Positions 1-64,000 of a stretch of 64,000 nucleotides of DNA are shown piece by piece. The stretch's first letter is position 1, and every line of letters starts with the position of its first letter. Made by a program: the position numbers and the translations under genes. The notes beneath the pieces were generated by a model. It searched no databases. It saw nothing but the letters and a program-made list of their open reading frames with translations, and was not told the origin of the DNA. The stretch comes from an uncultured Candidatus Saccharibacteria bacterium (GTDB lineage Bacteria > Patescibacteriota > Minisyncoccia > Phycocordibacterales > UBA9973). Location of the stretch: positions 8,636 through 72,635 of the forward strand of contig CAYTSO010000002.1 of NCBI GenBank assembly GCA_964440545.1, in the 5' to 3' direction.

Positions 1-2227
<2,227 letters not shown>

Positions 2228-2248
2228 ATTGTTGCATTGGATAACGAG

Positions 2249-2368
2249 GAGCCACGCTCTGCGTGGCGAACCCTTTTGGATTCAGGATTTTTTGGGGGGA
2301 ATTCAGAACAGACGGCACTTCGTGCCGACCATTTTTTTGGTTCCGAAGCCCTTTTCGAAAATTTGCGG
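2249..2368. repeat. IR-A right arm (inverted copy of 716-835)
   Basis: Perfect reverse-complement match to 716-835. Confidence 0.9.
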
Positions 2369-2562
2369 TATTCATTGTACAAAATTCGAACCTTTTTTGA
2401 AATGAATCCCGACGAGGAAATCTGAAAAATGCGGACTCGGTTTTGCGAAACAATTTTCTGGGGATACGGATTCGCAAAACCTCGGCTGATTTTTCCGCCC
2501 GCATTCCTCCCCAGACCCCTCCTGCGGGCGGGTTTCGGATTCGCCAAATTATTTTTTCGCCA
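2365..2562. repeat. IR-B left arm: 198-bp perfect inverted repeat, partner 4032-4229. It overlaps IR-A right arm by 4 nt (GCGG).
   Basis: The reverse complement of 4032-4229 is identical to 2365-2562. It contains sub-hairpins CCGCCCGCAGG...CCTGCGGGCGG and TTTTGCGAA...TTCGCAAAA. Confidence 0.9.
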
Positions 2563-2636
2563 ATCAATATTCATATATGGAATTATAACTCCATATTGAG
2601 TATAAACGCAATAGTTGATAACATGTTAATATAAAT

Positions 2637-2843
2637 ATGGCTCAAATTTCCAAAAAATTAGGAGATAACATTAAGCGGATACGGCTTCGCCGTAAAATGT
2701 CGCAAGGCGACATTTGCCGAGCAATTGATATGGATAGAAGCTATATGAGCGCAATTGAAAGTGGTAAAAAGAATGTAACCATTGCCGTTGTAGAAAAACT
2801 TGCTCGTGCGCTTAATGTTTCAGTTGATGAGTTATTGAAATAA
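2637..2843 (+). CDS. XRE-family helix-turn-helix transcriptional regulator (68 aa)
   Basis: LGDNIKRIRLRRKMSQGDICRAIDMDRSYMSAIESGKKNVTIAVVEKLARALNVSVDELL is a classic Cro/C1-type HTH. Confidence 0.8.
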   Translation: MAQISKKLGDNIKRIRLRRKMSQGDICRAIDMDRSYMSAIESGKKNVTIAVVEKLARALNVSVDELLK

Positions 2844-2847
2844 TTTT

Positions 2848-3633
2848 ATGAAACCACATTTACTATTAGTACATTCATTTCCCACAAATAGTGTTTTACT
2901 TCATGGGTTAGAAGAATTTCTTTCCGATTTTTTTATAGTACATTTTATTGACCTTCCAGGTTTTCATAAAAATAATCCACCTTTTACTGGTGAGATAACT
3001 TTAGAAAGATTTTCAAATTATTTTGATAAAAAAATCGCGGGGTTAGATGTGGACGAGTATATTGTTGGAGGGGTATCGTTCGGTTTTCTGGTTGTTAATA
3101 ACGCGAAATTAGATAAGAGATGTAAAGCCATATTAGCCATGGAGCCGTTTGTGAATACGAAATGTTTGAATACTTCTTTTCTAAAACAAAGAGGTTATGT
3201 TGTTATGGCAATATTATTAAAACTTATACATTTTTTTCATATCGAAAAACAAATATGGAAATCAAAATGGTTTAATTGGGTTTTACAAAAAGAAGCGGAT
3301 TATCCAAAAGAGAGAGTGGATACAATAATTCAACACATAGATTCTCGAACATTTTTCTCCGTAACAAGTTTATTATTGAATTACAACAAGAATCCAAATT
3401 TTCACGAACTTCCATATTTTTTAATTGGAAACTTTGAGGATAAAACTATCAATTTTAACTCTGTTGTAGAAGTCTTTAAAAAAAATTTACGAAAACTGCA
3501 TATTTTTTCCGTGCCGATTGATCATTACCCAAAAGACTTAACAAAAGAATATTTCAAAGAAAGAATACCAAATGAAAACATACAAAGTATGATTGAATCA
3601 ATAACAAACAATGATTATCAATTAATTAAATAA
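2848..3633 (+). CDS. alpha/beta-hydrolase fold protein (putative esterase/lipase)
   Basis: N-terminal LLLVHSFPTNSVLLHG and the nucleophile elbow GVSFG (GxSxG). Function otherwise unknown. Confidence 0.5.
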   Translation: MKPHLLLVHSFPTNSVLLHGLEEFLSDFFIVHFIDLPGFHKNNPPFTGEITLERFSNYFDKKIAGLDVDEYIVGGVSFGFLVVNNAKLDKRCKAILAMEPFVNTKCLNTSFLKQRGYVVMAILLKLIHFFHIEKQIWKSKWFNWVLQKEADYPKERVDTIIQHIDSRTFFSVTSLLLNYNKNPNFHELPYFLIGNFEDKTINFNSVVEVFKKNLRKLHIFSVPIDHYPKDLTKEYFKERIPNENIQSMIESITNNDYQLIK

Positions 3634-3641
3634 AATATTAT

Positions 3642-4025
3642 ATGGAAAACGAAATTTTAATATTTATCATTTCATTTATTATCGGTTTGACATGGAATAG
3701 ATTTCTTTTCATTGTTGTCCCTGATTATTTCAAAAAACCTTTTGTCCGTTCTGTTATTAAATTACGATGGCATCATTTGCACATGGGACTTGTTTTGATT
3801 ACAATCGGCACAATATTTTTTTTACTGTCGCCCGGAAATATGTTTGTAAATATTTTGCTAGGGGTCGGGCTTGGATTAGCGATTGATCTTTTTATTCCTT
3901 CCATGCAATTGGAAACGGATAGAAATAAAGAATTGGTTGTATATCGTAGTTCATTAATACCTACTTTGTTGCTCGGAGCATTAATCGTGGTTATAATTGT
4001 TGTTTTATCAATTTTTAATAAATAG
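3642..4025 (+). CDS. small hydrophobic membrane protein (3-4 TM), hypothetical
   Basis: Hydrophobic segments such as ILIFIISFIIGLTW, LVLITIGTIFFLL and LLLGALIVVIIVVL. No recognisable motif. Confidence 0.45.
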   Translation: MENEILIFIISFIIGLTWNRFLFIVVPDYFKKPFVRSVIKLRWHHLHMGLVLITIGTIFFLLSPGNMFVNILLGVGLGLAIDLFIPSMQLETDRNKELVVYRSSLIPTLLLGALIVVIIVVLSIFNK

Positions 4026-4031
4026 AAATGA

Positions 4032-4229
4032 TGGCGAAAAAATAATTTGGCGAATCCGAAACCCGCCCGCAGGAGGGGTCTGGGGAGGAATGCGGGCGGA
4101 AAAATCAGCCGAGGTTTTGCGAATCCGTATCCCCAGAAAATTGTTTCGCAAAACCGAGTCCGCATTTTTCAGATTTCCTCGTCGGGATTCATTTCAAAAA
4201 AGGTTCGAATTTTGTACAATGAATACCGC
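4032..4229. repeat. IR-B right arm (inverted copy of 2365-2562)
   Basis: Perfect reverse-complement match. The ORFs 2220-2567(-) and 3997-4275(+) encode identical peptides, which confirms the inverted duplication. Confidence 0.9.
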
Positions 4230-4258
4230 CAAATATGATATAATACCCAAGCAAATTT

Positions 4259-5464
4259 ATGTTAAACACAGATAAAATAAGAGCCGATTTTAATATTTTA
4301 AGTTCAAAAAACGGGCTCGTGCCGTTATATTTAGACAATGCTTGCATGAGCCTAAAACCATTGCAGGTGGTTGAGGCAATGAACGACTATTATTTTAATT
4401 ACCCAGCTTGCGCTGGCCGAAGCTCTCATAAGTTGGGTGACAAGGTTACCAAAAAAGTAAAAGAAGCAAGACAAATTATCGCAAAATTTATTAATGCAAA
4501 GGAAGAGGAAATAGTTTTTACTCGCAATACTTCTGAAGGATTAAATTTACTGGCAAACTCTCTTGATTTAAAAAAAGGGGAGGCGGTTTTAATTTCCGAC
4601 AAAGAACATAATTCAAATTTAGTGCCTTGGCTTCGCCTACGAGACAAAACTGGCATTGAGGTAAGAGTGTGTCCATCCAAAGAAGATAATACCTTTGATC
4701 TAGAAAAGTTTTCAGAACTGGCAAAAGGCGTAAAATTAGTTTCCATGGTGCACACTTCTAATTTGGACGGAGTAACCAATCCGGCGAAGGAAATAATCGA
4801 AATTGCCCACAAAAATGGCGCTCTGGTTTGTTTGGATGTTGCGCAAAGTATTCCCCACAGAAAAATTGATGTGCAGGATTTGGATGTTGACTTTTTGGCC
4901 TTTTCCGGACACAAAATGCTAGGGCCTACCGGCACAGGGGTTTTTTATGGTAAAAAAGAATTGCTAGAAAAGCTTTCTTCGTTTTTAGTGGGAGGAGATA
5001 CGGTGGAATTTACTACTTATAATAGCTACAAAATGCTTCCGGTGCCGGAGAAATTTGAAGCGGGGCTCCAGGACTATGCAGGGATTATCGGATTAGGAGA
5101 AGCCGTTAAATACTTAAGTCAATTTGATTATAAAGACATTGCAGAACATGAACTTAAATTAAATACGTATATTACGGAAGAATTAAAAAAAATTTCAGAA
5201 ATAAAAATTATTGGGCCAACAGACCCAGCACAAAGGTCTGGCATTGTTAATTTTTATATAGAAAATACTGACATGCATAAGTTTGCGATAATGCTAGATG
5301 AAATGGAAAATGTTGAAATTCGTTCTGGACAGCACTGTGTTCATTCTTGGTTTAACAGTAAAAAAATTTACAACTCCGCCAGAGTTTCGTTATATTTATA
5401 TAACACAATGGAAGAAGCGGAGACCTTTATTACCAACTTAAACAAAATTATAAAAATACAATAA
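4259..5464 (+). CDS. cysteine desulfurase, class V aminotransferase (SufS/NifS/CsdA-like)
   Basis: PLP-lysine motif region SGHKMLGPTGTGVFYGKKELL and a full-length class V fold. Confidence 0.8.
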   Translation: MLNTDKIRADFNILSSKNGLVPLYLDNACMSLKPLQVVEAMNDYYFNYPACAGRSSHKLGDKVTKKVKEARQIIAKFINAKEEEIVFTRNTSEGLNLLANSLDLKKGEAVLISDKEHNSNLVPWLRLRDKTGIEVRVCPSKEDNTFDLEKFSELAKGVKLVSMVHTSNLDGVTNPAKEIIEIAHKNGALVCLDVAQSIPHRKIDVQDLDVDFLAFSGHKMLGPTGTGVFYGKKELLEKLSSFLVGGDTVEFTTYNSYKMLPVPEKFEAGLQDYAGIIGLGEAVKYLSQFDYKDIAEHELKLNTYITEELKKISEIKIIGPTDPAQRSGIVNFYIENTDMHKFAIMLDEMENVEIRSGQHCVHSWFNSKKIYNSARVSLYLYNTMEEAETFITNLNKIIKIQ

Positions 5465-5468
5465 ATTT

Positions 5469-6407
5469 ATGCCTTGTATAATTGCTTTAATTGTTTTTGG
5501 AATATTAGGAATCTTTAGCGCCTCTCACCGCGAGTTGGCGAAAGAGGCCTTCAGTTGTGTTTTTAGAAGAATTACTCTTCGTCCTTGCAATACTGGCTTT
5601 GCCGACAAAATTAAAGGAAAAATTTTGTCAAAAATTGTTACTCGTTCTACTTTTCTTGCCAAGATGGTAAATAAGCATTATGAGATCTTGTCCTGGATAT
5701 TTTTTGTTTTAATGCTGGGTAGCACCATTTGGATTGTGTGGGGTGTTTATAATTTTTATGTTTATGGAAGCTGTAATGGGTTAAATGCAAGTGGGTTTTG
5801 CGCCTTTGATCCAAGTGGAGAAAACAACAAAGTGACTTCACTTATAGACCCAAATGCCTGTGGAATTACTCAACAAACAGAAGCAACCGTTACCCTTAAA
5901 GATGTGGATTTTTCTAGCTTTCCAACAAAGAACATCGGGGCAAAAGATACTGTTGTTTTAATTGGTTGCTATGCCTGTGATTATAGCCGAAAAGCCTATC
6001 CAGACATACAAAAATTAACAGAAAAGGAGGAAACAAATTATATTTTCGCCCATTATCCAGCCAAAGGGGATACAATGTTTTTGGGAGACGTGGGTTATTG
6101 CGTTTATAAGGATTATCCAGAACAATTTTGGGATTTCAATAACTACTTATTTACCGCTGAAAAAGATTTCGTTCTTAATAAAACAAACATTGACCAAATC
6201 TTAAGTAATTTTGATCTGGATGTAGAAAAAGTTAAAGAATGCGCGAACAGCGCAGAAACAAAAACAGCGGTAGAGAACCAAGTCAAAGAACTCAATAAAA
6301 CAAATATGTACGGAACACCAACAATATTTATCAATGGTAAGGCTTTCGTCGGGCCGAAACCATATCGCGTTTATCGAAGCGCAATTAATAAGTTTATTTT
6401 CTTTTAA
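5469..6407 (+). CDS. membrane-anchored DsbA-family/thioredoxin-fold thiol:disulfide oxidoreductase
   Basis: Two N-terminal TM segments, a CxxC motif (GCYACDY) and a C-terminal GTPTIFINGK typical of DsbA-like domains. Confidence 0.55.
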   Translation: MPCIIALIVFGILGIFSASHRELAKEAFSCVFRRITLRPCNTGFADKIKGKILSKIVTRSTFLAKMVNKHYEILSWIFFVLMLGSTIWIVWGVYNFYVYGSCNGLNASGFCAFDPSGENNKVTSLIDPNACGITQQTEATVTLKDVDFSSFPTKNIGAKDTVVLIGCYACDYSRKAYPDIQKLTEKEETNYIFAHYPAKGDTMFLGDVGYCVYKDYPEQFWDFNNYLFTAEKDFVLNKTNIDQILSNFDLDVEKVKECANSAETKTAVENQVKELNKTNMYGTPTIFINGKAFVGPKPYRVYRSAINKFIFF

Positions 6408-6414
6408 TTAATGC

Positions 6415-6831
6415 TTGAGAAAAATAAAATATATGAAAGGATTTAACACAAACATAGAAAAAGAAACATTAGCGAATGAAAATTTTCGCAAAGTATTATA
6501 CACCGGAAAGCATAGCCAGCTCGTCTTGATGAGCTTAAAACCAAAAGAAGAAATCGGAATGGAGGTGCATGAAGAGAACGATCAATTTTTCCGTTTTGAG
6601 AAAGGACAAGGAAAATGTATTATTGACGATAGTTCCTACGAGCTGTCGGACGGATCAGTCATTGTTGTTCCGGCTGGAGCGCAACATAATATTATTAACA
6701 CCTCCGAGGCAGAAGATTTAAAACTTTATACGATTTATTCTCCGGCGCACCACAAGGATGGTATTGTGCGAGCCACAAAAGAAGAAGCAGAAAAAAACGA
6801 GGAGGAGTTTGATGGGGTAACAACAGAATAA
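6415..6831 (+). CDS. cupin-domain protein
   Basis: A small beta-barrel protein carrying the segment VIVVPAGAQHNII. Confidence 0.5.
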   Translation: MRKIKYMKGFNTNIEKETLANENFRKVLYTGKHSQLVLMSLKPKEEIGMEVHEENDQFFRFEKGQGKCIIDDSSYELSDGSVIVVPAGAQHNIINTSEAEDLKLYTIYSPAHHKDGIVRATKEEAEKNEEEFDGVTTE

Positions 6832-6861
6832 GATCAATTATTAATTATTCAAAACAAATTT

Positions 6862-7272
6862 ATGGAAAACATGGAAAATAAAAAAAATATTTTAGAAATA
6901 GCACACGAAAATTTTAAAGTTTGGAATGATGCACTGCAGACAAAAGATCCTGCCAAGGTGGCCGAGTTGTATTCAGAGGATAGTACGTTTCTGCCTACGA
7001 TGTCTGGAGATTTTAAAATTGGTCAAGGGGGAGCTGAAAGTTATTTTGAGCACTTTTTGCAGAAAGATCCAATCGGCACAATAAAAGAAGAAAAAGTTCA
7101 AGAAACTGGACCGGATAGTTACTTACACTCTGGCATGTATGATTTTGAAGTTGGGCCAGCAGACAAGAGAGAGATTGCAGAAGCCCGCTTTACTTACCTC
7201 TGGAAAAAAGACAAAGACGGAAATTGGAAAATTGCTCACCATCATTCTTCAGTAAAACCGCAAGCTCACTAA
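6862..7272 (+). CDS. SnoaL-like / NTF2-like fold protein (DUF4440-like)
   Basis: The pattern FKVWNDALQTKD...ARFTYLWKKDKDGNWKIAHHHSS resembles NTF2-like / CaMKII-association-domain proteins. Confidence 0.5.
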   Translation: MENMENKKNILEIAHENFKVWNDALQTKDPAKVAELYSEDSTFLPTMSGDFKIGQGGAESYFEHFLQKDPIGTIKEEKVQETGPDSYLHSGMYDFEVGPADKREIAEARFTYLWKKDKDGNWKIAHHHSSVKPQAH

Positions 7273-7281
7273 TTTCTTAAC

Positions 7282-7310
7282 AAAATCCCCCAAATGGGGG
7301 ATTTTGTTTT
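7282..7310 (+). terminator. rho-independent terminator
   Basis: Hairpin AAAATCCCCC-AAAT-GGGGGATTTT followed by a T-run. Confidence 0.6.
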
Positions 7311-7327
7311 TGGGGTATAATACAATT

Positions 7328-10321
7328 ATGCCAGAAGCAAACTTTAGAAAAGAATTAAACAAACTAAACAAGGCCCAAAAAGAGGCCGTGGAGGCCATAG
7401 AAGGGCCGGTAATGGTGGTGGCAGGACCTGGAACAGGTAAAACTAAAATTTTGACCTATCGCATTGCTAATATTTTGATAAAAACCGACACCGCACCGGA
7501 GAGTATTTTAGCTCTTACTTATACCACAGCAGGTGTTATCTCTATGCGCGAGAAACTTCTTGAAATAATCGGAGAGAGGGCCTATCGAGTAAATATTTTT
7601 ACTTTCCATGCTTTTTGTGAGCACGTTATAAAAGAGTTTTCTTTTTACTTTGAAAATCTAGAGAATTCAAGAGTGATCGGAGACTTAGATAGAGTGGAGA
7701 TCATAGAATCTATTATTAAAAAAAATAATTTTAAACATCTTATCTCTTTTCACGACGAATTTTCTTTTTTAAATAAGATTGTTGGTGCTATTTTGGCAAT
7801 TAAAATGGAAGGATTATCTCCGAAGGAATTCTCAAAAAAAATGCCAGTTTGGAAAAAAGAACTTTTAGCAAACGATAGTTTATATTATAAAAAAGATTAT
7901 GGTGAATATAAAAAAGGTGCTATAAAACCGGCGGAAGAGGAAAAGGTAAATAAAAAAATAGAAAAAGCGGAAGAACTAGGAGAGATATTTTCACTTTATC
8001 AAACAGAGTTGGAAAAACACGGCTTCTACGATTTTTCTGACATGGTTCTTTATGTTTTAGAGGAGCTCTCAAAAAATAAAAATTTGAAAGCAGACGTGCA
8101 AGAAAAATATCAATATATTTTAGTGGATGAGCATCAGGATACAAATGAAGGACAAAATACTTTAATAGAACTTTTAACAGACGCCTCACACTTAGAAGGA
8201 AAGCCGAATCTGTTTACCGTAGGAGACGAAAAACAGTCTATTTATCGATTCCAGGGAGCGAGTGTGGAAACCTTTTCAAGATTTCAGAAATTATACAAAG
8301 CAATACATTCAATTACTCTATCTGAAAACTATCGATCCACTCAGAATATTTTAGATGGCGCGCACAGTCTGGTTGTAAAAATAAAGGACTTAGGGAGGAG
8401 CATAAAGTTAAGAGCAAACACAAAGAAAAAAAACGAGAAAATAAACATCCGTAAATTTTCTAATTACAAATTTGAACTGTTGTTTCTGGCGGAAGACATT
8501 CAGTCAAAAATTAAAAAAGGAATTAATCCAAGCGAAATTGCTGTTTTGTATCGAGCTAATAAAAACGTTTCAGAGATAAAGACTATTTTTGATTATTATA
8601 AGATTCCTTATACCATTTTTTCCAAAGACAAAATATTAGATGATCCAAATATTGCAAATTTAATAAATATTTTAAGGGTTATTCATAACCCCAACGATGA
8701 TCATCATTTGGGCAAGGTATCTTTTGCTAATTTTTTGAAATTAGATGCTTATGATGCCGTTAGAATACTAGATAAACATGGAACTTTGCGCGGAAAGGAG
8801 AAAAAGCATATTTTCACCATTATCTCGGATAAAAAAATTTTAAAAGAGATAGGAGTGGAAAAAATAGATGATTTTATAAAATTTGCAAAGATCATAAAAG
8901 AACTAAAGACTGAATCCAGTAATCAAAACTTTACAGACTTTTTTAAGATATTTTTAGATAAAATCGGTTACCTTAAATACATGATTGGGTCTGTTGACAG
9001 TCGACTACAGCTTCTGAAATTAGATAAATTTTTCGACGAAATAAAAAAGCAATACGAGACAAAGCAAAATTATAGTTTGGCAAATTTTATTTATTTTGTT
9101 GATTCATTTATTAAATACGATTTAGACATTAAAAGTACCGACCCGGAAGTTATTGAAGGAGTATCTTTAATGACTGCACACGGGTCAAAGGGGAGAGAAT
9201 TTGAACATGTTTATATAATAAATGCCACTAGAAAATCTTGGGAAAGTCGTAGCGTAGGAAACAACATTTCCTTGCCGATTTATCAGCATGACGGGAACAT
9301 TGACGACGAAAGAAGATTATTTTATGTAGCCATGACTCGGGCCAAAAATAGTTTGCATATTTCTTTCGCCAAAACCGACAATGACGGCAGAGAACACGAG
9401 GGATCAGAGTTCATTAGGGAAATTAGTGAATCATGCAAAAAAGAAGAGGAAATGAAAGATTTTGAAGAGAAAAATATTGATAAAATTGTATCATTTATGA
9501 ATTTTGAGAAACGTTCTGCGTCTTTATTTGACTCAATATATTTACGCCAGCTCTTTTTTAAGAGAGGGCTTAACGTTTCTGCCTTAAATAATTATCTAGA
9601 CTGCCCGAAAAAGTATTTATATAAAAACTTAATTAGGATACCCGACGTGTATTCCGCAAGTTTGATATTTGGAAATATTATTGATTTTACCCTGAATAGA
9701 TTTTTTGAAAGATGCAAAAAGACAGAAAAGATTTTACCTAAAAAGATACTACTGGAAGAGTTTGACAAGGGGTTATCTAAATATGTTTTTGCCGAAAAGG
9801 ATGAAAAAAAATTTAGAGAACGAGGAGAAAAAGCATTGTCCCAATATTATGATGAATATTCAGATAAATGGACACACAAAATAGATACACAGTATCACGT
9901 GGAAAGGAATTTTGAGCTAAAAAACAAAGAAGTTCTCAAGATAAGCGGGACTTTAGATAAAATAGAATACTTGAAGGATTTATCTGGGCCTGTGATCAAT
10001 ATAATTGATCACAAAACGGGCAAGACCTTTTCGGAGAAAACAAAAGAACAAAAAGCCGACTATGAAAGGCAGTTAGTTTTTTATAAATTGCTACTTGCAG
10101 ATTACGATAAAAAAAATTTTAAAATAAATAAAAACATTCTTGATTTTATAGAAAAAAACAAAAAAGGAAAATTCGAGCAATATTCCCTAGAGGTGACGAG
10201 AGAACATTTAGAAAAATTAAAAAAAGAGATAAATCTCTGCGCAGAGGATGTTTTCTCTATGAAATTCCTTGAAAAAGGTTGCAATAGAAAAGACTGTGAA
10301 TGGTGTCAACTGGAACGGTAG
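7328..10321 (+). CDS. UvrD/PcrA-family SF1 helicase fused to a C-terminal PD-(D/E)xK (RecB/Cas4-like, Cys-containing) nuclease domain
   Basis: Walker A VVAGPGTGKTKIL with UvrD motifs. The C-terminus has IIDHKTGK and the Cys cluster CNRKDCEWC. The start was moved to the ATG at 7328 because the 7304 start overlaps the terminator hairpin. A TATAAT sits at 7316-7321. Confidence 0.75.
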   Translation: MPEANFRKELNKLNKAQKEAVEAIEGPVMVVAGPGTGKTKILTYRIANILIKTDTAPESILALTYTTAGVISMREKLLEIIGERAYRVNIFTFHAFCEHVIKEFSFYFENLENSRVIGDLDRVEIIESIIKKNNFKHLISFHDEFSFLNKIVGAILAIKMEGLSPKEFSKKMPVWKKELLANDSLYYKKDYGEYKKGAIKPAEEEKVNKKIEKAEELGEIFSLYQTELEKHGFYDFSDMVLYVLEELSKNKNLKADVQEKYQYILVDEHQDTNEGQNTLIELLTDASHLEGKPNLFTVGDEKQSIYRFQGASVETFSRFQKLYKAIHSITLSENYRSTQNILDGAHSLVVKIKDLGRSIKLRANTKKKNEKINIRKFSNYKFELLFLAEDIQSKIKKGINPSEIAVLYRANKNVSEIKTIFDYYKIPYTIFSKDKILDDPNIANLINILRVIHNPNDDHHLGKVSFANFLKLDAYDAVRILDKHGTLRGKEKKHIFTIISDKKILKEIGVEKIDDFIKFAKIIKELKTESSNQNFTDFFKIFLDKIGYLKYMIGSVDSRLQLLKLDKFFDEIKKQYETKQNYSLANFIYFVDSFIKYDLDIKSTDPEVIEGVSLMTAHGSKGREFEHVYIINATRKSWESRSVGNNISLPIYQHDGNIDDERRLFYVAMTRAKNSLHISFAKTDNDGREHEGSEFIREISESCKKEEEMKDFEEKNIDKIVSFMNFEKRSASLFDSIYLRQLFFKRGLNVSALNNYLDCPKKYLYKNLIRIPDVYSASLIFGNIIDFTLNRFFERCKKTEKILPKKILLEEFDKGLSKYVFAEKDEKKFRERGEKALSQYYDEYSDKWTHKIDTQYHVERNFELKNKEVLKISGTLDKIEYLKDLSGPVINIIDHKTGKTFSEKTKEQKADYERQLVFYKLLLADYDKKNFKINKNILDFIEKNKKGKFEQYSLEVTREHLEKLKKEINLCAEDVFSMKFLEKGCNRKDCEWCQLER

Positions 10322-10341
10322 GTTTTTATGGCAGTAGCAAT

Positions 10342-11481
10342 TTAACGAATGGTTGCCCCGAAAACCCTTGTGGTCATATCCTCAACTTTCTTGTGGACTT
10401 CGTCGATTTCTGCTGAAGTTAGGGTTTTTTCTAGAGAGCGGTAAGTAATTCTGTAAGCATAGCTTATTTTTCCTTCACCGAATTTTTCAACATTCTCATA
10501 CTTGTCTAATAATTCAACTTCTTCTACTATTCCGGGAGCTGCCTCTCGCACAAAATCAAAATAATCATTTGGAACAAAATCATTTTTCACGATAAAAGAA
10601 ATATCCCTAACTATCGGTGGGTATTTACTTACCTCGACATATTTTTGATCTAACTTTAATTGTTTTTTCACTCTTTCGTCATCGCTCCAAAGAAGACGAA
10701 TGTCTGGTAATTCCATACTAACAATAGCAAGTCTTTCTAGCCCAAAACCAAAAGCCCAACCGGTATAATTGGATGAATCAACTCCCAATTTTTCCAACAC
10801 ACTTCCTTTTACTACGCCACAACCAACTACTTCCACCCAATTGCCATCTATGTAAACTTCCATTTCTAACGAAGGATCCGTGTAAGGAAAAGTGTCTTTG
10901 TTTAGACGATATTTTACATTCGGCCCGAACACTGCTTTGGCAATATTTCCTAAAGCTTCCTCCAGGTCTTTTTGCCCGATAGTTTTTAAGGATTTTGGAG
11001 CCAGATACCAGCCGTCAATTTGATGAAAAACATTCATGTGTTTCCTGTCAACTTCGTCTTTTCGGTAAACCTTACCGAAACTAAAAGAGCCGACTGGCTT
11101 ATTTTCTGCAATTCTCTTTTTTACTTCTTCATTTTTTAAGTAGTAATACCACATTACTGTCGTATGGGTACGTAAAATATTTTTTTCATCAACGTAGTAG
11201 GTGTCGGATTTGCTTCTAGCCGGGTGGTCCATCGGAAAGTCAAATAAATCAAAACTAATATCGGCTGGAACGATTTCTGGAATTTCGATAATATCTAAAT
11301 CTTTAAAGTATGGGTTGGCTAGTATTCGGTCAACTATTTCTTTAATTGGACTACCAGTGGTTCGAGACAGGTCCGGCATGCTCAAATAGCGTCTCAATCG
11401 CTCTGAATATGGATCCTTTTTACCCTCCAGCTCATTTTTTAATTTTGCTTCCTCTTTTGAAGTGATTTTTATATTTTCCAT
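10342..11481 (-). CDS. pheS: phenylalanine--tRNA ligase alpha subunit
   Basis: Motif FDFPMDHPARSKSDTYYV (the HPAR motif) and the class II core GWAFGFGLERLAIV. Confidence 0.85.
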   Translation of the reverse strand: MENIKITSKEEAKLKNELEGKKDPYSERLRRYLSMPDLSRTTGSPIKEIVDRILANPYFKDLDIIEIPEIVPADISFDLFDFPMDHPARSKSDTYYVDEKNILRTHTTVMWYYYLKNEEVKKRIAENKPVGSFSFGKVYRKDEVDRKHMNVFHQIDGWYLAPKSLKTIGQKDLEEALGNIAKAVFGPNVKYRLNKDTFPYTDPSLEMEVYIDGNWVEVVGCGVVKGSVLEKLGVDSSNYTGWAFGFGLERLAIVSMELPDIRLLWSDDERVKKQLKLDQKYVEVSKYPPIVRDISFIVKNDFVPNDYFDFVREAAPGIVEEVELLDKYENVEKFGEGKISYAYRITYRSLEKTLTSAEIDEVHKKVEDMTTRVFGATIR

Positions 11482-11514
11482 TCTTTTAATATAAAGAAAA
11501 AAGCCTCAAAAGTA

Positions 11515-11552
11515 AACCCGCACACTTATTTTTGACAAAATAAGTGTGCGGG
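11515..11552. promoter_or_regulatory. 14-bp-stem hairpin in the divergent pheS/gyrB intergenic region
   Basis: CCCGCACACTTATTT-TTGACAA-AATAAGTGTGCGGG. A TGcTATAAT -10 box for gyrB is at 11600-11608. Confidence 0.4.
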
Positions 11553-11606
11553 TAAAGGTTTTTTGGGTAAAAAGGCGCTAGTATTTATGGTAGTTTTTTG
11601 CTATAA

Positions 11607-13703
<2,097 letters not shown>

Positions 13704-13711
13704 TAAATTAT

Positions 13712-14062
13712 ATGGAAGAAAAACAAATTACAACAATGAAGGAGGCCCAGAAGCTACTTAAATTTTTTGCTGAGCGAAACAATTGGAATGATCTGCCAAA
13801 TGTTGATAAGTTTGATCATCTTCATGAAGAGCTTATCGAAATGTCTCAACACTTACGTTACAAGTCAGAAGAAGAACGTAAAAAATTTGTTGAAGAAAAT
13901 AAGCATATATTTGTTGACGGAATAGGTGATTTATTTTTTGGAACCTGCCGGCTCGCTAACCAACTTGGTGTGGACATTGAAGAAGCATTTAATTTAGTCA
14001 AAAAGGAAATTCTCGCAAAATACAATCACAAAAACCCTGAAAACAATATTGTCAGGAAGTAG
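13712..14062 (+). CDS. MazG-like nucleotide pyrophosphohydrolase domain protein
   Basis: Pattern DHLHEELIEMSQ...DGIGDLFFGTCRLANQLGVDIEEAF, typical of MazG/NTP-PPase. Confidence 0.6.
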   Translation: MEEKQITTMKEAQKLLKFFAERNNWNDLPNVDKFDHLHEELIEMSQHLRYKSEEERKKFVEENKHIFVDGIGDLFFGTCRLANQLGVDIEEAFNLVKKEILAKYNHKNPENNIVRK

Positions 14063-14071
14063 ATACGTCGC

Positions 14072-15886
14072 TTATCTTTTTGTTTTAATTTCCTCCAAAA
14101 GTTTTGAGAGTAGCTCCTCTTTTCCAATTTGCCCGAGCTGGCCGGAGTCGCGTGATTCCAGGGTGATTTTATCTGCTTCGATTTCTTTATCACCAATGAC
14201 AATCCAGTAGGGGATTTTGTTATTTTTCGCATCGCGTACTTTTCCACCCAAGTTTTTGTCTTCGTCATCGAGTTCTGCACGAATACCATTTTCTTTTAAC
14301 AATTCAAAAATTTTTTTCGCATATTCATTATGATTTTCTCTTACTGGGATCACTTTTACCTGGACAGGAGAGAGCCAGAGAGGGAAGGCGCCGGCGTAAT
14401 GCTCAATTAAGAGCCCAATAAACCTTTCAAAGCTTCCAAATAGGGCTCGATGAAGCATATAGGTTCTTTCTTGTTCACCCTTTGAGTTTGTGAATGTTAT
14501 ATTGAATCTTTCCGGCAGGTTGAAATCAAATTGCAAAGTTGAACATTGCCACAATCTTCCCAATGCGTCTTTTATTTTGAAATCCAACTTGGGTCCATAA
14601 AATGCTGCTTCCCCTTTTTCTTCTTGGAAATCCAGTTTCTTTTCAAGAGCGATTTTTCTTAATACTCCTTCTGTGAAATCCCAGCCAACATCATTGCCTG
14701 CGTATTTGTTTTTGTCTTCGGGATCTCTCAGGGAAAGGAAGACTTTTACTTTTTCTATATCAAAACCAAAGGATTTATAAATAAAAAGTATAAAATCTAT
14801 AACTCTTTTTAATTCTTCTTCTACCTGATCCTTTCTGCAAATAATATGAGCATCGTCTTGGGTAAACCCCCTTACCCTGGTAAGGCCAGACAATTCTCCT
14901 CTTTTTTCAAATCGATAAACTGTACCGCACTCTGCCCACCTAACAGGCAAATCACGATATGATTTTGGATTGTCTTTAAATATCTGAACATGAAACGGAC
15001 AATTCATCGGCTTTAAAAGATATTCTTCGGAAACCTCCGCTTTTTTGTTTTGTTGTTTTTCTTCGAGGGTTTGACCCACTTCGATTGGTGGGTACATGCT
15101 GGTGTTATAAAATCCCCAATGCCCTGATGTTTCCCAAAGAATTCTGTTCCCTATATGTGGAGTTTTTACCAAGTCGTATCCGTTTTTCAGGTGTTCTTTA
15201 TACCAAAATTCTTCAATAATTCTCCACAAAAGTGCACCCTTAGGGTGCCACAAAGGAAGTCCAGACCCTACCAGTTCATCAATGTGGAAAAGGTCTAATT
15301 CTTTTCCTAGTTTTCGATGATCCCTCTTTTTTGCTTCTTCTCTTTTGCTTAAATATTCATTAAGTTCCTCCTTGGTTTCGAAGGCGAGTCCGTAAATACG
15401 GGTAAGCATTTTGTTTTTTTCGTCTCCACGCCAGTATGCTCCGGCGATGCGGTCGAGCTTAAATGCGCTTGGGTCAATTTCTTTTGCCGGATTTTCCAAA
15501 TGTCCACCACGGCAGAGGTCAGTAAATTTGCCAGAAGTGTAAAGAGTAATTTTTTCACCCTTCTCTGCAATTTCATTTATGATCTCTATTTTATAAGGGT
15601 TATCCGCAAAATATTTTTTTGTCTCTTCTGCACTTTTTTCTTCATGTGAAAATTCCTTCCAGGTCTTTAGAAGTTCACGCATTTTCTTTTCAATTTTTGG
15701 TAAATCCTTGTCTGAAATAGGGGAGCTGAAATCAAAATCGTAATAAAAACCGTCCTCAATAGGTGGACCTAAGGTTACCTTGGTGTCTGGATAAATCTCC
15801 AAAACTGCGGCAGCTAGTAGGTGAGCCAAGGAATGTTTTAAATTGTGTAATTTATCTTCATTTGCCATATTCATCCATAATATCAC
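14072..15886 (-). CDS. thrS: threonine--tRNA ligase. The ORF opens directly with the second-domain motif HSLAHLL (no N-terminal TGS region). An ATG at ~15868 or 15874 is probably the true start.
   Basis: HSLAHLLAAAV motif, a class II catalytic core and an anticodon-binding C-terminus. Confidence 0.9.
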   Translation of the reverse strand: MILWMNMANEDKLHNLKHSLAHLLAAAVLEIYPDTKVTLGPPIEDGFYYDFDFSSPISDKDLPKIEKKMRELLKTWKEFSHEEKSAEETKKYFADNPYKIEIINEIAEKGEKITLYTSGKFTDLCRGGHLENPAKEIDPSAFKLDRIAGAYWRGDEKNKMLTRIYGLAFETKEELNEYLSKREEAKKRDHRKLGKELDLFHIDELVGSGLPLWHPKGALLWRIIEEFWYKEHLKNGYDLVKTPHIGNRILWETSGHWGFYNTSMYPPIEVGQTLEEKQQNKKAEVSEEYLLKPMNCPFHVQIFKDNPKSYRDLPVRWAECGTVYRFEKRGELSGLTRVRGFTQDDAHIICRKDQVEEELKRVIDFILFIYKSFGFDIEKVKVFLSLRDPEDKNKYAGNDVGWDFTEGVLRKIALEKKLDFQEEKGEAAFYGPKLDFKIKDALGRLWQCSTLQFDFNLPERFNITFTNSKGEQERTYMLHRALFGSFERFIGLLIEHYAGAFPLWLSPVQVKVIPVRENHNEYAKKIFELLKENGIRAELDDEDKNLGGKVRDAKNNKIPYWIVIGDKEIEADKITLESRDSGQLGQIGKEELLSKLLEEIKTKR

Positions 15887-15931
15887 GTTTTATTTTGCAT
15901 TTCATCTTTAATATGCTAGGATAGAAGCATT

Positions 15932-16162
15932 ATGGTAGTACGAATGAGACATACAAAATCGCATACAGCAAACCGACGCTCCCACCATGCTTTGGAGAGC
16001 ACGAGTTTTTCTAAGTGCGAGAATTGCAAAGCCTTAAAACGACGTCATACCGTCTGCTCTGCTTGCGGTTTTTACCGAGGAAAAAAGGTTTTGGATTTGA
16101 TAAAAAAGACCGAAAAGAAGCAAAAGAAAGCAAAGGCAAAAAAAGTTGAACAAGGCAAGTAA
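15932..16162 (+). CDS. rpmF: 50S ribosomal protein L32 with a Lys-rich C-terminal tail
   Basis: MRHTKSHTANRRSHHAL...CSACGFYRGKKV fits the L32 consensus. Confidence 0.8.
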   Translation: MVVRMRHTKSHTANRRSHHALESTSFSKCENCKALKRRHTVCSACGFYRGKKVLDLIKKTEKKQKKAKAKKVEQGK

Positions 16163-16185
16163 TTTATTAGTGAGTGGCTACATTT

Positions 16186-16262
16186 CTTAAAATTTTTTCC
16201 TCCTGCGCCCTTCTCCTTCGGAGTGGGACCTCGGAGTTAAAAAATTTTAAGAAATTTCGCTT
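16186..16262 (+). promoter_or_regulatory. long inverted-repeat structured element between rpmF and nusB (terminator or leader structure)
   Basis: Arms TTCTTAAAATTTTTTCCTCC and GGAGTTAAAAAATTTTAAGAA flank an inner CTCC-TTCG-GAG hairpin. Confidence 0.35.
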
Positions 16263-16270
16263 CTAAAGAT

Positions 16271-17191
16271 ATGGCAAATAGGCACCTTTCAAGATCAATA
16301 GTGCTCCAGACGCTTTTCGAGTGGGATTTTTTATCTGAGGACAAAAAGAATAAAGGTCTTGCTGATAGGGAAATTCAAGATATTCTAAAAAGAAATATAA
16401 AGGAATTCGCTCCTGGTTTTGAGGACGATACTTTTGTGTTTTTGCTTCTAGAAAAGATACTTAAAAAACGCATAACTATTGATGAAATTATCGAAAAAGC
16501 GGCACCTGATTGGCCGATAGATAAAATTTCGGTTATCGATAGAAATATTTTAAGAATTGGATTAACAGAACTTCTTTTTGGTGACCGAAAAGAGGTCCCG
16601 CCCAAGGTGGCCATTAACGAAGCCATTGAGTTAGCAAAAACTTTTGGCGGGGAAAATTCTGGTAAATTTGTGAACGGGGTTCTTGGGGCGGTTTATAAAG
16701 AGATGGGGGAACCAGGTAAAGAACAAGTGAGTAAAAAGAAAAAACAAGAAGAAATTCTAGATGTTGCAAAATTGCCTGTCGAAACTCTGGGGGGTGCTCT
16801 TGTTTATTCAAAAAAAGGCGGAGAAGTTTTGTTCGCCATGGTGCACGATGTTTTTGGTTATTGGACTTTATCAAAAGGAAAAATTGAAAAAGGAGAGGAT
16901 ATTGAAGAAGGAACAAAGAGGGCTGTAAAAAAAGAAATAGGATTAGATATTGAAGTGGAAGAAAGATTGGGGGAAAATGAATATGTTGCTTCTCACCCAG
17001 AAAAAGGAAAAAGTTTGAAAAAAGTAATGTACTTTCTAGCCAAAAGTGAAAACAAAGAACTTGTTCTGGAAAAGTCCGGAGGACTAGACGGGGCGCGATG
17101 GTTTCCTCTTTCGTCTATTCCAGAACTTCGCATCTATAACGATATCATTCCTTTAATCGGGAGAGCGATTGAAATTATTAGCAAAAAATAA
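16271..17191 (+). CDS. nusB: NusB antitermination factor fused to a C-terminal NUDIX hydrolase domain
   Basis: Residues 1-140 are NusB-like (SRSIVLQTLFEWDF...ESGKFVNGVLGAV). The C-terminus carries the NUDIX box SKGKIEKGEDIEEGTKRAVKKEIGL. A single uninterrupted ORF. Confidence 0.75.
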   Translation: MANRHLSRSIVLQTLFEWDFLSEDKKNKGLADREIQDILKRNIKEFAPGFEDDTFVFLLLEKILKKRITIDEIIEKAAPDWPIDKISVIDRNILRIGLTELLFGDRKEVPPKVAINEAIELAKTFGGENSGKFVNGVLGAVYKEMGEPGKEQVSKKKKQEEILDVAKLPVETLGGALVYSKKGGEVLFAMVHDVFGYWTLSKGKIEKGEDIEEGTKRAVKKEIGLDIEVEERLGENEYVASHPEKGKSLKKVMYFLAKSENKELVLEKSGGLDGARWFPLSSIPELRIYNDIIPLIGRAIEIISKK

Positions 17192-17196
17192 AAAGC

Positions 17197-17892
17197 ATGA
17201 TACAATTTTCAGATTTTGAGAAAAAAATAAAAGTAATCTTTAAAGACAAGAACTTGTTAAAGCAATCTTTTATTCATCGTTCTTATATAAACGAAAATCC
17301 GGGGACAAATTTGTCCCACAATGAGCGACTAGAGTTTTTGGGAGACGCAGTTCTAGAACTTATTGTTACAGATTTTTTATATAAAAAATATCCACAATAC
17401 ACAGAGGGGGAGCTGACTAGTCTTCGTTCCGCCTTAGTAAATGCCATTATTATTTCTGAGGTAGCGGGGGAGATAGAAATGAACGATTATTTGCTTTTAT
17501 CTAAAGGAGAGGCTAAAGACAAAGGCAAAGCAAGACAGTATATCTTGGCCAACACCTACGAAGCACTTATCGGAGCAATGTATTTAGACCAAGGGTACGA
17601 AGTAGCAGATAAGTTTGTAGCGAAGACGCTATTATCAAAAACCGAAGAAATAGTGAACAAGAAACTATGGCGTGATGCGAAATCATTGGTTCAAGAAAAA
17701 GCGCAAGAATTTGTATCGGTTACCCCTGCCTACAAGGTTTTAAGCGAATCTGGGCCGGATCACAATAAACACTTTACGGTCGGTATTTATTTCGGTGCTG
17801 ATTTAATCGCGGAAGGTAAAGGAAAAAGCAAACAAGAGGCGGAACAAAGCGCCGCCACATCCGCATTAAAAGCAAAAAACTGGTTGGATTAA
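17197..17892 (+). CDS. rnc: ribonuclease III
   Basis: Signature ERLEFLGDAVLELIV plus a C-terminal dsRBD. Confidence 0.9.
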   Translation: MIQFSDFEKKIKVIFKDKNLLKQSFIHRSYINENPGTNLSHNERLEFLGDAVLELIVTDFLYKKYPQYTEGELTSLRSALVNAIIISEVAGEIEMNDYLLLSKGEAKDKGKARQYILANTYEALIGAMYLDQGYEVADKFVAKTLLSKTEEIVNKKLWRDAKSLVQEKAQEFVSVTPAYKVLSESGPDHNKHFTVGIYFGADLIAEGKGKSKQEAEQSAATSALKAKNWLD

Positions 17893-17895
17893 GTA

Positions 17896-20142
17896 TTGGA
17901 ACAAATTATGCGACTTAAAACACTTCAACTTAACGGCTTTAAATCTTTTGCCCAAAAAACTGTTTTGGAATTTGAAAACCCTATTGTGGCCATTGTTGGT
18001 CCGAATGGTTCTGGAAAATCAAACGTAGTGGAAGCAATTCGTTTTGTGCTAGGAGAACAGTCAATGAAATCCATGCGGGGCAAGGGAGGAGCGGATCTTA
18101 TTTTTAAGGGTTCAAAAAATTTATCTAAAGGATCAAAGGCCTCTGTAAGTATTTATTTTAACAACGCAGACAAGGTTTTTAAGCTCTTGGATGACGGAGG
18201 GGAAGAAATAAATTTAAATTATGATGTTATCTCGATTTCCCGCGAGGTTTTTTCTGATGGTTTGAATAAGTATATTTTAAATGGATCAGAGGTCAGATTA
18301 AAAGACATTCACAATTTATTGGCCTCCGTAAATATTGGATCCTCCGGGCATCATATCATTTCTCAAGGTGAAGCAGACAGAATTCTAAACGCGAACGCCA
18401 AAGAAAAAAAAGAGATGGTAGAGGATGCGCTCGGGCTCAAAATCTATCAATATAAAATAAAAGAATCAGAAAGAAAACTAGAAAAGACAAACGAGAACAT
18501 GAAGGAAGTTGTTATGTTACGAAGAGAAAACGCCCCTCATTTAAATTTTTTAAAGAAACAAGTAGAAAAATTTGAGAAAACAAAAGAGCTACAAACAGAA
18601 TTACTGGTTCTTTACAGGGAATATTTAAAAAAAGAAAGTGTTTATTTAGAACAAGAAAAGGGAAATCTGTCGGGGGAACGAAACAAGCTATCAGTAGAAC
18701 TAAAGAGCATAAATGAAAAAATATCTACGACAGAGAAGGGCGATTCCTTAAAGGAGAATAAAAAAATAGAAGAATTGCGGTCCCTAGAACAAAAAATAAA
18801 TTCCATTCGAGGAGTAAAAAACGAAATGGAGCGAAAACTTGGTCGCATAGAGGGAATGATTGAGATGGAGGAACGCAGAAAGGAACAGAAGTCCACCTTT
18901 GTTGAAATTTCCCAGGAGGAAATAAAAAACATTATAGCCGAAATAAACGATTCCCTTGACATGGCTTTTGGCAAGCAGAGCTTAGAGGAGATTAAACCAA
19001 TTCTCGAAAGTATAAAAAATATTCTTAAGAAATTTTCTCAAGGTGAAAAGGAAAAAGAAAATCATAATCTAGAGATAGAGAATCTAAAAAGGACCCAAAG
19101 GGAAATTCTTAAGGAAACAGCAGAAATAGAAAATAAAGAAAAAGAAATCTCTCAAAATATTGAGAAATTAAAACAAGAAATAAACGTCGAAATGGAAGCC
19201 TTGAGAGACCTAGAAAGGGAGAAGTTCGCATTTAAGGTAAGACAGCAAGAATTATCTTCTGCTTTGGAACTTGTGACAATAAGAGAGGAAAACTTAAGAA
19301 ACAGAAAAGAAGCTTTTGAAAATGAAATAAAGGAAGGAGCTGCGCTTCTTGGTCCTGAAATATTGGCTTATAAGAATCTTGAAATTAATGAGAGTGGTTC
19401 TGGCTTAACTCCGGAGGAAGAAAAGAAAAAAATTGAACGTATTAAAATAAAACTGGAAGATGCTGGGCTGGGGAATGGAGCGGAACTCATTAAAGAATAT
19501 AATGAAGTATCTGAAAGGGATCAGTTCTTAGCAAAGGAGCTTGATGATTTGGAAAAAAGCATTGAATCCTTGCAAAATTTGATTGCAGAATTAAAAGAAA
19601 AAATTGAAAAAGAATTCAATGAGGGGGTCAAAAAAATCAATGTAGAATTTCAAGAATTTTTCTCACTGATGTTTGGGGGTGGACATGGCTCACTTTCTAT
19701 CATTGAAATTAAGAAAAGAAAATCAGCTGAAATAGATGAAGAGAGCGAGGAAGCAGAAGAGCTAGAAGATGATGAAATTGTAATTGAAAAGGGAATAGAA
19801 ATAAATGTTTCGCTTCCGCATAAAAAAGTTAAAGAATTACAGGCGCTTTCCGGCGGAGAAAGATCTCTTACTTCCATTGCTCTTCTTTTTGCCATGTCGC
19901 AAGTTAATCCACCGCCATTCTTGGTGCTAGACGAAACTGATGCTGCCTTAGACGAAGCAAATTCTCGCAAGTATGGAGATATGCTGGAAAAATTGTCTAA
20001 ACATTCTCAGCTTATCGTCGTCACTCACAATCGCGAGACCATGTCTCGCGCTGGCGTGCTTTACGGTGTCACCATCGGAGCCAACGAAGCCTCCAAGCTC
20101 CTTTCCGTAAAATTCGAAGAAGCTACTCAGATTGCGAAGTAA
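17896..20142 (+). CDS. smc: SMC-like chromosome segregation ATPase: short, apparently hinge-less, 748 aa
   Basis: N-terminal Walker A GPNGSGKSN, long coiled coils, C-terminal ABC signature LSGGERSLTSIALLFA and Walker B LVLDETDAALD. No hinge domain is detectable. Confidence 0.8.
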   Translation: MEQIMRLKTLQLNGFKSFAQKTVLEFENPIVAIVGPNGSGKSNVVEAIRFVLGEQSMKSMRGKGGADLIFKGSKNLSKGSKASVSIYFNNADKVFKLLDDGGEEINLNYDVISISREVFSDGLNKYILNGSEVRLKDIHNLLASVNIGSSGHHIISQGEADRILNANAKEKKEMVEDALGLKIYQYKIKESERKLEKTNENMKEVVMLRRENAPHLNFLKKQVEKFEKTKELQTELLVLYREYLKKESVYLEQEKGNLSGERNKLSVELKSINEKISTTEKGDSLKENKKIEELRSLEQKINSIRGVKNEMERKLGRIEGMIEMEERRKEQKSTFVEISQEEIKNIIAEINDSLDMAFGKQSLEEIKPILESIKNILKKFSQGEKEKENHNLEIENLKRTQREILKETAEIENKEKEISQNIEKLKQEINVEMEALRDLEREKFAFKVRQQELSSALELVTIREENLRNRKEAFENEIKEGAALLGPEILAYKNLEINESGSGLTPEEEKKKIERIKIKLEDAGLGNGAELIKEYNEVSERDQFLAKELDDLEKSIESLQNLIAELKEKIEKEFNEGVKKINVEFQEFFSLMFGGGHGSLSIIEIKKRKSAEIDEESEEAEELEDDEIVIEKGIEINVSLPHKKVKELQALSGGERSLTSIALLFAMSQVNPPPFLVLDETDAALDEANSRKYGDMLEKLSKHSQLIVVTHNRETMSRAGVLYGVTIGANEASKLLSVKFEEATQIAK

Positions 20143-22027
20143 ATTTTACTCTCTCTTCATCTCCCAAGGTTACCTTTTCTATTTGAAATACAGAATTTTG
20201 CTGAGTAGTATTTTTGGTAGCGGTTATGGAGCCATCCTTAAATAATTTTAATTCCAATAACATACCTTGCATGGTTGGCTTGCTCCAAGATTGATCAAAG
20301 ATAAAATTACCAAGCGAGTAAGCAATATAGCCATTTTTATAAACTTCCGTATCTTCTATCACATGGGGGTGAGTTCCGATAACAACTTTTGCACCGTTGT
20401 CGATTGCTTTATGTGCCAAAAGTTCCTGTCTTTCATTGTGCTTGGTTATATATTCTTCTCCGAAGTGGAAAGCAACAATTAGGTAATCAACTTGTGAGGA
20501 TGCGTTTTTTACTATTTCATCAAAATTAGGATCGCTGGCAAGCAAAACTCCGGCTTGATCTGCGTCAGCCACCATGTTGTTCGGACCCTTGTCTGTGAAG
20601 CCTAGAAAGCCTATTTTTATTCCATATTTTTCTATAATTGCTGGCGTGGTGGCTTCTGCTTTGTTATTCCCTCCACCAGTATAAAGAATCTCATTTTCTT
20701 TTAAGCGAGCCATGGTATCAACAAAAGCGGCACGCCCCCAATCTCCCATGTGGTTGTTTGCTAGAGATAAGACACTTACCCCTGCGCCCTTCAGGGCTGG
20801 AATAACAGAAGGACTCATTCTGAAGGAATACAAATTTTTCTGATCAATACCCTGGTCCGAGACAGGACCCTCCAGGTTAGCAAAAAAAATGTCAGTGTTT
20901 CTTAGTAGCTCCAGCAAATTATCAGATTTTTCAAAAAGAGCCGAGTAGTCATTGTTGAAATTTTTTATAACCGAATTTCTAACCCCTCTATCCAGCATTA
21001 TGTCGCCAGCGAAGGTAAGCGTCACGAAGTTTTGGTCTCGGAAATCAGGCATTCCGATTTTTTCTTCTACCCAGTTGGTATTTGCATCAGCCTCTCCCCC
21101 GTAATATACATTTTTTTTAAGATATTTAAGAATGGCCTCAACATCTTTGCGCCGATCAGGGCTTTGTAAAAGAGTAATCGCAATAGGGCGAAGGCCAGAT
21201 TCTCCGAGAGGCAGATCAAAAAGAGAGATAACTGTTTGTTTTGCTTCATCTGTATATCCGCTTTTACCCCCTAGGTAACCCTCTCTGCCCAAAAATTGGC
21301 TAATATTTGACCAACTGTGTTGTTTGTTTGAATAACTTCTTTTGGTGCTGATCTCAAATAAATCTGGTTGTTGTTTTTTTATATAACCGGCTAATTTGAA
21401 CATATCTGATACGGTGGATTGATTGTAGGGAGTAAGCCCGCTTGGGTCCTCGTAAGAAGTGGAAGTCATTTGCAAGCTTGCTGCCTCTTGATTCATGTTT
21501 GCAATAAAACTATTTCTGCCAAAATACAGAGCGAGAGCCTCAGCGGCATCATTGCTAGACTCCAGGAGAAGGGGATATATCAAATCGCTAATTTTTATTT
21601 TTTCCCCTAGTCTCAATTCTCCATTTTGGCCAGAAGTGGCTATGGCTCGTTGAGTTATTTTTGTCTCTTCATTTGGGTTGGCCAATTTTCTAGTTATCAG
21701 TGCGGTCATTAATTTAGTAGTAGAAGCGATGGGAAATTTTTTATTTTCATTTTTTGCCAGAATTATTTCTCCGGTGTTTAAATCGCCGACTAGATATGCC
21801 TTAGCAGACACCCTTGGTTCTTCGCTAGTCCCATTATTAACGTAATGATATTGAAATTTTATCTCTTCCTTTTCTTCTTCTGGTGATAATCCTTGTATTA
21901 CCGAAGCCTCATTTTGCAGGCCCACAACCTTTTCTTCAAGAAAAGAGAACGCTACGTTTGCCAGGGATATTCCGATGATCACTGAAAATAACCCCCATAA
22001 AATTTTTGTATTTAAGAATCTTTTCAT
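20123..22027 (-). CDS. Secreted fusion protein: N-terminal D-alanyl-D-alanine carboxypeptidase (peptidase S11, PBP5-like) plus a C-terminal CapA/PgsA-type metallophosphatase domain
   Basis: Signal/TM at the N-terminus. S11 motifs SxxK (ASTTKLM), SxN (SSND) and KSG. The C-terminal half has CapA-like motifs (TFAGDIMLDRG, ANLEGPV, LANNHMGDWG, GTHPHV). Confidence 0.7.
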   Translation of the reverse strand: MKRFLNTKILWGLFSVIIGISLANVAFSFLEEKVVGLQNEASVIQGLSPEEEKEEIKFQYHYVNNGTSEEPRVSAKAYLVGDLNTGEIILAKNENKKFPIASTTKLMTALITRKLANPNEETKITQRAIATSGQNGELRLGEKIKISDLIYPLLLESSNDAAEALALYFGRNSFIANMNQEAASLQMTSTSYEDPSGLTPYNQSTVSDMFKLAGYIKKQQPDLFEISTKRSYSNKQHSWSNISQFLGREGYLGGKSGYTDEAKQTVISLFDLPLGESGLRPIAITLLQSPDRRKDVEAILKYLKKNVYYGGEADANTNWVEEKIGMPDFRDQNFVTLTFAGDIMLDRGVRNSVIKNFNNDYSALFEKSDNLLELLRNTDIFFANLEGPVSDQGIDQKNLYSFRMSPSVIPALKGAGVSVLSLANNHMGDWGRAAFVDTMARLKENEILYTGGGNNKAEATTPAIIEKYGIKIGFLGFTDKGPNNMVADADQAGVLLASDPNFDEIVKNASSQVDYLIVAFHFGEEYITKHNERQELLAHKAIDNGAKVVIGTHPHVIEDTEVYKNGYIAYSLGNFIFDQSWSKPTMQGMLLELKLFKDGSITATKNTTQQNSVFQIEKVTLGDEERVKFTSQSE

Positions 22028-23976
22028 ATTAAAACATAATCTATTGTTTTTCTTTCTAAATCAACTGCTTTTACTTTTATTTTAACACGATCCCCAAATC
22101 GATATTTTTTCTTCTTTTTTTGACCAACTAATTCAAGCTTTTTTTCGTTAAAAATATAAAAATCATCACTCATATCTCTTGTTCGCACCAATCCTTCGCA
22201 TTTTGTTTCCAGTTCTTCCACGTAGATTCCCCATTCTGTTATTCCACTGATTAACCCTTCAAAACTTTTTCCCAAACGGGAGGACATATATTCCACCTGT
22301 TTATATTTTACAGAAGCGCGTTCTGCCTCGGAGGCTCTTTTTTCCTGCTCAGAGGAAAGAAGGGCGATTTTTTCATATTCACTGAATTTTTCTTTTCCTA
22401 TCTTTTTCTTAATTAAATAGTCTTTCAGCAATCTGTGTACCACAATATCCGGATATCTTCTGATGGGAGAAGTAAAGTGCGTATAATACTGAAAGGCGAG
22501 TCCGTAGTGCCCGATATTTTTAGTGGAATAGATTGCTTTAGCCATAGATCGGATGACTGCGCGATGAACGGTGTCTGCTTCGTTTTTTCCAGCGAGGCTC
22601 TTTAAAAGCTTGTTAATTTCAGATGTCGGTATAATGCCATTTTTAAGAGATATTTTATATCCCAGACTTCGCAGAAAAAACGCCAAGTCCGCCATTTTTT
22701 CCTTATTAGGCAGGTCATGTATGCGATAAATAGATATATTATCATCACTTAAGCCTGCGATTTTTTTAGGAGATAAAATTTCCGCGACTTTTTTATTTGC
22801 TAAAAGCATAAACTCCTCAATCAGCTTATTGGAATCTCCGCGTTCTTTTTTTATTACTTTCAAAGGCACTCCTTTTTCGTCCAAAATAAATTTTACCTCT
22901 TCTTGATCAAGGGAAATGGCTCCTTTGGCAAATCTTTCCTTGGTTAGTTTTTTTGCTAGATTATTCAAAACTGAAAGCTCCTTGTGAAAAACAGCAGAAG
23001 GTTTTTTAATTGAATCTTCCGCCTCCTCGTAGGTAAACCTTTTTTGTGAATGAATAACTGTTTGGCCGAACCACTGACTTTTTATTTTAGCATTTTTGTC
23101 TAGCACAAAAACTGCGCTCATGGTAAGGCGATCCTTCTGTGGAACAAGACTGCATAAATCATTGGAAAGAATTTCTGGAAGCATTGGGATGGTTCTGTCT
23201 ACTAAATAAACAGAAGTTCCTCTTTCTTGAGCCTCGAGATCAAGGGGATTGCCAGTTTTGACATAGTGGGATACATCAGCAATGTGTATGCCTATCTCGT
23301 AATCATTACCAATCTCTCTAAAAGAAATTGCGTCATCAAAATCTTTTGCATCCGACGGGTCAATGGTAAACGTTAAAATTTTTCTGAAATCCCGACGCCC
23401 TATATAATCGCTTCTTTTTATTCCCTCCTGTTTAATTTTTTTTGCCTCTTCCTCAACCCTACTTGGAAGTTCTGCCACAAAGCCCTTTTCTATGGCAATA
23501 GCATGCATTTCCGCATCGTTGTCTCCCGGGCGACCAAGAATTTTTACTATTTCTCCCTCTGGCACCTTGCGAGGATCATTCCATAAATTTATTTTCACAA
23601 AAACCTTTTGTCCTACAGTTGCTCCGTTTAAAAATTTTTCCGGGATTAAAATATCCGTATACATTTTTGTGTCATCCGGCCGTAAAAAAAATAAACAGTC
23701 TTCTTTTTCCAATATGCCCGTGAAACTAGTTTTAGTGCGACTCAATATTTTTAGTACTTCTCCAGTTTGCCTGGTTTGTTTTTTGGGGTGGAGTACTATT
23801 TCTACAGTGTCTCCGTGTAGGGCAGTGTTTAAATGCTTAAAATCCACTTCTACATCCTCCTTTTGATCCAGGATCCTAACGTATCCCGTACCTTTGGCCG
23901 AAATAGATATTATCCCTTGTTGCTTATTTGGACTAGCTTTGCCCAATTTTTTCCAATCTCCCTTTTTGTGTTTCAT
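22024..23976 (-). CDS. rnr: ribonuclease R / RNB-family 3'-5' exoribonuclease with a C-terminal S1 domain
   Basis: RNB motifs DPSDAKDFDDAISF and HIADVSHYV. The C-terminus is S1-like and Lys-rich. Confidence 0.85.
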   Translation of the reverse strand: MKHKKGDWKKLGKASPNKQQGIISISAKGTGYVRILDQKEDVEVDFKHLNTALHGDTVEIVLHPKKQTRQTGEVLKILSRTKTSFTGILEKEDCLFFLRPDDTKMYTDILIPEKFLNGATVGQKVFVKINLWNDPRKVPEGEIVKILGRPGDNDAEMHAIAIEKGFVAELPSRVEEEAKKIKQEGIKRSDYIGRRDFRKILTFTIDPSDAKDFDDAISFREIGNDYEIGIHIADVSHYVKTGNPLDLEAQERGTSVYLVDRTIPMLPEILSNDLCSLVPQKDRLTMSAVFVLDKNAKIKSQWFGQTVIHSQKRFTYEEAEDSIKKPSAVFHKELSVLNNLAKKLTKERFAKGAISLDQEEVKFILDEKGVPLKVIKKERGDSNKLIEEFMLLANKKVAEILSPKKIAGLSDDNISIYRIHDLPNKEKMADLAFFLRSLGYKISLKNGIIPTSEINKLLKSLAGKNEADTVHRAVIRSMAKAIYSTKNIGHYGLAFQYYTHFTSPIRRYPDIVVHRLLKDYLIKKKIGKEKFSEYEKIALLSSEQEKRASEAERASVKYKQVEYMSSRLGKSFEGLISGITEWGIYVEELETKCEGLVRTRDMSDDFYIFNEKKLELVGQKKKKKYRFGDRVKIKVKAVDLERKTIDYVLI

Positions 23977-24093
23977 TAGATTAAATATACCTCAACACTT
24001 ATCTTTAATCAAAGAATCCAAAGATAAGTGTTGGGGTATAGCACAAAAACTCAAATCCATTGCTTTTTAAGTTTTTTATGTTAAGCTACAAGA

Positions 24094-24402
24094 ATGTTAA
24101 AAATAAGATTACAAAGAATAGGTAGAAAGAATGATCCATCCTTTCGGGCTGTTTTAACTGACTCTAAAAACAGTACTAAGAGCGGGAAGTTTTTAGAAAT
24201 AGTAGGAATCTATAATCCCAAAACAAAGGAAAAAAGTTTTAAAATTGAGCGTATAAAATACTGGATGGGCAAAGGGGCAAAGTGCTCAGATACAATACAC
24301 AATTTTTTGGTGCACGATAATGCAATTATCGGGAAGAAGAAAAATGTTTTACCAAAGAGAAAACCAACAGTAAAAAGAAAAGAGTTGAAGGCCAAAAAAT
24401 AA
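24094..24402 (+). CDS. rpsP: 30S ribosomal protein S16 with a Lys-rich C-terminal extension
   Basis: MLKIRLQRIGRKNDPSFRAVLTDS matches the S16 N-terminus. Confidence 0.9.
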   Translation: MLKIRLQRIGRKNDPSFRAVLTDSKNSTKSGKFLEIVGIYNPKTKEKSFKIERIKYWMGKGAKCSDTIHNFLVHDNAIIGKKKNVLPKRKPTVKRKELKAKK

Positions 24403-24476
24403 TTTTGTATAATGTAGAAAAGCAGTACCGGTCGTAGACTGCAAAATTAAATTAAAAATATAAATTCAGAAAAACC

Positions 24477-24818
24477 ATGAACGAAGAACATGACAAGGTG
24501 TTTCTAGAGTATGTAGTAAAGGCACTAGTGGACAATCCGAACGATGTAAAGATTGACCGCACGGTAGATGAAATGGGGGTACTAATTTCTCTAACGGTAA
24601 ATCCTGCTGATATGGGTAAGATTATCGGACGCATGGGAAATACCGCAAAGGCAATTCGCACTTTACTACGAATCATTGGGATGAAGAACAACGCTCGCGT
24701 TAATCTGAAGATCAATGAACCAGCCGGAAGCACGAGGCCAGAAAGGCCTGCAGAATCCGCAAATGCCCCAACCATGAAAACGGTTGACCAGGCGATGGAA
24801 GATCTAAAGGGAATATAG
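24477..24818 (+). CDS. KH-domain RNA-binding protein (UPF0109/YlqC-like)
   Basis: GKIIGRMGNTAKAIRTLLRIIG is a KH GxxG-type motif. Its position between rpsP and trmD is conserved in many bacteria. Confidence 0.7.
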   Translation: MNEEHDKVFLEYVVKALVDNPNDVKIDRTVDEMGVLISLTVNPADMGKIIGRMGNTAKAIRTLLRIIGMKNNARVNLKINEPAGSTRPERPAESANAPTMKTVDQAMEDLKGI

Positions 24819-24830
24819 TTTTTAAAAAAC

Positions 24831-24856
24831 AAAACCCCGCCCAAAGCGGGGTTTTG
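24831..24856 (+). terminator. rho-independent terminator
   Basis: Hairpin AACCCCGC-CCAAA-GCGGGGTT followed by TTGT. Confidence 0.65.
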
Positions 24857-24865
24857 TAATATAAT

Positions 24866-25591
24866 ATGATTATGCGTTTCCATATCATCACAATTTTCCC
24901 GGAGATTTTTGATTCATATTTAAATGAATCTATTGTCGGGCGGGCAATTAAGAATAAAAAAATTTCAATAAAATTTTATAATCCACGAGATTTTATAAAG
25001 GGGGATAAGAGCAATTATAAGCCCGTGGATTACAAACCCTATGGTGGAGGCCCAGGAATGGTAATGCGAGCGGAGCCAATGATTAAAGCGATAGAGAAAG
25101 CAGTTCTCGCTGCTCAGAAATTTTCTTCAGGTCCTCGGTTCTCCTCGCGATTACGCTCGGCCAGACCATTCAGAAAAATTCCGAGCAACTCGATTAAAGT
25201 AATTCTCTTTTCTCCTTCCGGTAAAAAATTTGAGACAGCCTACGCCAAAAAATCGGTAAAAAAATACACAGACATTATTTTAATTTCCGGCAGATATGAA
25301 GGAATAGATGCTAGGGTGCAGAAAATATTTAAAGCAGAAGAGATCTCAGTAGGGGATTATGTGCTGACCGGAGGCGAACTCCCGGCGATGGTTCTAATAG
25401 ATTCTATCTCTCGACAAATTCCCGGAGTTTTGGGTAATTACGAATCTCTAGAAGAAGAACGAATTTCTTCAAGTGAGGTTTATACCCGCCCAGAAGTCTT
25501 GGAATATAAGAATAAAAAATACAAAGTTCCGAAAGTTCTCCTTTCCGGTAATCACAAAAAAATAGAGGAGTGGAGAAAAAATAAAAAATAG
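24866..25591 (+). CDS. trmD: tRNA (guanine37-N1)-methyltransferase. It contains a ~44-nt GC-rich in-frame insert at 25128-25171.
   Basis: Motifs MRFHIITIFPE, YGGGPGMVM and SGRYEGIDARV. Confidence 0.9.
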   Translation: MIMRFHIITIFPEIFDSYLNESIVGRAIKNKKISIKFYNPRDFIKGDKSNYKPVDYKPYGGGPGMVMRAEPMIKAIEKAVLAAQKFSSGPRFSSRLRSARPFRKIPSNSIKVILFSPSGKKFETAYAKKSVKKYTDIILISGRYEGIDARVQKIFKAEEISVGDYVLTGGELPAMVLIDSISRQIPGVLGNYESLEEERISSSEVYTRPEVLEYKNKKYKVPKVLLSGNHKKIEEWRKNKK

Positions 25592-25597
25592 AAATAT

Positions 25598-27289
25598 TTA
25601 TTTGATAAATTCTTCCTCGTAATCAATAGGCAAATTAAAATAAGCCCGCACGTCGAAATATTTTTCTAATATTTGATTGTCTAAAGTGTTTATTAAATTA
25701 ATTGGATTGTCCAGCACTTTTTTTACTTCTTGTTTGGCTAAAGAAGTAGTTCTGCCTGCTAGGGCAGGATCTGGCATTCGGGTGGAAGAAGAAGAGGCGT
25801 AAAAAGTATAAAATCCATCTATCATTATTATTTCAACGTTCTCGAAGACCGATCTAAGGGTATTGTAAATTATTTTTTCAAATTCCTCTCCGCCCCTCTG
25901 TGCCCAGAGTGCCAAAATCCCGTCGTCAGACATTTTGTTTTTAGCAATTGTGAAATATTCCTTAGTATACAGAGGAGAAGAATAAATAACGGAAACTTCC
26001 TCTATGTCTATTACTATAGCATTATATTTGTTTTGAGTATTTCTAATAAATTCTGCTCCATCCTCAATAAGGAGGGTGGTTTTTGGTGAATTTAAGACAT
26101 CCCCATTTTCTTTTGTAAAAAATTGGCTAGTTCCTTTTGCCACTACGGCATTGATTTCGGCGACATCTAATTTTGTGACTGTTTTTTGCTGGTTTATAGC
26201 ACCCGCAGTAAAACCACAACCCAATCCAATATTTAAAACACGAGAATTTTCCGGTAAATTTGATGTCGCCAAAACCCCTATCTTTGATTCAGAGCTATGG
26301 CTTTGGCTATGACACATGTCCCGATAATTAACAAATAAGACCTTGTTGCCATCTTGCTCTCTGGCGTTATTGCCAATAGTTATTTTTCCAAAAGGTGAGT
26401 TTTCTTGAAATAAAATATTGCCAAAAATTTTATCAAGCTCGGGGTATTCCGGAATAGCTGCACTCGCCATAAGATTTTTATTAGTCGGCTTGTCTGTTAA
26501 GAAAGAAGAGCTAAGATTTTCTTGGGGTTGCAAAGCATGAACAAGTGGGGTTGAGTCATCAGGTATTATGTTTATTTTATTTTTTTGATAAAAAAAATAC
26601 TCATTGATCAAAATTAATAACCCAAAAAGCAAAATAAAAATATACCATTTCTTTTTTGGTGCAATAGACAAGGCTATTAGTAAATTAATAAAAATAGCCA
26701 CCACACAAGTTAAACGAAAACCCAATTGTGGCAACAACAGAAAGCCAGCCAAAAAGGCTCCCAAAATTGATCCGAAAGTATCCCAAAAATATACTAGGCC
26801 AGTATCCCGGGTGCCTTTTTCCACACTTTCTAAATATAGTCCATTAACCAAAGGAAAGGATCCCCCGATAAAAAAAGCTGGGATGAAGAGATAAATCCAA
26901 ATAATGATTATTTTTAAAAAATTGGCAAAGCCCACACTTTCTACATTGGCTCTCAAAAAGTCGATGACCTGGGGTATCAAATAATATTGTTTGAGGATGA
27001 AGTAACCATAAACAATAACAGCAATCTGCATCCAAAAGATTATCAATAAATTATTTTTTGTTGAATTTCTCGCCAGGGAAGAAAATAATAAACTTGAAAA
27101 AGCCAGACCTGCCAGAAAAGCGGAGATGGCGATAGTAACAGCATGGCTAGTTTCCATAAAAAATAAAAATAACACCTTGGTGCTATAAATCTCATAAACC
27201 AGAGAAGTCAGGCCAATCCAAAATATTAAGTTTAAATAAAATATTTTTTTATGCGTAAAAGAATTGAACACAAACTTAGTATAGTTCAA
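25598..27289 (-). CDS. spermidine-synthase-like aminopropyltransferase fused to an N-terminal polytopic membrane domain
   Basis: N-terminal ~200 aa with multiple TM segments. C-terminal SAM-MTase-like spermine/spermidine synthase motifs (VLNIGLGCGFTAG, DVAEIN, IVIDIEE). Confidence 0.65.
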   Translation of the reverse strand: MNYTKFVFNSFTHKKIFYLNLIFWIGLTSLVYEIYSTKVLFLFFMETSHAVTIAISAFLAGLAFSSLLFSSLARNSTKNNLLIIFWMQIAVIVYGYFILKQYYLIPQVIDFLRANVESVGFANFLKIIIIWIYLFIPAFFIGGSFPLVNGLYLESVEKGTRDTGLVYFWDTFGSILGAFLAGFLLLPQLGFRLTCVVAIFINLLIALSIAPKKKWYIFILLFGLLILINEYFFYQKNKINIIPDDSTPLVHALQPQENLSSSFLTDKPTNKNLMASAAIPEYPELDKIFGNILFQENSPFGKITIGNNAREQDGNKVLFVNYRDMCHSQSHSSESKIGVLATSNLPENSRVLNIGLGCGFTAGAINQQKTVTKLDVAEINAVVAKGTSQFFTKENGDVLNSPKTTLLIEDGAEFIRNTQNKYNAIVIDIEEVSVIYSSPLYTKEYFTIAKNKMSDDGILALWAQRGGEEFEKIIYNTLRSVFENVEIIMIDGFYTFYASSSSTRMPDPALAGRTTSLAKQEVKKVLDNPINLINTLDNQILEKYFDVRAYFNLPIDYEEEFIK

Positions 27290-27543
27290 ATCACCTAGTT
27301 TTGTAAACCCGATTTAGCGAAATAACCGCTAATCCCCAAACAATATTTGACAAAAAAATCAAAAAGGAGTAGGCTACTTGTGATTCATTGATTGAGTTTC
27401 GGATGCAATCTATTTTATTATAAGGCTTATCAAATAAGCGTAATTTTAATGTTATCCGAAGTTAGTAAATAAGAGCCTAGAGAAAAGCACTTTTTCGTCT
27501 GTTTTTCTTTTGTCTTTTGTTGCTGGCCATGGACTTAATCAAT

Positions 27544-30500
27544 ATGTCTAAAGCTATTGTTCGCCCAAAGAAATTTTTTTCTAAATACAAAAAGCCCCTT
27601 GTTCCATTTCCAAATTTAATAGAGGCTCAACTAAAAAGCTATAAATGGCTTATTGAGCAAGGCATCGGAGAAGTTTTCAAGGAATTCTCCCCGATAATAG
27701 ATTACTCTGGGAAAAAGTTTCAACTTGAGTTTACATCTTTTTCTTTAGGTGAGTCAAAAATTGACGAAAATAATACTAAAATAAACAAGCTTTCTTATCA
27801 GGGGCAATTAAAAGCACGGGTAAAATTGACGAATAAAATTTTAGGAACTGTAAAAGAGCAAGAGATTTTTATGTCTGAATTTCCGTTAATGACCGCCCAT
27901 GGAACTTTTATCATTAATGGGGTGGAACGAGTTATTGTGCCACAGCTTGCGCGATCTTTTGGAGTTTTCTTTACGGAGTCCGAAAATAAAGGAACTCGGT
28001 ATTTTGGAGCAAAAATTATTCCAGCTCGCGGGGTTTGGATTGAAATAGAATCAGAGTCGGATGGAGGGATTTACGTAAGAATAGATAAAAAAAGAAAATT
28101 TCCCGCAACTGCCTTGCTTCGAGCAATGGGTTACGAAACAAACGAAATGATTTTAAAGGCATTTGAGGATAATTCTGTTGTGCAAAAAACAATAAAAACA
28201 TCTCTAGAAAAAGACGGGATAAAAACCCTGAATGATGCCTATATCGAAATTTATAAACGTCTTCGAGATGGAGATATGGCAACAGCCGAAAATGCTAAGG
28301 AATTCATTGATTCCCTGTTCACTACCGAACGTTACGATCTCTCTCCTGTTGGAAGGTTCAGGTTTAATCAACGTTTTGGAAAAGGGATGGGAGAAAACGA
28401 AATGGCCCGAAGAACGATCTCCAAAGAGGATTTAGCTTCTGTAATTTCTCATATCATTGTTCTTAACAATACCCCCTTAGCAAAAGCTGATGACATAGAT
28501 CACTTGGGTCAAAGAAGGGTGCGATTTGTCGGGGAGATACTCCAGCAAAAGATTCGTACCGGGATGATGCAAATTAAAAGAAATATTCAAGACCGAATGT
28601 CTATTATTGATGTGGATACAGCAATGCCAATTCATATTATTAATCAACGACCATTACAAGCTCGCATTAAAGAATTTTTTACTACTAACCAGCTTTCACA
28701 GTTTATGGCACAAGAAAACGTGCTTTGTGAAATGGAGCATCTACGAACTCTTTCTGCTCTTGGCCCAGGCGGTCTTACTCGAGAACGTGCCGGTCTTGAA
28801 GTGCGCGACGTCCATCCTTCTCACTATGGAAGGGTTTGCCCAATTCACACCCCAGAGGGTCCAAACATTGGACTTATTTTGCATCTCTCGACCTATGCAA
28901 GAATAAATGATTTTGGAATTATTGAAACTCCCTACGCAAAGGTAAAAAATGGAAAAATTACCGATGAAATAGTTTATTTAAATGCTCTAGAAGAAGAAAA
29001 ATATAACATTGCTCATGCTGGAATTTTGTACGATGAAAACGGAAAAATAATAAAAGAAAAAGTAGAGGCTCGAATCAAGACAGAGCCAGGAATGGTTCCA
29101 AGAGAGCAAATTGACTTTATTGACGTGGCGGCAAATCAAGGTTTTTCAATCGCAACTTCTATGATTCCGTTTTTGGAGCACAATAATGCGAATCGTGCTC
29201 TTATGGGCAGTAACATGCAAAAACAAGCAGTGCCTTGTGTGCTCCCAGAAATGCCACTAGTGGCAACTGGCGTAGAGGAATTGGCCTCCCGAGATTTAGG
29301 CAGGTTGATTCTTGCTGAAGAGGACGGTACAGTTTCCTATTTAGACGCAAAAAAAATTATTGTAAAAGGGAAAAAAGAAATAACCTACAATTTAGTTAAT
29401 TTTTTGAGAAATAATAGTTTTTCTGTTTTCCACCAACGTCCCTTGGTGAACATTGGCGACAAAATTAAAAAAGGGGACGTGTTGGCAGACACTTCCAGCA
29501 CTGTGGGAGGACAAATAGCAATCGGGCAAAATGTTTTTGTGGCTTTCTTGTCATGGTCTGGCTCGACTTACGAGGATGCTATTATTATTTCTGAACGGCT
29601 GGTAAAAAATAGTAAATTTACCAGCATCTATCTTGAAGAATTTATTTGCATAGTTCGCGATACAAAACTTGGACCTGAAATTACCACTCGAGACATACCA
29701 AACGTTGGTGAGCTCAAACTAAAAGATCTAGATGAAGATGGAATCGTACGCATTGGGGCAGAAGTGAGAGAGAATGATATTTTAGTTGGAAAGATAACTC
29801 CAAAAGGGGAGACAGAACTTACTCCGGAGGAGAGACTCCTTCGCTCAATTTTTGCCGAAAAAGCACGGGATGTTAAAGACACGTCTCTTCGCATGGAGCA
29901 CGGTAAGCGCGGGCGAGTAATTAATGTAAAAATATTTTCTCGTGATCTAGGGCATACGCTTGAAGCAGGAATTATTAAAAAAATTGTGATTGAAGTTGCT
30001 CAGATTAGAAATATTTCGGTGGGAGACAAGCTTTCCGGAAGACATGGAAACAAGGGGGTTATCTCCACTGTTTTGCCTGAAGAGGACATGCCTTATACCG
30101 CCGACGGTACTCCGGTTGACATTATTCTTTCTCCACTTGGAGTTCCTTCTCGTATGAACTTAGGTCAAATTTTTGAACTGCACATGGGTATGGCAGCGAA
30201 TAGTCTTGGTTATCAAGCCATTGTCCCTCCGTTCTTGGGAGCAACGAGCGAGGAAATAAAAGAAGAACTAATCAAGGCCGGACTTCCAGAAAACGGAAGG
30301 TTAAAACTCTTTGATGGACGAACAGGTGATCCATTTAACCAAGATGTAGCTGTTGGTTATAAATACATGCTGAAACTTCACCATATGGTTGAAGACAAAA
30401 TTCATATGCGTTCTATTGGACCTTACTCTCTTATCACCCAGCAACCTCTTGGCGGAAAGGCCCAGGGAGGAGGGCAAAGATTCGGAGAAATGGAAGTTTG

Positions 30501-30717
30501 GGCTCTTGAAGGCTACGGTGCCGCTTATACTCTTCGTGAAATGCTTACTATTAAATCTGACGATATTCTTGGTCGATCTCAGACTTTTGATTCCATTATT
30601 AAGAATGAAACAATCAGGCCACCAAATTCGCCAGCCTCTTTTAATGTTTTGCTCAATTATTTGAGAGGCCTTGCTCTTGATGTCGAATTAAAAAGATCTG
30701 GAGATATAGAAGAATAA
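27544..30717 (+). CDS. rpoB: DNA-directed RNA polymerase beta subunit. The start was chosen at the ATG giving MSKAIVRPKKFF; the longer ORF from 27517 is also possible.
   Basis: Rifampicin-cluster and catalytic regions (FFGSSQLSQFMDQ-like segment TNQLSQFMAQEN; GRHGNKGV; PFNADFDGD partner motifs). Confidence 0.97.
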   Translation: MSKAIVRPKKFFSKYKKPLVPFPNLIEAQLKSYKWLIEQGIGEVFKEFSPIIDYSGKKFQLEFTSFSLGESKIDENNTKINKLSYQGQLKARVKLTNKILGTVKEQEIFMSEFPLMTAHGTFIINGVERVIVPQLARSFGVFFTESENKGTRYFGAKIIPARGVWIEIESESDGGIYVRIDKKRKFPATALLRAMGYETNEMILKAFEDNSVVQKTIKTSLEKDGIKTLNDAYIEIYKRLRDGDMATAENAKEFIDSLFTTERYDLSPVGRFRFNQRFGKGMGENEMARRTISKEDLASVISHIIVLNNTPLAKADDIDHLGQRRVRFVGEILQQKIRTGMMQIKRNIQDRMSIIDVDTAMPIHIINQRPLQARIKEFFTTNQLSQFMAQENVLCEMEHLRTLSALGPGGLTRERAGLEVRDVHPSHYGRVCPIHTPEGPNIGLILHLSTYARINDFGIIETPYAKVKNGKITDEIVYLNALEEEKYNIAHAGILYDENGKIIKEKVEARIKTEPGMVPREQIDFIDVAANQGFSIATSMIPFLEHNNANRALMGSNMQKQAVPCVLPEMPLVATGVEELASRDLGRLILAEEDGTVSYLDAKKIIVKGKKEITYNLVNFLRNNSFSVFHQRPLVNIGDKIKKGDVLADTSSTVGGQIAIGQNVFVAFLSWSGSTYEDAIIISERLVKNSKFTSIYLEEFICIVRDTKLGPEITTRDIPNVGELKLKDLDEDGIVRIGAEVRENDILVGKITPKGETELTPEERLLRSIFAEKARDVKDTSLRMEHGKRGRVINVKIFSRDLGHTLEAGIIKKIVIEVAQIRNISVGDKLSGRHGNKGVISTVLPEEDMPYTADGTPVDIILSPLGVPSRMNLGQIFELHMGMAANSLGYQAIVPPFLGATSEEIKEELIKAGLPENGRLKLFDGRTGDPFNQDVAVGYKYMLKLHHMVEDKIHMRSIGPYSLITQQPLGGKAQGGGQRFGEMEVWALEGYGAAYTLREMLTIKSDDILGRSQTFDSIIKNETIRPPNSPASFNVLLNYLRGLALDVELKRSGDIEE

Positions 30718-30735
30718 ACAATAAATCAAAAACAT

Positions 30736-33700
30736 ATGAAAACATTAAACACAACAGAATTTGATCAAATTGGAATTAGTCTCGCGTCTCCAGAACAGAT
30801 AAAAGAATGGTCTTTTGGAGAAGTAACCAAACCGGAGACGATTAATTATCGCACAGGAAGATCTGAAAGAGGGGGACTTTTTGACGAGAAAATTTTTGGT
30901 CCGGAAAAGGACTATGAATGTTATTGCGGAAAATATCGCCGTATTCGCTACAAAGATATCATTTGTGAAAAATGCGGAGTGGAAGTGACCCGCTCTATTG
31001 TACGTCGAGAGCGCATGGGACACATCGAGCTTTCAACCCCAGTTTCCCATATTTGGTTTTTAAGAGGGGTTCCTTCTCGTATGAGCATTCTTCTAAATAT
31101 TTCTGTGACAGACCTTGAAAAAGTTATTTATTTTGCTGGTTATATCATTACCAAGGTTTATGAGGAAGAAAAAGAAATAATTTTATCAAACCTAGATAAA
31201 GAATATAAGAGCAAATTAAAAAATTCCGCCGATGAAGAAACTCGTGAAAAATTAAAAAACCTGCTTTCCGTTACAAAAAAAGAAATTGGAGAGATTTACG
31301 AAGGAAAGGTTTTGAATGAGATTTCTTTTCATCATTATTCTTTAAAATACGGTACCTGCTTTGAGGCAAGTATTGGGGCAGAAGCCATTTACTCCATCTT
31401 CAAAAACTTAGATTTAAACAAACTTAAAAATCTTACCGAAAAAATGCTGGAAAAAGCCAGCACTGCGGATAAAGAAAAATTACAAAAAAGACTTTCTTTG
31501 ATTCGTGCCATGACCTATGCGGGGATTCGGCCAGAATGGATGTTCTTAACAGTTATTCCAGTTATTCCACCGGTACTTCGCCCAATGGTTGCTTTGGATG
31601 GAGGAAGGCACGCGACTTCCGATTTGAACGATCTCTATCGTCGGGTAATAAACAGGAACAATCGTTTAAAGAAATTAAAAGAAATTAACGCTCCAGACGT
31701 CATATTAAGAAATGAAAAAAGAATTATTCAAGAAGCAGTGGATGCTCTAATTGATAATTCTATTGCTAAGCAAAATGATTCTGCGGCCATGAGTCAGTCT
31801 CAAAAACGTCCGCTTAAATCACTTTCTGACAATCTAAAGTCCAAACAAGGTCTTTTTCGCCAGAATTTGCTAGGAAAACGAGTAGATTATTCGGCTCGTA
31901 GCGTTATTGTGGTTGGTCCCAATCTTAAATTAAATCAATGTGGTTTACCAAAGCACATGGCCCTTGAGCTTTTCCGGCCATTTGTGATTTCAAAAATTTT
32001 GCAAGCAGAACTAGCCTTTAATATTCGCGGAGCCAATAAGCTCATCGAGGAAAGATCTCCCGATGTCTGGGCTATCTTAGAAGAAGTAATTAAGGGTAAA
32101 TATGTTCTTTTGAATCGCGCGCCAACTTTGCACCGACTAGGTATTCAGGCTTTTAATCCGATTCTAGTTGAGGGAAATGCCATTCAAATTCATCCATTAG
32201 TGTGTCAGGCCTTTAATGCTGATTTCGATGGAGATCAGATGGCTGTGTATGTTCCATTGCTCGAAGAGGCTCAATTTGAAGCGAGAGAATTAATGGCAGC
32301 GAATAAAAACCTACTTAAACCACAAAATGGAGAACCAATTGTAAACCCCAGGATGGATATGGTGCTCGGGGCTTACTGGATGACCAAATCAGTTGATGGA
32401 GAAAAAGGAGAAGGAAAATATTTTTCAAACCCAAATACTGCTATCGCCGCGTATCATTATAAGGTTATTTCTTTTCGTGCGAAGATAAAAGTTCTTGCTA
32501 CAGATACCCCAAAATATAGAAAATTTGGAGGAGGCATCTTTGAGACTTCCGTTGGCAAGCTTCTTTTTAATAGCATTTTGCCAGACGACCTTGCTTATAT
32601 TAATGATGAAATGACTCACGACAGACTCTCCTCTCTTTTAGATGAACTTATTGTTCATTGTGGCGTGGATGGTACCCCTGTTATTCTGGATAAGATTAAA
32701 AAATTCGGATTTAAGTACGCTACGGTTTCAGGTACTACTTGGGGCTTAGACAATGTTTCTCTTTCTGGGAAAAAACCGGAAATTGTAGCTCAAGGTAAAA
32801 AGCTCGAGGAGGAAATAATTACTCAATGGAGCGAAGGCCTTCTCTCCGAGGAGGAAAAATATCAAAAGATTGTTGAAGTTTGGATGCATACTAAAAAAGC
32901 GCTAGAAAAGGTTTTGCCAGACACTCTCGACAAAAATGGTTCAGCCTATGATTTGTTCACTTCAAAAGCCAGGGGCAACATGAGTACCCTTTCTCAGATG
33001 GTGGGAATGATTGGCCTTATCCAGAACAACCAAGGTAAAATTTTAGAATTTCCAATTATTCCCTCCTATTATGAAGGCCTTTCTCCTATAGAATATTTCG
33101 TTATTACTCACGGTGCTCGCAAAGGAGCATCAGACACTGCCTTAAACACGGCAAAGGCCGGTTACTTGACGCGAAGATTGGTAGACGTAGCGCAGGATGT
33201 GGTTATTACAGAAGATGACTGTGGAACAAAAGAAGGAAAAAAGGTTACTAGAGAAAATGTTTCTGGAATCGAAATACCACTTTCAAAAAATATTCGCGGA
33301 AGAGTTCTGGCCACCGATCTAAAAGATAAAGATGGAAAAGTCGTTTACAAAAAAGGGTTATTAATTACCAAAGAGGAGGCTCGGAACATAGAAGGAGCGG
33401 GATTTACGGAAGTTTTTGTTCGCTCTCCTTTAACTTGCAAAACTGTTCATGGTCTTTGTGTGCAGTGCTATGGTCTTGATCTTGGAAGAAACAGCTTAGT
33501 GAAAAAAGGAGAAGCTGTCGGAATTATTGCTGCTCAAGCAATTGGGGAGCCGGGGACTCAGCTTACTCTTCGAACTTTCCATGCTGGAGGTGTGGCCGGA
33601 ACAGATATCACCACTGGTCTTCCACGTGTTGAAGAAATATTTGAGAGAAGAATTCCAAAGAACCCAGCGATTATTTCTGAAACCAATGGAGAAGTAATTG

Positions 33701-34326
33701 AAATTAAAGACAAAGAAAAAGGTAGTAAAGAAAAAATAATAAAAGTACTGTCTGACTCAAAAGAGGACGGAAAGAAAAACGAAATGGAATATCAGGTCGC
33801 TTTTCGCAGAATGCCTATTGTAAAGGTGGGGGATTCTGTAAAAAAGGGACAGCTTTTGACCGACGGTTCAGCTGATATTTCCGAAATGTTTAGATTGGGC
33901 GGAATAGAATTAGTTGAAGAATATATTATTTCTGAAATAAATAAAGTTTATGAGCTCCAGAGTGCTTCTATCGCCAGAAAACACACAGAAATTATTGTTC
34001 GTCAAATGTTTTCCCGAAGAAAGATAAAAGATGCCGGTGAAACAAATTTCTCTATCGGTGACATTGTTGAAAGCACCGCTTTGATAGAAGAAAATGCTAG
34101 AGTGGCAGAACTGGGGGGAAAAGAAGCAAAGGCAGAAGTAGTAGCTCTTGGTATTACCGAAGTATCCCTAAGAACAAAAAGTTGGCTTTCTGCTGCTTCC
34201 TTCCAAAATACTAATCGTGTTCTTATTGAAAACGCCATCAAGGGTGGGGTAGATAATCTACGAGGATTGAAAGAAAACGTTATTATCGGACGATTAATTC
34301 CTGCTGGGACCGGATTTCGAGAATAA
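30736..34326 (+). CDS. rpoC: DNA-directed RNA polymerase beta' subunit
   Basis: Zn-binding [19 protein letters not shown] and the catalytic [11 protein letters not shown]. Confidence 0.97.
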
Positions 34327-34384
34327 ATTTGCTTTAATTGCTGAGTGAAAGTTTTTAGCTTATTATCAATTAACTAAAAACAAC

Positions 34385-35506
34385 ATGAATCAAAAAGGTC
34401 TTACGAGTTTAGTCCTGGTTGGAATTATTGTTGTGTTTTTAGGCACCTTAGGTTATTTTGTTTGGCCAAAAAAATCTATTTCTCCAGTAGTAGAATCTGT
34501 TCAGGTTGAAACAAATGAAGCAGCAGATTGGAAGACGTATGCCGACACGCAAAATGGATTTGAGTTTCAGTATCCAGAAAAGTTATCTCTGTCTGTTTCT
34601 GGTGGAGCAATAAATCTTTCTCACAGTATTCCTTTTAAAAATTATGACGGGGGCTGTGATATGAAGGGCGAAGCAGAATTATCGGAAACCTTGAATGATT
34701 TTGATTTGTCCATTAAAATAATTTCGAATCAACCCATTCCAGCCTATTTTGACGGTGCTTATTCCATGGGTGTTTTAAGTGGAAATTGGGTTTATATGGG
34801 TGTCGAAGGCTGCGGCAAGGTAAGTTATTATTTTCCGATTAGTGAAAACAGGACTCTTGTGGTTGAACAGGCCCAAATCCAAATGTTGTCCGATGTTGTT
34901 GTCCCGGAAAGAAGGGCGCAAATTCTTGCTGTTCCCGGAGTTATTTCGCCGGAGGAATCGAAGTTAATTTTTGATCAAGTCCTTTCCACTTTTAAATTTA
35001 TTGAGCCGGTAACAAAAATTGATACTTCTAATTGGAAAACATACACAAGTTCACAATATGGGTTTGAGTTGAAATATCCAATAAATTGGTATCCTTATCT
35101 AGAAGGAGGCAACGTTCTGTTTCTCAAAACAAAAGAAATGCCAAAACTAGAAGGGACTGAAGGTTATGCTCTGGGCGAGCAAATAATAGTAGGCACCTCA
35201 GATTTGATAGGCCGTTGGAATAAACAACTTTCGGTAGATGAATATATTAAAGAATATTATCCCGATGATGGTTGGGGTGACGGTCCTATCGTTAAAAAAA
35301 CTATAAATATTAATGGGATGGAGATGCTTCGAATAGAAAGCCCCACGTGCTGTACTTCAAGTCGCGAGCTTAAATATCTATATTTCAATAACGACAAGGC
35401 GTATTTCTTTTATTTGTATCCATATGAGCCAGAGAAAGATTTATTATATGAACAAAACTATAAAGATTTTCAAAATTTAATAAATACTTTTAAATTTACG
35501 AAATAA
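34385..35506 (+). CDS. membrane-anchored hypothetical protein with an internally duplicated domain
   Basis: N-terminal TM segment. Two repeats beginning DWKTYADTQNGFEFQYPEKL and NWKTYTSSQYGFELKYPINW. Confidence 0.5.
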   Translation: MNQKGLTSLVLVGIIVVFLGTLGYFVWPKKSISPVVESVQVETNEAADWKTYADTQNGFEFQYPEKLSLSVSGGAINLSHSIPFKNYDGGCDMKGEAELSETLNDFDLSIKIISNQPIPAYFDGAYSMGVLSGNWVYMGVEGCGKVSYYFPISENRTLVVEQAQIQMLSDVVVPERRAQILAVPGVISPEESKLIFDQVLSTFKFIEPVTKIDTSNWKTYTSSQYGFELKYPINWYPYLEGGNVLFLKTKEMPKLEGTEGYALGEQIIVGTSDLIGRWNKQLSVDEYIKEYYPDDGWGDGPIVKKTININGMEMLRIESPTCCTSSRELKYLYFNNDKAYFFYLYPYEPEKDLLYEQNYKDFQNLINTFKFTK

Positions 35507-37224
35507 TGCTTAATTCTTCCGTACAAAAAATAAAAGATAGATTGTCGATTGAGGAGGTTGTGTCTTCCTACATAAAGCTAGAAAGGGCGGGTAACAACCT
35601 AAAAGCAAAGTGCCCGTTTCATAACGAGAAAACACCATCTTTCTTTGTTTCACCAGACCGGGGAAGTTATTATTGCTTTGGTTGCGGGGCAAAAGGGGAT
35701 ATTTTTACTTTTGTGGAAGAATTTGAAGGACTTGATTTTAGGGGAGCGTTGAAATTACTTGCTGATAAGGCGGGAATAGTTTTGGAAACCTTCAATCCAA
35801 AAGAAGAAAGTGAAAAAGAAAAACTTTATAGAATTATGGATACAGCCTCTTTGTTTTTTGAAAAGAATTTAAGAGAAAATTCAGAAGTTTTATCTTACCT
35901 CAAAGAAAGAGGATTAAACAATGAAAGTATAAAAAATTTTCGTGTTGGTTTCATAAAAAATGAATGGAGGGAATTATACACATATTTTACTGGTAATGGT
36001 TTTAAAGATGGCGAACTAGAAAAAGCTGGATTAATAAAAAAAACAGAAAAAGGATTCTATGATAGATTCCGGGGAAGAATAATGTTTCCTATCTCAGATT
36101 CAAGTGGTAGAATCGTGGCTTTTTCTGGAAGAATATTTACGGACGACGGAAAATCTGCTAAATATTTGAACAGCCCAGAAACCCCGATATTTAATAAATC
36201 TTCTGTTCTTTTCGGCATAGACAAGGCAAAAGAATCAATAAGAAAAAATAATTTTTCTATTCTAGTTGAAGGCCAAATGGATTTAATTTTGGCTCACCAA
36301 GCGGGTTTTAAAAATACCGTTGCTTCTTCGGGGACAGCAATAACGGATTCAGTTTTTTCAAAGGAAAATATTATCAATAATCTAGGACTTATCACTAGAT
36401 TATCAAAAAATATTGTTTTGGCTTACGATGCTGACAAGGCAGGGTTAAATGCCTCAAACCGCTTTGCAAAAATTGCCTTATCTCTAGGGATGGATGTAAA
36501 AGTCGCGAGCATGCCGGAGGGCATGGACCCAGCAGACTTAATCTCAAAAGATGGTGTTGACGCCTGGCGGGAAGCCATAAGAAACTCAAAACATTTTATT
36601 GAGTTTATGCTTGCAAGGATTCTAACAGCTGTTTCTGGAGACAAGAGAAGGGTAGGGAGAGAAATCAAGGAAAAATTGCTTCCTTTTGTAAATGATATTG
36701 AAAGCTCAATAGAAAAATCACATTTTATTGCTTTAATTAGTAATCAGTCAAATATACCGGAAAGCGCTTTAATTGAAGACTTAAAAAAGGTCGAACTTGA
36801 GCAAAAAAAAGAGACAGAAGAAACAAAATCAGCCATAGAAAATGTAGAAAAAAAAATAAGGAAGGATCCGCTTGAGCGCAGGCTTTTGGGTATCGCTTTT
36901 TGGCAAGAGGGTTTAAAAGAGAAAAAAGTCGACCCAAAATTAATTTTTGAAAAACTAAGAAATGTAAAAGAAAAGTATGAAGCAGTCAAAGAAGATTTAA
37001 TTTATGAAGTGGAAGAATTTTATTTAAATGACGAAAAACTAGAAAGAGATGTGGGAGAAATGCTTCTCAATATAGAAGAAGAGTACCTGAACGAAGAACT
37101 AACAGAAAAAATGGCAGAGTTGAAAAATTCCAAAAACAAAGAGAAAGAAACTGAGATATTTAAAAAAATAAATGAAATAAGCAAGAGAAAAGAGGAAATT
37201 AAAAATAATCGTTTTAAAAAATAA
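35506..37224 (+). CDS. dnaG: DNA primase
   Basis: CHC2 zinc finger CPFHNEKTPSFFVSP...CFGCGAKGD, the Toprim segment LVEGQMDLI, and a Glu/Lys-rich C-terminus. Confidence 0.9.
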   Translation: MLNSSVQKIKDRLSIEEVVSSYIKLERAGNNLKAKCPFHNEKTPSFFVSPDRGSYYCFGCGAKGDIFTFVEEFEGLDFRGALKLLADKAGIVLETFNPKEESEKEKLYRIMDTASLFFEKNLRENSEVLSYLKERGLNNESIKNFRVGFIKNEWRELYTYFTGNGFKDGELEKAGLIKKTEKGFYDRFRGRIMFPISDSSGRIVAFSGRIFTDDGKSAKYLNSPETPIFNKSSVLFGIDKAKESIRKNNFSILVEGQMDLILAHQAGFKNTVASSGTAITDSVFSKENIINNLGLITRLSKNIVLAYDADKAGLNASNRFAKIALSLGMDVKVASMPEGMDPADLISKDGVDAWREAIRNSKHFIEFMLARILTAVSGDKRRVGREIKEKLLPFVNDIESSIEKSHFIALISNQSNIPESALIEDLKKVELEQKKETEETKSAIENVEKKIRKDPLERRLLGIAFWQEGLKEKKVDPKLIFEKLRNVKEKYEAVKEDLIYEVEEFYLNDEKLERDVGEMLLNIEEEYLNEELTEKMAELKNSKNKEKETEIFKKINEISKRKEEIKNNRFKK

Positions 37225-37248
37225 ACCATCCGCTTTAGCGGGATAAAT

Positions 37249-38472
37249 ATGAAGAAAAAAGAAAAAAAAATAAACAAGAAGAGTAAAACACTAAAAAAAA
37301 CCAAAAAGATTGGCAAAAAAACCAAAAAAGAGGTAAAGAAATTTTCAAAAAACAGTAAGAAAATTTTTAAAAAAAGTAAAACAAAAAAACTATCCTCTAT
37401 TGAAAGAAAAACCATAGAGCTGGAGAAGCTCTCTAGTGAAATTATTGAAAAAGGGAAAAAGCGTGGTTTTATCACCTATGATGAAATATTAAAAACATTT
37501 CCCGACATAGAAAATAATATTCTATTTTTAGACGAATTGTATGAAAAATTTGGAATAGCTGGCATTGATGTTTTGGAAGGAGGAAATTTGTTGAATTTAG
37601 ATATTGACCTAGATGACAAAAATCTGAACAAAGGAGGAATGCATGATTCTATTCAAATGTATTTGAAGGAAATAGGCCAATATCCACTTATCCATGCTAG
37701 CGATGAAAAAGTTTTAGCCAAGAGAATTGAACAAGGGGATGTTGAAGCAAAAAATTTACTTGCGCGAGCTAATTTGCGTTTGGTTGTTTCCATCGCTAAA
37801 AAATATGTGGGCAGAAGCGCTAATTTGACCCTCCTTGACTTAATCCAAGAAGGAAATCTGGGTTTATTTAAGGCAGTAGAAAAATTTGATTGGACAAAAG
37901 GATATAAATTTTCTACTTACGCCACCTGGTGGATTCGCCAATCCATTACTCGCGCCTTAGCTGATCAATCTAGGACTATCCGTATTCCGGTGCACATGGT
38001 GGAAACAATTTCTAAATATAAACAAACCCATCGTAGATTAAGCCAGGACTTAGGTAGAGAGCCCCTGGCTGAGGAAATAGCCACAGAAATGGGTATTCCA
38101 GTTGAAAAAATCCATGTTATAGAAAACATCAGTCAGGAAACCGTTTCCCTAGAACAGCCGGTGGGAGACGACGACGATAAATCCACATTAGAGAATTTTA
38201 TTCCAGACGACAAAATATTGCGCCCAGATCAAGAATCTTCTCGTAGGATTTTATCTGACCAAATTCGCGAAGTATTAGATGAACTAAATCCCAAAGAAAG
38301 AAAAATTCTAGAAATGCGTTATGGTCTTCTAGACGGAATCCAACATACCCTAGAAAGGGTGGGGGAAGAGTTTGGGGTGACTCGCGAACGGATTCGTCAA
38401 ATCGAGGCAAAGGTGCATGAAAAGCTCCGCCAGCACGAAAAAATTTCTCGCTTAAAGAATTATTTTGATTAA
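37249..38472 (+). CDS. rpoD: RNA polymerase sigma-70 factor (RpoD-like) with a highly Lys-rich N-terminal tail
   Basis: Region 2 [13 protein letters not shown] and region 4 [24 protein letters not shown]. Confidence 0.9.
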
Positions 38473-38475
38473 AAC

Positions 38476-38508
38476 TAAAAATCCCCTCTTGGGGATTTTT
38501 AGTTTTTT
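38476..38508. terminator. bidirectional rho-independent terminator between convergent rpoD and the dsbA-like gene
   Basis: Hairpin AAAAATCCCC-TCTT-GGGGATTTTT flanked by A-runs and T-runs. Confidence 0.6.
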
Positions 38509-39250
38509 ATTTCAACGCTTCTTCAATTTTTGGTTTTACCGTTGTATATGACTCGGCTCCATCAATCGTTCCAGCAATTCCACCATCTTTGACAATGAAG
38601 CCCTTTGGGGTGCCCGTAACCCCAGCCTCAGACCCACCTGTTTTTTCTTCTGTGACTGCTTGCGCATGTTTTCCTTCATCGAGACATTTATCAAAATTAA
38701 CGGAGTCCAACCCTAATTCCTTAGCAAATAATTTTAAATTAGGATCAGCAAAAGCTCCTTCATTCTCTCCTGCTTGATGGGAAAAAAGATAATCATGATA
38801 TTCCCAGAATTTTCCCTGTTCTCCGGCGCATTTTGCTGCTTCGGCTGATTTTTGAGATTCTGGTCCCAGAAACGCAAAATTTCGATAAATTAATTTTACC
38901 TTTCCGTTTTTTACATAATCATCCATTATTCCAGACATATAGGGTGCCCAACTTGGATCTTTCTGTTTTAAATATTTTACAGCAGGTGATTCATCTGACT
39001 GTAATCCGGTAACAGCTCCACAAAAAGGGCATTGAAAGTCTGCGTATATTACGATTGCAATTTTTGCCTCAGGATTTCCTAATATATTATCTTTCTCACT
39101 AACTGGCGTTAGCGTTGCCGTTGTGACAGGTATTCCACCTTCTTCTTTTGCCGCAGGAGGATTACTTCCTTTTAGTAAAATCGCCCCGGCAATAATGAGC
39201 CCAACCACAATTATTGCGCTGGTTATTTGCTTTTGCTTATCATTTTCCAT
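38507..39250 (-). CDS. secreted DsbA-like thioredoxin-fold thiol:disulfide interchange protein
   Basis: Signal/TM at the N-terminus and a CxxC active site in FQCPFCG. Confidence 0.6.
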   Translation of the reverse strand: MENDKQKQITSAIIVVGLIIAGAILLKGSNPPAAKEEGGIPVTTATLTPVSEKDNILGNPEAKIAIVIYADFQCPFCGAVTGLQSDESPAVKYLKQKDPSWAPYMSGIMDDYVKNGKVKLIYRNFAFLGPESQKSAEAAKCAGEQGKFWEYHDYLFSHQAGENEGAFADPNLKLFAKELGLDSVNFDKCLDEGKHAQAVTEEKTGGSEAGVTGTPKGFIVKDGGIAGTIDGAESYTTVKPKIEEALK

Positions 39251-39372
39251 ATTTTTATTGTTTACCTAATAATAAACAATATTGTAGCATATTTTTTTCT
39301 TTTGTATTACTATTTTTTGTTAGACACAAAATTTGCTTTTGGTTCGTAAAATGCTATATTAATGGACAAGCA

Positions 39373-40617
39373 ATGATTCAATTTTCTGACCTTGTATTAT
39401 ATATTTTAATCTTTTTATCTGTTTATGTGCAGGTGTTTTTTTTCATAACTTTTCTAGAAAACAGGAAAAACATAATCGTCCGCAATGGTAAGGTTAAATT
39501 AAAATCCTATCCTTCTGTAACTATTGCCGTACCCTGCTGGAATGAAGAAAAAACAGTTGAAAAAACGATTCTTTCTCTTTTGGACTTAAATTATCCAAAA
39601 GAGAAGATAAAAATATTTATCCTCGACGATGGTTCTACGGACAATACTTGGAACATAATAAAAAAATTTGAAAAATATCCGAACATAAAAATTTTTCACA
39701 AAGAAAACGGAGGAAAATACACCGCGTTGAATCTAGCGCTTCAACATACCGAGACAGATTTTTTTGGCGGCCTAGATGCTGATTCTTATGCAGACCCTAA
39801 TTCGCTTGTTCGCATTATGAGTTATTTTGAAAAAGATCCTCAGTCTATGGCAGTAGCTCCTTCCGTGGTTGTTTCCGACTCAAAAAATATTATTAAAAAT
39901 GCCCAAAGAGCGGAATATCATATGGGTGTTTATTTTAAAAAGATGCTCTGTTTTTTGGGGGCTATTAATGTAACTCCGGGACCCATGACAATCTTTCGTA
40001 AAAAAGTTTTTGATGATTTGGGCGGATATCGACATGGTCACAATACAGAAGACATGGAGATTGCCTACAGAATGCAGAAATATCATTATAAGATAGAGTA
40101 CTGCAACGATTCCTTCGTTTATACCAATACACCAGGAACGATTAGAAAGCTCTACCGACAGAGACTACGCTGGATTTACGGTTTTATTAACAACACCATT
40201 GATTACAAGAACGTTTTATTTAGAAAAAAATATGGAAATTTTTCTTTTTTCACCCTGCCCATGGGTTTGATTTCCATTGTGTCTGTTACCTATCTTTTTG
40301 GAAAAATAGCGTACAATTTAGCCCATTTTGTCTATCAAAAGATACTTCAATATAAAATTGTTGGTTTCAACCTTCAGGTGAAAAGCTTAGAGCTTGATCC
40401 ATTTTTTATTAACACCCAATTTTTCATATTTTTAATTATTTCTATTTATCTTTTAGTCCTTTTTTCAATTATTTTTGGCAGAAAGATGTCTAATGGAAGA
40501 TGGATGCCGTCTATGGATATTGTTTATTTTTTTCCAGTTTTTGGCCTAGTGGCCCCTTTCTGGTTGATGAAGGCCGTTTTTAATACTATTTTACACAGAA
40601 AACCAGATTGGAGATAA
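39373..40617 (+). CDS. family-2 glycosyltransferase, processive type (cellulose/chitin/PNAG-synthase-like), with C-terminal TM helices
   Basis: DxD-type motifs (ILDDGSTDNT, GGLDADS) and Q(R/Q)xRW (QRLRWIYG). The start was moved to the ATG at 39373; the longer ORF overlaps the divergent gene. Confidence 0.7.
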   Translation: MIQFSDLVLYILIFLSVYVQVFFFITFLENRKNIIVRNGKVKLKSYPSVTIAVPCWNEEKTVEKTILSLLDLNYPKEKIKIFILDDGSTDNTWNIIKKFEKYPNIKIFHKENGGKYTALNLALQHTETDFFGGLDADSYADPNSLVRIMSYFEKDPQSMAVAPSVVVSDSKNIIKNAQRAEYHMGVYFKKMLCFLGAINVTPGPMTIFRKKVFDDLGGYRHGHNTEDMEIAYRMQKYHYKIEYCNDSFVYTNTPGTIRKLYRQRLRWIYGFINNTIDYKNVLFRKKYGNFSFFTLPMGLISIVSVTYLFGKIAYNLAHFVYQKILQYKIVGFNLQVKSLELDPFFINTQFFIFLIISIYLLVLFSIIFGRKMSNGRWMPSMDIVYFFPVFGLVAPFWLMKAVFNTILHRKPDWR

Positions 40618-40645
40618 AAATTATTATAAGAATTTTAACACCAGA

Positions 40646-41338
40646 ATGAACAATAACAGCATAGATTGGAAAAAATACTTACTCGTTTTTATAATTACCG
40701 TTGGTCTTTTTCTTACGGCTATTTATTTAAGTAATTATTTCGGCGAAAAGAAGATGAACCAACTTAAGGCAATTCAAGACCAGATAGCAATAGATATTTT
40801 GTCCTCAGAAACGCAATTTTCTTTACTTTCCGAGCTTTCCTGTAAAAATATTTCTGACTCTGTTTTTTCCAGAGAACTTAACGAACTTGGTAAGAAGCTA
40901 GAATGGAGTCAGGAAAATCTAGGAGCCGCAGAGGAGGTTTCCTACTTAAAAAAGTACTATTCATTACTTCAAATTAAGGATTATTTATTATCGAAAAAAA
41001 TTTCTGAACGCTGTGGTGTAAAATCTGCTTTCATTCTTTATTTTTATACTACAGCGGAAAATTGCAGTTTATGCAAAGAGGAAAGTGCTGTGTTGGGAAC
41101 CCTAAGAAACGAATACCCAGAACTTCGTGTATATTCTTTTGATTATAGTACAGATCTTTCGGCCATAACTTCTATGCTTCAAATTTACAAAATAAAAGAT
41201 ACCGTTCTTCCAGCACTGGTAATTGACGACAATGTTCTTACAGGTTTCCATGGTGTCGAAGAATTAAAGAAGATGATACAGGAATCCTTTAAGTTACAAG
41301 AAGCAACGTTGGAAGAAGTGGATAACACAAAGTCTTAA
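40646..41338 (+). CDS. membrane-anchored hypothetical protein with a CxxC motif (possibly thioredoxin-like)
   Basis: N-terminal TM segment and NCSLCKEE. No confident family assignment. Confidence 0.4.
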   Translation: MNNNSIDWKKYLLVFIITVGLFLTAIYLSNYFGEKKMNQLKAIQDQIAIDILSSETQFSLLSELSCKNISDSVFSRELNELGKKLEWSQENLGAAEEVSYLKKYYSLLQIKDYLLSKKISERCGVKSAFILYFYTTAENCSLCKEESAVLGTLRNEYPELRVYSFDYSTDLSAITSMLQIYKIKDTVLPALVIDDNVLTGFHGVEELKKMIQESFKLQEATLEEVDNTKS

Positions 41339-41353
41339 ATTATTTTTATCTTG

Positions 41354-41426
41354 AGCCGCCTCTCAGATTCGAACTGAGGACCTTCGCTTTACAAAAGCGT
41401 TGCTCTACCAACTGAGCTAAGGCGGC
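41354..41426 (-). tRNA. tRNA-Thr(UGU)
   Basis: The reverse complement folds: acceptor GCCGCCT/AGGCGGC, D-arm GCTC-AGTTGGTA-GAGC, anticodon loop TTTGTAA (TGT), T-arm CTCAG-TTCGAAT-CTGAG. Confidence 0.8.
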
Positions 41427-41449
41427 CTAATTATAATATTGATACATTT

Positions 41450-41860
41450 TTACAGATTTTCTTCCTCTTTTACCTGTTGCTTTATTCTTCTGATTTTATT
41501 TTTATATTCCGAAACCATTTTTAGAAAACTATTTATCTCCTTCTTTTCTTCGGGTGTTCGTTTTTGCCTCTTCTGGTATATTTCTCTTATTTTTGTTTTT
41601 GCCTCTCGGTATTTCTTTTTTAGGAAATTGATCGATCGGAAATAAATTCTAATTGTTATTACTAACAAAATATAACCATGCCTTTTTGTGTTTTTGATAG
41701 TCGCATATTTTATTTCTTCAAAATACGGAGTTTTTGAAAAAATTTCTTCTTCATTTATGTTTAGTATCTGTCCGTCTTGAATCAACTTAAATTTTCTCCC
41801 AACCATATAGGTGATTCCAATCAATGATCCAAAAAACAAAATTAGAAGAAAATATAACAT
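41450..41860 (-). CDS. small hypothetical protein with an N-terminal TM segment
   Basis: ORF only. Lys-rich C-terminus. Confidence 0.35.
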   Translation of the reverse strand: MLYFLLILFFGSLIGITYMVGRKFKLIQDGQILNINEEEIFSKTPYFEEIKYATIKNTKRHGYILLVITIRIYFRSINFLKKKYREAKTKIREIYQKRQKRTPEEKKEINSFLKMVSEYKNKIRRIKQQVKEEENL

Positions 41861-41864
41861 CTCT

Positions 41865-42644
41865 TTATATTACACAAATCTTTATTTCCTTGATTTTTGC
41901 TCCCGCTTTTTCTAAAAGTTTTCCAACCGTTTGTTCCCCATCTTTTATGAAGGGCTGATCCAACAGAGTTCGCTCCTTAAAATAAGTAGCCATTTTTCCA
42001 AGAAGCATTTTTTCTTTTATTTCTGCTGGCTTATCAATCTTGGCAATTTCTTTTTCAAAAACTTCTTTCATTATATTTTTTACATCTTCGCCTATTTCAT
42101 TTGATGAAATATATTCTGGTTTCATGGCTGTTACATGCATCGCAACATCCTTTGCCAGCTCTGAATTTCCACCCTCAAGGCTTACAATAACAGCAGACTT
42201 GCCATTGTGGATATAACTTCCCAAGATACTTCCTTTCACTTCATAGGACTCACCTAGTTGGATATTTTCTCCTGTTTTTTGGATTATCGGGTCTATTATT
42301 TCTTTTGCTTCTTTTTTCATCTCTTCAATCCCATTACTGAATGCTTTGGAAATAAGAGTTTCAAGCAATTTTACAAAGTCCTCATTTTTGGCGACGAAAT
42401 CAGTTTCGCACCCCAGAGAAACCAGAACGGCTTTCCCGTTATCTGCTTTAACAGAAATTGCGCCAGCTTTAATTTCTCTGTCGCTTTTTTTCTCAGCAAT
42501 AGCAGAGCTCGTTTTTTTTAAAATCGCTAGGGCTTTTTTCATATCACCACCAGCTTCAACCAAGGCATTTCTGCATTGCATTACGGAGATGCCCGTGTTG
42601 TCCCGGAGCTCTTTTACTTGCTCTGTGGTAATTTGATTTGACAT
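41865..42644 (-). CDS. tsf: elongation factor Ts
   Basis: N-terminal UBA-like VKELRDNTGISVMQCRNALVEAGGDMKKALAILK. Confidence 0.9.
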   Translation of the reverse strand: MSNQITTEQVKELRDNTGISVMQCRNALVEAGGDMKKALAILKKTSSAIAEKKSDREIKAGAISVKADNGKAVLVSLGCETDFVAKNEDFVKLLETLISKAFSNGIEEMKKEAKEIIDPIIQKTGENIQLGESYEVKGSILGSYIHNGKSAVIVSLEGGNSELAKDVAMHVTAMKPEYISSNEIGEDVKNIMKEVFEKEIAKIDKPAEIKEKMLLGKMATYFKERTLLDQPFIKDGEQTVGKLLEKAGAKIKEIKICVI

Positions 42645-42650
42645 ATATGT

Positions 42651-43412
42651 TTAAAGTTTTTTTTCAGGCGCTGACATTTGGCCTTTCTTGTAAGCTTCTC
42701 CGATGGCGGAAACAAAAAATTTAATAGATGGCATGCTGGCATCATTGGCAATAACTGGATAATCAATTTTTTTCATATTTGAATCTGAATTTATCAAAGC
42801 GACAACCGGAATGCCAGACTTTTTAGCTTCTGTGGCGGCGATATGTTCACTGCGTGCGTCCACAATAAATAGTGCGCTCGGGGTTTTTTTAAGCCCAATC
42901 AATCCAGCGTAATACTTAGTTAGCCTTTCCATTTTTTTTGCCAAGACAGTCCTTTCTCTCTTGGTATATTTAGCCAGCCCGCCCTCTTCTAAATCTTTGC
43001 GATAATTTTCAAGTTCAGTAATTCTTTTTTTTATTTCCGTGAAGTTGGAAAGAGTGCCACCGATCCATCTTTCTGTGACATAAGGCATATTTAAAGATTC
43101 TGCAACCTCCTTCACCGCGTTTTTAGCTTCGGGTTTTGTGCCGACAAAAAGCAAAGTTTTTTCGGCGGCGCCAAGATTTTTTACAAACTCCAAAGCCTCA
43201 TTAAGCATTGCGCTTGTCTTTTCTAGATTAATGATATCACTTCTGTTTTTTGTGGTATATATAAACGAAGAAACAGAAGGATGTCTTCTGGTTTTACTGT
43301 AGCCATAATGGGCCCCAGCCTTAAACATTTTTTCTATAATTGCATCGTCTCCTTTCTTTAATTCTGCTTTTTGCATACCGCTTAATATAACAGAAAGCCA
43401 TCTTTTTTGCAA
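42651..43412 (-). CDS. rpsB: 30S ribosomal protein S2. The true start may be the ATG at ~43376.
   Basis: KAGAHYGYSKTRRHP aligns to the S2 N-terminus (AGVHFGHQTRRWNP). The tsf gene lies immediately downstream. Confidence 0.88.
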   Translation of the reverse strand: MQKRWLSVILSGMQKAELKKGDDAIIEKMFKAGAHYGYSKTRRHPSVSSFIYTTKNRSDIINLEKTSAMLNEALEFVKNLGAAEKTLLFVGTKPEAKNAVKEVAESLNMPYVTERWIGGTLSNFTEIKKRITELENYRKDLEEGGLAKYTKRERTVLAKKMERLTKYYAGLIGLKKTPSALFIVDARSEHIAATEAKKSGIPVVALINSDSNMKKIDYPVIANDASMPSIKFFVSAIGEAYKKGQMSAPEKKL

Positions 43413-43536
43413 ATTTTTTTCTTATTTAATACAAGGGTTTTTCTTTGACCAAAAGACTTTTTTCGGGCTAAATCTGATGATAAATCAGATCGCCCGAACT
43501 TTTGCAAAGCAAAAAGTTTTAAGGTAAGATGGGCCT

Positions 43537-44796
43537 ATGAGACAATCTAAACTTTTTACAAAAACTAGGAAGGAGGCGCCAACAGACGAAATTTCTAAAA
43601 ATGCGGAACTCTTAATCCGGGGCGGTTTTGTGCACAAAGAAATGGCGGGGGTCTACAGTTATTTGCCATTGGGGTTGCGGGTTCTAAAAAAAATAGAAGA
43701 GATTATTCGGGAGGAAATGAATGAGATTGGGGGAGTAGAAATGCGAACCGCGGTGTTACAGAATAAGGAGGTATGGGAAAAAACAAATAGATGGAGCGAT
43801 GAGGTTGTAGACAACTGGTTTAAAACAAAGTTAAAAAACGGCGGAGAAGTCGGCTTGTCTTTTACCAACGAAGAGGCCTACTCAAATCTTTTAAAACAAT
43901 ACGTAAATTCATATAAAGATTTACCAATTTATCCTTATGATTTTAAAAATATTTTTCGCAATGAAACAAGGAGTAAATCTGGAATGATGCGAGGTAGAGA
44001 GTTTTACTGGAAAGCGCTTTATTCTTTTTCTAAAAATGAAACAGAACATAATAATTTTTACGAGAAAGCCAAAACAGCTTATCAGAACATTTTTAAAAAA
44101 ATTGGCATTGGTCATCTTACTTATTTAACCTTTGCCTCGGGTGGTAGTTTTTCAAAATTTTCCCACGAATTTCAGACATTGACTTCAGCCGGGGAGGATA
44201 CTATTTATTTAGATGAAAATTCTAGCGTTGCAATAAACAAGGAAGTTTATAATGATGAAACGATTTCCCAGCTTGGTTTAAAAAAAGAAAATATGGTGGA
44301 AAAAAAGGCAGTAGAGGTAGGAAATATCTTTTCGCTTGGGACAAAATTTTCTGCACCTTTTGATCTAAAATACAAGGACGAGAGCGGAGCAGAAAAAACC
44401 ATAATCATGGGTAGCTATGGCATTGGTTTGGGTCGACTGATGGGCACAGTAGTAGAAGTCCTTTCTGACGACAAGGGAATAGTATGGCCGGAGGCGATTG
44501 CGCCATTTACGGTGCATTTATTGGCCTTAGGTGATGATAAAGAAGTATTGGAGGAAGCAAATAAAATTTATGATAGTTTACAGAAAGTAGGAATTGAGGT
44601 CTTTTTTGATGACAGGGAAGGAATGTCAGCCGGAGAAAAATTTTCCGATGCGGATTTAATTGGTATACCTTATCGAGCGGTTGTTTCTACAAGAAGCATG
44701 AAAGAGAAAGGAGTAGAACTTAAAAAACGCACTGAAGAAAAGGGGGAGATAGTTTCTCTTGATAAGCTTTTAGAGATTTTTAAAGATGTTAGATAA
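43537..44796 (+). CDS. proS: proline--tRNA ligase
   Basis: Class II motifs and the N-terminus MRQSKLFTKTRKEAPTDEISKNAELLIRGGF. The C-terminus has an anticodon-binding domain. Confidence 0.85.
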   Translation: MRQSKLFTKTRKEAPTDEISKNAELLIRGGFVHKEMAGVYSYLPLGLRVLKKIEEIIREEMNEIGGVEMRTAVLQNKEVWEKTNRWSDEVVDNWFKTKLKNGGEVGLSFTNEEAYSNLLKQYVNSYKDLPIYPYDFKNIFRNETRSKSGMMRGREFYWKALYSFSKNETEHNNFYEKAKTAYQNIFKKIGIGHLTYLTFASGGSFSKFSHEFQTLTSAGEDTIYLDENSSVAINKEVYNDETISQLGLKKENMVEKKAVEVGNIFSLGTKFSAPFDLKYKDESGAEKTIIMGSYGIGLGRLMGTVVEVLSDDKGIVWPEAIAPFTVHLLALGDDKEVLEEANKIYDSLQKVGIEVFFDDREGMSAGEKFSDADLIGIPYRAVVSTRSMKEKGVELKKRTEEKGEIVSLDKLLEIFKDVR

Positions 44797-45832
44797 ATTT
44801 TATAAATTAATATCAAACGACATTGGTATAGACTTGGGTACTTCTAACACTCTGGTTTATTTAAAGGGCCATGGAATTGTAATAAACGAACCATCAGTCG
44901 TAGCAGTAAATATTAAGACCAATCAAATCTTAGCTGTTGGCACAGCCGCCAAGGAGATGCTAGGACGTACGCCGGGACATATCAAGGCCATTCGTCCGCT
45001 AGTAGATGGAGTGATTTCAGACTTTGAGGTTACGGAGGAGATGCTTTCATATTTGATAAATAAAGCAGATAGAATTTCAAAAAAAATAGCACGGCCAAGA
45101 GTTTTAATAGGAGTGCCTTCTGGAACGACTAACGTAGAAACGCGAGCTGTGTACGATGCGGCGCGCAGTGCTGGTGCCAGAGAGGTGCACTTGGTTGAAG
45201 AGCCCATGGCGGCTGCTATTGGCGTTCGTCTTCCCATAAAGGAACCGGTCGGGTCTATGATTATAGACATCGGGGGTGGAACTACGGACATTGCAGTTAT
45301 TTCTTTAGGAGGAATTGTTAAATCAAAAAATCTTAAAATAGCCGGTGATAAATTAAATAATGACATTATTACTTACATGCGGGATGAGTTTAAGATACTT
45401 ATCGGGGAAAGGACAGCAGAAATGGTAAAGGTTGCTATTGGTTCAGTTTTGCCAGGAGAGTATTTGGAGACAGAAGTTCACGGAAGAGATTTATTAACTG
45501 GCTTACCCAGAGAAGTGGTAGTTACGGATTCTGATATTCGTGAAGCTCTCTCTAGCTCTATTAAGGGCTTGGTGGAAGGAATAAAAGATATGCTAGAAAC
45601 AACTCCTCCGGAAATTTTGTCTGATATTATGCATCAAGGAATCACTCTTTCTGGAGGCGGGGCTTTGTTGCCGGGACTTGACCAGTTATTGCAAAGAGTA
45701 TTGAAGATTCCGGTTCAAGTAGTAGAGGATCCACTTTCGGCGGTAGCTCGCGGTACCGGAGTAATATTAGATGACATCTCTCTTTATAAAGAGGTTTTGA
45801 TTAGACATCAAGATGAGCTACCTCCTAGATAA
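44786..45832 (+). CDS. mreB: rod shape-determining protein MreB
   Basis: IGIDLGTSNTLVY and the actin-fold phosphate motifs. Confidence 0.93.
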   Translation: MLDKFYKLISNDIGIDLGTSNTLVYLKGHGIVINEPSVVAVNIKTNQILAVGTAAKEMLGRTPGHIKAIRPLVDGVISDFEVTEEMLSYLINKADRISKKIARPRVLIGVPSGTTNVETRAVYDAARSAGAREVHLVEEPMAAAIGVRLPIKEPVGSMIIDIGGGTTDIAVISLGGIVKSKNLKIAGDKLNNDIITYMRDEFKILIGERTAEMVKVAIGSVLPGEYLETEVHGRDLLTGLPREVVVTDSDIREALSSSIKGLVEGIKDMLETTPPEILSDIMHQGITLSGGGALLPGLDQLLQRVLKIPVQVVEDPLSAVARGTGVILDDISLYKEVLIRHQDELPPR

Positions 45833-46634
45833 AAAAGCAAAAAGAAAAAAGTTTTTTAAAATTACGCTTGGAATAATTGTTTTAATTGTTTTATTTTATT
45901 TTAGGTTAAATATCTGGAATGGATTTTCTTATACGGCTCACGCAATATTTCGTCCGTTGTTAGTGTTAGGAAATAATACAGAAAACAAATTGCAAAACTT
46001 GCAATCTTATTTTGCTTCGAAAAGTTCCCTAGGGAACGAAAATCAAGAACTTAAATTAAGGCTAGAAAAAGAAGAAGCGCGCATGGCCAATTATGATTCT
46101 TTGTTTATCGAAAATGAAAGACTAAAAGAAATTTTAGAAAGAAAAAGAGAAGAAATTTCAATGACAATCTCCGCTATTTTGTCTCAAACAAATCAAAGTT
46201 TTTACGACTCCCTTATTATTGATGTAGGAAAGAGTCAAAATATAAAAAAAGGAGATATGGTTTTTGGCCTAGGAAATATTCCCATAGGGCGAGTTGCCAA
46301 TGTTTACTCAAATTCGTCCAAGGTAATTTTGTTTTCAACTCCCGGTGAAAAAACAGAGGTAATAATTTCTAGCAAGTCGATCGATCCAGAACAAATCGGG
46401 GGCACTTTTGTTGAGCTGATTGGACGAGGCGGAGGAAATTTTGAAATGATTTTACCTCGAGACTTCATTTTAGAAAAAGGGGATCAAGTCACAATGCCCG
46501 GAATAAATCCTTATGTGGTGGCTGTTGTGGAAACAATCATTTCCGATCCGCGCAATCCCTTCACCAAGGCATTACTCACCAGTCCAGTGAATGTACGAGA
46601 ACTAAAATTTGTGGAGATAGAACGACAGAAATAA
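45813..46634 (+). CDS. mreC: rod shape-determining protein MreC
   Basis: N-terminal TM segment, a coiled coil and C-terminal beta domains. Located immediately after mreB. Confidence 0.75.
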   Translation: MSYLLDKKAKRKKFFKITLGIIVLIVLFYFRLNIWNGFSYTAHAIFRPLLVLGNNTENKLQNLQSYFASKSSLGNENQELKLRLEKEEARMANYDSLFIENERLKEILERKREEISMTISAILSQTNQSFYDSLIIDVGKSQNIKKGDMVFGLGNIPIGRVANVYSNSSKVILFSTPGEKTEVIISSKSIDPEQIGGTFVELIGRGGGNFEMILPRDFILEKGDQVTMPGINPYVVAVVETIISDPRNPFTKALLTSPVNVRELKFVEIERQK

Positions 46635-47947
46635 TGAAATTTAAAATACAGAAAAAGCTTAAAAATAGCTTAGGAAGAGTTGGTGTTTTAGAAACCAACC
46701 ATGGAGTTATAGAGACCCCAGCTTTTGTGGCAGTGGGGACGAAAGCGACGATTAAATCCTTAAATCCTGAACAGGTGCGTGAGGCTGGTACGCAAATAGT
46801 GCTTGGAAATACTTATCATTTATATTTACAACCAGGCGACGAAGTTGTTCGAGACGCAGGTGGAATCGGAAAATTCATGAACTGGAAGGGGCCAACCATG
46901 ACGGACTCCGGTGGTTTCCAGGTTTTTTCTTTAGGTGTGGCCTACGGAAAAGATATTTCTAAAATCACTAAAATTACAGATCCATCACTTTTAATTCCAG
47001 AACGTTTTGATGATAGTGATGCGCCGAGATTAGCAAAAATCGGAGCGGATGGTGTTTCTTTTAAGTCCCATCTAGACGGTTCCATTCATTACATTACTCC
47101 AGAGAAATCAATTCAAATTCAACATAATCTTGGGGCGGATATAATTTTTGCTTTTGACGAATGTACTAGCCCGGCGGAAGACTTGCGTTATCAGGAAGAG
47201 GCGCTAGAACGGACTCATCGTTGGGCGGAGAGGAGTTTGAGAGAGCATCAAAAGCTGGAAAATCAAAAACAAGTTCGTTCTCAGGTCCTCGGCTCTCCTT
47301 CGCCTTCGGCTCGGCCAGACCATTCGCCCGAACATGTTTTTGATTTTCCTCAAGCACTTTTTGGTATCGTGCAAGGTGGGCGAGAAGAATCATTGCGAAA
47401 AAAATCTGCTAAAATTATTTCAGAAATGCGAGTCTTCTCTCCTTTGGGGAGGGCGGAGGGAGGGGTTGGTTTTGATGGTTTTGGTATTGGTGGTAGTTTT
47501 GCCAAGGAAGATATGTCTTCTGCGGTGAGGTGGGTGAATGAAATATTGCCCGAAGAAAAACCCAGGCACCTATTGGGTATAGGGGAGCCAGAGGATTTGT
47601 TTATGGGCATAGAGAACGGCGTAGATCTTTTTGATTGTGTTCTGCCCACTCGTTTAGGCAGAAACGGGACAATTTATACTAGAAAGGGAAAAATTATTAT
47701 TACTAACGCAAAATTCAGAAACGATTTTGCTCCCATCGAAAAGGATTGTCAGTGCTACACCTGTCAGCATTACACCAAGGCTTATATCGCGCACCTTTTC
47801 CACGGGAAAGAGATGCTTGCCGGAACCCTATCCTCTTTGCATAATTTGTATTTTATTGTTAATCTAGTGGGGAGGATTCGACGGTCAATTTTAGATGATA
47901 ATTTTTTTGAGTTTAAAAAAGAATTTTTAAGCGAATATCTTAAATAG
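46634..47947 (+). CDS. tgt: queuine tRNA-ribosyltransferase with a ~25-aa GC-rich insert around 47270-47340
   Basis: Motifs ETPAFVAVGTKATIKSL, LGNTYHLY and the C-terminal zinc motif CQCYTCQHYTKAYIAHL. Confidence 0.9.
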   Translation: MKFKIQKKLKNSLGRVGVLETNHGVIETPAFVAVGTKATIKSLNPEQVREAGTQIVLGNTYHLYLQPGDEVVRDAGGIGKFMNWKGPTMTDSGGFQVFSLGVAYGKDISKITKITDPSLLIPERFDDSDAPRLAKIGADGVSFKSHLDGSIHYITPEKSIQIQHNLGADIIFAFDECTSPAEDLRYQEEALERTHRWAERSLREHQKLENQKQVRSQVLGSPSPSARPDHSPEHVFDFPQALFGIVQGGREESLRKKSAKIISEMRVFSPLGRAEGGVGFDGFGIGGSFAKEDMSSAVRWVNEILPEEKPRHLLGIGEPEDLFMGIENGVDLFDCVLPTRLGRNGTIYTRKGKIIITNAKFRNDFAPIEKDCQCYTCQHYTKAYIAHLFHGKEMLAGTLSSLHNLYFIVNLVGRIRRSILDDNFFEFKKEFLSEYLK

Positions 47948-47951
47948 TTTC

Positions 47952-48167
47952 ATGTTTCAAAATTTTTTGCTAAAAAAAATGCTTCGCACTCAGGGTGTGC
48001 CGGAAGCGCAGATAGACATGTTTATAAAGATGATGGAAAAAAATCCGGAACTTTTTAAAAATATCGCTAAAGAGATCCAGGAGAAAACTAAGGGCGGCAT
48101 GGATCAAACAGCCGCCTCCATGGAGGTAATGAAAAAATACGAAGCTGAATTAAGAAAATTAATTTAG
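47952..48167 (+). CDS. small hypothetical protein (71 aa)
   Basis: ORF only. Confidence 0.35.
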   Translation: MFQNFLLKKMLRTQGVPEAQIDMFIKMMEKNPELFKNIAKEIQEKTKGGMDQTAASMEVMKKYEAELRKLI

Positions 48168-48178
48168 CCAAAAAGAAG

Positions 48179-49576
48179 ATGAAAAAGAAAAAGGCTAAAA
48201 AGCCGGGGAAAAATTGGAGAAAGTTTTGGAAGCTTGGAGTAGAGGAATTCAATACTCAATTTTTTGACGTGAACAAGGAAGGCGAGCTAACAGCCACTGA
48301 AGGCAATCATGTTTATAACTTAAGTAATTTAGCTCGCAAATATGGTACGCCCTTGCAAGTAATATTTCCGTTCATCATTGAAGATCGTGTTAAAGATTTA
48401 ATCGGTTATTTCCAGGCTTACATTAAAATTTTTGGTTACAAAGGAAAATTCTTTTACCACTATCCAATGAAGGTTAACCAAAACAGAGAGTTTGTGCTTC
48501 CGGTTCTTTCTGAAGGCGCAAACCTGGAAGTGACCTCAGCCAACGAACTTTGGATAGTAAAAAAACTTTGGGAGGGGGAAAGATTTAACAGCAAAATTCG
48601 AGTATTATGTAATGGCCCCAAAACCGATCAGTACCTAGATTTAGTAGAGGAGTTAAGAGAGAAAGGCATGAACATTGTACCGATCATCGAGTCTCTTGAG
48701 GAAGTAGAAAGAGTTTCAAAATATAAAGGGGACGTGGGAGTGCGGGTAGATTTGGAAATTAGAGCAGATACTCATTGGGACAAAAAGTTTGATCGCTTCG
48801 GCCTTTCAGAAAAAGATGCTCTTAATTTAGATAAACTAAAAAATTTGAAGATTATGCATTACCACGTAGGTTCGCAAGTTAAAACCCAGAAAAGTATTTT
48901 AGATGGAGTAAAACATGGATTTAGTATTTATGCACAATTGCAAAAAACCCATCCATCTCTGGATACTTTGGACATTGGAGGTGGATTTGGTATTCCCTAC
49001 GAAAAGAAAAAATTTTATACAGCCAAGGTTGTTTCCAGCAAGATTATTAAGACCCTAAAAAATTTGTCAGATAAGGCTGGAATCAAACACCCCAACCTCG
49101 CCGTAGAGTGGGGGCAGTATGTTGTTGCTCCTGCCCAGGTCACGATTTACAAAGTGCTTTCTAGAAAAGTTATACCTAAAGCAAATGCTAAAGTTTGGCA
49201 AATTATTGACGGTAGCTTTATTAATGATTTAAAAGACACTTGGGCTATTCATCAAAGGTGGTATGCTATTCCGGCAAACAATATGCACAGTAGACTGAGG
49301 ACTGTTTGGCTTGCCGGTAGTACTTGTGATTCAGACGACAAATACACTGCTGGAGGAAATTATATTTTGATGCCAAAATTTTACGAAGACGAGGATCAAT
49401 TTGTGGCTATCCTAGATACTGGCGCTTACCAAGACGGATTGGCCTCGCATCATTGTCTTTTGGCTGCACCCATGAAGATCGTTGCTCAAGGTGGAGTAAT
49501 TAAAATAGCTCGCAAAAGAGAGAACGCTGATTCTATTGGAAAACTTTTTGGTTGGACAAACGGAGATCATAAATAA
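48179..49576 (+). CDS. PLP-dependent Orn/DAP/Arg decarboxylase family 2 protein, most like biosynthetic arginine decarboxylase (SpeA-type, short form)
   Basis: TIM-barrel PLP motif YPMKVN and HYHVGSQ (SpeA-like HxHxGSQ). Lys-rich N-terminus. Confidence 0.6.
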   Translation: MKKKKAKKPGKNWRKFWKLGVEEFNTQFFDVNKEGELTATEGNHVYNLSNLARKYGTPLQVIFPFIIEDRVKDLIGYFQAYIKIFGYKGKFFYHYPMKVNQNREFVLPVLSEGANLEVTSANELWIVKKLWEGERFNSKIRVLCNGPKTDQYLDLVEELREKGMNIVPIIESLEEVERVSKYKGDVGVRVDLEIRADTHWDKKFDRFGLSEKDALNLDKLKNLKIMHYHVGSQVKTQKSILDGVKHGFSIYAQLQKTHPSLDTLDIGGGFGIPYEKKKFYTAKVVSSKIIKTLKNLSDKAGIKHPNLAVEWGQYVVAPAQVTIYKVLSRKVIPKANAKVWQIIDGSFINDLKDTWAIHQRWYAIPANNMHSRLRTVWLAGSTCDSDDKYTAGGNYILMPKFYEDEDQFVAILDTGAYQDGLASHHCLLAAPMKIVAQGGVIKIARKRENADSIGKLFGWTNGDHK

Positions 49577-49578
49577 AC

Positions 49579-50034
49579 ATGAAAAAATCTCTTATTCTTC
49601 TTGTCTTTCTTTTGGGTTTTTTTCTAGTTGGGTTTTATTTTGCTAAAAGTCCGCAAAAAAATCCAACAATAGAGAACATAAAAAGTGTTGAAATAGCCGG
49701 ACAAAATATAAAAATTGATTTAGCCCTAACAGCCGAAGAACGTTTTCGGGGTCTTTCTGGAAGAGAATCACTCAAGGAAAACGAAGGATTACTTTTTGTT
49801 TTTGAACGTGAAGGGGCGCATTCATTTTGGATGAAAGATATGAAATTTCCTATAGACATAATTTGGATTAACAAGGAGATGAAAGTAGTTTTTGTAAAAG
49901 AAAAAGCCTTGCCAGAATCTTACCCCGAAAGTTTTTCTTCCGAAAAAGATGCTAAATATGTTTTAGAGGTCTCCTCTGGTTTTTCAGAGAAAAATAACCT
50001 CAAGGTAGGAGACACTGTTCTGTTTGATTTTTAA
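49579..50034 (+). CDS. DUF192 (COG1430) domain protein, membrane-anchored
   Basis: LFVFEREGAHSFWMKDMKFPIDIIWINKEMKVVFV is typical of DUF192. Confidence 0.6.
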   Translation: MKKSLILLVFLLGFFLVGFYFAKSPQKNPTIENIKSVEIAGQNIKIDLALTAEERFRGLSGRESLKENEGLLFVFEREGAHSFWMKDMKFPIDIIWINKEMKVVFVKEKALPESYPESFSSEKDAKYVLEVSSGFSEKNNLKVGDTVLFDF

Positions 50035-50055
50035 AAAATTTATAGTATAATAGCG

Positions 50056-50398
50056 CAGGATCTCCTGTTGGATAGCTACTCCCCGATTTTGTTCGGGGGG
50101 AGGAAAGTCCGAACACACAGTCCTATTTATAGGATTAAACGTAGCGGGTAATACCCGTCGCCCGTGAGGGTAGGGTTGCGAACAGTGACGATGTCGATTT
50201 TGTTTGGTGCTTGCACTGAGCAGGGTCGAAGTGAAACGGCAAAATACCTACGCGTGTGCAAGATCGTGCCCTTCCGTAGCGGAGGGAGAATCGCTTGAGT
50301 CTGCAAGTAATTGCAGGCCTAGACAAATTGCTATCCTTCCTGACTTATGTTGGGGAGCACAGAATTCGGCTTATAGACAGGAGGTCACTAAATGAAAA
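50056..50398 (+). ncRNA. rnpB: RNase P RNA (bacterial type)
   Basis: Conserved GGAAAGTCCG (50099-50110) and ACAGAATTCGGCTTAT (matching the ACAGAAyyCGGCUUA consensus). The P1 helix GATCTCCTG/CAGGAGGTC closes the ends. A TATAAT box sits at 50046-50051. Confidence 0.8.
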
Positions 50399-50403
50399 AT
50401 CCC

Positions 50404-50432
50404 CTTGCAAGAGGGGATTTTTCTGTAAAACT
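50404..50432 (+). terminator. rho-independent terminator after rnpB
   Basis: Hairpin ATCCCCT-TGCAAG-AGGGGAT followed by TTTT. Confidence 0.55.
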
Positions 50433-50475
50433 TGCATTTTTTATAAGAATATGCTATACTCGCTTTGTGAGTGTG

Positions 50476-50552
50476 AGGTTATTCTCACATTTTATCGTAA
50501 CAACATAAGTGCCGCAAAAACACCCTTCGGGGTGTTTTTGTTTTTTAGATTT
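50476..50552 (+). ncRNA. candidate small RNA (~75 nt) with its own promoter and intrinsic terminator
   Basis: -35 TTGCAT (50441-46), a 17-nt spacer, -10 TATACT (50464-69). Internal hairpin TGTGAG...CTCACA. Terminator AAAACACCC-TTCG-GGGTGTTTTT plus a T-run (50524-50556). No ORF. Confidence 0.4.
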
Positions 50553-50633
50553 GATATAATATAAAGGGTTATTTAAGCTAATAAAATAGTCACTTATTAG
50601 TCTATTGACTTTATAACATATATATGATAAAAT

Positions 50634-50903
50634 ATGGGTATGGAAAATAAAAAATCTTTTGAGTTCGAGGTACTAGACGGTGAAGAGGCTCGAAAAAAGG
50701 TAGAGGCAGAGGAGCTCGCAAGAAAAGAAAAGTTAGAGGCCTTGCATAAAGCTGGAGAAGAGTATTTTAAAACTCCTGAGGGTGAAGCTTTGTTAAAAAG
50801 AAATGAAGGCGTGGAAATAGAATTTCCGGAGATGCAAAATAAAAAAACTGCAGAAGAAGCTCAAGCAGAAGAGCTCAAGAAAAAAATTGAAGGATTAATG
50901 TAA
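50634..50903 (+). CDS. small Glu/Lys-rich hypothetical protein. A promoter -10 box abuts the ATG, so it is possibly leaderless; the alternative start is 50640.
   Basis: TTGACT, a 17-nt spacer, then TAAAAT at 50605-50633. The ORF is charged and coiled-coil-like. Confidence 0.4.
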   Translation: MGMENKKSFEFEVLDGEEARKKVEAEELARKEKLEALHKAGEEYFKTPEGEALLKRNEGVEIEFPEMQNKKTAEEAQAEELKKKIEGLM

Positions 50904-50928
50904 TTATTAAATTAATTAATAAAATTTT

Positions 50929-51162
50929 ATGGAAAAAGAAACACCAGAAGAGTATGTAGCCCGAGTGGAAAAAGAATTAAATCCCAAGGGGGAAGAAATA
51001 GAAGTCTCTTTCCCAGAGCATGAAAAATGGAAGAAAAACGTAGCTCAGCTAAAAGAGGAAAAGGAGGCATTTAAAAAAAAGCAGGAAGAAAGGCTTAAAG
51101 GAGGAATCGAAGAAGCTATAGAAAATGAAGGAGAATCTGATAAAAAAGAAGCTCAGGGATAA
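50929..51162 (+). CDS. small Glu/Lys-rich hypothetical protein
   Basis: ORF followed by the terminator AACACCCGTTGGGTGTTTTTT (51185-51208). Confidence 0.4.
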   Translation: MEKETPEEYVARVEKELNPKGEEIEVSFPEHEKWKKNVAQLKEEKEAFKKKQEERLKGGIEEAIENEGESDKKEAQG

Positions 51163-51209
51163 TCACAGAAAACATACACACAAAAAACACCCGTTGGGTG
51201 TTTTTTGTG

Positions 51210-51283
51210 TGGTGGACCTAGCGAGAATCGAACTCGCGCTTCGACAATGCGAATGTCGCGTAATACCACTTTACTATAGGCCC
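51210..51283 (-). tRNA. tRNA-Ala(CGC), CCA-encoded
   Basis: The reverse complement GGGCCTA...TAGGTCCACCA has the G3:U70 pair, anticodon stem CGACA/TGTCG, loop TTCGCAT (CGC) and T-loop TTCGATT. Confidence 0.75.
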
Positions 51284-51290
51284 TTTGTTA

Positions 51291-51366
51291 TGGTGGACCC
51301 AAGGAGACTCGAACTCCTTACCTCCTCATTGCAAATGAGGCGCTCTACCAGATGAGCTATGGGCCC
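51291..51366 (-). tRNA. tRNA-Ala(UGC), CCA-encoded
   Basis: The reverse complement GGGCCCATAGCTCATCTGGTAGAGCGCCTCATTTGCAATGAGG... has G3:U70 and anticodon loop TTTGCAA (TGC). Confidence 0.85.
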
Positions 51367-51369
51367 AGA

Positions 51370-51440
51370 TATTTATTTTTCAACACGAACCTTTGCCCTT
51401 CTGTTGCCTTCACGAGACGCTACAGATGAGCTATGGGCCC
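51370..51440 (-). pseudogene. tRNA-Ala remnant: the 5' 18 nt is identical to tRNA-Ala(UGC), followed by a degenerate body
   Basis: GGGCCCATAGCTCATCTG matches the tRNA 5' end, then the sequence diverges (a GGTTCG-like T-loop remnant, no cloverleaf). Confidence 0.4.
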
Positions 51441-51577
51441 AAACAATAAAATTATTCTATCTTATTTTGTTGATAATGCAAATTTTATTATTGTTTTTTC
51501 TCCAGTTTTTGCTAATATAATAGAAGTTCATTCATTAATTAAATACATTCCGGAGTAGTTTAAATACTTTGGAAAAT

Positions 51578-51649
51578 TCCGGGGTAGCTCAGCGGTAGAG
51601 CGGTCGCCTGTTAAGCGATTGGTCGTAGGTTCGATCCCTACCCCCGGAG
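51578..51649 (+). tRNA. tRNA-Asn(GUU)
   Basis: Acceptor TCCGGGG/CCCCGGA, D-arm GCTC-AGCGGTAGA-GC, anticodon stem GTCGC/GCGAT with loop CTGTTAA (GTT), T-arm GTAGG-TTCGATC-CCTAC. A U1 start, as in E. coli tRNA-Asn. Confidence 0.8.
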
Positions 51650-51703
51650 CTAGTGAACATTGTGCACTTTGTATACTTTTAAAAAAGGTGTAATATTTAC
51701 ATT

Positions 51704-52105
51704 ATGAAAAATTTTGAAGATTCTATTACACGAAAAAATTTTGAAGAAGACACAAGAAAACTCGCCGCAAAACAGCAAAAAGAAGATGAAAAAGCCGCAA
51801 AACAAGAACTTGTTGAGGAGGAAGAAATAAATCCTGAGGAAGCAAGAAAAGCCCAGACAGAAAAAGAAAGGCTTGAACGCCCGCAAAATATTTTTGTAAA
51901 TAAAAGGCAGCTAGATAAGTTGGAGAGGGAAAAAGAGCTAGAATTAAAGAGTGTAAGTCTTTATGGTAGGGTATTGATGCCTGGAGAAGAGGTCATTTTG
52001 GTAGATGAAAATATGAAAGAACACAAGGCAAGGTTTAAGGAGTTACTAAAAACGACGAAGGATGGAAGCGTAACTATTAAAGTTGTTTTGACTGAAACAG
52101 AATAA
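51704..52105 (+). CDS. hypothetical charged protein (133 aa)
   Basis: ORF only. Confidence 0.35.
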   Translation: MKNFEDSITRKNFEEDTRKLAAKQQKEDEKAAKQELVEEEEINPEEARKAQTEKERLERPQNIFVNKRQLDKLEREKELELKSVSLYGRVLMPGEEVILVDENMKEHKARFKELLKTTKDGSVTIKVVLTETE

Positions 52106-52250
52106 TATTTCTTCGAACATTATTCCACACCCGGAGTCAAATAAGTTACCGTTGATATTTGTTTATGTTGTGGTATAAATAATTTAGTAATTTTGTTTTC
52201 TGTTCTTTAAAGCATGGGATGGGTGTAAAAATCTACAAAAGGAGGAAACC

Positions 52251-52445
52251 ATGGAGACCTTAGTGATATGCGGGTGTTTTCTAGTTTCAGTCGGTTGCAT
52301 CATTGCCTGTCTTTGGGCGGGTAGGTGTAGAGAGTGCGGAAGTCTAAATAATTGGCACACCGGCGGAAATCATGATAAATATTTTCGCCGAAATAGAGAA
52401 GAGGAATATTATATCCAGTGCCGCAAATGCGGACACCGAGAATAA
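52251..52445 (+). CDS. small Cys-rich (zinc-ribbon-like) membrane-anchored protein
   Basis: Strong SD AAAGGAGG 8 nt upstream. Motifs CRECGS...CRKCGH. Confidence 0.45.
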   Translation: METLVICGCFLVSVGCIIACLWAGRCRECGSLNNWHTGGNHDKYFRRNREEEYYIQCRKCGHRE

Positions 52446-52559
52446 AACCATTTGCGTCTTGAGGCAAGTGGTTTTTTTGTAGAGAATCGTAAATAATACT
52501 ATTTAAACAAAACTAGATTAATATTGTTGACAAATTATTATTTGGTATAATAAAAAGGT

Positions 52560-53753
52560 ATGAAAAAAAACACATTGTTTTTGCTCACTGGAGCAATCGT
52601 TTTTACATTATTAGTAAACGTGATTGATGTAAACTTTGCTTTGGCTTATTATGATTCTGGCTGTGGTCCAAATGGACCTTTCAGTGCCACTACTGGAAAA
52701 CCTTGCGACACCAGTTCTGTTATTGTATGTCCGGCAGGTCACTTGTATAGCGCTTTTACCGGTCAACGCTGTAATTCATGGCAAAATGCGACCTCTGGTA
52801 CAGCTACTAGTCAATTTCAAATTGGCTCAAGGGGGGAAAGCGTAAAGGCATTTCAACAAACGTTGGTTAACGCTGGTTATTCCTTAAAAGTTGATGGAAT
52901 CTATGGTCCGATTACTGACCGCGCCGCCAAAAGTTATTATGCCGGTCTAGCAGTCTCTTTAGCCCAGGCGGATGGTTCTTCTTCTGTTTTGCCAGCTTCA
53001 GTTGCGACCCAAAATCAAATTGTCACAGAAACTTCTGCTTCCACTACCGATACCACTATTTCAGCGACTGTTCCTTCTGTGGACGTTCCTGCTACAACAC
53101 CTGTTGTTCCGCCGGTTACCACAACCCCAAGTGAACTCACTTTTTCAGTTTCTGGTCCAAGATACCTTATTGCCAACCAAGAAGGAGTTTGGGTAGCCTC
53201 AGTAGGCAATAAAGGGCAAGGAACTCTTTCCTATTCAGTTAATTGGGGAGATGGAAACACCTCCTCAAGCGTACCCCAGTTTTTAGGTGTAGTTAATCCT
53301 CCAATTTTTACTCACTCTTATATCCTGAGAGGAGCAACTTATAATCCCGTGTTTACAGTTATTAGTAGTGATGGCCGCAGGGCAAGCACTAGTTTGAGTG
53401 TGACAATAACAGGCACCGATGTTGGTAGGTTAAATATTCAACCAGGCAAAAATGTGATTAGCGCAGGGGGGTCTGTTTCCTTGCAGGCAATGTATGATGG
53501 ATGCACGAGTACCGACTTATCACTTTGTCCTGGGCCAGGGGCGTCCATTAAGGCAGTTAAAGCGATCTGGTCTTCAAGTAACCCGGAAATTGGCACAGTG
53601 GGGTATAAAAGTATTTGTCTTCCAAATACTATTTGTTCTGGAGAGCTTACAGCTGTGGCAAATGCTATTTCTAAAGGAATGACAATAATTATCGCAACGT
53701 ATCAATCTCCATTAGGTCCAGTAACTGCTTGGGCTCCAGTCACCGTGAAATAA
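52560..53753 (+). CDS. secreted protein with a peptidoglycan-binding domain (PG_binding_1-like) and a PKD-like Ig domain
   Basis: Signal peptide. GSRGESVKAFQQTLVNAGYSLKVDGIYGPITDRAAK is a PG-binding motif. NWGDGNTSS is a PKD-type motif. A Thr/Val/Pro-rich linker separates them. Confidence 0.6.
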   Translation: MKKNTLFLLTGAIVFTLLVNVIDVNFALAYYDSGCGPNGPFSATTGKPCDTSSVIVCPAGHLYSAFTGQRCNSWQNATSGTATSQFQIGSRGESVKAFQQTLVNAGYSLKVDGIYGPITDRAAKSYYAGLAVSLAQADGSSSVLPASVATQNQIVTETSASTTDTTISATVPSVDVPATTPVVPPVTTTPSELTFSVSGPRYLIANQEGVWVASVGNKGQGTLSYSVNWGDGNTSSSVPQFLGVVNPPIFTHSYILRGATYNPVFTVISSDGRRASTSLSVTITGTDVGRLNIQPGKNVISAGGSVSLQAMYDGCTSTDLSLCPGPGASIKAVKAIWSSSNPEIGTVGYKSICLPNTICSGELTAVANAISKGMTIIIATYQSPLGPVTAWAPVTVK

Positions 53754-53774
53754 ATTAATATACATTCTAACGAA

Positions 53775-53805
53775 AAATAGCCCCAAATCGGCTATTTTTC
53801 TTTAA
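53775..53805 (+). terminator. rho-independent terminator
   Basis: Hairpin AATAGCC-CCAAATC-GGCTATT followed by TTTCTTT. Confidence 0.5.
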
Positions 53806-53889
53806 ATTTTCTGTTTACTTTTTGCTTATGTTGATGGAGTTTTTTACTCGTTAGGGGATTATGATATAATTTTTTTATCTATTGAATAT

Positions 53890-54093
53890 ATGAATTATAA
53901 TATTTCAAAACACTTATCTTCAAACCATTGTGGTACTTGTCACGGAGAAGGGGATGGGTTCCGATGTCCAAAGTGCGGTCTAGTGGCAAAGTTTTTTGAT
54001 CCTTCTCATTTTCGCGAGTGCAAAGAAAAATCCATGCTAGAAGTAAGATGTAAAAAGTGTGGAGAAGCAGAAAGCAATTGCAAGTGCCCCTAG
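53890..54093 (+). CDS. small Cys-rich zinc-ribbon-like protein (67 aa)
   Basis: Paired CxxC motifs: CGTCH, CPKCG, CKKCG, CKC. Confidence 0.4.
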   Translation: MNYNISKHLSSNHCGTCHGEGDGFRCPKCGLVAKFFDPSHFRECKEKSMLEVRCKKCGEAESNCKCP

Positions 54094-54095
54094 CT

Positions 54096-54386
54096 TTATT
54101 CCTCACTTAGAAAATTTCTCCAATGAAAATCTTCTTGATTATTTTCTGCGGAGTGTTTTTTCAGTATTTCGATAGCTTTTTCTCCAGAAATATGCCCGAG
54201 TATTACATTTGTTTTGGGATCAACTACTGGGAAACCGTCAGTCGGGAAGTGCATGTCTACCTCCTTCCCATCTTTCCAGACGATGGAGACAACGTAGTAG
54301 TTTTTACCATTTTCATATTTAGTTGATTTATAATTCTGTATTCCGCGTGTTTTCGGTTGTTCAGTTTCTGGTTTTTCGAAAGTCAT
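54096..54386 (-). CDS. hypothetical protein (96 aa)
   Basis: ORF only. Confidence 0.35.
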   Translation of the reverse strand: MTFEKPETEQPKTRGIQNYKSTKYENGKNYYVVSIVWKDGKEVDMHFPTDGFPVVDPKTNVILGHISGEKAIEILKKHSAENNQEDFHWRNFLSEE

Positions 54387-54566
54387 ATTGGTATGTTAGC
54401 ACCTAAAATTGGATGAGTAAACAAGTTAAATAATTGAGAAATTGACAGGATTTATTTCCTTGACAAATGCAGTATTTTATGGTATCTTTATTACGGTTGC
54501 ACATTGAAGTTACGTTAACTTAACCATAAGCGAACTACTGCAAAAACATAGAAAGGGAGGTAGGAT

Positions 54567-55433
54567 ATGATAACCAAACCGTTGCTGCCGGAAGAGTCGC
54601 TGTCGCTGAAAAACGACGGAAGACTCGAGCTATTTTTCATCGGGACCGGGTCGGCCTTTGCCGAGACTCTTCATCAGACGAATTTTCTAATCGTGAAAGG
54701 CGATGTCCATATTCTGGTGGATTTCGGTATGACTGGCCCTGCGGCTCTGCGCCAGTCGGCTCGGCTCAAAGTGACCGACATCGAAGCATTGCTCCCGACT
54801 CACTCTCATGCCGACCACATTGGCGGCATTGAGGGGATCGCTCTTCTCAACAGGTATGTTGGGATTCCCTTCATGAAGAAGGAAAAGGTGAAGATGATCA
54901 TCACGGAGGATTACCAACGTATCCTTTGGGATCGGTCTCTTCGAGGGGGCCTCGAACATAACGAAGAAGAAGTCACGGAGCACAAGTTGCTTTCCTTCGG
55001 CGACTATTTCAAGATTTTTCGTCCGAGATGGAAGCAGCAGATGCCGAGGGAGATTCACGAGATCGACTTCGGCGGATTGCACATCGAAATGTTTCGCACG
55101 AAACACACCCCGGACTCCGCTCCCAGCTGGCAGGAATCTTTTGTCAGCTACGGACTTTTCATCGACGGACACGTTTTTGTGTCTGTCGATACCAGGTTCG
55201 ATCGGGAGCTTGTCGAGTTGTATGCTTCACGGTCATCAGTCATGTTCCATGACGTGCAGTTTTTCCCGGGCGGGGTGCACGCCTCGCTCGCGGATCTCAA
55301 AACACTTCCGTCCGAAGTCAAACAGAAGATGCTCCTCATGCATTATGGGGACAACTTCAGAGATCAGGACATCTCTGACTTCTCAGGTTGGACTCAGCCG
55401 GCGGTCCGGTATATCATGGACCTCTGGTCTTAG
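54567..55433 (+). CDS. metallo-beta-lactamase-fold hydrolase; GC-rich (~52%) relative to the genome
   Basis: HSHADHIGG is the HxHxDH motif. An SD AGGGAGG precedes the ATG. Confidence 0.7.
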   Translation: MITKPLLPEESLSLKNDGRLELFFIGTGSAFAETLHQTNFLIVKGDVHILVDFGMTGPAALRQSARLKVTDIEALLPTHSHADHIGGIEGIALLNRYVGIPFMKKEKVKMIITEDYQRILWDRSLRGGLEHNEEEVTEHKLLSFGDYFKIFRPRWKQQMPREIHEIDFGGLHIEMFRTKHTPDSAPSWQESFVSYGLFIDGHVFVSVDTRFDRELVELYASRSSVMFHDVQFFPGGVHASLADLKTLPSEVKQKMLLMHYGDNFRDQDISDFSGWTQPAVRYIMDLWS

Positions 55434-55533
55434 GTTCCAATAATCAAGCCCCACAAAGAAAAGTCGTATGGCTTCCTTTGTGGGGCTTTTCTTTTTTCTA
55501 GCAGAAAAATGATGGGGTTGCTATAATAGAATA

Positions 55534-56040
55534 ATGTTTCGCAAACTTTCTTCGGTGTCCTATTTTAGAAATTTCATTTTTGGAGTAGAGGATGGTGTGG
55601 TGTCTACGGTTGGTTTGCTGTCTGGGATAGCAGTAGCTAATATTCCCCGAACAACTATCCTTATTACCGGAGTTGTTTTAATTTTTGTTGAAGCTGTTTC
55701 TATGGCAGCCGGGAGTTTTTTGTCTGAGTCTTCTGTAGAAGAATACAATAATCACCGCGAAAAAATTTCAAAAAGCACTTTTATTTCTGGCGCTATAATG
55801 TTTTTTTCTTATTTCATTGCTGGCTCTGTTGTTTTATCTCCTTATATAATTTTTTCTGTTTCTGGGGCACTAAAAATATCTATTCTTGTTTCGATTTTAT
55901 TGCTTTTTGTTCTTGGGGTTACTGGCGCGAAAATATCAAATATTAATATTTTTAAAAGCGGGTTAAGAATGGTTGTTGTGGGTGGCATAGCCATAATTGT
56001 TGGACTTCTGGCAGGGAGCTGGATTTCTAGCATACAATAA
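55534..56040 (+). CDS. VIT1/CCC1-family (DUF125) membrane protein, short form
   Basis: GVEDGVVSTVGLLSGIA resembles the VIT-family N-terminal motif. 4-5 TM helices. Confidence 0.5.
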   Translation: MFRKLSSVSYFRNFIFGVEDGVVSTVGLLSGIAVANIPRTTILITGVVLIFVEAVSMAAGSFLSESSVEEYNNHREKISKSTFISGAIMFFSYFIAGSVVLSPYIIFSVSGALKISILVSILLLFVLGVTGAKISNINIFKSGLRMVVVGGIAIIVGLLAGSWISSIQ

Positions 56041-56119
56041 ATAACTTTTTCCAAGAAATTTGAGTATCCTTAGGCCTATGCTATAATCAAGATATTACAA
56101 GTCTAATATCTTATTCTGT

Positions 56120-57022
56120 ATGATTACAAAAAAATTTTTATGGTTAGCTGCTTTTGTTTTTCTTGTGATTGGTTTTTTTGCCGGTCAATATTTTGGTGTT
56201 ATCCCGGTATTTGCCAGTGACAATGACCATGATGGCATGATTGACTCAAAAGACACCGATGATGACAATGACAATATTCCTGACGTAGATGATAAGTATC
56301 CATTTGATTACGATAATGATGGGATAGGTGACAAGGATGATACCGAAGACAATAGTGCCGATGAAAAAGAATTGTTGGAGGATGAAGGTGATGAAACAAG
56401 TAAAGAGGAAATTAAAGATGAAGTAAAAAAAGATGATACCGGCGGTCCCGTCTCCTCCATCACTGTTTCCGGAACTGGCAGTGCGGTAAGCTGGAAAGTG
56501 GACGGATACTCAAAAAGTGGATTTAAAATTGTTTGGTCAAAAAACAGCAAACCAACCTACCCAACCAGAGAAGGTGACAAGTATATTTACTTGTCCGATC
56601 CAAGTAGTCGAAGTACAACCCTGGATGCTTTTAGTGGATCAGGCACTTATTATGTAAGGGTTTGTGAATATCTTGGTGGCGCTTGTGGAATCTATTCGAA
56701 CCAGATAGAGGTTGGGCTAACTGGAAATGATACTAAACCAACATCTCCCGTTTCCTCCATCACTGTTTCCGGAACTGGCAGTGCGGTAAGCTGGAAAGTG
56801 GACGGATACTCAAAAAGTGGATTTAAAATTGTTTGGTCAAAAAACAGCAAACCAACCTACCCAACCAGAGAAGGTGACAAGTATATTTACTTGTCCGATC
56901 CAAGTAGTCGAAGTACAACCCTGGATGCTTTTAGTGGATCAGGCACTTATTATGTAAGGGTTTGTGAATATCTTGGTGGCGCTTGTGGAATCTATTCGAA
57001 CCAGATAGAGGTTGGGCTTTAA
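56120..57022 (+). CDS. membrane-anchored surface protein: Asp-rich Ca-binding (thrombospondin-3-like) repeats followed by two identical 91-aa beta-domains
   Basis: DNDHDGMIDSKDTDDDNDNIPDVDDKYPFDYDNDGIGDKDD, then two copies of the domain beginning PVSSITVSGTGSAVSWKVDGY. Confidence 0.6.
   Translation: MITKKFLWLAAFVFLVIGFFAGQYFGVIPVFASDNDHDGMIDSKDTDDDNDNIPDVDDKYPFDYDNDGIGDKDDTEDNSADEKELLEDEGDETSKEEIKDEVKKDDTGGPVSSITVSGTGSAVSWKVDGYSKSGFKIVWSKNSKPTYPTREGDKYIYLSDPSSRSTTLDAFSGSGTYYVRVCEYLGGACGIYSNQIEVGLTGNDTKPTSPVSSITVSGTGSAVSWKVDGYSKSGFKIVWSKNSKPTYPTREGDKYIYLSDPSSRSTTLDAFSGSGTYYVRVCEYLGGACGIYSNQIEVGL
56447..57018 (+). repeat. near-perfect tandem direct repeat, 2 units, period 300 bp, 1 mismatch over ~272 bp
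   Basis: 56447-56718 versus 56747-57018. The only mismatch is at 56452/56752. Confidence 0.85.
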
Positions 57023-57042
57023 AAAGATACCAAAATTAATTT

Positions 57043-57537
57043 ATGGAAAGAAAATACATAATTATCTCAGCAGTAGTTCTGGCGGTAATCGCAATTACGG
57101 TTGCTATTCTTCGGTCGCCGGAAGATGAATGGTTGTGTAAAGATGGTGTCTGGATAAAACATGGCAATCCAGCTGGAGAACAGCCAATTACAGGATGTGG
57201 TAGCACAGATTCAATCAACAATGGTATAGCTTGTACGGAAGAGGCCTTGATTTGTCCCGACGGTTCGGCGGTAGGGCGTACTGGCCCAAATTGTGAGTTT
57301 GCTCCTTGTCCGAAAATAAATAGTATACTCTCCCCGGAGGAAGCAAGAGTAATTGCAGAAGAGTCGTGCATTAAGGGAGGAGAAGCACTAGCAAATGGAA
57401 TTTATAATGAAAGTTCAAAAACCTGGTGGTATGAAGCCAATTTAAATTCTGTGCGGGAAGGGTGTGTTCCTGCTTGCGTGGTAGATGATGAAGCAAAGAC
57501 AGCTGGAATTAATTGGCGTTGCGTGGGTTTGAAATAA
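57043..57537 (+). CDS. membrane-anchored Cys-rich hypothetical secreted protein
   Basis: N-terminal TM segment and ~12 Cys residues. Confidence 0.4.
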   Translation: MERKYIIISAVVLAVIAITVAILRSPEDEWLCKDGVWIKHGNPAGEQPITGCGSTDSINNGIACTEEALICPDGSAVGRTGPNCEFAPCPKINSILSPEEARVIAEESCIKGGEALANGIYNESSKTWWYEANLNSVREGCVPACVVDDEAKTAGINWRCVGLK

Positions 57538-57581
57538 GACAAAAATAATTATTAATTAAAAATTATAAAAATATTTAGAAT

Positions 57582-58115
57582 ATGGATAAATTAAAGTTTG
57601 CGCTACTCTCAATAATTGTCTTAACCATTTTAGGTCTTCTTGGTTATTGGGCTGTTTCTACAATACAAACAGGGACTGAATATCAAGCAGTTCAGGAATT
57701 AAAAGATCTTCGGGCAGAAAATGAAAGTCTTAAAATAGAGGTAGCAAGTCTTGAAGAAGAGGTTCGCACACTTGAATCCCAAATCCCACAGGAAACAACG
57801 GAGGAAGTAGAAGTTCCAACTGAAACAACTAAGCCAACGACTACTTATAAAAACCAGACTCTTATCGATGAATTGCAAAAGCTTGTAGACGGAAATATTT
57901 TAATGAAACTTGGTTCAAGTGGCACAAGGGTTGGAACAGTACAGAAGTTTTTGAACACTTACAACAATACTTCAGATAAAATAGACAATGATTACGGTCC
58001 GGGTACAGAAAAAGCGGTAAAAGATTTCCAAGAAGACCAGGGCTTGACTGCTGATGGCCAGGCGGGGAAAGGAACCTTTAGTAAAATGGTTGACTGGCTC
58101 AAGAAACAAGGATAA
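57582..58115 (+). CDS. membrane-anchored protein with a coiled coil and a C-terminal peptidoglycan-binding domain
   Basis: N-terminal TM segment, a heptad coiled coil, and GSSGTRVGTVQKFLNTYNN...DYGPGTEKAVKDFQEDQGLTADGQAGKGT (PG_binding_1-like). Confidence 0.55.
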   Translation: MDKLKFALLSIIVLTILGLLGYWAVSTIQTGTEYQAVQELKDLRAENESLKIEVASLEEEVRTLESQIPQETTEEVEVPTETTKPTTTYKNQTLIDELQKLVDGNILMKLGSSGTRVGTVQKFLNTYNNTSDKIDNDYGPGTEKAVKDFQEDQGLTADGQAGKGTFSKMVDWLKKQG

Positions 58116-58199
58116 ATTATTATAAGTAATTATTATTAGCCCCTACGTAATGTCGGGGCTCCGATTCAAAAAGCGTCGGAGTTAATTTTATAAAAAATT

Positions 58200-58553
58200 A
58201 TGGAAGAAAATAAAAATGTTGAGGTTGGAGAAAAAGGTAGTTCAGCAAGCAAGGCAGACAATAAAACTATCATGGGAGTGCTTGCATATATTGGCCCCCT
58301 AGTTATCGTCTCTTATCTAATGGCGAAGGACGATCCTTTTGTTAAGTTTCACATCAAGCAAGGGCTGATTTTGGTGGTGATTGAAATATTGATCTGGATT
58401 TTAGGTTCAATGTTTTGGCATTTTTGGGAGGTAATTCAACTCCTGAATCTTGCTGTTATTATTCTCTCAATTATTGGTATCGTGAATGTAGTGCAAAAAC
58501 AACAAAAAGAACTTCCTGTTGTTGGGCAGTTCTCAAAATATTTTACCTTTTAA
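58200..58553 (+). CDS. DUF4870-like small membrane protein
   Basis: MGVLAYIGPLVIVSYLMAKDDPFVKFHIKQGLIL pattern and 2-3 TM helices. Confidence 0.5.
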   Translation: MEENKNVEVGEKGSSASKADNKTIMGVLAYIGPLVIVSYLMAKDDPFVKFHIKQGLILVVIEILIWILGSMFWHFWEVIQLLNLAVIILSIIGIVNVVQKQQKELPVVGQFSKYFTF

Positions 58554-58561
58554 GGTTAGTT

Positions 58562-58590
58562 CTTATGTAAAAAAACCACCATTTGGTGGT
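58562..58590 (+). terminator. rho-independent terminator
   Basis: Hairpin AACCACC-ATTT-GGTGGTT followed by TTTTAATTTT. Confidence 0.6.
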
Positions 58591-58647
58591 TTTTTAATTT
58601 TGGGGTATATTGAAAATGAGTTTGCTATTTGACAAAAGGAGGCGCCA

Positions 58648-58953
58648 ATGCAATATATGCCGAATCCCCACATGGAAAGGGAATTTAATTGCCTCAATTG
58701 CAATCTGCTATATGAACATCACACGATCTGTGAGACATGTATATTCACTAGAAAAATCAACATCTGTGGGCAATTTTACCCCATCTCAAGTAGTGGGAAA
58801 GGAGGCGCGAATGCAGGGACGGAAAGCTTCTCTAGGAACAAGAAAGATTACAAAAAGTGCCGCCTGGTATTTTATAAGGAATGTTTTGTTAGGCAAAAGG
58901 GAGGAGGGAGAAGATGTCGAGATACGGGAGCGAGTGGAATTATCACCACTTAA
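58648..58953 (+). CDS. small Cys-rich protein. It overlaps the next gene and is possibly a frameshifted N-terminal part of an HNH-like protein.
   Basis: SD AAAGGAGGCGCC 3 nt before the ATG. Motifs CLNCN...CETC...C. A second SD+ATG copy (AAAGGAGGCGCG-AATG) at 58799-58813 lies in another frame. Confidence 0.35.
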   Translation: MQYMPNPHMEREFNCLNCNLLYEHHTICETCIFTRKINICGQFYPISSSGKGGANAGTESFSRNKKDYKKCRLVFYKECFVRQKGGGRRCRDTGASGIITT

Positions 58954-59288
58954 CGCCAAGATGTCGTGGGGGGAGGAAGGAGAAATCAAATCTCCTTCGC
59001 CTAAATAGGAGAAGGCACGAGTTTTGGCACTTTATCTTCGGCAACAGAACGTTGCCGGAGGTAATATGTCTCTTGTATCAACTAGTTAAGAAGTCAAGAC
59101 GGTGGTGGAGGCAGCTTTCTCCGCCTAAATCAAAACGTCGCAAGGAAAAAAGAAAGTGGGGGTTTTTTCAGCTGGTGACGAAGATCCATGACTACTGGTC
59201 CTTCGTCTTCGGCGACAGGACCATTGAGGAGGTGCTTAGCATTCTGGTGCGTCTCAGGAGGATAAAGATTAGTCAGGGAGCTCTTTGA
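58914..59288 (+). CDS. HNH-endonuclease-like protein with a tandemly duplicated ~35-aa module
   Basis: SD GGGAGGAGGGAG. YHHLTPRCRGGRKEKSNLLRL matches the HNH core (HH..P...GG...SNL..L). The repeats are HEFWHFIFGNRTLPEV and HDYWSFVFGDRTIEEV. Confidence 0.45.
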   Translation: MSRYGSEWNYHHLTPRCRGGRKEKSNLLRLNRRRHEFWHFIFGNRTLPEVICLLYQLVKKSRRWWRQLSPPKSKRRKEKRKWGFFQLVTKIHDYWSFVFGDRTIEEVLSILVRLRRIKISQGAL

Positions 59289-59330
59289 CACCCACCAAGG
59301 AGTTATAAGGAAGCAAAGAAGGGAGGAAAC

Positions 59331-59546
59331 ATGGAAAGTAAGTGTATAGGGTGTGACAAAAGCCTGGGGGGTGTCCAAAATGGACACACTGCAGGTGGCC
59401 TTTGCGAGGCCTGCTCCCAGAAGTATCTTGGGATGGCGGGGTTGAAGATGGCCCCGGAAGGACATTTTGAGATTAAAGAAAAGAAGACCTCAGGGGCGGC
59501 TGGAAGGTTTTTAAACTTCCTCCGAAACATAGTCGGCGGTCGCTGA
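59331..59546 (+). CDS. small zinc-ribbon protein (71 aa)
   Basis: SD GGGAGG. Motifs CIGCDK...CEAC. Followed by the terminator AGGGTGGC-TCTG-GCCACCCT plus a T-run (59566-59595). Confidence 0.45.
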   Translation: MESKCIGCDKSLGGVQNGHTAGGLCEACSQKYLGMAGLKMAPEGHFEIKEKKTSGAAGRFLNFLRNIVGGR

Positions 59547-59691
59547 CCAAAAAATATCAAATGTAAAGGGTGGCTCTGGCCACCCTTTTTCTTTTTCCCC
59601 TGTTTTACCATAAATTTGTTGACTTTGAAAATTTGTAGGATTATTGTTTGATTAATAAGTTGTTTTTTATTATTAATAATTTTTAAATAAT

Positions 59692-61296
59692 ATGAAAAGA
59701 CTTTTATCTATTGTATTTGTTTTAGTTTTTGTTTTATTTGGTTTAGCAGATAGTGCCAGGGCAAAGGTTCCTCCATTAGTAATTAATGAGATTGATTATG
59801 ACCAACCGAGCACAGACACCGCGGAATTTATTGAGTTGAAAAATGCTGGAGACGGAACAATTAACTTAGACACCTTTGAACTTCGTTTTATTAATGGTTC
59901 AGGGGGAGGAGCAGTGGTCTACAAAACTATTGATTTGCCCGATTTTGATTTAGGGTCTGGAGATCATTACGTTATTTGTGCTAATTCCGCTACGGTTGCT
60001 AACTGCGATTTAGATTCAAATCCTGACACAAATTTTATTCAAAACGGTGACCCAGATGCCATTGCTTTGTTTTCTGGGGAAACAATTATTGATACTGTGA
60101 GCTATGGAGGAGATGTTCCAGGGTATACCGAAGGATCTGGAACGATAACTGATGATGGTGGAGCTGGCCAGGACAACATGGGGATTTCTCGATACCTGGA
60201 CGGACAAGATACGGGTGATAACTCTGCCGATTTTGCTTATATGTGTATTACTCCCGGGGGTGAGAATACTTGTGATGCACCACCGGTTGATGCTGACAAT
60301 GACGGGGTTCCGGATTCAAGCGATAATTGTCCACTTGTGGCCAATGCAGATCAAGCAGATGCAGATGGCGATGGAATAGGGGATGCTTGCGATAATTGTG
60401 TGGATGTTGCCAACCCTGACCAAGCAGACGAAGACCAAAATGGGATAGGTGATGCTTGCGAGGTTCCAGTAGACACGACAGACCCTACAATTGTTTCGGC
60501 CATTAGTACAGACCCAAACACAGTTGAAGTATTATTTGATGAGGAATTGCAAAACAATCCACCAAGCTCAGACTTTTTTGATTTCAAGGCCCGTGTCGGT
60601 CATTATCCTCAAATAGACGATTTTGATGTATACAATAACAAGAGCGGAGAAGAAAGAGGCAGTCTCCTTTCTTATGGGATAGAGAGTGTTAGTTATGAAG
60701 ATAAAAAAGTAACAATTGTTCTTACAAATCCGATATTAAAAGGAGACAATCCCTGGTTGTATGTTTATCCAATAGAAAATAGTCTTGTTGATTTAGCCGG
60801 CAATTATTTTAATGGTGGAAATAGTTATAATATGGCAATTGAAGTTGAAGAAGAGGAAGAAAAATCTGACAGGCCGAGTGCCAGTGGTGGAAGATATCCT
60901 CGTTTTCCGGACCCAACAGAAATTCCTGGGTGTGGCCTAGAGACAACAGGTTTTAGCGCTATCACCGGAGAATCATGCGAAACAAATATTCCCCATGAAG
61001 AAGATCTGCTTGTTTCCCCAAATTCTCAAGAACAAGCTGGCCAGGTTCTGGGAGCAGAAAAATACGTTTTTACAATGTTTTTAAAAAGAGAACAGCCTCC
61101 GTATTCAAAAGGAATTCAGGCAAATGAAGTATTAGAATTGCAAAAATTCTTAAATAAAAATGGTTATGAAAGCGGTCCAGAGGATGGAAAATTTGGGCCG
61201 ATAACCGAAGGAGCGGTAATACGTTTTCAGTTGGCGAATGGTTTAGTGGGGGATGGAATTGTGGGTGAACTTACTCGTGCAGTGCTTAATAAATAA
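59692..61296 (+). CDS. secreted multidomain surface protein: lamin-tail domain (LTD), thrombospondin type-3 Ca-binding repeats and a C-terminal peptidoglycan-binding domain
   Basis: Signal peptide. LTD region [10 protein letters not shown]...FIELKN. TSP3 region [59 protein letters not shown]_binding_1 region [31 protein letters not shown]. Confidence 0.7.
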
Positions 61297-61330
61297 AAGA
61301 AAAAACGCCCCGACCTAGATCGGGGCGCGA
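61296..61330. terminator. bidirectional rho-independent terminator between convergent genes
   Basis: Hairpin GCCCCGA-CCTAGA-TCGGGGC flanked by A-runs and T-runs. Confidence 0.6.
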
Positions 61331-61347
61331 TATGCGTTGCGTGATGA

Positions 61348-62583
61348 TTATTTACCGGGGATATCCTGTTCGGATACCCCGTTCTTCTCGCTCCACACGA
61401 GATAGTGGATTACCTCTCCCGGCAGGGGTGCCGGGGGGTCGTAGAACTGCGTGCCCGCGGAAGGGACAGTCGCGACCAGATTCCAGGGCCCGTCAGGAGT
61501 CAACGACCGGTAGACCAAGTATCCGTCCACAGGACCAATACCGCTGCCACACGGGACCTCAGCCGTCTGCTCTACCCAACTTCCCCCTCCCGTGTTCATC
61601 ATCAGGAGAGTCACGGGTGGCTTTTCCGTGCACACTGGTGTTAGAGGTGACGGAGAGCACGGTGTGGTCATCGTGTTCCCATAGAGGGGAACATTCTTGA
61701 CTTCTACAACGTGTTCCGTTCCGTTCACTAGACCGGTGATTTGGAGAGGAGATGTCGCATTCGGGACGATCACCCCGTTGTGCCACACTTCTGTGTGGTC
61801 CAAGCGAGGATCGTATTCACCCGGGCTCCAATTGATGTAGACGCTGGAGTTGTCAGCCCATCCCGATACCGACGGCGGATTTACATCCGCGTCCCAGTAT
61901 TCGAAGCGGTAGAGGTGGATTCCCTCTACGGCGACCGAGCTGGAACTTACGAAGTAAATCCGCAAAATCGCGGGTCCGGTTGTTGTGCACTGCCGGAGGT
62001 CCAGCGTAACCCAGGTCGTTGCCATTGACCCGGAGTACGCGGGGATACCGCGTAGTCCGGTCGGAGGTGCATCCAAACTGGTGGATGTGCTCATCGTGTA
62101 GTTGTACCCGGGGCTAAGCACTCCCCCGACCGACGTGACTTCACTCCAGCTGTCTCCTCCATTGAAAGAGACCTGGATGATGAAGCCGTCGTATCGAGGT
62201 TGCAATGCCCACGACATTTGGAAAAATGCCATGGACATCTCGCTCACTTCGAAGCTGTGACCGGAGCTCGAGCCGACCTGCAGAACGTTGTGAGACCTGA
62301 CGGGAGGATTTTGCAAATAGAACTTTCCCGTCCTGTTTTCTGAGTTCCAGACGGTAGTCCAGTCGTAGATGGTGTCCGTGTCGGACGACCATGTCTGGCA
62401 TGCCGTGTTGTTCGGGCTGGAGGAGGAGTTCTCCATCCAGCTGAAGTTGTCCTCGCAATTCGTGCTTGCGTCCGGGACGTCCGGTCTGTCCAGCGCGCAA
62501 AGGCCGACGCAGGCGAGAAGGATTGCCAAAACCACGACCAAATTATTCTTTTTCATCGGTTCCTCCGTTTTTTTATAGGACAT
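61348..62583 (-). CDS. GC-rich (~58%) secreted protein / putative lipoprotein with fibronectin-III-like and Ig-like beta domains
   Basis: Signal peptide with a lipobox-like LLAC. Composition differs sharply from the ~35% GC background. A promoter-like TTGACA...TAGATAAT lies in the upstream intergenic region. Confidence 0.6.
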   Translation of the reverse strand: MSYKKTEEPMKKNNLVVVLAILLACVGLCALDRPDVPDASTNCEDNFSWMENSSSSPNNTACQTWSSDTDTIYDWTTVWNSENRTGKFYLQNPPVRSHNVLQVGSSSGHSFEVSEMSMAFFQMSWALQPRYDGFIIQVSFNGGDSWSEVTSVGGVLSPGYNYTMSTSTSLDAPPTGLRGIPAYSGSMATTWVTLDLRQCTTTGPAILRIYFVSSSSVAVEGIHLYRFEYWDADVNPPSVSGWADNSSVYINWSPGEYDPRLDHTEVWHNGVIVPNATSPLQITGLVNGTEHVVEVKNVPLYGNTMTTPCSPSPLTPVCTEKPPVTLLMMNTGGGSWVEQTAEVPCGSGIGPVDGYLVYRSLTPDGPWNLVATVPSAGTQFYDPPAPLPGEVIHYLVWSEKNGVSEQDIPGK

Positions 62584-62942
62584 CTCTAATGGACACGCAC
62601 TGTGCGGTCTATAGGATGTCCTTTATTTTGAAGAACTATATTTTCAACGAAGCCTTAACGGACTTCGTGGCATTATTGTATTACAAAGCACAACAAATGT
62701 CAATACTAAAAAAATACAAATAATTTATTTATAAACATAAGGGCTTGACATTTTTTTGACAATAGTAGATAATGCAAGCTAGATAAGTTCTAAAGACAAA
62801 GCCATAAAAAACTAACAAATAGTGGCATAAAGTGTCTTTATTCTTTTGTTTATAAGTTTATTATTAAAGGTCAAAATTAATTATTAGTTAATACAATCCC
62901 GGCAGTAGAGCAGAGCTCACTACGGGACAAGAAAAAAATATA

Positions 62943-64000
62943 TGAAAAAGTTTAAAAATATATTTCGTGGTTTATTGGTCGTAGCGCTTGCTTGTGCAAG
63001 TATTTTGCTTCCTACTGGAGCAGTTTTTGCTGCCGACAATGAAAGCATTTCTTTGCCGGGTTTTGACGTTCGCGGAATGGTGAATGACGGAGCAGACATT
63101 TTTGCTTCTCCCTTCAACAGCCCCCCAATGGTTTTAACCGTTGACATACCTAGCGACAGTTTCGATGGTCACACAATTATGACCGGAGATGGTGTTTACG
63201 GTATGTTTTTTGCCGGTGATTATCTTTACGTCGCTGCCGGCCTAGGAGAGAGTTTGGACAAGAGTGCCCTCGTAGAAGAAAAGGGTGTTCTTCCAACCTT
63301 TATCAATTCTGGTGGATTACAGGTTTTTGATAGAAACATGGACAGTGTTTCTCCTTTCTATGGTTACCCGGATTACACTTATAGCAAGGTTGTTGTAAAT
63401 AGTGACGGAGTAGCTTTTGTGGCTTATTTAGATGAGTCCTGGAATCCATGGATGGAAGCAGTTTCCTATGCTGACCCTTCCAATCCAACTTCTCTTTCTG
63501 ACACAAATCTGCTTGCCTCTTCTGTTGTTGATATTGTAGATGCTTCTATTTCTGGAAATTATGCCTATGTGGCTATTGGTGAAGGTGAAGGAGGATCAGT
63601 AAATATTGTGGATATCTCTAATCCTGTCGAGGTTTCTGATTTTAGAGAAGGAGCTCCTTCTGGTATTTATGTGGTTGGAGTTTACCCAACCTCATCAGGT
63701 GTTACTTCTGTTACTGCCAACGGAACCATGATGTATGTCGGCCATGACAGCGAGGTAGACGTAGTGGACGTTTCTAATCCAGCTAGCCCGGTGTTTTTGT
63801 CAACCATTTCTACTGGCGCATTGGTAAATGACTTAGCGGTAGATGATAGTTATCTTTATGTTGCCAACGTAGATGGCTTAAAGATTTATTCTGCCTCAGC
63901 ATCAGTGCCTACATTTGTTGAAAGAGTTACTCCTGTCTTGGATACTCCGGTAGGAGAATTTCTTGCCCCCACAGAAGGTACAGCTGTATCTTTAGATGGA
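62943..64000 (+). CDS. secreted LVIVD-repeat (beta-propeller) protein. It is not in the supplied ORF track because no stop codon falls inside the window.
   Basis: Frame open from the ATG at 62943 to the window end. Signal peptide MKKFKNIFRGLLVVALACASILLPTGAVFA. Repeats YAYVAIGEGEGGSVNIVDISNP, MYVGHDSEVDVVDVSNP and LYVANVDGLKIYSAS. Confidence 0.65.

What the first reader, a model, noticed from the sequence alone, without database searches (positions are those of the whole stretch)
25128..25171. GC-rich ~44-nt repeat embedded in-frame in two unrelated housekeeping genes (trmD and tgt)
Seen: 25128-25171 (CAGGTCCTCGGTTCTCCTCGCGATTACGCTCGGCCAGACCATTC) and 47282-47325 (CAGGTCCTCGGCTCTCCTTCGCCTTCGGCTCGGCCAGACCATTC) share 36/44 nt, with perfect 11-nt and 17-nt end blocks. 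They lie inside trmD and tgt and are read in different frames, giving SSGPRFSSRLRSARPF in trmD and SQVLGSPSPSARPDHS in tgt. Both fall in regions that are insertions relative to E. coli TrmD and Tgt loops, and both are far more GC-rich than the host genes.

Established: in-frame insertion of short repeat elements into coding genes is known for Rickettsia palindromic elements and similar coding repeats.

Inference: a small selfish or repeat element that colonises surface loops of proteins in this lineage.
Basis: partly seen in the sequence, partly recalled or inferred. Interest (0 to 1): 0.6.

Follow-up and report, generated by a model that had tools for sequence, protein, structure and literature searches.

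The report
Hairpin repeat element inside housekeeping genes
The 44-nt repeat in trmD and tgt is the conserved core of a 70-110-nt hairpin-shaped repeat element that is scattered through many essential genes of ultra-small (CPR/Patescibacteria) bacteria, is apparently translated as an extra floppy loop, and has not been described in any source I could search.

Summary
25128-25171 (trmD) and 47282-47325 (tgt) share 36/44 nt with exact end blocks, are read in different frames, and sit at insertions relative to solved TrmD/Tgt.

The repeat is the GC-rich core of a longer hairpin: yTCAGGTCCTCGG, a variable apical stem-loop, CGGCCAGACCATTC, flanked by AT-rich inverted arms of about 15-27 bp. Pattern scans found at least 135 distinct copies, all in low-GC Patescibacteria (Paceibacterota, Nomurabacteria, Parcubacteria, Saccharibacteria).

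- 120 copies lie inside long ORFs of about 20 gene families. They use all three sense frames and two antisense frames. The antisense frame carrying TGA is never used.
- 15 copies look intergenic.
- An empty tgt allele shows an exact 69-nt insertion: core plus an inverted copy of about 21 nt of upstream host sequence.
- A near-identical 88-nt unit occurs in tgt, bacA and a Mur ligase gene, which indicates mobility.
- Arm mismatches are strand-asymmetric (70 A·C versus 13 G·T). This points to a hairpin on one specific single strand, whatever the gene orientation.

No match was found in Rfam, phages, plasmids or the searched literature. The best reading is a non-autonomous mobile hairpin element resembling Rickettsia palindromic elements, with a new architecture. 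The moving enzyme and the mechanism are unknown.

The parts
24866..25591 (+). Host gene trmD (tRNA m1G37 methyltransferase), 241 aa, carrying copy 1
   Evidence: Pfam PF01746. NCBIfam equivalog TrmD. PDB TrmD hits at 1e-47.
25109..25126 (+). Copy 1, 5' arm (GCTGCTCAGAAATTTTCT). It pairs with 25172-25189 at 15/18 positions.
   Evidence: Alignment A1 and pair counts. Fold of 25100-25200: bottom strand -39.7 kcal/mol (z -4.7), top strand -25.3 kcal/mol. Compensatory differences among TrmD orthologues.
25127..25171 (+). Copy 1, conserved GC-rich core (TCAGGTCCTCGG, apical hairpin, GCTCGGCCAGACCATTC).
   Evidence: Covariance-model hit of 69.4 bits.
25172..25189 (+). Copy 1, 3' arm (AGAAAAATTCCGAGCAAC)
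46634..47947 (+). Host gene tgt (queuine tRNA-ribosyltransferase), 437 aa, carrying copy 2
   Evidence: Pfam PF01702. NCBIfam equivalog Tgt. PDB hits.
47257..47277 (+). Copy 2, 5' arm (GGAAAATCAAAAACAAGTTCG). This is host coding sequence (ENQKQV) that is also present in the empty allele.
   Evidence: Codon alignment with empty-site Tgt L244. Inverted-repeat scan: 21-bp arms with 1 mismatch.
47282..47350 (+). Copy 2, the 69 nt inserted relative to an empty tgt allele. It consists of the core 47282-47325, then GCC, then the 3' arm 47329-47349 (an inverted copy of 47257-47277), then T.
   Evidence: Covariance-model hit of 65.5 bits.
16182..16255 (+). A third hairpin element with a different core (family B): perfect 17-bp AT-rich arms around CCTCCTGCGCCCTTCTCCTTCGGAGTGGGACCTCGGAGTT. 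It is intergenic, between rpmF-like and nusB-like ORFs.
   Evidence: Folds at -31.0 (top) and -35.9 (bottom) kcal/mol, z -5.8 and -7.4. The same core is inserted at the Tgt site of relative L247.

Best explanation
The two 44-nt sequences are the conserved cores of two copies of a small, non-coding, palindromic (hairpin) repeat element found in Patescibacteria/CPR bacteria.

Anatomy. A full copy is about 70-110 nt:
- an AT-rich arm of about 15-27 nt;
- 1-4 unpaired nt;
- CAGGTCCTCGG;
- a variable GC-rich apical stem-loop;
- (C)CGGCCAGACC followed by ATTC;
- the complementary arm.

Shown:
- The element is dispersed in many unrelated housekeeping genes and in intergenic DNA, in both orientations.
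- Copies in genes always keep the host reading frame open, so the element is most simply read through and adds about 21-37 residues. AlphaFold models both window inserts as low-confidence coil.
- At the tgt site the insertion equals the core plus an inverted duplicate of the adjacent host sequence.
- Some sub-families carry their arms with them into new genes.
- Arm mismatches are strand-asymmetric.

Inferred:
- It is a non-autonomous mobile DNA element.
- Its active form is a hairpin on one specific single strand, the complement of the CAGG... strand.
- It is moved by an unidentified trans-acting enzyme, or by a replication/repair template-switch or fold-back process that copies flanking DNA into a new inverted arm.
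- Selection removes every insertion that breaks a frame or hits a structured part of a protein.
- Copies can flip in place by recombination between their arms.
For: Dispersal. A genome contigs pattern scan gave about 33 true hits, all in low-GC Patescibacteria MAGs. The remaining hits were chance matches in high-GC genomes.

Location of the 135 distinct copies. 120 lie in ORFs of at least 100 aa and 15 look intergenic.
- Sense frames: 54, 21 and 14 copies.
- Antisense frames: 26, 5 and 0 copies. The unused frame is the one carrying TGA.

Hosts: TrmD, Tgt, CCA-adding enzyme, PheT, LeuRS, MnmA, cysteine desulfurase, GatA, KsgA, TsaD, UvrA, UvrD, MurI-like racemase, Mur ligase, BacA and others.

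Sample not biased by the pattern. Among the 120 closest TrmD proteins, 44 carry the element at one site, in three frames (SGPR..ARPF, QVLG..GQTI, RSS..QPDTRK). About 50 have no insert.

Structure.
- Of 21 outer-helix pairs, 20 change on both sides.
- 77% of cells are paired, against 34-50% when the partner is slid.
- 100 copies have arms of at least 12 bp, median 20 bp, and 19 of these are perfect.

Empty versus filled site. tgt L244 against the window and L003 shows an exact 69-nt insertion. The 3' arm matches the reverse complement of the host 5' flank at 20/21 positions.

Mobility.
- An 88-nt unit with an identical apical loop occurs in Tgt (L193), BacA (L203) and a Mur ligase gene (L233). 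Its arm matches Tgt host codons, and each copy has new short outer inverted repeats.
- One arm pair is shared by LeuRS, PheT and TsaD copies.

Strand specificity.
- Arm mismatches on the CAGG strand are 70 A·C against 13 G·T. The bias holds in sense, antisense and intergenic copies.
- A·C exceeds G·T in 35 of 37 informative host groups, p = 1e-8.
- The complementary strand folds better in 121 of 133 copies.

Loop location. TrmD residues 88-106 and Tgt residues 220-235 have pLDDT below 50 and are coil between a helix and a strand.
Against: - No transposase or other candidate enzyme was identified.
- No larger parent element was found in 1.19 Mb of Patescibacteria DNA.
- Nothing was found in viral contigs, phages or plasmids.
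- Translation of the insert is inferred from frame conservation only. No RNA or peptide data were available.
- Copy number is low: 2 in this 64-kb window, and about 1 extra copy per 100 kb in related loci. This is modest for an active selfish repeat.
- At orthologous sites the arms stay paired through multi-base compensatory differences and tolerate G·T on one strand. This could mean the hairpin itself is under selection, which would indicate a host or element function beyond mere presence.
- At several older sites (TrmD, UvrA, the L063 methyltransferase) both arms look inserted, so the rule 'one arm is host-derived' is clearly demonstrated only at tgt.
- Copies were collected with exact end blocks, so conservation of the blocks is partly by construction.
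Confidence: 0.78

Rival explanations
1. The hairpin is a functional nucleic-acid signal kept by the host rather than selfish DNA. It would be a strand-specific DNA or RNA hairpin bound by a Patescibacteria-wide protein, for example for replication or priming, chromosome organisation, or antisense or regulatory RNA. The extra peptide would be a tolerated by-product.
For: - The end blocks are identical across distant Patescibacteria classes.
- At orthologous sites the arms keep pairing through compensatory multi-base differences.
- Mismatches are almost only G·T on one strand, in 35 of 37 host groups. This is what selection on a folded single strand would give.
- Copy number is low.
Against: - Many close relatives lack the element at the same site with intact genes. 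About half of the closest TrmD proteins lack it, and there are empty Tgt alleles.
- Positions are scattered over about 20 gene families with no positional logic.
- Unrelated hairpin cores (families B and C) occupy the same Tgt site in relatives.
- Orientation relative to transcription varies, 89 sense to 31 antisense. GC skew tracks host-gene orientation rather than element orientation, so no independent replication-strand bias could be separated out.
- Near-identical units in three unrelated genes look like recent transposition.
- No Rfam family matches.
Confidence: 0.15
2. The insert is not part of the mature protein. It would be removed at the RNA level (a small intron-like element) or skipped by translational bypassing, like the T4 gene 60 gap or the GC-rich 'byps' of yeast mitochondria (that comparison rests on my own knowledge).
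For: - It is a GC-rich structured insert in AT-rich genes.
- Peptide sequence is not conserved, and three frames are used at one site.
- 89% of copies are genic, close to the high coding density I assume for these genomes (assumed from general knowledge, not measured here). That would suggest insertions into genes are tolerated.
Against: - All 120 genic copies keep one open frame through arms and core.
- The single antisense frame with a stop (TGA from CCTGAr) is never used.
- None of the 15 non-genic copies shows an ORF running into the element and breaking. Flanking ORFs end or start 40-120 nt away.
- Insert lengths relative to empty alleles are whole codons, 21-37 aa.
- No intron or ribozyme family matched.
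- Orientation is not fixed relative to the mRNA.
Confidence: 0.04
3. The two sequences are lineage-specific protein loops that happen to look alike (ancient inserts, low-complexity convergence), or they are an assembly or amplification artefact.
For: Both are in variable loop regions where length varies among homologues. The window holds only two copies.
Against: - The similarity is at the nucleotide level and crosses reading frames.
- Copies occur in independent assemblies from NCBI, JGI and ENA, in different phyla-level groups.
- There are intergenic copies.
- The combined pattern never occurred in shuffles.
- Orthologous copies show divergence with compensation, which artefacts would not.
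Confidence: 0.02

Closest known systems
Rickettsia palindromic elements (RPEs)
   Same: Both are short palindromic repeats in a reduced, AT-rich genome. Both are inserted in frame into many unrelated housekeeping genes and are apparently translated as extra surface segments. Both are found at the same sites in related species. RPE facts are from the review PMC10969869: about 150 bp, ten families, 44 integrations in R. conorii.
   Different: - RPEs encode a conserved peptide in one frame. This element is read in five of six frames, so only the nucleotides are conserved.
- This element has a short conserved GC-rich centre with copy- or sub-family-specific arms, rather than a conserved full-length consensus.
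- No NCBIfam family other than the host enzymes' own matched the five host proteins scanned, at E up to 0.1.
- The taxon is different (Patescibacteria).
- At least one arm can be an inverted copy of host DNA.
Mobile GC-rich hairpins of mitochondria (yeast GC clusters, 'byps', double-hairpin elements) and coding palindromes of Nematomorpha mitochondria
   Same: Both are GC-rich hairpin-forming inserts in AT-rich compact genomes, including inside protein-coding genes. The Nematomorpha case (PMC6649704) shows perfect inverted repeats embedded in translated genes, with both arms coding.
   Different: - These are organellar systems with no sequence relation to this element.
- Nematomorpha palindromes have no shared conserved core.
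- Byps are skipped by the ribosome, whereas here the frame is always kept.
- The statements about GC clusters, byps and double-hairpin elements rest on my own knowledge and were not checked here.
Single-strand hairpin systems: REP/BIME with RAYT transposases, IS200/IS605 ends, integron attC sites
   Same: In those systems the active form is a folded hairpin on one specific DNA strand recognised by a trans-acting enzyme. The strand-asymmetric G·T tolerance seen here fits that logic. The REP description is from PMC3733652.
   Different: - REPs are 20-40 bp, extragenic, and carry a GTAG or CGTC head. This element is 89% intragenic and has no such head.
- attC sites conserve the outer ends rather than the centre, and they sit in cassette arrays.
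- No RAYT, TnpA or IntI gene was linked here.
- None of these systems is known to me to create inverted duplications of the target.
Template-switch or fold-back generation of hairpins during replication or repair
   Same: This process creates new inverted repeats by copying adjacent sequence in reverse complement (PMC10710096, abstract seen). The tgt insertion has exactly that form next to the core.
   Different: It is a mutational process, not an element. By itself it does not explain a conserved 40-50-nt core recurring in more than 100 places across phyla.

Membership tests
Rickettsia palindromic elements (RPE) | Dispersed short palindromic repeat inserted in frame in many unrelated protein-coding genes | tested here: met
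   135 copies, 120 of them inside ORFs of about 20 gene families, always with an open frame.
Rickettsia palindromic elements (RPE) | Each family encodes a conserved peptide (one reading frame), detectable by RPE domain models, or shares sequence with the RPE-1..10 consensus | tested here: not met
   Five of six frames are used. Scanning TrmD, Tgt and three other host proteins against NCBIfam at E up to 0.1 returned only host-enzyme families. Direct comparison with RPE consensus DNA was not possible.
Rickettsia palindromic elements (RPE) | Occurs in Rickettsia or Rickettsiales | tested here: not met
   All true hits are in Patescibacteria MAGs.
MITE (miniature inverted-repeat transposable element) | Terminal inverted repeats conserved among copies, because a cognate transposase recognises them | tested here: not met
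   The arms are copy- or sub-family-specific, and 20 of 21 arm pairs change on both sides. The conserved part is the centre.
MITE (miniature inverted-repeat transposable element) | Direct target-site duplication flanking the element | tested here: not met
   The filled/empty tgt comparison shows an exact 69-nt insertion with no direct duplication. There is at most a 2-nt CA ambiguity. Instead there is an inverted copy of the flank. This was examined at one clean site only.
MITE (miniature inverted-repeat transposable element) | A related autonomous IS with the same ends | tested here: inconclusive
   No left and right block pair enclosing a longer segment suggestive of a parent was found in 1.19 Mb of Patescibacteria loci. 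Whole genomes were not searched.
REP/BIME (RAYT-associated) | 20-40-bp extragenic palindrome with a conserved GTAG or CGTC head | tested here: not met
   89% of copies are intragenic. The conserved ends are yTCAGG.. and ..GACCATTC on one strand and GAATGG.. on the other, with no GTAG or CGTC head. Family definition from PMC3733652.
REP/BIME (RAYT-associated) | Co-occurrence with a RAYT (Y1 HUH transposase) gene | not tested
   Only 8-20-kb stretches around copies were available. No genome-wide gene-content comparison was made.
Integron attC site | Conserved R''/R' boxes at the outer ends, variable centre, location at cassette boundaries next to intI | tested here: not met
   Here the centre is conserved and the outer arms vary. 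Copies lie inside housekeeping genes. Only the strand-specific folding is alike.
Translational bypass elements (T4 gene 60 gap, mitochondrial byps) | The insert interrupts the frame or carries stops, with matched take-off and landing codons | tested here: not met
   All genic copies are in frame and stop-free. The stop-containing antisense frame is never used.
Introns and ribozymes (group I/II, known self-cleaving RNAs) and any Rfam family | Match to a curated covariance model | tested here: not met
   No Rfam hit at gathering thresholds in the window apart from RNase P and tRNAs. Only noise (E = 0.12 or worse) appeared around the trmD copy.

The most novel reading that the evidence does not exclude
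This is a previously unrecognised class of bacterial mobile element. It would move as a single-stranded hairpin. On insertion or repair it would create an inverted, not direct, duplication of the target flank, so that it acquires arms from successive host sites. Its persistence inside essential genes across Patescibacteria would depend on an undiscovered enzyme or a lineage-specific replication or repair quirk. The hairpin may also have been co-opted as a strand-specific signal.
Probability: 0.3. Interest if true: 0.85.

Novelty: new variant of a known kind. Interest (0 to 1): 0.72.

Why it matters
Patescibacteria make up a large share of bacterial diversity, and their genomes are tiny and gene-dense. 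If a hairpin element can sit inside TrmD, Tgt, aminoacyl-tRNA synthetases, UvrA and cell-wall enzymes, several things follow:

- **Insert-rich proteins.** It would explain part of the many lineage-specific inserts seen in their proteins.
- **Annotation and alignment.** It would affect gene calling, alignment and phylogeny of marker genes.
- **Strain typing.** Presence or absence at a site gives natural markers for strain typing.
- **Mechanism.** It points to an unknown way of moving or generating DNA, with inverted duplication of the target and single-strand hairpin specificity.
- **Protein evolution.** It offers a bacterial system in which disordered loops are created from non-coding DNA in all reading frames. 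This bears on how new protein segments arise.

Tried and rejected
- **Rfam.** A scan of the whole window and a permissive scan around the trmD copy found no family. A known RNA, intron or ribozyme is therefore rejected, as is capture of an rRNA or tRNA fragment.
- **Vectors.** IMG/VR viral contigs, INPHARED phages and PLSDB plasmids gave no match. No vector was identified.
- **Parent element.** I looked for left and right blocks 70 nt to 5 kb apart and found nothing convincing.
- **Replication-strand bias.** This would be expected for IS200/IS605-like insertion into lagging-strand template. GC skew follows host-gene orientation, and intergenic copies split 6:6, so there is no independent bias.
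- **BHB-type splicing motif.** By inspection, the 4-bp GGTC/GACC helix is flanked by internal loops on both strands (3x4 and 3x1) rather than by two opposed 3-nt bulges. This, together with in-frame conservation, led me to drop the idea.
- **Polymerase-error explanation of the G·T asymmetry.** The geometry at tgt, with the new arm 3' on the top strand, does not fit. Left open.
- **Weak covariance-model hits in the window.** 14839-14908 and 892-962 were inspected and judged chance or unrelated.
- **Literature.** Seven full-text searches combining Patescibacteria/CPR terms with palindromic, in-frame, MITE, RPE and hairpin terms found no description. The 2024 prokaryotic MITE review does not mention Patescibacteria.
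- **Empty alleles of bacA and the Mur ligase gene.** None was available in the fetched loci. Whether their short outer inverted repeats are new duplications or pre-existing target palindromes is unresolved.
Full report
**1.

The sequences at 25128-25171 and 47282-47325 are as described. They share 36/44 nt with exact blocks CAGGTCCTCGG and GCTCGGCCAGACCATTC (family D13). The combined gapped pattern occurs twice in the window and never in 100 dinucleotide shuffles.

The host ORFs are trmD (24866..25591) and tgt (46634..47947), by Pfam and NCBIfam equivalog models. The repeat is read as SSGPRFSSRLRSARPF in one gene and SQVLGSPSPSARPDHS in the other.

Relative to solved structures, TrmD residues 84-108 replace 2 residues of E. 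coli TrmD, and Tgt residues 204-240 replace about 12 residues of Z. mobilis Tgt. Local GC is 65-70% in a window of about 37% GC.

The organism is a Candidatus Paceibacterota (Patescibacteria/CPR) bacterium, judged from the names attached to the closest TrmD and Tgt proteins. The window's own proteins lie on a 127.6-kb contig.

**2. It is a nucleotide-level element, not a protein loop**

The 120 closest TrmD proteins were chosen by protein similarity only.
- About 50 have no insert (214-220 aa).
- 44 carry the element at the same site, in three frames: KFSSGPR..SARPFRK, NFSQVLG..PQTIRK and SRSSGRS..RAQPDTRK.

Among the 120 closest Tgt proteins the picture is similar.
- Nine have no insert (403-410 aa).
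- 13 carry this element, some with a frame switch inside it (FSGPR..QPDHSPE).
- Most of the others carry other inserts at the same place.

**3. Survey of copies**

About 33 hits were in genomes of 29-52% GC, and all that were named were Patescibacteria (Paceibacterota, Nomurabacteria, Parcubacteria, Saccharibacteria). These hits share conserved flanks. The rest were evident chance matches in high-GC genomes at 53-75% GC.

One 3.8-kb contig holds three copies.

Pooling gave 135 distinct copies.
- The core from CAGG to GACC is 36-60 nt, most often 39-41 nt.
- 120 copies lie inside ORFs of at least 100 aa.
- 89 are sense (frames 54/21/14) and 31 are antisense (26/5/0).
- The unused antisense frame is the one that would read TGA from CCTGAr.
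- The other 15 copies sit between ORFs that end or start 40-120 nt away. None looks like a gene broken by the element.

Hosts identified by Pfam: TrmD, Tgt, CCA-adding enzyme, PheT, LeuRS, MnmA, class-V aminotransferase (cysteine desulfurase), GatA-type amidase, KsgA, TsaD, UvrA, UvrD, Asp/Glu racemase, a Mur ligase, BacA, a cytidylyltransferase, a DUF4147/MOFRL protein and a SAM methyltransferase.

**4. Anatomy**

Aligning copies with their flanks shows that the 44 nt is the centre of a long hairpin.
- An outer helix of AT-rich arms differs from copy to copy. Inferred structure from here on: next comes a small internal loop (yT/CA on one side, AUUC on the other).
- An invariant 4-bp helix GGUC/GACC follows.
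- A loop follows (CUC versus A).
- An invariant GG/CC pair follows.
- Last comes a variable GC-rich apical stem-loop. Examples are CCGGG-N7-CCCGG and CCUCGC..GCUCGG, sometimes with an extra hairpin.

On 27 copies, 20 of 21 outer-helix pairs change on both sides. 77% of cells pair, against 34-50% when the partner is slid by 1-3 columns. Across 100 copies with arms of at least 12 bp, the median arm is 20 bp (range 12-30), and 19 are perfect.

In the window:
- The trmD arms are 25109-25126 and 25172-25189, pairing at 15/18.
- The tgt arms are 47257-47277 and 47329-47349, pairing at 20/21.

No Rfam family matches. A covariance model built from 27 copies finds only these two copies in the window (69 and 65 bits, next hit 13.7 bits). 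It finds 34 copies in 275 kb of related loci, two of which the strict pattern had missed.

**5. What is inserted**

An empty tgt allele from a relative with 81% protein identity (L244) reads ..GAAAATCAGAAACAAGTTTATTCT|CAAGCACTTTTTGG..

The window reads ..GAAAATCAAAAACAAGTTCGTTCT|CAGG-core-CCATTC GCC CGAACATGTTTTTGATTTTCC T|CAAGCACTTTTTGG...

The insertion is exactly 69 nt. Its last third is the reverse complement of the 21 nt of host coding sequence just upstream (codons ENQKQV, conserved in Tgt with and without inserts). So at this site one arm is host DNA and the other is an inverted duplicate of it. There is no direct target duplication.

The empty allele's length matches outgroup Tgt: 16 residues versus about 14 between the RWAxRS helix and ALFGI. 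The outgroup count uses E. coli and Z. mobilis sequences recalled from memory, and one search shows the gap. The empty state is therefore ancestral.

At older or more diverged sites (TrmD, UvrA, the L063 methyltransferase, TsaD) both arms appear inserted.

**6. Evidence for movement**

- Copies in Tgt (L193, sense), BacA (L203, antisense) and a Mur ligase gene (L233, antisense) share an almost identical 88-nt unit. It reads CAGAAAAAAGCTCAGACT-core-ATTCGCCTGACCAATTTTCTG and includes the same 27-nt apical sequence.
- The unit's left arm corresponds to the Tgt host codons (QKKA; compare the empty allele's CAGAAACAAGTT).
- Each copy has its own short outer inverted repeat: GGAGAAT/ATTCTCC, GCCAC/GTGGC and TTTGGCAT/ACGCCAAA.
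- The most economical reading is that a Tgt-resident copy, with Tgt-derived arms, was copied into two other genes and gained a new outer layer there.
- Likewise, the arm pair GCCTCGCCTGATGCTTTTGCT/GCAAAAGCATACAGGCTCGGC is shared by copies in LeuRS, PheT and TsaD.
- The same unit sits at the Tgt site in both orientations (L193 versus L205), with its CAGAAAA/TTTTCTG ends in place. This fits inversion by recombination between the arms.
- The same site is occupied in both orientations in LeuRS, the CCA enzyme and cysteine desulfurase too.

**7. Concerted arms and a preferred strand**

Orthologous copies differ by multi-base compensatory changes. In trmD the pairs are CTCAGAAG/CTTCTGAG, CTTGTAAA/TTTACAAG and CTCAAAAA/TTTTTGAG. 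In tgt they are GTTCG/CGAAC versus GCTCG/CGAGC. Some Tgt lineages have quite different but perfect 24-25-bp arms. That suggests the arms are re-copied from one another rather than drifting by single mutations.

Mismatches in the arms are strongly asymmetric.
- On the CAGG.. strand there are 70 A·C/C·A against 13 G·T/T·G.
- The bias has the same direction in sense (46:8), antisense (15:5) and intergenic (9:0) copies.
- It appears in 35 of 37 informative host-gene groups, p = 1e-8.
- On the complementary strand these mismatches are G·T wobbles. That strand is predicted to fold better in 121 of 133 copies, with a mean of -44.3 against -37.3 kcal/mol.
- For the trmD copy the values are -39.7 against -25.3 kcal/mol.

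So the hairpin seems to matter on one particular single strand, independent of which strand is transcribed. This argues against an mRNA signal and for a single-stranded DNA form, or an element-specific transcript. GC skew follows host-gene orientation, and no independent replication-strand bias could be separated out.

**8. Where it sits in the proteins**

AlphaFold2 models used 53-sequence alignments.
- TrmD: residues 88-106 have pLDDT below 50 and are coil between helix 69-85 and strand 110-121.
- Tgt: residues 220-235 have pLDDT below 50, within the coil 219-240 between helix 184-218 and strand 241-246.

Surface exposure was not measured.

**9. Related elements**

The Tgt site of relatives holds other long hairpins with different GC-rich cores.
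- L246 has 25-bp arms and folds at -74.7 kcal/mol.
- L247 has the core CCTGCGCCCTTCTCCTTCGGAGCGGGACCCTCGGGCG.

The L247 core also occurs in this window at 16182-16255. There it has perfect 17-bp arms and lies between an rpmF-like and a nusB-like ORF.

**10. Interpretation**

*Shown:*
- a dispersed, structured, nucleotide-level repeat;
- it lies mostly inside essential genes and is always in frame;
- it is absent from close orthologues;
- at one site it was inserted together with an inverted copy of host flank;
- some units are shared between unrelated genes;
- strand-asymmetric wobble.

*Inferred:*
- it is non-autonomous mobile DNA acting as a single-strand hairpin;
- it is translated through;
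- it is filtered by selection to permissive loops;
- its arms are generated or refreshed by fold-back or template-switch copying;
- it flips in place by arm recombination.

*Not found:*
- the enzyme;
- a parent element;
- a phage or plasmid carrier;
- direct evidence of translation.

The main rival is that the hairpin is a host-maintained strand-specific signal. It is favoured by the compensatory maintenance and low copy number. It is disfavoured by patchy presence, scattered positions, interchangeable cores at one site and near-identical copies in unrelated genes. RNA removal or ribosomal bypass is disfavoured by the perfect in-frame record.

**11. Comparison and novelty**

Functionally the nearest known thing is the Rickettsia palindromic element. 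According to the review PMC10969869, RPEs are about 150 bp, form ten families, were inserted in frame in 44 places in R. conorii, and each encodes a conserved peptide.

This element differs in five ways:
- it is used in five of six frames;
- it has a conserved centre with variable arms;
- its arms are partly host-derived;
- it has a preferred strand;
- it is found in another phylum.

RPE membership fails on homology and taxon. MITE, REP, attC, bypass and intron memberships fail on their defining features (see the membership table). Coding palindromes in Nematomorpha mitochondria (PMC6649704) and template-switch hairpin birth (PMC10710096) are partial analogues.

I found no description of such elements in Patescibacteria. 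The library searched is incomplete, so prior description cannot be excluded. I rate it a new variant of a known kind. There is a real chance (about 0.3) that the insertion mechanism is new in kind.

Noticed in passing
window 16182-16255: A second hairpin-element family in the window. It has perfect 17-bp AT-rich arms around a 40-nt GC-rich core (CCTCCTGCGCCCTTCTCCTTCGGAGTGGGACCTCGGAGTT). It lies between the rpmF-like ORF 15932..16162 and the nusB-like ORF 16271..17191. The same core is inserted in frame at the Tgt site of relative L247.
   Followed up: partly
window 47405-47487 (inside tgt, peptide MRVFSPLGRAEGG): A second GC-rich insert in the same tgt gene, absent from Z. mobilis Tgt. The + strand folds into a long G·U-rich hairpin (-29.6 kcal/mol, z -3.6), while the - strand does not (-7.4). 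It may be an older hairpin element of another family, with its preferred strand in the opposite orientation to the family A copy.
   Followed up: partly
window 13401-13481 (inside gyrB 11616..13703): A GC-rich 39-nt unit (GAAGCCGAAGGTCCCGAGCCTGCCGAAG..) repeated twice in tandem. It encodes an acidic low-complexity stretch between the Toprim and C-terminal domains of GyrB. It shows no significant hairpin.
   Followed up: partly
window 24719-24769 (3' end of KH-domain gene 24477..24818): A GC-rich (65%) stretch encoding a PAGSTRPERPAESANAP tail on a KhpA-like protein. It is another GC-rich addition to a small conserved gene.
   Followed up: no
L246:1001-2329 and L247:1001-2278 (Tgt of relatives): The same Tgt loop hosts at least three unrelated hairpin inserts in different relatives. 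One has 25-bp arms and folds at -74.7 kcal/mol. Protein alignments suggest each is also read in several frames (SFLGSLS..ACETP, NFSALRPSPSERDPRAQKI, LLSHGSHSNLNVVNES..).
   Followed up: partly
window 548-4232: A large serine recombinase gene (548..2227, minus strand) overlaps a tRNA (632-718). It is surrounded by two pairs of 100% identical inverted repeats: 716-835 with 2249-2368, and 2362-2562 with 4032-4232. The latter pair contains 75% GC islands. This could be an invertible segment, an integrated element or an assembly artefact.
   Followed up: partly
window 56446-57018: Two 273-nt copies, 100% identical and spaced 300 nt apart, inside the ORF 56120..57022, which has no Pfam match.
   Followed up: no
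window 61300-62600: A region of 70-78% GC in a genome of about 37% GC. It holds a 411-aa ORF on the minus strand (61348..62583) with no Pfam match, next to a cell-surface-type protein (LTD, TSP_3 and PG_binding domains, 59692..61296). This may be foreign DNA or a chimeric contig end.
   Followed up: partly
L132:1777-3207: Three family A copies within 1.4 kb of a 3.8-kb metagenome contig, in both orientations. Two of them carry the same apical sequence as the window's tgt copy.
   Followed up: partly
L042 and L115 (LeuRS of Saccharibacteria-type MAGs): These LeuRS proteins carry a NUDIX domain inserted after the editing domain (Pfam). This is an unusual fusion unrelated to the hairpin element.
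   Followed up: no

Follow-up and report, generated by a model that had tools for sequence, protein, structure and literature searches.

Does the grouping of secreted, peptidoglycan (PG)-binding proteins in the DNA analysed here (the window, a stretch of 64,000 nucleotides) serve attachment to the wall of another cell, as the initial annotation suggested, or does it equip the surface of the cell that makes them? The reading favored here, with a probability of roughly 0.55, is that the region is a loosely organised cell-envelope neighbourhood encoding wall-anchored display proteins. The organism is judged, from its closest relatives, to be an ultra-small CPR bacterium of the Paceibacteria/Nomurabacteria type; the relatives compared are metagenome bins. 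It encodes DD-carboxypeptidase, MreB and MreC, indicating that it makes a wall, and two DsbA-like proteins, indicating that it can form disulfides. The genes concerned are given below together with the RNA genes upstream; positions agree with those first annotated, except that the LVIVD gene (H) starts at 62942 instead of 62943.

50060-50389: RNase P RNA
51210-51650: tRNA genes
52560..53753, plus strand: gene A, 397 aa, open reading frame with signal peptide (cleavage site ..FALA/YY)
56120..57022, plus strand: gene B, 300 aa, hydrophobic N-terminus (anchor or signal), a DxDxDG region rich in Asp and a pair of identical fn3-like repeats
57043..57537, plus strand: gene C, 164 aa, N-terminal membrane anchor and 10 Cys
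57582..58115, plus strand: gene D, 177 aa, transmembrane helix at the N-terminus, a coiled coil of leucine-zipper type, a Pro/Thr linker and a PG_binding_1 domain at the C-terminus
58200..58553, plus strand: gene E, 117 aa, membrane protein of three helices resembling DUF4870
59692..61296, plus strand: gene F, 534 aa, signal peptide (..SARA/K)
61348..62556, minus strand: gene G, 402 aa, signal peptide with possible lipobox (LLAC), jelly-roll lectin/MAM-like domain and fn3-like domains
62942..64000, plus strand: gene H, 352 aa seen, cut by the window end, signal peptide (..VFA/AD) and LVIVD beta-propeller

All three PG-binding domains of the window (3/3) lie inside 8.7 kb. In relatives, ~7 PG-binding domains other than that of D were counted in ~780 kb outside the syntenic loci, using a home-made HMM by which divergent domains may be missed. 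Against this background ~0.08 non-D domains are expected and 2 are observed (Poisson P ~0.003), which points to local enrichment and to a genuine concentration of cell-surface proteins, as had been claimed. The adjacency of tRNA genes, which had also been taken as meaningful context, appears incidental.

It could still be asked whether the genes form a functional unit at all, PG-binding proteins being common in the lineage and these being chance neighbours in a variable chromosomal region. The cluster genes are separate transcription units with their own promoters and terminators, not an operon; they are interrupted by genes for a VIT1 transporter and an Apyc1-type hydrolase and by a 1-kb cassette of foreign origin; D stands alone in most relatives; and if only the window is considered, finding three domains inside 8.7 of its 64 kb is no more than marginally unusual (~0.05). 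Chance neighbourhood is nevertheless unlikely, given that the background density of PG-binding domains is about tenfold lower in 803 kb of relatives, that the orders C-D-E-F and F-G-H recur in several diverged lineages, and that G and H occur as a divergent pair in seven. Synteny is confined to few close lineages, as in the following loci:

L002: D, E, F position, two extra genes, G, H, then CAP and SIMPL
L005: CdaA, C, D, E, MltG, F position
L088: F position, G, H, CAP, SIMPL

The flanking genes B, C and E are less well defined. The fn3 match of B (22.2 bits) falls below the Pfam cut-off of 25; its gene contains a 300-nt tandem repeat of 1.9 copies, 99% identical, and DxDxDG motifs occur at aa 34 and 63. 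No known Pfam family was matched by C, which has orthologs in L005 (75% identical, directly upstream of D) and L076 (56%). E approaches DUF4870 (24.0 bits against a cut-off of 25), follows D in the closest relatives (orthologs 56% identical in L002 and 63% in L005) and is itself followed by a terminator hairpin (~58571-58595).

Gene D is the conserved member of the group, and its PG-binding domain is clear:

57918-58088, plus strand: PG_binding_1 domain of D, Pfam 57.9 bits against a cut-off of 23, full profile

D occurs in at least 172 relatives, 47-61% identical and usually without E, F, G and H. Downstream of D, these four are all missing in 41 of 42 informative loci; E is present in 1 of the 42 and the F cassette in 0. 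The initial annotation had stated that conserved envelope proteins shared by relatives would speak against an attachment locus, and for D this is what was found. The architecture suggests that D probably links membrane and wall, and that it may act in wall growth or division. Its assignment to the divisome proteins FtsL/DivIC (FtsB) was rejected, with scores of 17.7 against 42.45 for TIGR02209 and 18.2 against 28.9 for PF04977; the weak matches, on aa 1-66, reflect only a shared topology of membrane helix plus leucine zipper.

These weak FtsL/DivIC-like features raise the matter of wall remodelling instead of display, in which the module would target wall-modifying (lytic or recycling) activities to murein. 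PG_binding_1 typically accompanies hydrolases (SleB, gp144, DD-carboxypeptidase), and MltG separates E from the F position in L005 and comes after D in five loci. For the cluster as a whole this is very unlikely: searches of A, D, F, G and H revealed no catalytic domain, and every partner domain is of Ig-like, propeller, lectin-like or LTD type. Remodelling may apply to D alone.

F, for its part a putative display protein, consists of a signal peptide, a lamin-tail domain (LTD), three TSP3 repeats, an Ig-like stalk, a Cys loop and a C-terminal anchor cassette:

59619-59647: promoter-like site of F, consensus match
59767..60108, plus strand: lamin-tail domain, aa 26-139, outermost head; Pfam LTD (PF00932) 52.9 bits against 34.3
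60280..60486, plus strand: three TSP3 Ca-binding repeats, aa 197-265; Pfam TSP_3 (PF02412) 39.1 against 25 bits, in 3 stretches
60493..60891, plus strand: stalk domain, aa 268-400
61024..61293, plus strand: C-terminal 90-residue anchor cassette (GQVLGAEK...LNK)
61120-61287, plus strand: PG_binding_1 (PF01471), Pfam 64.3 bits against a cut-off of 23, full profile
61305-61328: terminator after F

LTD and TSP3, both above their Pfam cut-offs, are thus combined in one protein, as first annotated. The LTD is 55-61% identical to LTDs of many bacteria, and the TSP3 block, with DxDxDG motifs at aa 200, 223 and 246, matches COMP (3fby, E 4.5e-38) and thrombospondin-2 (E 2e-36). Among the best 120 homologs listed, LTD, TSP3 and PG_binding_1 occur together only in an identical entry (P0001). 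Homology with the proteins of relatives begins at aa 246-258 of F. The stalk, without a Pfam match, is common to the F-position proteins of relatives (58-59% identical in L002 and L005). The PG-binding domain matches the solved structures of phiKZ gp144 and SleB. Across F-position and H proteins of four lineages the anchor cassette is 64-87% identical, as opposed to only 28-34% with the domain of D. The heads are LTD-TSP3 in the window, an unknown head plus Big_13 in L002 and L005, and DUF11-like plus MBG_2 in L088; in 52 further proteins the same tail is joined to Big_2, HYR, MBG, Flg_new and other Ig-like heads. Since the heads differ by lineage on the same stalk and anchor, they would be the ligand-binding, lineage-specific part, with a partner cell, a polymer or DNA as candidate ligands.

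H appears to be built alike. Its LVIVD match (PF08309, 40.0 bits against a cut-off of 20.2, in 2 stretches) bears out the beta-propeller protein first annotated after the cluster. LVIVD occurs together with Bact_surface_Ig-like and PG_binding_1 domains in the orthologs of L002 (642 aa), L088 (586 aa) and L092 (725 aa), from which we infer that H of this genome ends in the same PG-binding cassette beyond the window. G is always divergent to H, and promoter-like sites of both genes fall within the AT-rich intergenic region (62675..62773):

62703 to 62675, minus strand: promoter-like site of G, 11/12 consensus positions, a consensus match alone
62745-62773, plus strand: promoter-like site of H, 11/12 consensus positions, a consensus match alone

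G belongs to a seven-member family that matched nothing in Pfam; its AF2 model (pLDDT 72) yields Foldseek matches to Endo-D accessory domains, the Epf adhesin and MAM-Ig-FN proteins. The gene is also GC-rich (GC3 0.69) and its mRNA rich in hairpins, as assessed by folding z-scores, in seven lineages. Across lineages its GC3 is 0.55-0.69, as against 0.18-0.35 next door.

Gene A follows a different layout, in which the signal peptide is followed by two Cys-loops and, still close to the N-terminus, by a shortened PG-binding module, after which come a PKD-like domain and, at the C-terminus, an Ig-like one:

52662..52772, plus strand: two Cys-loop motifs, CGPNGPFSATTGKPC and CPAGHLYSAFTGQRC, found by regular expression directly upstream of the PG-binding module
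52815..52964, plus strand: shortened PG_binding_1-like module, aa 86-135
53100..53429, plus strand: PKD-like beta-sandwich, aa 181-290
53772-53800: terminator after A

Codon usage of A is host-like (GC3 0.31), and its family comprises 1539 representatives at E<=1e-3. The Cys-loop motif, to which no Pfam family could be matched, was found by regular expression in 74 of 149 representatives, at a median of 47 residues ahead of the DGxFG core. Whereas the PG_binding_1 domains that the initial annotation ascribed to three genes hold for D and F by Pfam, that of A scores 22.5 bits against the cut-off of 23, over profile positions 1-33 of 57 only. It is supported, though, by similarity to the PDB endolysin 7rum_A (E 3.6e-6) and to 4xxt_A (E 2.9e-5), and by homologs that carry a full or equally shortened PG-binding domain at the same place. 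The PKD module likewise draws its support from homologs. A itself remains below threshold (PKD_4, 15.8 bits over aa 214-280; Pfam cut-offs are 27 bits for PF18911 and 23.5 bits for PF00801), while homologs aligned over the same segment pass the PKD_4/PKD threshold (P0192, 31.4; P0211, 57.4; P0257, 36.5). A single-sequence AF2 model of A was unusable (pLDDT 33), and the segment is best described as PKD-like by homology.

As read by a simple heuristic of hydrophobicity and cleavage motif, every one of the proteins except E has an export signal or membrane anchor at its N-terminus; those of A, F and H resemble signal peptides with AxA sites. Together with the Pfam architectures, these signals agree with the earlier description of the proteins as exported and modular. 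As judged from sequence, the Sec pathway would carry them out of the cell. Peptidoglycan binding is established for characterised members of the PG_binding_1 family, and the architectures suggest that this module would hold the proteins non-covalently on the producer's own peptidoglycan. Three designs would be involved. D would be a conserved tether of membrane helix, coiled coil, linker and PG-binding domain. In F and H, the 90-residue C-terminal cassette would lie behind an Ig-like stalk and leave the N-terminal head exposed, namely the lamin-tail on three Ca-binding TSP3 repeats in F and the LVIVD propeller in H. In A, the anchor would be near the N-terminus and the PKD/Ig-like domains distal.

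An LPXTG sortase motif is absent from all seven of these proteins (A-D and F-H). For F and H, whose signal peptides are cleavable, neither a lipobox nor a second anchor was found, so that the terminal PG-binding cassette is their only plausible hold on the producer. This bears directly on the proposal that the PG-binding modules grip the peptidoglycan of a host bacterium, the locus serving epibiotic attachment. Most CPR bacteria live as episymbionts, PG-binding proteins are enriched in the cluster, phage endolysin PG-binding domains such as that of gp144, matched here, bind foreign walls, and a role in attachment has been proposed by Kuroda et al. for proteins with PG-binding, Ig-like and PKD domains (PMC10936435). 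If the modules were engaged with another cell's wall, however, cleavage of the signal peptide would leave F and H unattached to the producer; the cassette is conserved and the heads are variable, the reverse of what is expected of a host-specificity module; and the tether of D is too short to reach past its own wall. Moreover, documented hosts of Paceibacteria are methanogenic archaea without peptidoglycan (PMC10936435 and PMC5744192, the latter on the lack of peptidoglycan in archaea). An epibiotic grip by these modules is thus improbable, and the earlier suggestion that they target another cell's wall is not upheld, although the ligand of PG_binding_1 could also be a non-murein polymer or the wall of a partner.

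Several known systems resemble the cluster in part. The cultured Paceibacteria Ca. Yanofskyibacterium, Minisyncoccus and Microsyncoccus belong to the same bacterial class and encode extracellular proteins, likened here by description, which share the vocabulary of PG-binding, Ig-like and PKD domains, Sec signal peptide and large modular build (Kuroda et al., mBio 2024, PMC10936435). In these organisms, which also encode murein synthesis, genes for large secreted proteins with PG-binding domains rank with those expressed most highly, and host attachment via such proteins has already been proposed (Kuroda 2024, PMC10936435). The LTD-TSP3 head, the conserved 90-residue cassette, the exchange of heads at a single position and the pairing of G with H go beyond that description. 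ExeM of Shewanella, an extracellular nuclease (PMC6085458), resembles F in its N-terminal LTD directly after the signal peptide, but F lacks a catalytic domain, whether nuclease or other. Domains of the PG_binding_1 family in gp144 (3bkh), SleB (4fet, 6tci) and the Streptomyces DD-carboxypeptidase (1lbu), matched at E 2.4e-6 to 2e-3, are joined to a catalytic domain, while here the module is joined to non-catalytic binding modules or, in D, to a membrane anchor. The DxDxDGxxDxxDNCP Ca-binding repeats of F are identical to those of animal thrombospondin/COMP and of bacterial OmpA-family proteins (5wtl), in which TSP3 repeats likewise adjoin a peptidoglycan-binding domain; F has PG_binding_1 in place of OmpA_C and no outer-membrane barrel.

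In Gram-positives, walls are decorated non-covalently by Clostridioides difficile CWP (CWB2 repeats), SLH-domain, LysM and GW proteins. The present proteins resemble these families in having a signal peptide, a constant terminal wall-binding module, a variable functional domain and clustered paralogs. They differ in that the anchor is a PG_binding_1 three-helix bundle without sequence relationship to the Gram-positive modules, and own-wall binding is here deduced. The traits of the display class, namely an export signal without covalent or lipid anchor and a constant terminal anchor with variable heads, are found in the sequences. Wall-anchored display of swappable outer heads would look like a fairly ordinary design, already described for this group.

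A more far-reaching proposal, and a decidedly speculative one, is that F-G-H form a conserved recognition cassette of this Paceibacteria clade, in which F and H would be head-swapping wall-anchored binders and the lectin-like G a major S-layer-like or partner-binding surface component. Selection acting on the RNA, perhaps favoring a transcript of unusually long life, would keep the G gene GC-rich and its message packed with hairpins. If true, this would mean that seven diverged lineages with AT-rich, reduced genomes have all maintained a compositional regime specific to the G gene.

The window is an ordinary chromosomal stretch of low GC (0.38), in which rpoB/rpoC, gyrB, dnaG, rpoD, MreB/MreC, TGT, several aminoacyl-tRNA synthetases, RNase P RNA and tRNAs are present. 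The nearest relatives of the proteins encoded from 52560 onwards belong to metagenome bins labelled Candidatus Paceibacterota or Candidatus Nomurabacteria, so the earlier premise of a reduced-genome CPR organism is reasonable. Eight genes of this region are referred to by letter:

A, 52560-53753 (+), PG-binding motif and PKD-like segment
B, 56120-57022 (+), two fn3-like domains
C, 57043-57537 (+), in the B-C-D-E run
D, 57582-58115 (+), membrane helix and PG-binding domain
E, 58200-58553 (+), in the B-C-D-E run
F, 59692-61296 (+), LTD, thrombospondin type-3 repeats and PG_binding_1
G, 61348-62556 (-), no Pfam family
H, from 62942 (+), LVIVD gene, cut by the window end

The initial annotation assigned PG_binding_1 to A, D and F. 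Pfam recovers it in D (57.9 bits) and F (64.3 bits), while the motif of A extends over profile positions 1-33 of 57 only and, at 22.5 bits, stays just under the cut-off of 23; it also matches an endolysin PG-binding domain in the PDB (E 3.6e-6). The PKD domain suggested for A likewise falls short by its own score (15.8 bits, cut-off 27), yet A can be regarded as PKD-like by homology, since several of its relatives (1539 in a search of 1.84 billion representatives) aligned over this segment pass PKD thresholds; these carry a PG-binding module, full or equally shortened, at the matching position. The AF2 single-sequence model of A (pLDDT 33) was discarded. The LTD (52.9 bits) and thrombospondin type-3 repeats (TSP_3, 39.1 bits, three stretches) of F were confirmed; the repeats match COMP and thrombospondin-2 (E about 1e-37), and the C-terminal 60 residues match PG-binding domains from phiKZ gp144 and SleB. 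The LVIVD assignment of H also stands (40.0 bits), with the start at 62942 rather than 62943. A tRNA-Cys called by ARAGORN inside F (59888-59982, anticodon ACA, 95 nt) is almost certainly a false positive, as it has no Rfam support and lies within LTD coding sequence.

Secretion, also proposed initially, agrees with the N-termini of A, B, C, D, F, G and H, which by heuristic assessment only are charged and then hydrophobic. The same heuristics place AxA-type cleavage sites in A, F and H and a possible lipobox in G, and the N-termini of B, C and D resemble anchors. None of the seven proteins contains an LPXTG motif.

F ends in a 90-residue anchor containing PG_binding_1 (hereafter the cassette), joined by a stalk to an N-terminal head. 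Three loci of relatives preserve its position. In L002 the order is D (59% identical), E (56%), the protein at the F position, two extra Ig/PG-binding genes, G (34%, opposite strand), H (34%), CAP and SIMPL; in L005 it is CdaA, C (75%), D (67%), E (63%), MltG and the F position; and in L088 the F position, G, H, CAP and SIMPL. Likeness between F and the proteins at the F position begins only at the stalk (F aa 246-258) and continues to the C-terminus at about 60% identity. The heads differ, being LTD-TSP3 in the window, an unknown head with Big_13 in L002 and L005, and DUF11-like with MBG_2 in L088. Over their last 90 residues, the F-position and H proteins of four lineages share 64-87% identity, and the cassette is only 28-34% identical to the PG-binding domain of D. 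A search with the C-terminal half of F recovered 52 more proteins with an F-type tail, headed by Big_2, HYR, MBG, Flg_new, Big_3 or Bact_surface_Ig-like domains, and LTD-TSP3 heads occur in other Paceibacterota proteins (homologues P0025, P0035 and P0061). Orthologues of H consist of an LVIVD propeller, Ig-like domains and a cassette as in F, suggesting that H of the window genome probably ends likewise.

D is built differently, with a membrane helix followed by a leucine-zipper coiled coil, a Pro/Thr linker and the PG-binding domain. About 85 residues separate membrane and PG-binding domain, a geometry that would fit a membrane-to-wall tether. At least 172 relatives (47-61% identity) occur in groundwater and sediment metagenomes; D is a conserved envelope protein of the clade, a finding of the kind that the initial annotation had itself named as counting against its reading. 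Where 4 kb or more of sequence downstream of D is available (42 loci), E follows in one and an F-type cassette in none; MltG comes after D in five loci. The helix and leucine zipper (aa 1-66, 57582-57780) give weak, sub-threshold FtsL and DivIC matches, and one possibility is that D combines a bitopic protein of divisome or wall-growth type with a PG-binding domain.

In characterised proteins such as gp144 and SleB, PG_binding_1 is established as a murein-binding domain. Signal-peptide cleavage would strip F and H of their sole membrane link, and neither has a further anchor, so the terminal cassette would most simply hold them on the producer's own wall, the variable distal head being the ligand-binding end. 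The organism encodes wall machinery and DsbA-like oxidoreductases, which would suit Cys-rich secreted proteins. Judged from sequence comparison, an own-wall anchor with a variable outer head, and with D as tether, has a probability slightly better than even (about 0.55). The initial annotation had instead envisaged PG-binding modules gripping the wall of a host. That reading is less likely: it fits poorly with a constant anchor bearing variable heads and with the Paceibacteria hosts documented so far, all of them methanogenic archaea without murein (PMC10936435; murein absence, PMC5744192).

The region is no operon, promoter-like and terminator-like sites dividing A, a hydrolase gene, the B-C-D-E run, a 1-kb group of small genes, F, G and H. 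The 64-kb window has three PG-binding domains, all inside 8.7 kb, which is only marginally unusual when judged by the window alone. The 803 kb around D orthologues (82 related loci) contain 82 D-type PG-binding domains and about 11 others, about 7 of them outside two syntenic loci. Against this background, counted with an HMM built from these same families that may overlook divergent domains, roughly 0.08 non-D domains are expected in the interval and 2 are seen (P about 0.003), in support of the concentration proposed initially. Gene B contains a 300-nt tandem duplication (56446-57018; 1.9 copies, 99-100% identical) encoding its two identical fn3-like domains; a one-copy, 200-aa version in a Logan assembly reflects either copy-number variation or assembly collapse.

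A belongs to a large family in which one or two Cys loops of 15 residues come first, followed by the anchor, still close to the N-terminus, and then by PKD, TIG, Big_2 or dockerin modules. The loop motif, C-x2-3-G-x1-4-[FYLW][ST]-x2-[TNDS]G-x2-C, is found in A (52662-52772) and in 74 of 149 relatives, some 47 residues upstream of the PG-binding core, and is covered by no Pfam family; a looser copy occurs in F (aa 414-429). A Cys-rich 67-aa protein without family match is encoded at 53890-54093 (+), and copies 68-71% identical lie just upstream of D in relatives' loci L021 and L023.

Gene G differs in composition from its neighbours. It is divergent to an H-type (LVIVD) gene in all seven lineages (7/7), its homologues in numbered loci being located at:

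L002, 7250-8437
L088, 8552-9724
L089, 1660-2847
L090, 2439-3662
L091, 1746-2903
L092, 2938-4161

A model from seven homologues (pLDDT 72) predicts a jelly-roll domain with fn3-like domains, a putative fold resembling carbohydrate-binding accessory domains, the Epf adhesin and MAM-Ig-FN ectodomains. GC3 is 0.55-0.69 in G against 0.18-0.35 in the adjacent H gene across seven lineages with AT-rich surroundings, C- and G-ending codons both being raised. The mRNA folds far more stably than controls, with z down to -5 to -8 per 200-nt window against dinucleotide shuffles; under a synonymous-codon-permutation null, summed z is -2.4 to -9.4 in G and -2.5 to +2.4 in eleven ordinary genes (F, H, H-type neighbours, A, B, gyrB, MreB, rpoC and TGT). 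It matches no Rfam family. A consensus fold of the codon alignment scores well against column shuffles; many of its pairs are broken in single sequences and positional helix conservation is weak, and therefore no positional conservation is claimed. High GC in seven positional homologues argues against one recent acquisition of foreign DNA, and a single transfer from a GC-rich donor would leave the persistence across lineages and the hairpin excess unaccounted for. No template/variable repeat pair of a diversity-generating retroelement acting on G or F was found within the window.

Besides G, the only GC islands in the window are an Apyc1-type gene and the small-gene group at 58.8-59.6 kb. The former (54567-55433, +) lies with a VIT1 transporter between A and B and encodes a metallo-beta-lactamase fold of the anti-Pycsar Apyc1 family (121 bits, Pfam cut-off 50), about 35% identical to homologues in Bacillus phage SBSphiJ and phage G. 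The gene is foreign in composition (GC 0.52; GC3 0.66 against 0.31 in the host; folding z -4.6). A promoter-like site and a terminator of its own accompany it, and no copy lies near D in relatives. The latter occupies a 1.1-kb insert (58554-59691, GC 0.47-0.51) bounded by two terminator hairpins, with three or four small genes having strong Shine-Dalgarno sites, including:

58914-59288, HNH-like protein, 124 aa, internal repeat
59331-59546, zinc-ribbon protein, 71 aa

An identical HNH-like protein is encoded on a 1.7-kb Logan contig. The insert is in no relative compared; its site holds mltG in L005 and only 150 bp in L002. Rfam offers nothing credible for a structured RNA there, and the stretch reads as small genes between terminators rather than an mltG remnant. 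Elsewhere in the window, perfect inverted repeats of 201 nt (2362-2562, 4032-4232) and 120 nt (716-835, 2249-2368) flank a large serine recombinase gene (548-2227) adjoining tRNA-Ser (632-719); the region 548-4232 may represent an element that inverts or integrates, or else an artefact of assembly. A GC-rich 45-nt direct repeat (82% identical; 25127-25171 and 47281-47325) lies in two unrelated genes, one of them TGT.

Little is known of how ultra-small CPR bacteria construct their surface and hold on to partners; outside Saccharibacteria, to our knowledge, the evidence implicates only pili and a small number of expressed proteins with PG-binding domains. Gram-positive families of non-covalently anchored surface proteins present a parallel design. 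Kuroda et al. (PMC10936435) described proteins of cultured Paceibacteria that are exported by Sec, strongly expressed and equipped with PG-binding, Ig-like and PKD domains, and proposed host attachment for them. The literature searched on CPR S-layers or LTD holds no direct precedent for the present proteins. Given the report of Kuroda et al. and the Gram-positive parallel, the surface-anchor concept is already known. What this locus adds is some detail on the anchor cassette, on heads exchanged at one fixed place and on the putative tether D; its worth is that of a well-characterised example and not of a discovery. It presents a concrete, testable design in which heads are exchangeable, at a set place in the chromosome, on a stalk and one conserved 90-residue PG-binding tail, together with D, a conserved putative membrane-to-wall tether. 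Searches with the cassette could be used to catalogue the surface proteins of Paceibacteria genomes and to choose heads for binding assays.

What the first reader, a model, noticed from the sequence alone, without database searches (positions are those of the whole stretch)
61348..62583. Strongly GC-rich (~58%) secreted lipoprotein-like gene: foreign island
This is the sharpest compositional outlier in the window. The 411-aa protein has a signal peptide and lipobox-like LLAC, and is Ser/Thr/Pro/Trp-rich with FN3/Ig-like beta domains. The flanking terminator is shared with the convergent surface protein gene. It is likely a recently transferred adhesin or host-interaction factor.
Basis: partly seen in the sequence, partly recalled or inferred. 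Interest (0 to 1): 0.6.

Follow-up and report, generated by a model that had tools for sequence, protein, structure and literature searches.

The report
Anciently GC-rich, hairpin-dense secreted protein gene
The GC-rich gene is real but is not a recent import: it is an old, vertically inherited secreted-protein gene of Nomurabacteria-like candidate-phyla bacteria that keeps about 55% GC and an unusually hairpin-rich messenger RNA in every relative examined, whatever the GC content of the host genome.

Summary
ORF 61348..62583(-) is 56% GC (GC3 69%) in a 38% GC window, with sharp edges at the gene ends. The interpretation as a recently transferred island does not hold.

- **Family-wide trait.** All 11 distinct relatives found (28-80% aa identity) are 51-58% GC, inside contigs of 34-50% GC.
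- **Conserved neighbour.** In every relative whose upstream flank could be read, the gene sits divergently next to an LVIVD-repeat cell-wall-anchored surface protein gene. Synteny with Candidatus Nomurabacteria/Paceibacterota genomes is extended.
- **GC is maintained, not left over.** Synonymous sites are saturated between members. The substitution process still points to a GC3 equilibrium near 0.6, against about 0.26 in the adjacent gene. dN/dS is 0.11-0.17.
- **The protein.** It has a Sec signal peptide whose lipobox Cys is not conserved, a MAM/lectin-like jelly-roll domain and two FN3-like domains. It matches no Pfam family.
- **Unexpected extra.** The coding RNA folds 13-29% more stably than synonymous-codon shuffles (z -3.5 to -10.6). 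It carries about twice the expected number of perfect local hairpins, mainly on the sense strand. Neighbouring genes, E. coli genes and GC-rich pWW0 genes do not show this.

Best reading: long-term selection for a heavily base-paired mRNA keeps the GC high. The reason for that selection is unknown.

The parts
61348..62556 (-). Coding sequence, 402 aa plus stop, of the GC-rich secreted protein. Layout: signal peptide, jelly-roll (MAM/lectin-like) domain at about residues 31-225, FN3-like domain at about 226-300, and a second FN3-like domain at about 305-400 that contains the invariant QTAEVPCG motif.
   Evidence: ORF and translation. Identical to P0001. Family alignment with invariant Cys, Trp and motifs. 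dN/dS 0.11-0.17. AF2 model with pLDDT 72, and 80-90 in the N-terminal domain. Foldseek PDB hits to Endo-D, Epf adhesin and MAM-Ig-FN. The profile hits FN3 arrays over positions 220-390.
62557..62583 (-). This stretch is more likely 5' UTR and holds the GGAGG ribosome-binding site at 62562-62566.
   Evidence: Sequence. Homologues start at the equivalent of M10, each with GGAGG 5-8 nt upstream.
62557..62668 (-). Inferred 5' UTR of about 110 nt. It has a stem-loop (AGGACATC...GATGTCCT with an inner CGCAC/GTGCG) just upstream of the RBS. Every homologue has a hairpin before the RBS, but with different sequences.
   Evidence: Upstream regions compared across 11 loci. The transcription start site is inferred from the promoter position, not measured.
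62675..62703 (-). Near-consensus sigma-70-type promoter of the GC-rich gene: TTGACA, 17 nt, TACAAT.
   Evidence: Scan gives 11 of 12 matches. The same element is conserved in the Nomurabacteria-like loci.
62745..62773 (+). Back-to-back near-consensus promoter (TTGACA, 17 nt, GATAAT) of the divergent LVIVD gene.
   Evidence: Scan gives 11 of 12 matches. Conserved block in related loci.
62942..64000 (+). Divergent partner gene, running off the window end. It encodes a signal peptide plus an LVIVD-repeat (beta-propeller) surface protein. Full-length orthologues end in PG_binding_1 or SLH cell-wall anchors.
   Evidence: Pfam LVIVD, 40 bits. Orthologues seen. Host-like GC4 of 0.25.
61305..61328 (-). 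Intrinsic terminator hairpin (10 pairs, 7 G-C) followed by a T-run on the minus strand. It lies between the two convergent stop codons.
62204..62239 (-). Strongest in-CDS hairpin of the window copy: a 16-bp uninterrupted stem (G-U allowed) with a 4-nt loop, at CDS nt 318-353, encoding EMSMAFFQMSWAL.
59692..61296 (+). Convergent neighbour: a surface protein with LTD, thrombospondin type-3 repeats and PG_binding_1. It is not conserved at this position in relatives.
   Evidence: Pfam. Different convergent neighbours in L001, L007 and L008.

Best explanation
**What it is.** This is a vertically inherited gene of Nomurabacteria-like Paceibacteria (candidate phyla radiation). It encodes a Sec-secreted, cysteine-containing, all-beta protein made of a MAM/lectin-like jelly-roll and two FN3-like domains. 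The protein has no wall-anchoring domain of its own.

**How it is expressed.** It is transcribed from a near-consensus promoter, back-to-back with the gene for an LVIVD beta-propeller protein that is anchored to the cell wall (PG_binding_1 or SLH). The two products most likely act together at the cell surface as a binding or adhesion module. This partnership is inferred from conserved pairing only.

**Why it is GC-rich.** The GC-richness is not a trace of recent transfer. It is an equilibrium state held for far longer than the turnover time of synonymous sites.
- About 7 of the 19 GC points over the window average come from amino-acid composition (rich in W, T, P, S and C; poor in K, E and I).
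- About 11 points come from G/C-ending codons.

**Most likely cause.** Selection acts on the messenger RNA itself. The coding region is packed with local stem-loops well beyond what its protein sequence, codon usage and local composition predict. G+C is kept high because it stabilises this folding. The individual hairpins largely turn over between lineages, while their density is kept.

**What such folding would do (inferred).** It would protect and prolong the life of the transcript, or pace its translation and export.

**Shown versus inferred.**
- Shown: conservation, synteny, saturation of synonymous sites, GC-favouring substitution pattern, purifying selection on the protein, and excess sense-strand structure.
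- Inferred: that structure is the selected trait, its benefit, and the partnership with the LVIVD protein.
For: **Family-wide GC.** Eleven distinct members are 51-58% GC (GC3 0.55-0.71) in flanks of 34-50% GC.

**Pairing and synteny.** The gene pairs divergently with an LVIVD gene in every locus with a readable upstream flank, including 28% and 35% identity members in otherwise different contexts. Synteny with L008, L001 and L007 is extended.

**Substitution pattern.**
- Four-fold-site identity between members is about 0.26-0.37, against about 0.26 expected at random.
- dS is at least 1 even for the closest pairs, and dN/dS is 0.11-0.17.
- Polarised synonymous changes give a W>S rate per site of 0.52 against S>W of 0.34, implying a GC3 equilibrium of about 0.6.
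- The adjacent LVIVD gene gives 0.22 against 0.62.

**Codon usage.**
- Expected GC with host codon usage is 45%, against 57% observed.
- The pattern is unlike EF-Tu and ribosomal-protein genes of the same genome, which have GC3 0.32-0.46 against 0.61.

**RNA structure.**
- MFE against whole-gene synonymous shuffles gives z -5.2 to -9.9.
- Against local synonymous shuffles it gives z -3.5 to -10.6, with ratios 1.13-1.29, in 8 of 8 members.
- Dinucleotide-shuffle mean z is -2.0 to -3.9 on the sense strand and weaker on the antisense strand.
- The strand folding gives z -4.47 and -3.84 for the two gene halves, against -1.23 and +2.12 for the flanking genes.

**Hairpin counts (stem of at least 8).**
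- 75 observed against 33 expected with sense G-U allowed.
- 16 against 2.5 with Watson-Crick pairs only.
- 62 against 38.8 with antisense G-U allowed.

**Controls.**
- 38 other window ORFs have mean z -0.6.
- 13 E. coli genes have ratios 0.96-1.14, and their hairpin count is 32 against 37.7 expected.
- 15 pWW0 genes of 51-73% GC have ratios 0.98-1.08, and their hairpin count is 46 against 45.6 expected.

**Hairpin conservation.** Hairpins are somewhat better conserved than chance hairpins in the neighbour gene (28/48 against 39/102). Synonymous sites in stems are 0.67 identical against 0.60 outside. One hairpin region shows covariation: 68% paired against 52.6+-4.1, and 0 of 500 shuffles reach it.

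**Protein fold and expression signals.** Fold. Promoter, UTR and terminator.
Against: **No family-wide consensus structure.** RNAalifold on the codon alignment gives z -1.0.

**Hairpin positions coincide no more than density predicts.** Coincidence of hairpin centres between deep lineages is about what hairpin density alone predicts: 23 observed against about 25 after scaling.

**No pair-preserving bias.** Substitutions at predicted pairs are no more pair-preserving than in the control gene: 54% against 55% for single transitions, and 51% against 47% in strong stems. Selection on individual pairs is therefore weak or undetectable, and a process that generates hairpins is not excluded.

**The signature may not be specific to this gene's function.** An unrelated Apyc1-like gene in the same window shows the same GC-plus-hairpin signature.

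**GC excess is not confined to stems.** Unpaired third positions are still 50% GC.

**Missing data.** There are no expression, half-life or localisation data. The LVIVD partnership rests on gene order only. The AF2 model is poor for the third domain.
Confidence: 0.5

Rival explanations
1. A locus-specific mutational or repair process, not selection, makes the gene GC-rich and hairpin-dense. Examples are template-switch (quasi-palindrome) mutation that writes perfect inverted repeats, combined with GC-biased gene conversion at a recombination-prone surface-protein gene. The hairpins would then be by-products that decay neutrally.
For: Many stems are perfect Watson-Crick copies of 10-16 bp (16 observed against 2.5 expected). 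Hairpins sit in different registers or positions in different lineages. Substitutions show no pair-preserving bias. The protein evolves faster than its neighbours, at 46-61% against 70-89% identity. Unpaired third positions are also GC-enriched.
Against: The adjacent genes, a few hundred bases away, show neither trait. Hairpin enrichment is stronger for sense-strand G-U than for antisense (2.27x against 1.60x; in the Apyc1-like gene 3.3x against 1.07x), which points to RNA rather than DNA. Stems are slightly more conserved than non-stem sites. Amino-acid differences do not cluster in stems. No GC or AT skew is seen. No paralogous donor cassettes exist in the window.
Confidence: 0.2
2. Old horizontal acquisition followed by slow or incomplete amelioration. 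An ancestor of these lineages took the gene from a roughly 55% GC donor, and the composition simply has not decayed yet.
For: The codon usage looks like that of a generic 55% GC genome, with both C- and G-ending codons raised. One family member sits in a 50% GC genome, so moderately GC-rich hosts exist. In some triplets S>W changes outnumber W>S in raw counts, 50 against 25.
Against: Synonymous sites are saturated between members, and dS is at least 1 even within the closest cluster. Yet GC3 stays 0.55-0.71 in all 11 lineages with no clear relation to host GC of 34-50%. Per-site W>S exceeds S>W, the opposite of the neighbouring gene. The Apyc1-like gene shows what amelioration looks like: 54.5% GC in one CPR genome and 44.8% in another. 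This rival does not explain the structure excess.
Confidence: 0.1
3. One reading: a recently transferred foreign island carrying an adhesin or host-interaction factor.
For: A sharp GC step at the gene ends and non-host codon usage. A secreted beta-rich protein. The convergent side of the locus is variable between relatives.
Against: The gene is present with the same neighbour and promoter in sister genomes and in deep relatives. The best non-self hit is only 53-54% identical, and all hits lie in similar AT-rich contexts. There are no mobility genes or repeats at the edges. There are no viral-contig relatives.
Confidence: 0.03
4. Translational selection in a very highly expressed gene. The G/C-ending codons would be the preferred codons of abundant proteins in these organisms.
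For: A near-consensus promoter, a strong RBS and a structured 5' UTR suggest high expression. There is a strong preference for C over T at two-fold pyrimidine-ending codons.
Against: EF-Tu and ten ribosomal-protein genes in the genome of a family member use AT-ending codons: GC3 0.32-0.46, C/(C+T) 0.21-0.42 and G/(G+A) 0.18-0.39, against 0.61, 0.65 and 0.57 in the family gene. The equally well-promoted LVIVD partner has GC4 0.25. G-ending codons for Lys, Glu and Gln are also raised, which tRNA adaptation does not predict.
Confidence: 0.05

Closest known systems
Surface or extracellular proteins built from a MAM/concanavalin-like jelly-roll followed by Ig/FN3 domains. Examples are the MAM-Ig-FN ectodomains of PTPRK/PTPmu, the meprin MAM domain, the Epf adhesin of Streptococcus pyogenes, and the accessory beta-sandwich domains of GH85 Endo-D/Endo-A.
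   Same: The predicted fold order, a jelly-roll followed by FN3-like sandwiches, matches these by Foldseek (E 7e-7 to 1e-3). The profile search matches FN3 arrays in giant surface proteins over residues 220-390. The protein is secreted, contains Cys and has an Asp-box-like SxDxGxTW motif.
   Different: Sequence identity is about 10% and whole-chain TM-scores are low, at 0.2-0.3. There is no Pfam hit at E<=1. There is no catalytic or anchoring domain. The family is restricted, in these databases, to CPR-like contigs, with about 15-20 clusters at 50% identity.
Horizontally acquired genomic islands detected as compositional outliers
   Same: A discrete block with deviant GC and codon usage and sharp boundaries.
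   Different: It is a single gene with no mobility functions. It is syntenic and present in sister and deep relatives. Synonymous sites are saturated, yet the composition is retained. Islands are usually expected to ameliorate.
Coding sequences under selection for high RNA secondary structure (Katz and Burge 2003, recalled from memory; Gebert, Jehn and Rosenkranz 2019, PMC6544989)
   Same: The native arrangement of synonymous codons gives more stable folding than shuffled arrangements. That paper reports this as widespread for a subset of ORFs (abstract).
   Different: Here the effect is large, 13-29% against a median of about 2-4% in controls. It is shared by a whole gene family. It is coupled to a GC content held near 55% independently of genome GC, as is usual for structural RNAs rather than mRNAs.
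The vls antigenic-variation locus of Borrelia burgdorferi, a GC-rich surface-protein locus in an AT-rich genome (recalled from memory, not checked here)
   Same: A surface-protein gene that stays far more GC-rich than its AT-rich genome over evolutionary time.
   Different: No silent cassettes or partial copies exist in the 64-kb window. There is no GC skew. The protein is unrelated.
Rickettsia palindromic elements inserted in-frame in protein genes (recalled from memory)
   Same: Palindromic, hairpin-forming DNA inside coding sequence that is translated.
   Different: The hairpins here are short (stems of 8-16 bp) and each has its own sequence. They are not copies of a repeat family. The gene has no other match in the window.

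Membership tests
Recently acquired genomic island (HGT) | Composition and codon usage deviate from the host | tested here: met
   56% against 38% GC, GC3 0.69 against about 0.32, z about 6.
Recently acquired genomic island (HGT) | Absent from the same locus in sister genomes | tested here: not met
   Present next to the LVIVD gene in L001, L002/L007, L003, L004, L005 and L008, and in the deep relatives L016 and L024.
Recently acquired genomic island (HGT) | Flanked by mobility genes, a tRNA or direct repeats | tested here: not met
   Flanks are surface-protein genes, promoters and a terminator. The gene has no repeats elsewhere in the window. The nearest credible tRNAs are about 10 kb away.
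Recently acquired genomic island (HGT) | Closer relatives in a donor lineage of matching composition | tested here: not met
   The best non-self hits are 53-54% identical and sit in AT-rich CPR-like contigs. None were found in viral contigs. The genomic context of several distant representatives (P0009-P0012, P0015, P0018) could not be fetched.
Bacterial lipoprotein (SPase II substrate) | Lipobox with an invariant Cys at +1 after the h-region | tested here: not met
   The window copy has ILLA-C, which fits the pattern. The Cys is absent or misplaced in most homologues, which instead end the h-region with AxA/FG-type sites. No dedicated predictor was available.
FN3 domain-containing protein | Match to the fn3 sequence model or fold | tested here: inconclusive
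   Pfam fn3 does not reach E<=1. However, the family profile hits hundreds of multi-FN3 proteins over positions 220-390. AF2 gives a beta-sandwich with pLDDT of about 80 for residues 226-295, but only 40-70 for the last domain.
MAM / concanavalin-like lectin domain | Sequence or fold match to MAM or legume-lectin-like jelly-rolls | tested here: inconclusive
Conserved structured RNA family (Rfam-type element overlapping the CDS) | A consensus secondary structure shared in register across members, with covariation | tested here: not met
   RNAalifold consensus is -6.1 kcal/mol, z -1.0 against codon-column shuffles. There is no Rfam hit. Only regional conservation is seen, for example the DNSS hairpin.
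CDS under selection for high mRNA structure | Native folding more stable than synonymous-codon permutations, beyond matched controls | tested here: met
   z -3.5 to -10.6 in 8 of 8 members, against about 0 for neighbours and -3.1 to +1.1 for the GC-matched controls, apart from E. coli secY at -6.1. Tool z values are -4.5 and -3.8.
CDS under selection for high mRNA structure | Pair-preserving substitution bias or reduced synonymous rate in stems | tested here: inconclusive
   No pair-preserving bias: 54% against 55%, and 51% against 47%. There is a weak excess of conserved hairpins (28/48 against 39/102, p=0.02) and of synonymous identity in stems (0.67 against 0.60, p=0.04, with non-independent counts).

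The most novel reading that the evidence does not exclude
The transcript behaves like a structural RNA that also codes for a protein. Its G+C stays near 55% whatever the genome's GC (34-50%), and hairpin density rather than hairpin identity is conserved. The same signature appears in an unrelated Apyc1-like cyclic-nucleotide phosphodiesterase gene.

This would define a class of 'armoured' mRNAs in candidate-phyla bacteria. They would be selected to survive conditions in which single-stranded, AU-rich RNA is destroyed, for example toxin or defence-activated collateral ribonucleases during phage attack.

Alternatively, the signature could reveal a gene-targeted mutational mechanism that writes hairpins and favours GC.
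Probability: 0.2. Interest if true: 0.8.

Novelty: new variant of a known kind. Interest (0 to 1): 0.62.

Why it matters
**A clean counter-example to a common rule.** A sharp GC outlier is usually read as recent horizontal transfer. Here the outlier state is older than the turnover of synonymous sites and is actively maintained.

**A tractable case of selection at silent sites.** It is a natural case, replicated across a family, of strong selection or bias at silent sites in organisms with tiny genomes and AT-biased mutation. Two adjacent genes driven by equally good promoters have opposite substitution equilibria: GC3 about 0.6 against about 0.26.

**Possible consequences if the hairpin-dense mRNA is functional.** It points to post-transcriptional control of surface-protein production in uncultivated CPR bacteria. 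It also suggests a simple sequence signature, GC excess plus sense-strand hairpin excess, for finding other such genes.

**A new protein family and pairing.** The work defines an uncharacterised secreted protein family and its conserved pairing with LVIVD wall-anchored proteins. This pair is a candidate cell-surface module for episymbiotic attachment.

Tried and rejected
- **Pfam, NCBIfam and Rfam searches of the gene.** No family reached threshold.
- **Silent cassettes or paralogues in the window (vls-like idea).** None found by tblastn or blastn.
- **Viral origin.** No relatives in IMG/VR.
- **Family-wide consensus RNA structure.** Not supported by RNAalifold. Positional coincidence of hairpins between deep lineages is explained by their density.
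- **Pair-preserving substitution bias.** Not detected.
- **Much faster synonymous evolution than neighbouring genes.** This looked true only against the codon-biased LVIVD gene. Other neighbours are also near saturation.
- **Translational-selection codon pattern.** Rejected against EF-Tu and ribosomal-protein genes.
- **Artefact of GC-richness in the shuffle tests.** Rejected with E. coli and pWW0 controls.
- **Gene-tree against neighbour-tree conflict as a sign of allele exchange.** Identities are compatible with vertical descent and give no clear conflict.
- **Metagenome scan with the wider alignment.** It failed for lack of conserved stretches.
- **First attempt at the orthologue comparison.** It timed out.
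Full report
**1. The observation**

The ORF at 61348..62583 on the minus strand is real.
- Its G+C is 56.2%, with GC by codon position 51/49/69%. The window as a whole is 38.1% GC.
- Among all 1236-nt windows it lies 6.1 standard deviations above the rest, whose maximum is 48%.
- In 200-nt steps GC rises at about 61300 and falls at about 62590, exactly at the gene ends.
- The probable start is the second ATG, at 62556. GGAGG lies 6 nt upstream, and the product is 402 aa, identical to an NCBI-derived database protein.
- The protein is enriched in Trp, Thr, Cys, Pro and Ser and depleted in Lys, Glu and Ile.

**2. It is not a recent import**

*Distribution of the family.*
- A search of 5.8 billion proteins found only six relatives, at 41-53% identity.
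- A profile search of 1.8 billion representatives found some 15-20 full-length family clusters. The remaining hits were FN3 arrays matching the C-terminal half.
- I fetched DNA for every member I could.
- All eleven distinct members are 51-58% GC with GC3 0.55-0.71. Their contigs are 34-43% GC, and one is 50%.
- Two members come from named genomes: Candidatus Nomurabacteria GW2011_GWB1_40_7 and a Candidatus Paceibacterota MAG.

*Gene neighbourhood.*
- In every locus with readable flanks the gene is divergently paired with a gene for a signal-peptide protein with LVIVD repeats. That protein ends in a PG_binding_1 or SLH wall anchor.
- This holds for the 28% and 35% identity members, whose wider neighbourhoods differ. 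One lies next to the EF-Tu/ribosomal-protein operon.
- Between the window and the Paceibacterota MAG several further genes are syntenic.
- Three relatives share the order GH130, cupin, HAD, cytidylyltransferase, SIMPL, CAP, LVIVD, this gene.
- The recurrence in independent assemblies also rules out a chimera.

**3. The GC is maintained**

- At four-fold sites in codons for conserved residues, identity between members is 0.24-0.37 for most pairs. The random expectation is 0.26.
- Nei-Gojobori dS is at least about 1 even for the closest pairs and saturated for the window copy. dN/dS is 0.11-0.17, as expected for a real protein under purifying selection.
- Neighbouring genes are also close to synonymous saturation between the same genomes. 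A composition inherited from a donor would therefore have decayed.
- Synonymous changes polarised with an outgroup give per-site rates of 0.52 for AT>GC and 0.34 for GC>AT. This implies an equilibrium GC3 near 0.6.
- The same calculation on the adjacent LVIVD gene gives 0.22 and 0.62, an equilibrium near 0.26.
- Amino-acid composition accounts for 38% to 45% GC, and codon choice for 45% to 57%.
- Both C- and G-ending codons are favoured.
- In a genome where EF-Tu and ten ribosomal-protein genes lie beside a family member, those genes use AT-ending codons. This is therefore not the codon usage of highly expressed genes.
- The Apyc1-like gene described in section 7 is a useful contrast. It is GC-rich in two CPR genomes but nearly host-like in a third, which is what amelioration looks like.

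**4. The protein**

- Further features are invariant cysteines, an Asp-box-like SxDxGxTW motif, a DNSS motif and an invariant QTAEVPCG motif.
- AlphaFold2 on the seven-sequence alignment gives pLDDT 72 overall: 80-90 for residues 31-225, about 80 for 226-295, and poor for the last domain.
- Foldseek against the PDB matches jelly-roll plus Ig/FN3 architectures. These include GH85 Endo-D/Endo-A accessory domains, the Epf adhesin, MAM-Ig-FN of PTPRK/PTPmu, meprin and neuropilin MAM domains, Emp46p and reelin. E-values are 7e-7 to 3e-3, at about 10% identity.
- There is no Pfam match.
- The protein has no anchor of its own.
- I infer from the conserved pairing that it works with the wall-anchored LVIVD propeller as a surface binding module.

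**5. Expression signals**

- A near-consensus promoter, TTGACA-17-TACAAT, lies at 62703-62675 on the minus strand.
- It stands back-to-back with TTGACA-17-GATAAT at 62745-62773 for the LVIVD gene. Both are conserved in the related loci.
- The inferred 5' UTR of about 110 nt carries a stem-loop just before the RBS in every member, with different sequences.
- A GC-rich terminator hairpin at 61305-61328 lies between the convergent stop codons.

**6. The unexpected feature: a hairpin-dense coding RNA**

*Folding energy against shuffles.*

| Test | Family genes |
|---|---|
| Synonymous codons permuted gene-wide (120-nt windows) | z -5.2 to -9.9, seven members |
| Permutation confined to 180-nt blocks (keeps protein, codon usage, periodicity and local composition) | z -3.5 to -10.6; native energies 13-29% lower; eight members |
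| Local dinucleotide shuffles | mean z -2.0 to -3.9 sense, -1.3 to -3.1 antisense |
| strand folding on the two halves of the window gene | z -4.47 and -3.84 |

*Controls.*

| Control set | Result |
|---|---|
| Flanking genes, strand folding | z -1.23 and +2.12 |
| 38 other ORFs of the window | mean z -0.6 |
| 13 E. coli genes (47-53% GC) | ratios 0.96-1.14 |
| 15 pWW0 genes (51-73% GC) | ratios 0.98-1.08 |
| Two genes of the 50% GC relative | z +0.8 and -0.7 |

Among the 38 window ORFs there is one exception, a recombinase ORF that overlaps a tRNA and a 120-nt inverted repeat.

*Hairpin counts.* The excess consists of local stem-loops with uninterrupted stems of 8-16 bp and loops of 3-10 nt.

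| Set (stems of at least 8 bp) | Observed | Expected from shuffles |
|---|---|---|
| Ten family members, sense G-U allowed | 75 | 33 |
| Ten family members, Watson-Crick only | 16 | 2.5 |
| Ten family members, antisense G-U allowed | 62 | 38.8 |
| E. coli genes | 32 | 37.7 |
| pWW0 genes | 46 | 45.6 |

The stronger enrichment with sense G-U points to the mRNA strand.

**7. How conserved the structure is, and the same signature in a second gene**

*Conservation of the structure.*
- It is not conserved in register across the family. RNAalifold on the codon alignment finds almost nothing (z -1.0).
- Coincidences of hairpin centres between deep lineages are about what hairpin density predicts.
- Some regions carry a hairpin in most members, but with different partners. 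At the DNSS motif the Ser-Ser codons switch between TCC-AGC, AGT-TCA and AGC-TCG, together with the complementary downstream codons, in at least four registers.
- For the commonest register the pair-count tool gives 68% paired cells against 52.6+-4.1, and a covariation score of 0.44 against 0.21. None of 500 shuffles reaches this.
- Between close orthologues, substitutions at predicted pairs are no more pair-preserving than in the LVIVD control.
- Strong hairpins are conserved somewhat more often (28/48 against 39/102). Synonymous sites in stems are slightly more conserved (0.67 against 0.60).
- Third positions are 71% GC where paired and 50% where unpaired.

*The second gene.*
- The same GC-plus-hairpin signature is present in an unrelated Apyc1-like MBL-fold gene in the window and in one other CPR genome.
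- Both traits are absent together in a third genome.

**8. Interpretation**

*Well supported:*
- The gene is an old, vertically inherited, functional protein gene.
- Its GC-richness is an actively maintained state.
- Its mRNA is unusually rich in local structure.

*Best mechanistic reading (inference, about even odds):* hairpin density in the mRNA is the selected trait, and high G+C serves it. A G+C held near 55% irrespective of genome GC is the behaviour of structural RNAs. The benefit is unknown. Transcript protection or longevity, or pacing of translation and secretion, are the obvious candidates.

*Main rival:* a gene-specific process that generates hairpins and favours GC, such as template switching plus biased conversion. 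It fits the perfect stems and the lack of pair-preserving substitutions. It does not fit the sense-strand bias or the normality of genes a few hundred bases away.

*Other rivals:* slow amelioration, recent transfer and translational selection are each contradicted by specific tests.

**9. Verdict**

The 'recent foreign island' interpretation is not supported, while the protein description is broadly right.
- The finding is more interesting than proposed, for a different reason. It is a family-wide, long-maintained compositional and RNA-structural anomaly in CPR bacteria.
- I rate it a new variant of known kinds: structure-selected coding sequences, and jelly-roll plus FN3 surface proteins.
- Interest is about 0.6. 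The cause of the anomaly is unresolved.

Noticed in passing
window 54567..55433 (+): A second single-gene GC outlier: 52% GC, GC3 66%. It encodes an Apyc1-like MBL-fold phosphodiesterase (PF23023, 121 bits). It is absent from the syntenic place in L008. It has over 1600 homologues at 60-72% identity across several phyla, so it is a better candidate for real horizontal transfer. It also shows excess sense-strand hairpins (13 against 4.0 expected) and folding z of -4.3 and -6.4. It is GC-rich and structured in L020 but neither in L022.
   Followed up: partly
window 58600-59560: A 45-51% GC module of three or four short ORFs, each behind a GGAGG site. They include a 124-aa protein with an internally duplicated H..WH..FGxRT motif and a 71-aa CxxC protein. 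The module is bracketed by two terminator-like hairpins, has no Pfam hits, and is not present at the corresponding place in L008.
   Followed up: partly
window 716-835 and 2249-2368 (with ORF 548..2227 - and tRNA-Ser 632-719 +): A perfect 120-nt inverted repeat brackets a large serine recombinase gene that abuts tRNA-Ser. The ORF's 3' end reads through the repeat and the tRNA. This is possibly an invertible or integrated element. The ORF gave z -9 in the RNA-structure scan, probably because of the repeat and the tRNA.
   Followed up: partly
window 56446-57018 (inside gene 56120..57022 +): A 300-nt unit repeated 1.9 times at 99% identity. This is a very recent tandem duplication of an FN3-like domain in a secreted protein. 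The orthologue in L008 has two diverged copies.
   Followed up: partly
window 59888-59982 (+): ARAGORN calls a 95-nt tRNA-Cys (anticodon aca) inside the coding sequence of the LTD/TSP3/PG_binding_1 protein. Rfam does not call it. It is probably a false positive.
   Followed up: no
window 62675-62773; also L001, L003-L008, L013 upstream regions: Two near-consensus sigma-70-type promoters stand back-to-back about 40 nt apart and are conserved almost base for base across relatives, while the surrounding intergenic DNA varies. The 5' UTRs fall into at least two types: GGACAT-repeat hairpins, and a TCCCTCTGAGAGAGGGA hairpin.
   Followed up: partly
L020 6985-7836 (+): In the Paceibacterota contig that carries the GC-rich Apyc1-like gene, the next gene downstream (283 aa, faint FA_hydroxylase hit) is also GC-rich, at 52-55% against a 44.5% background.
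   Followed up: no
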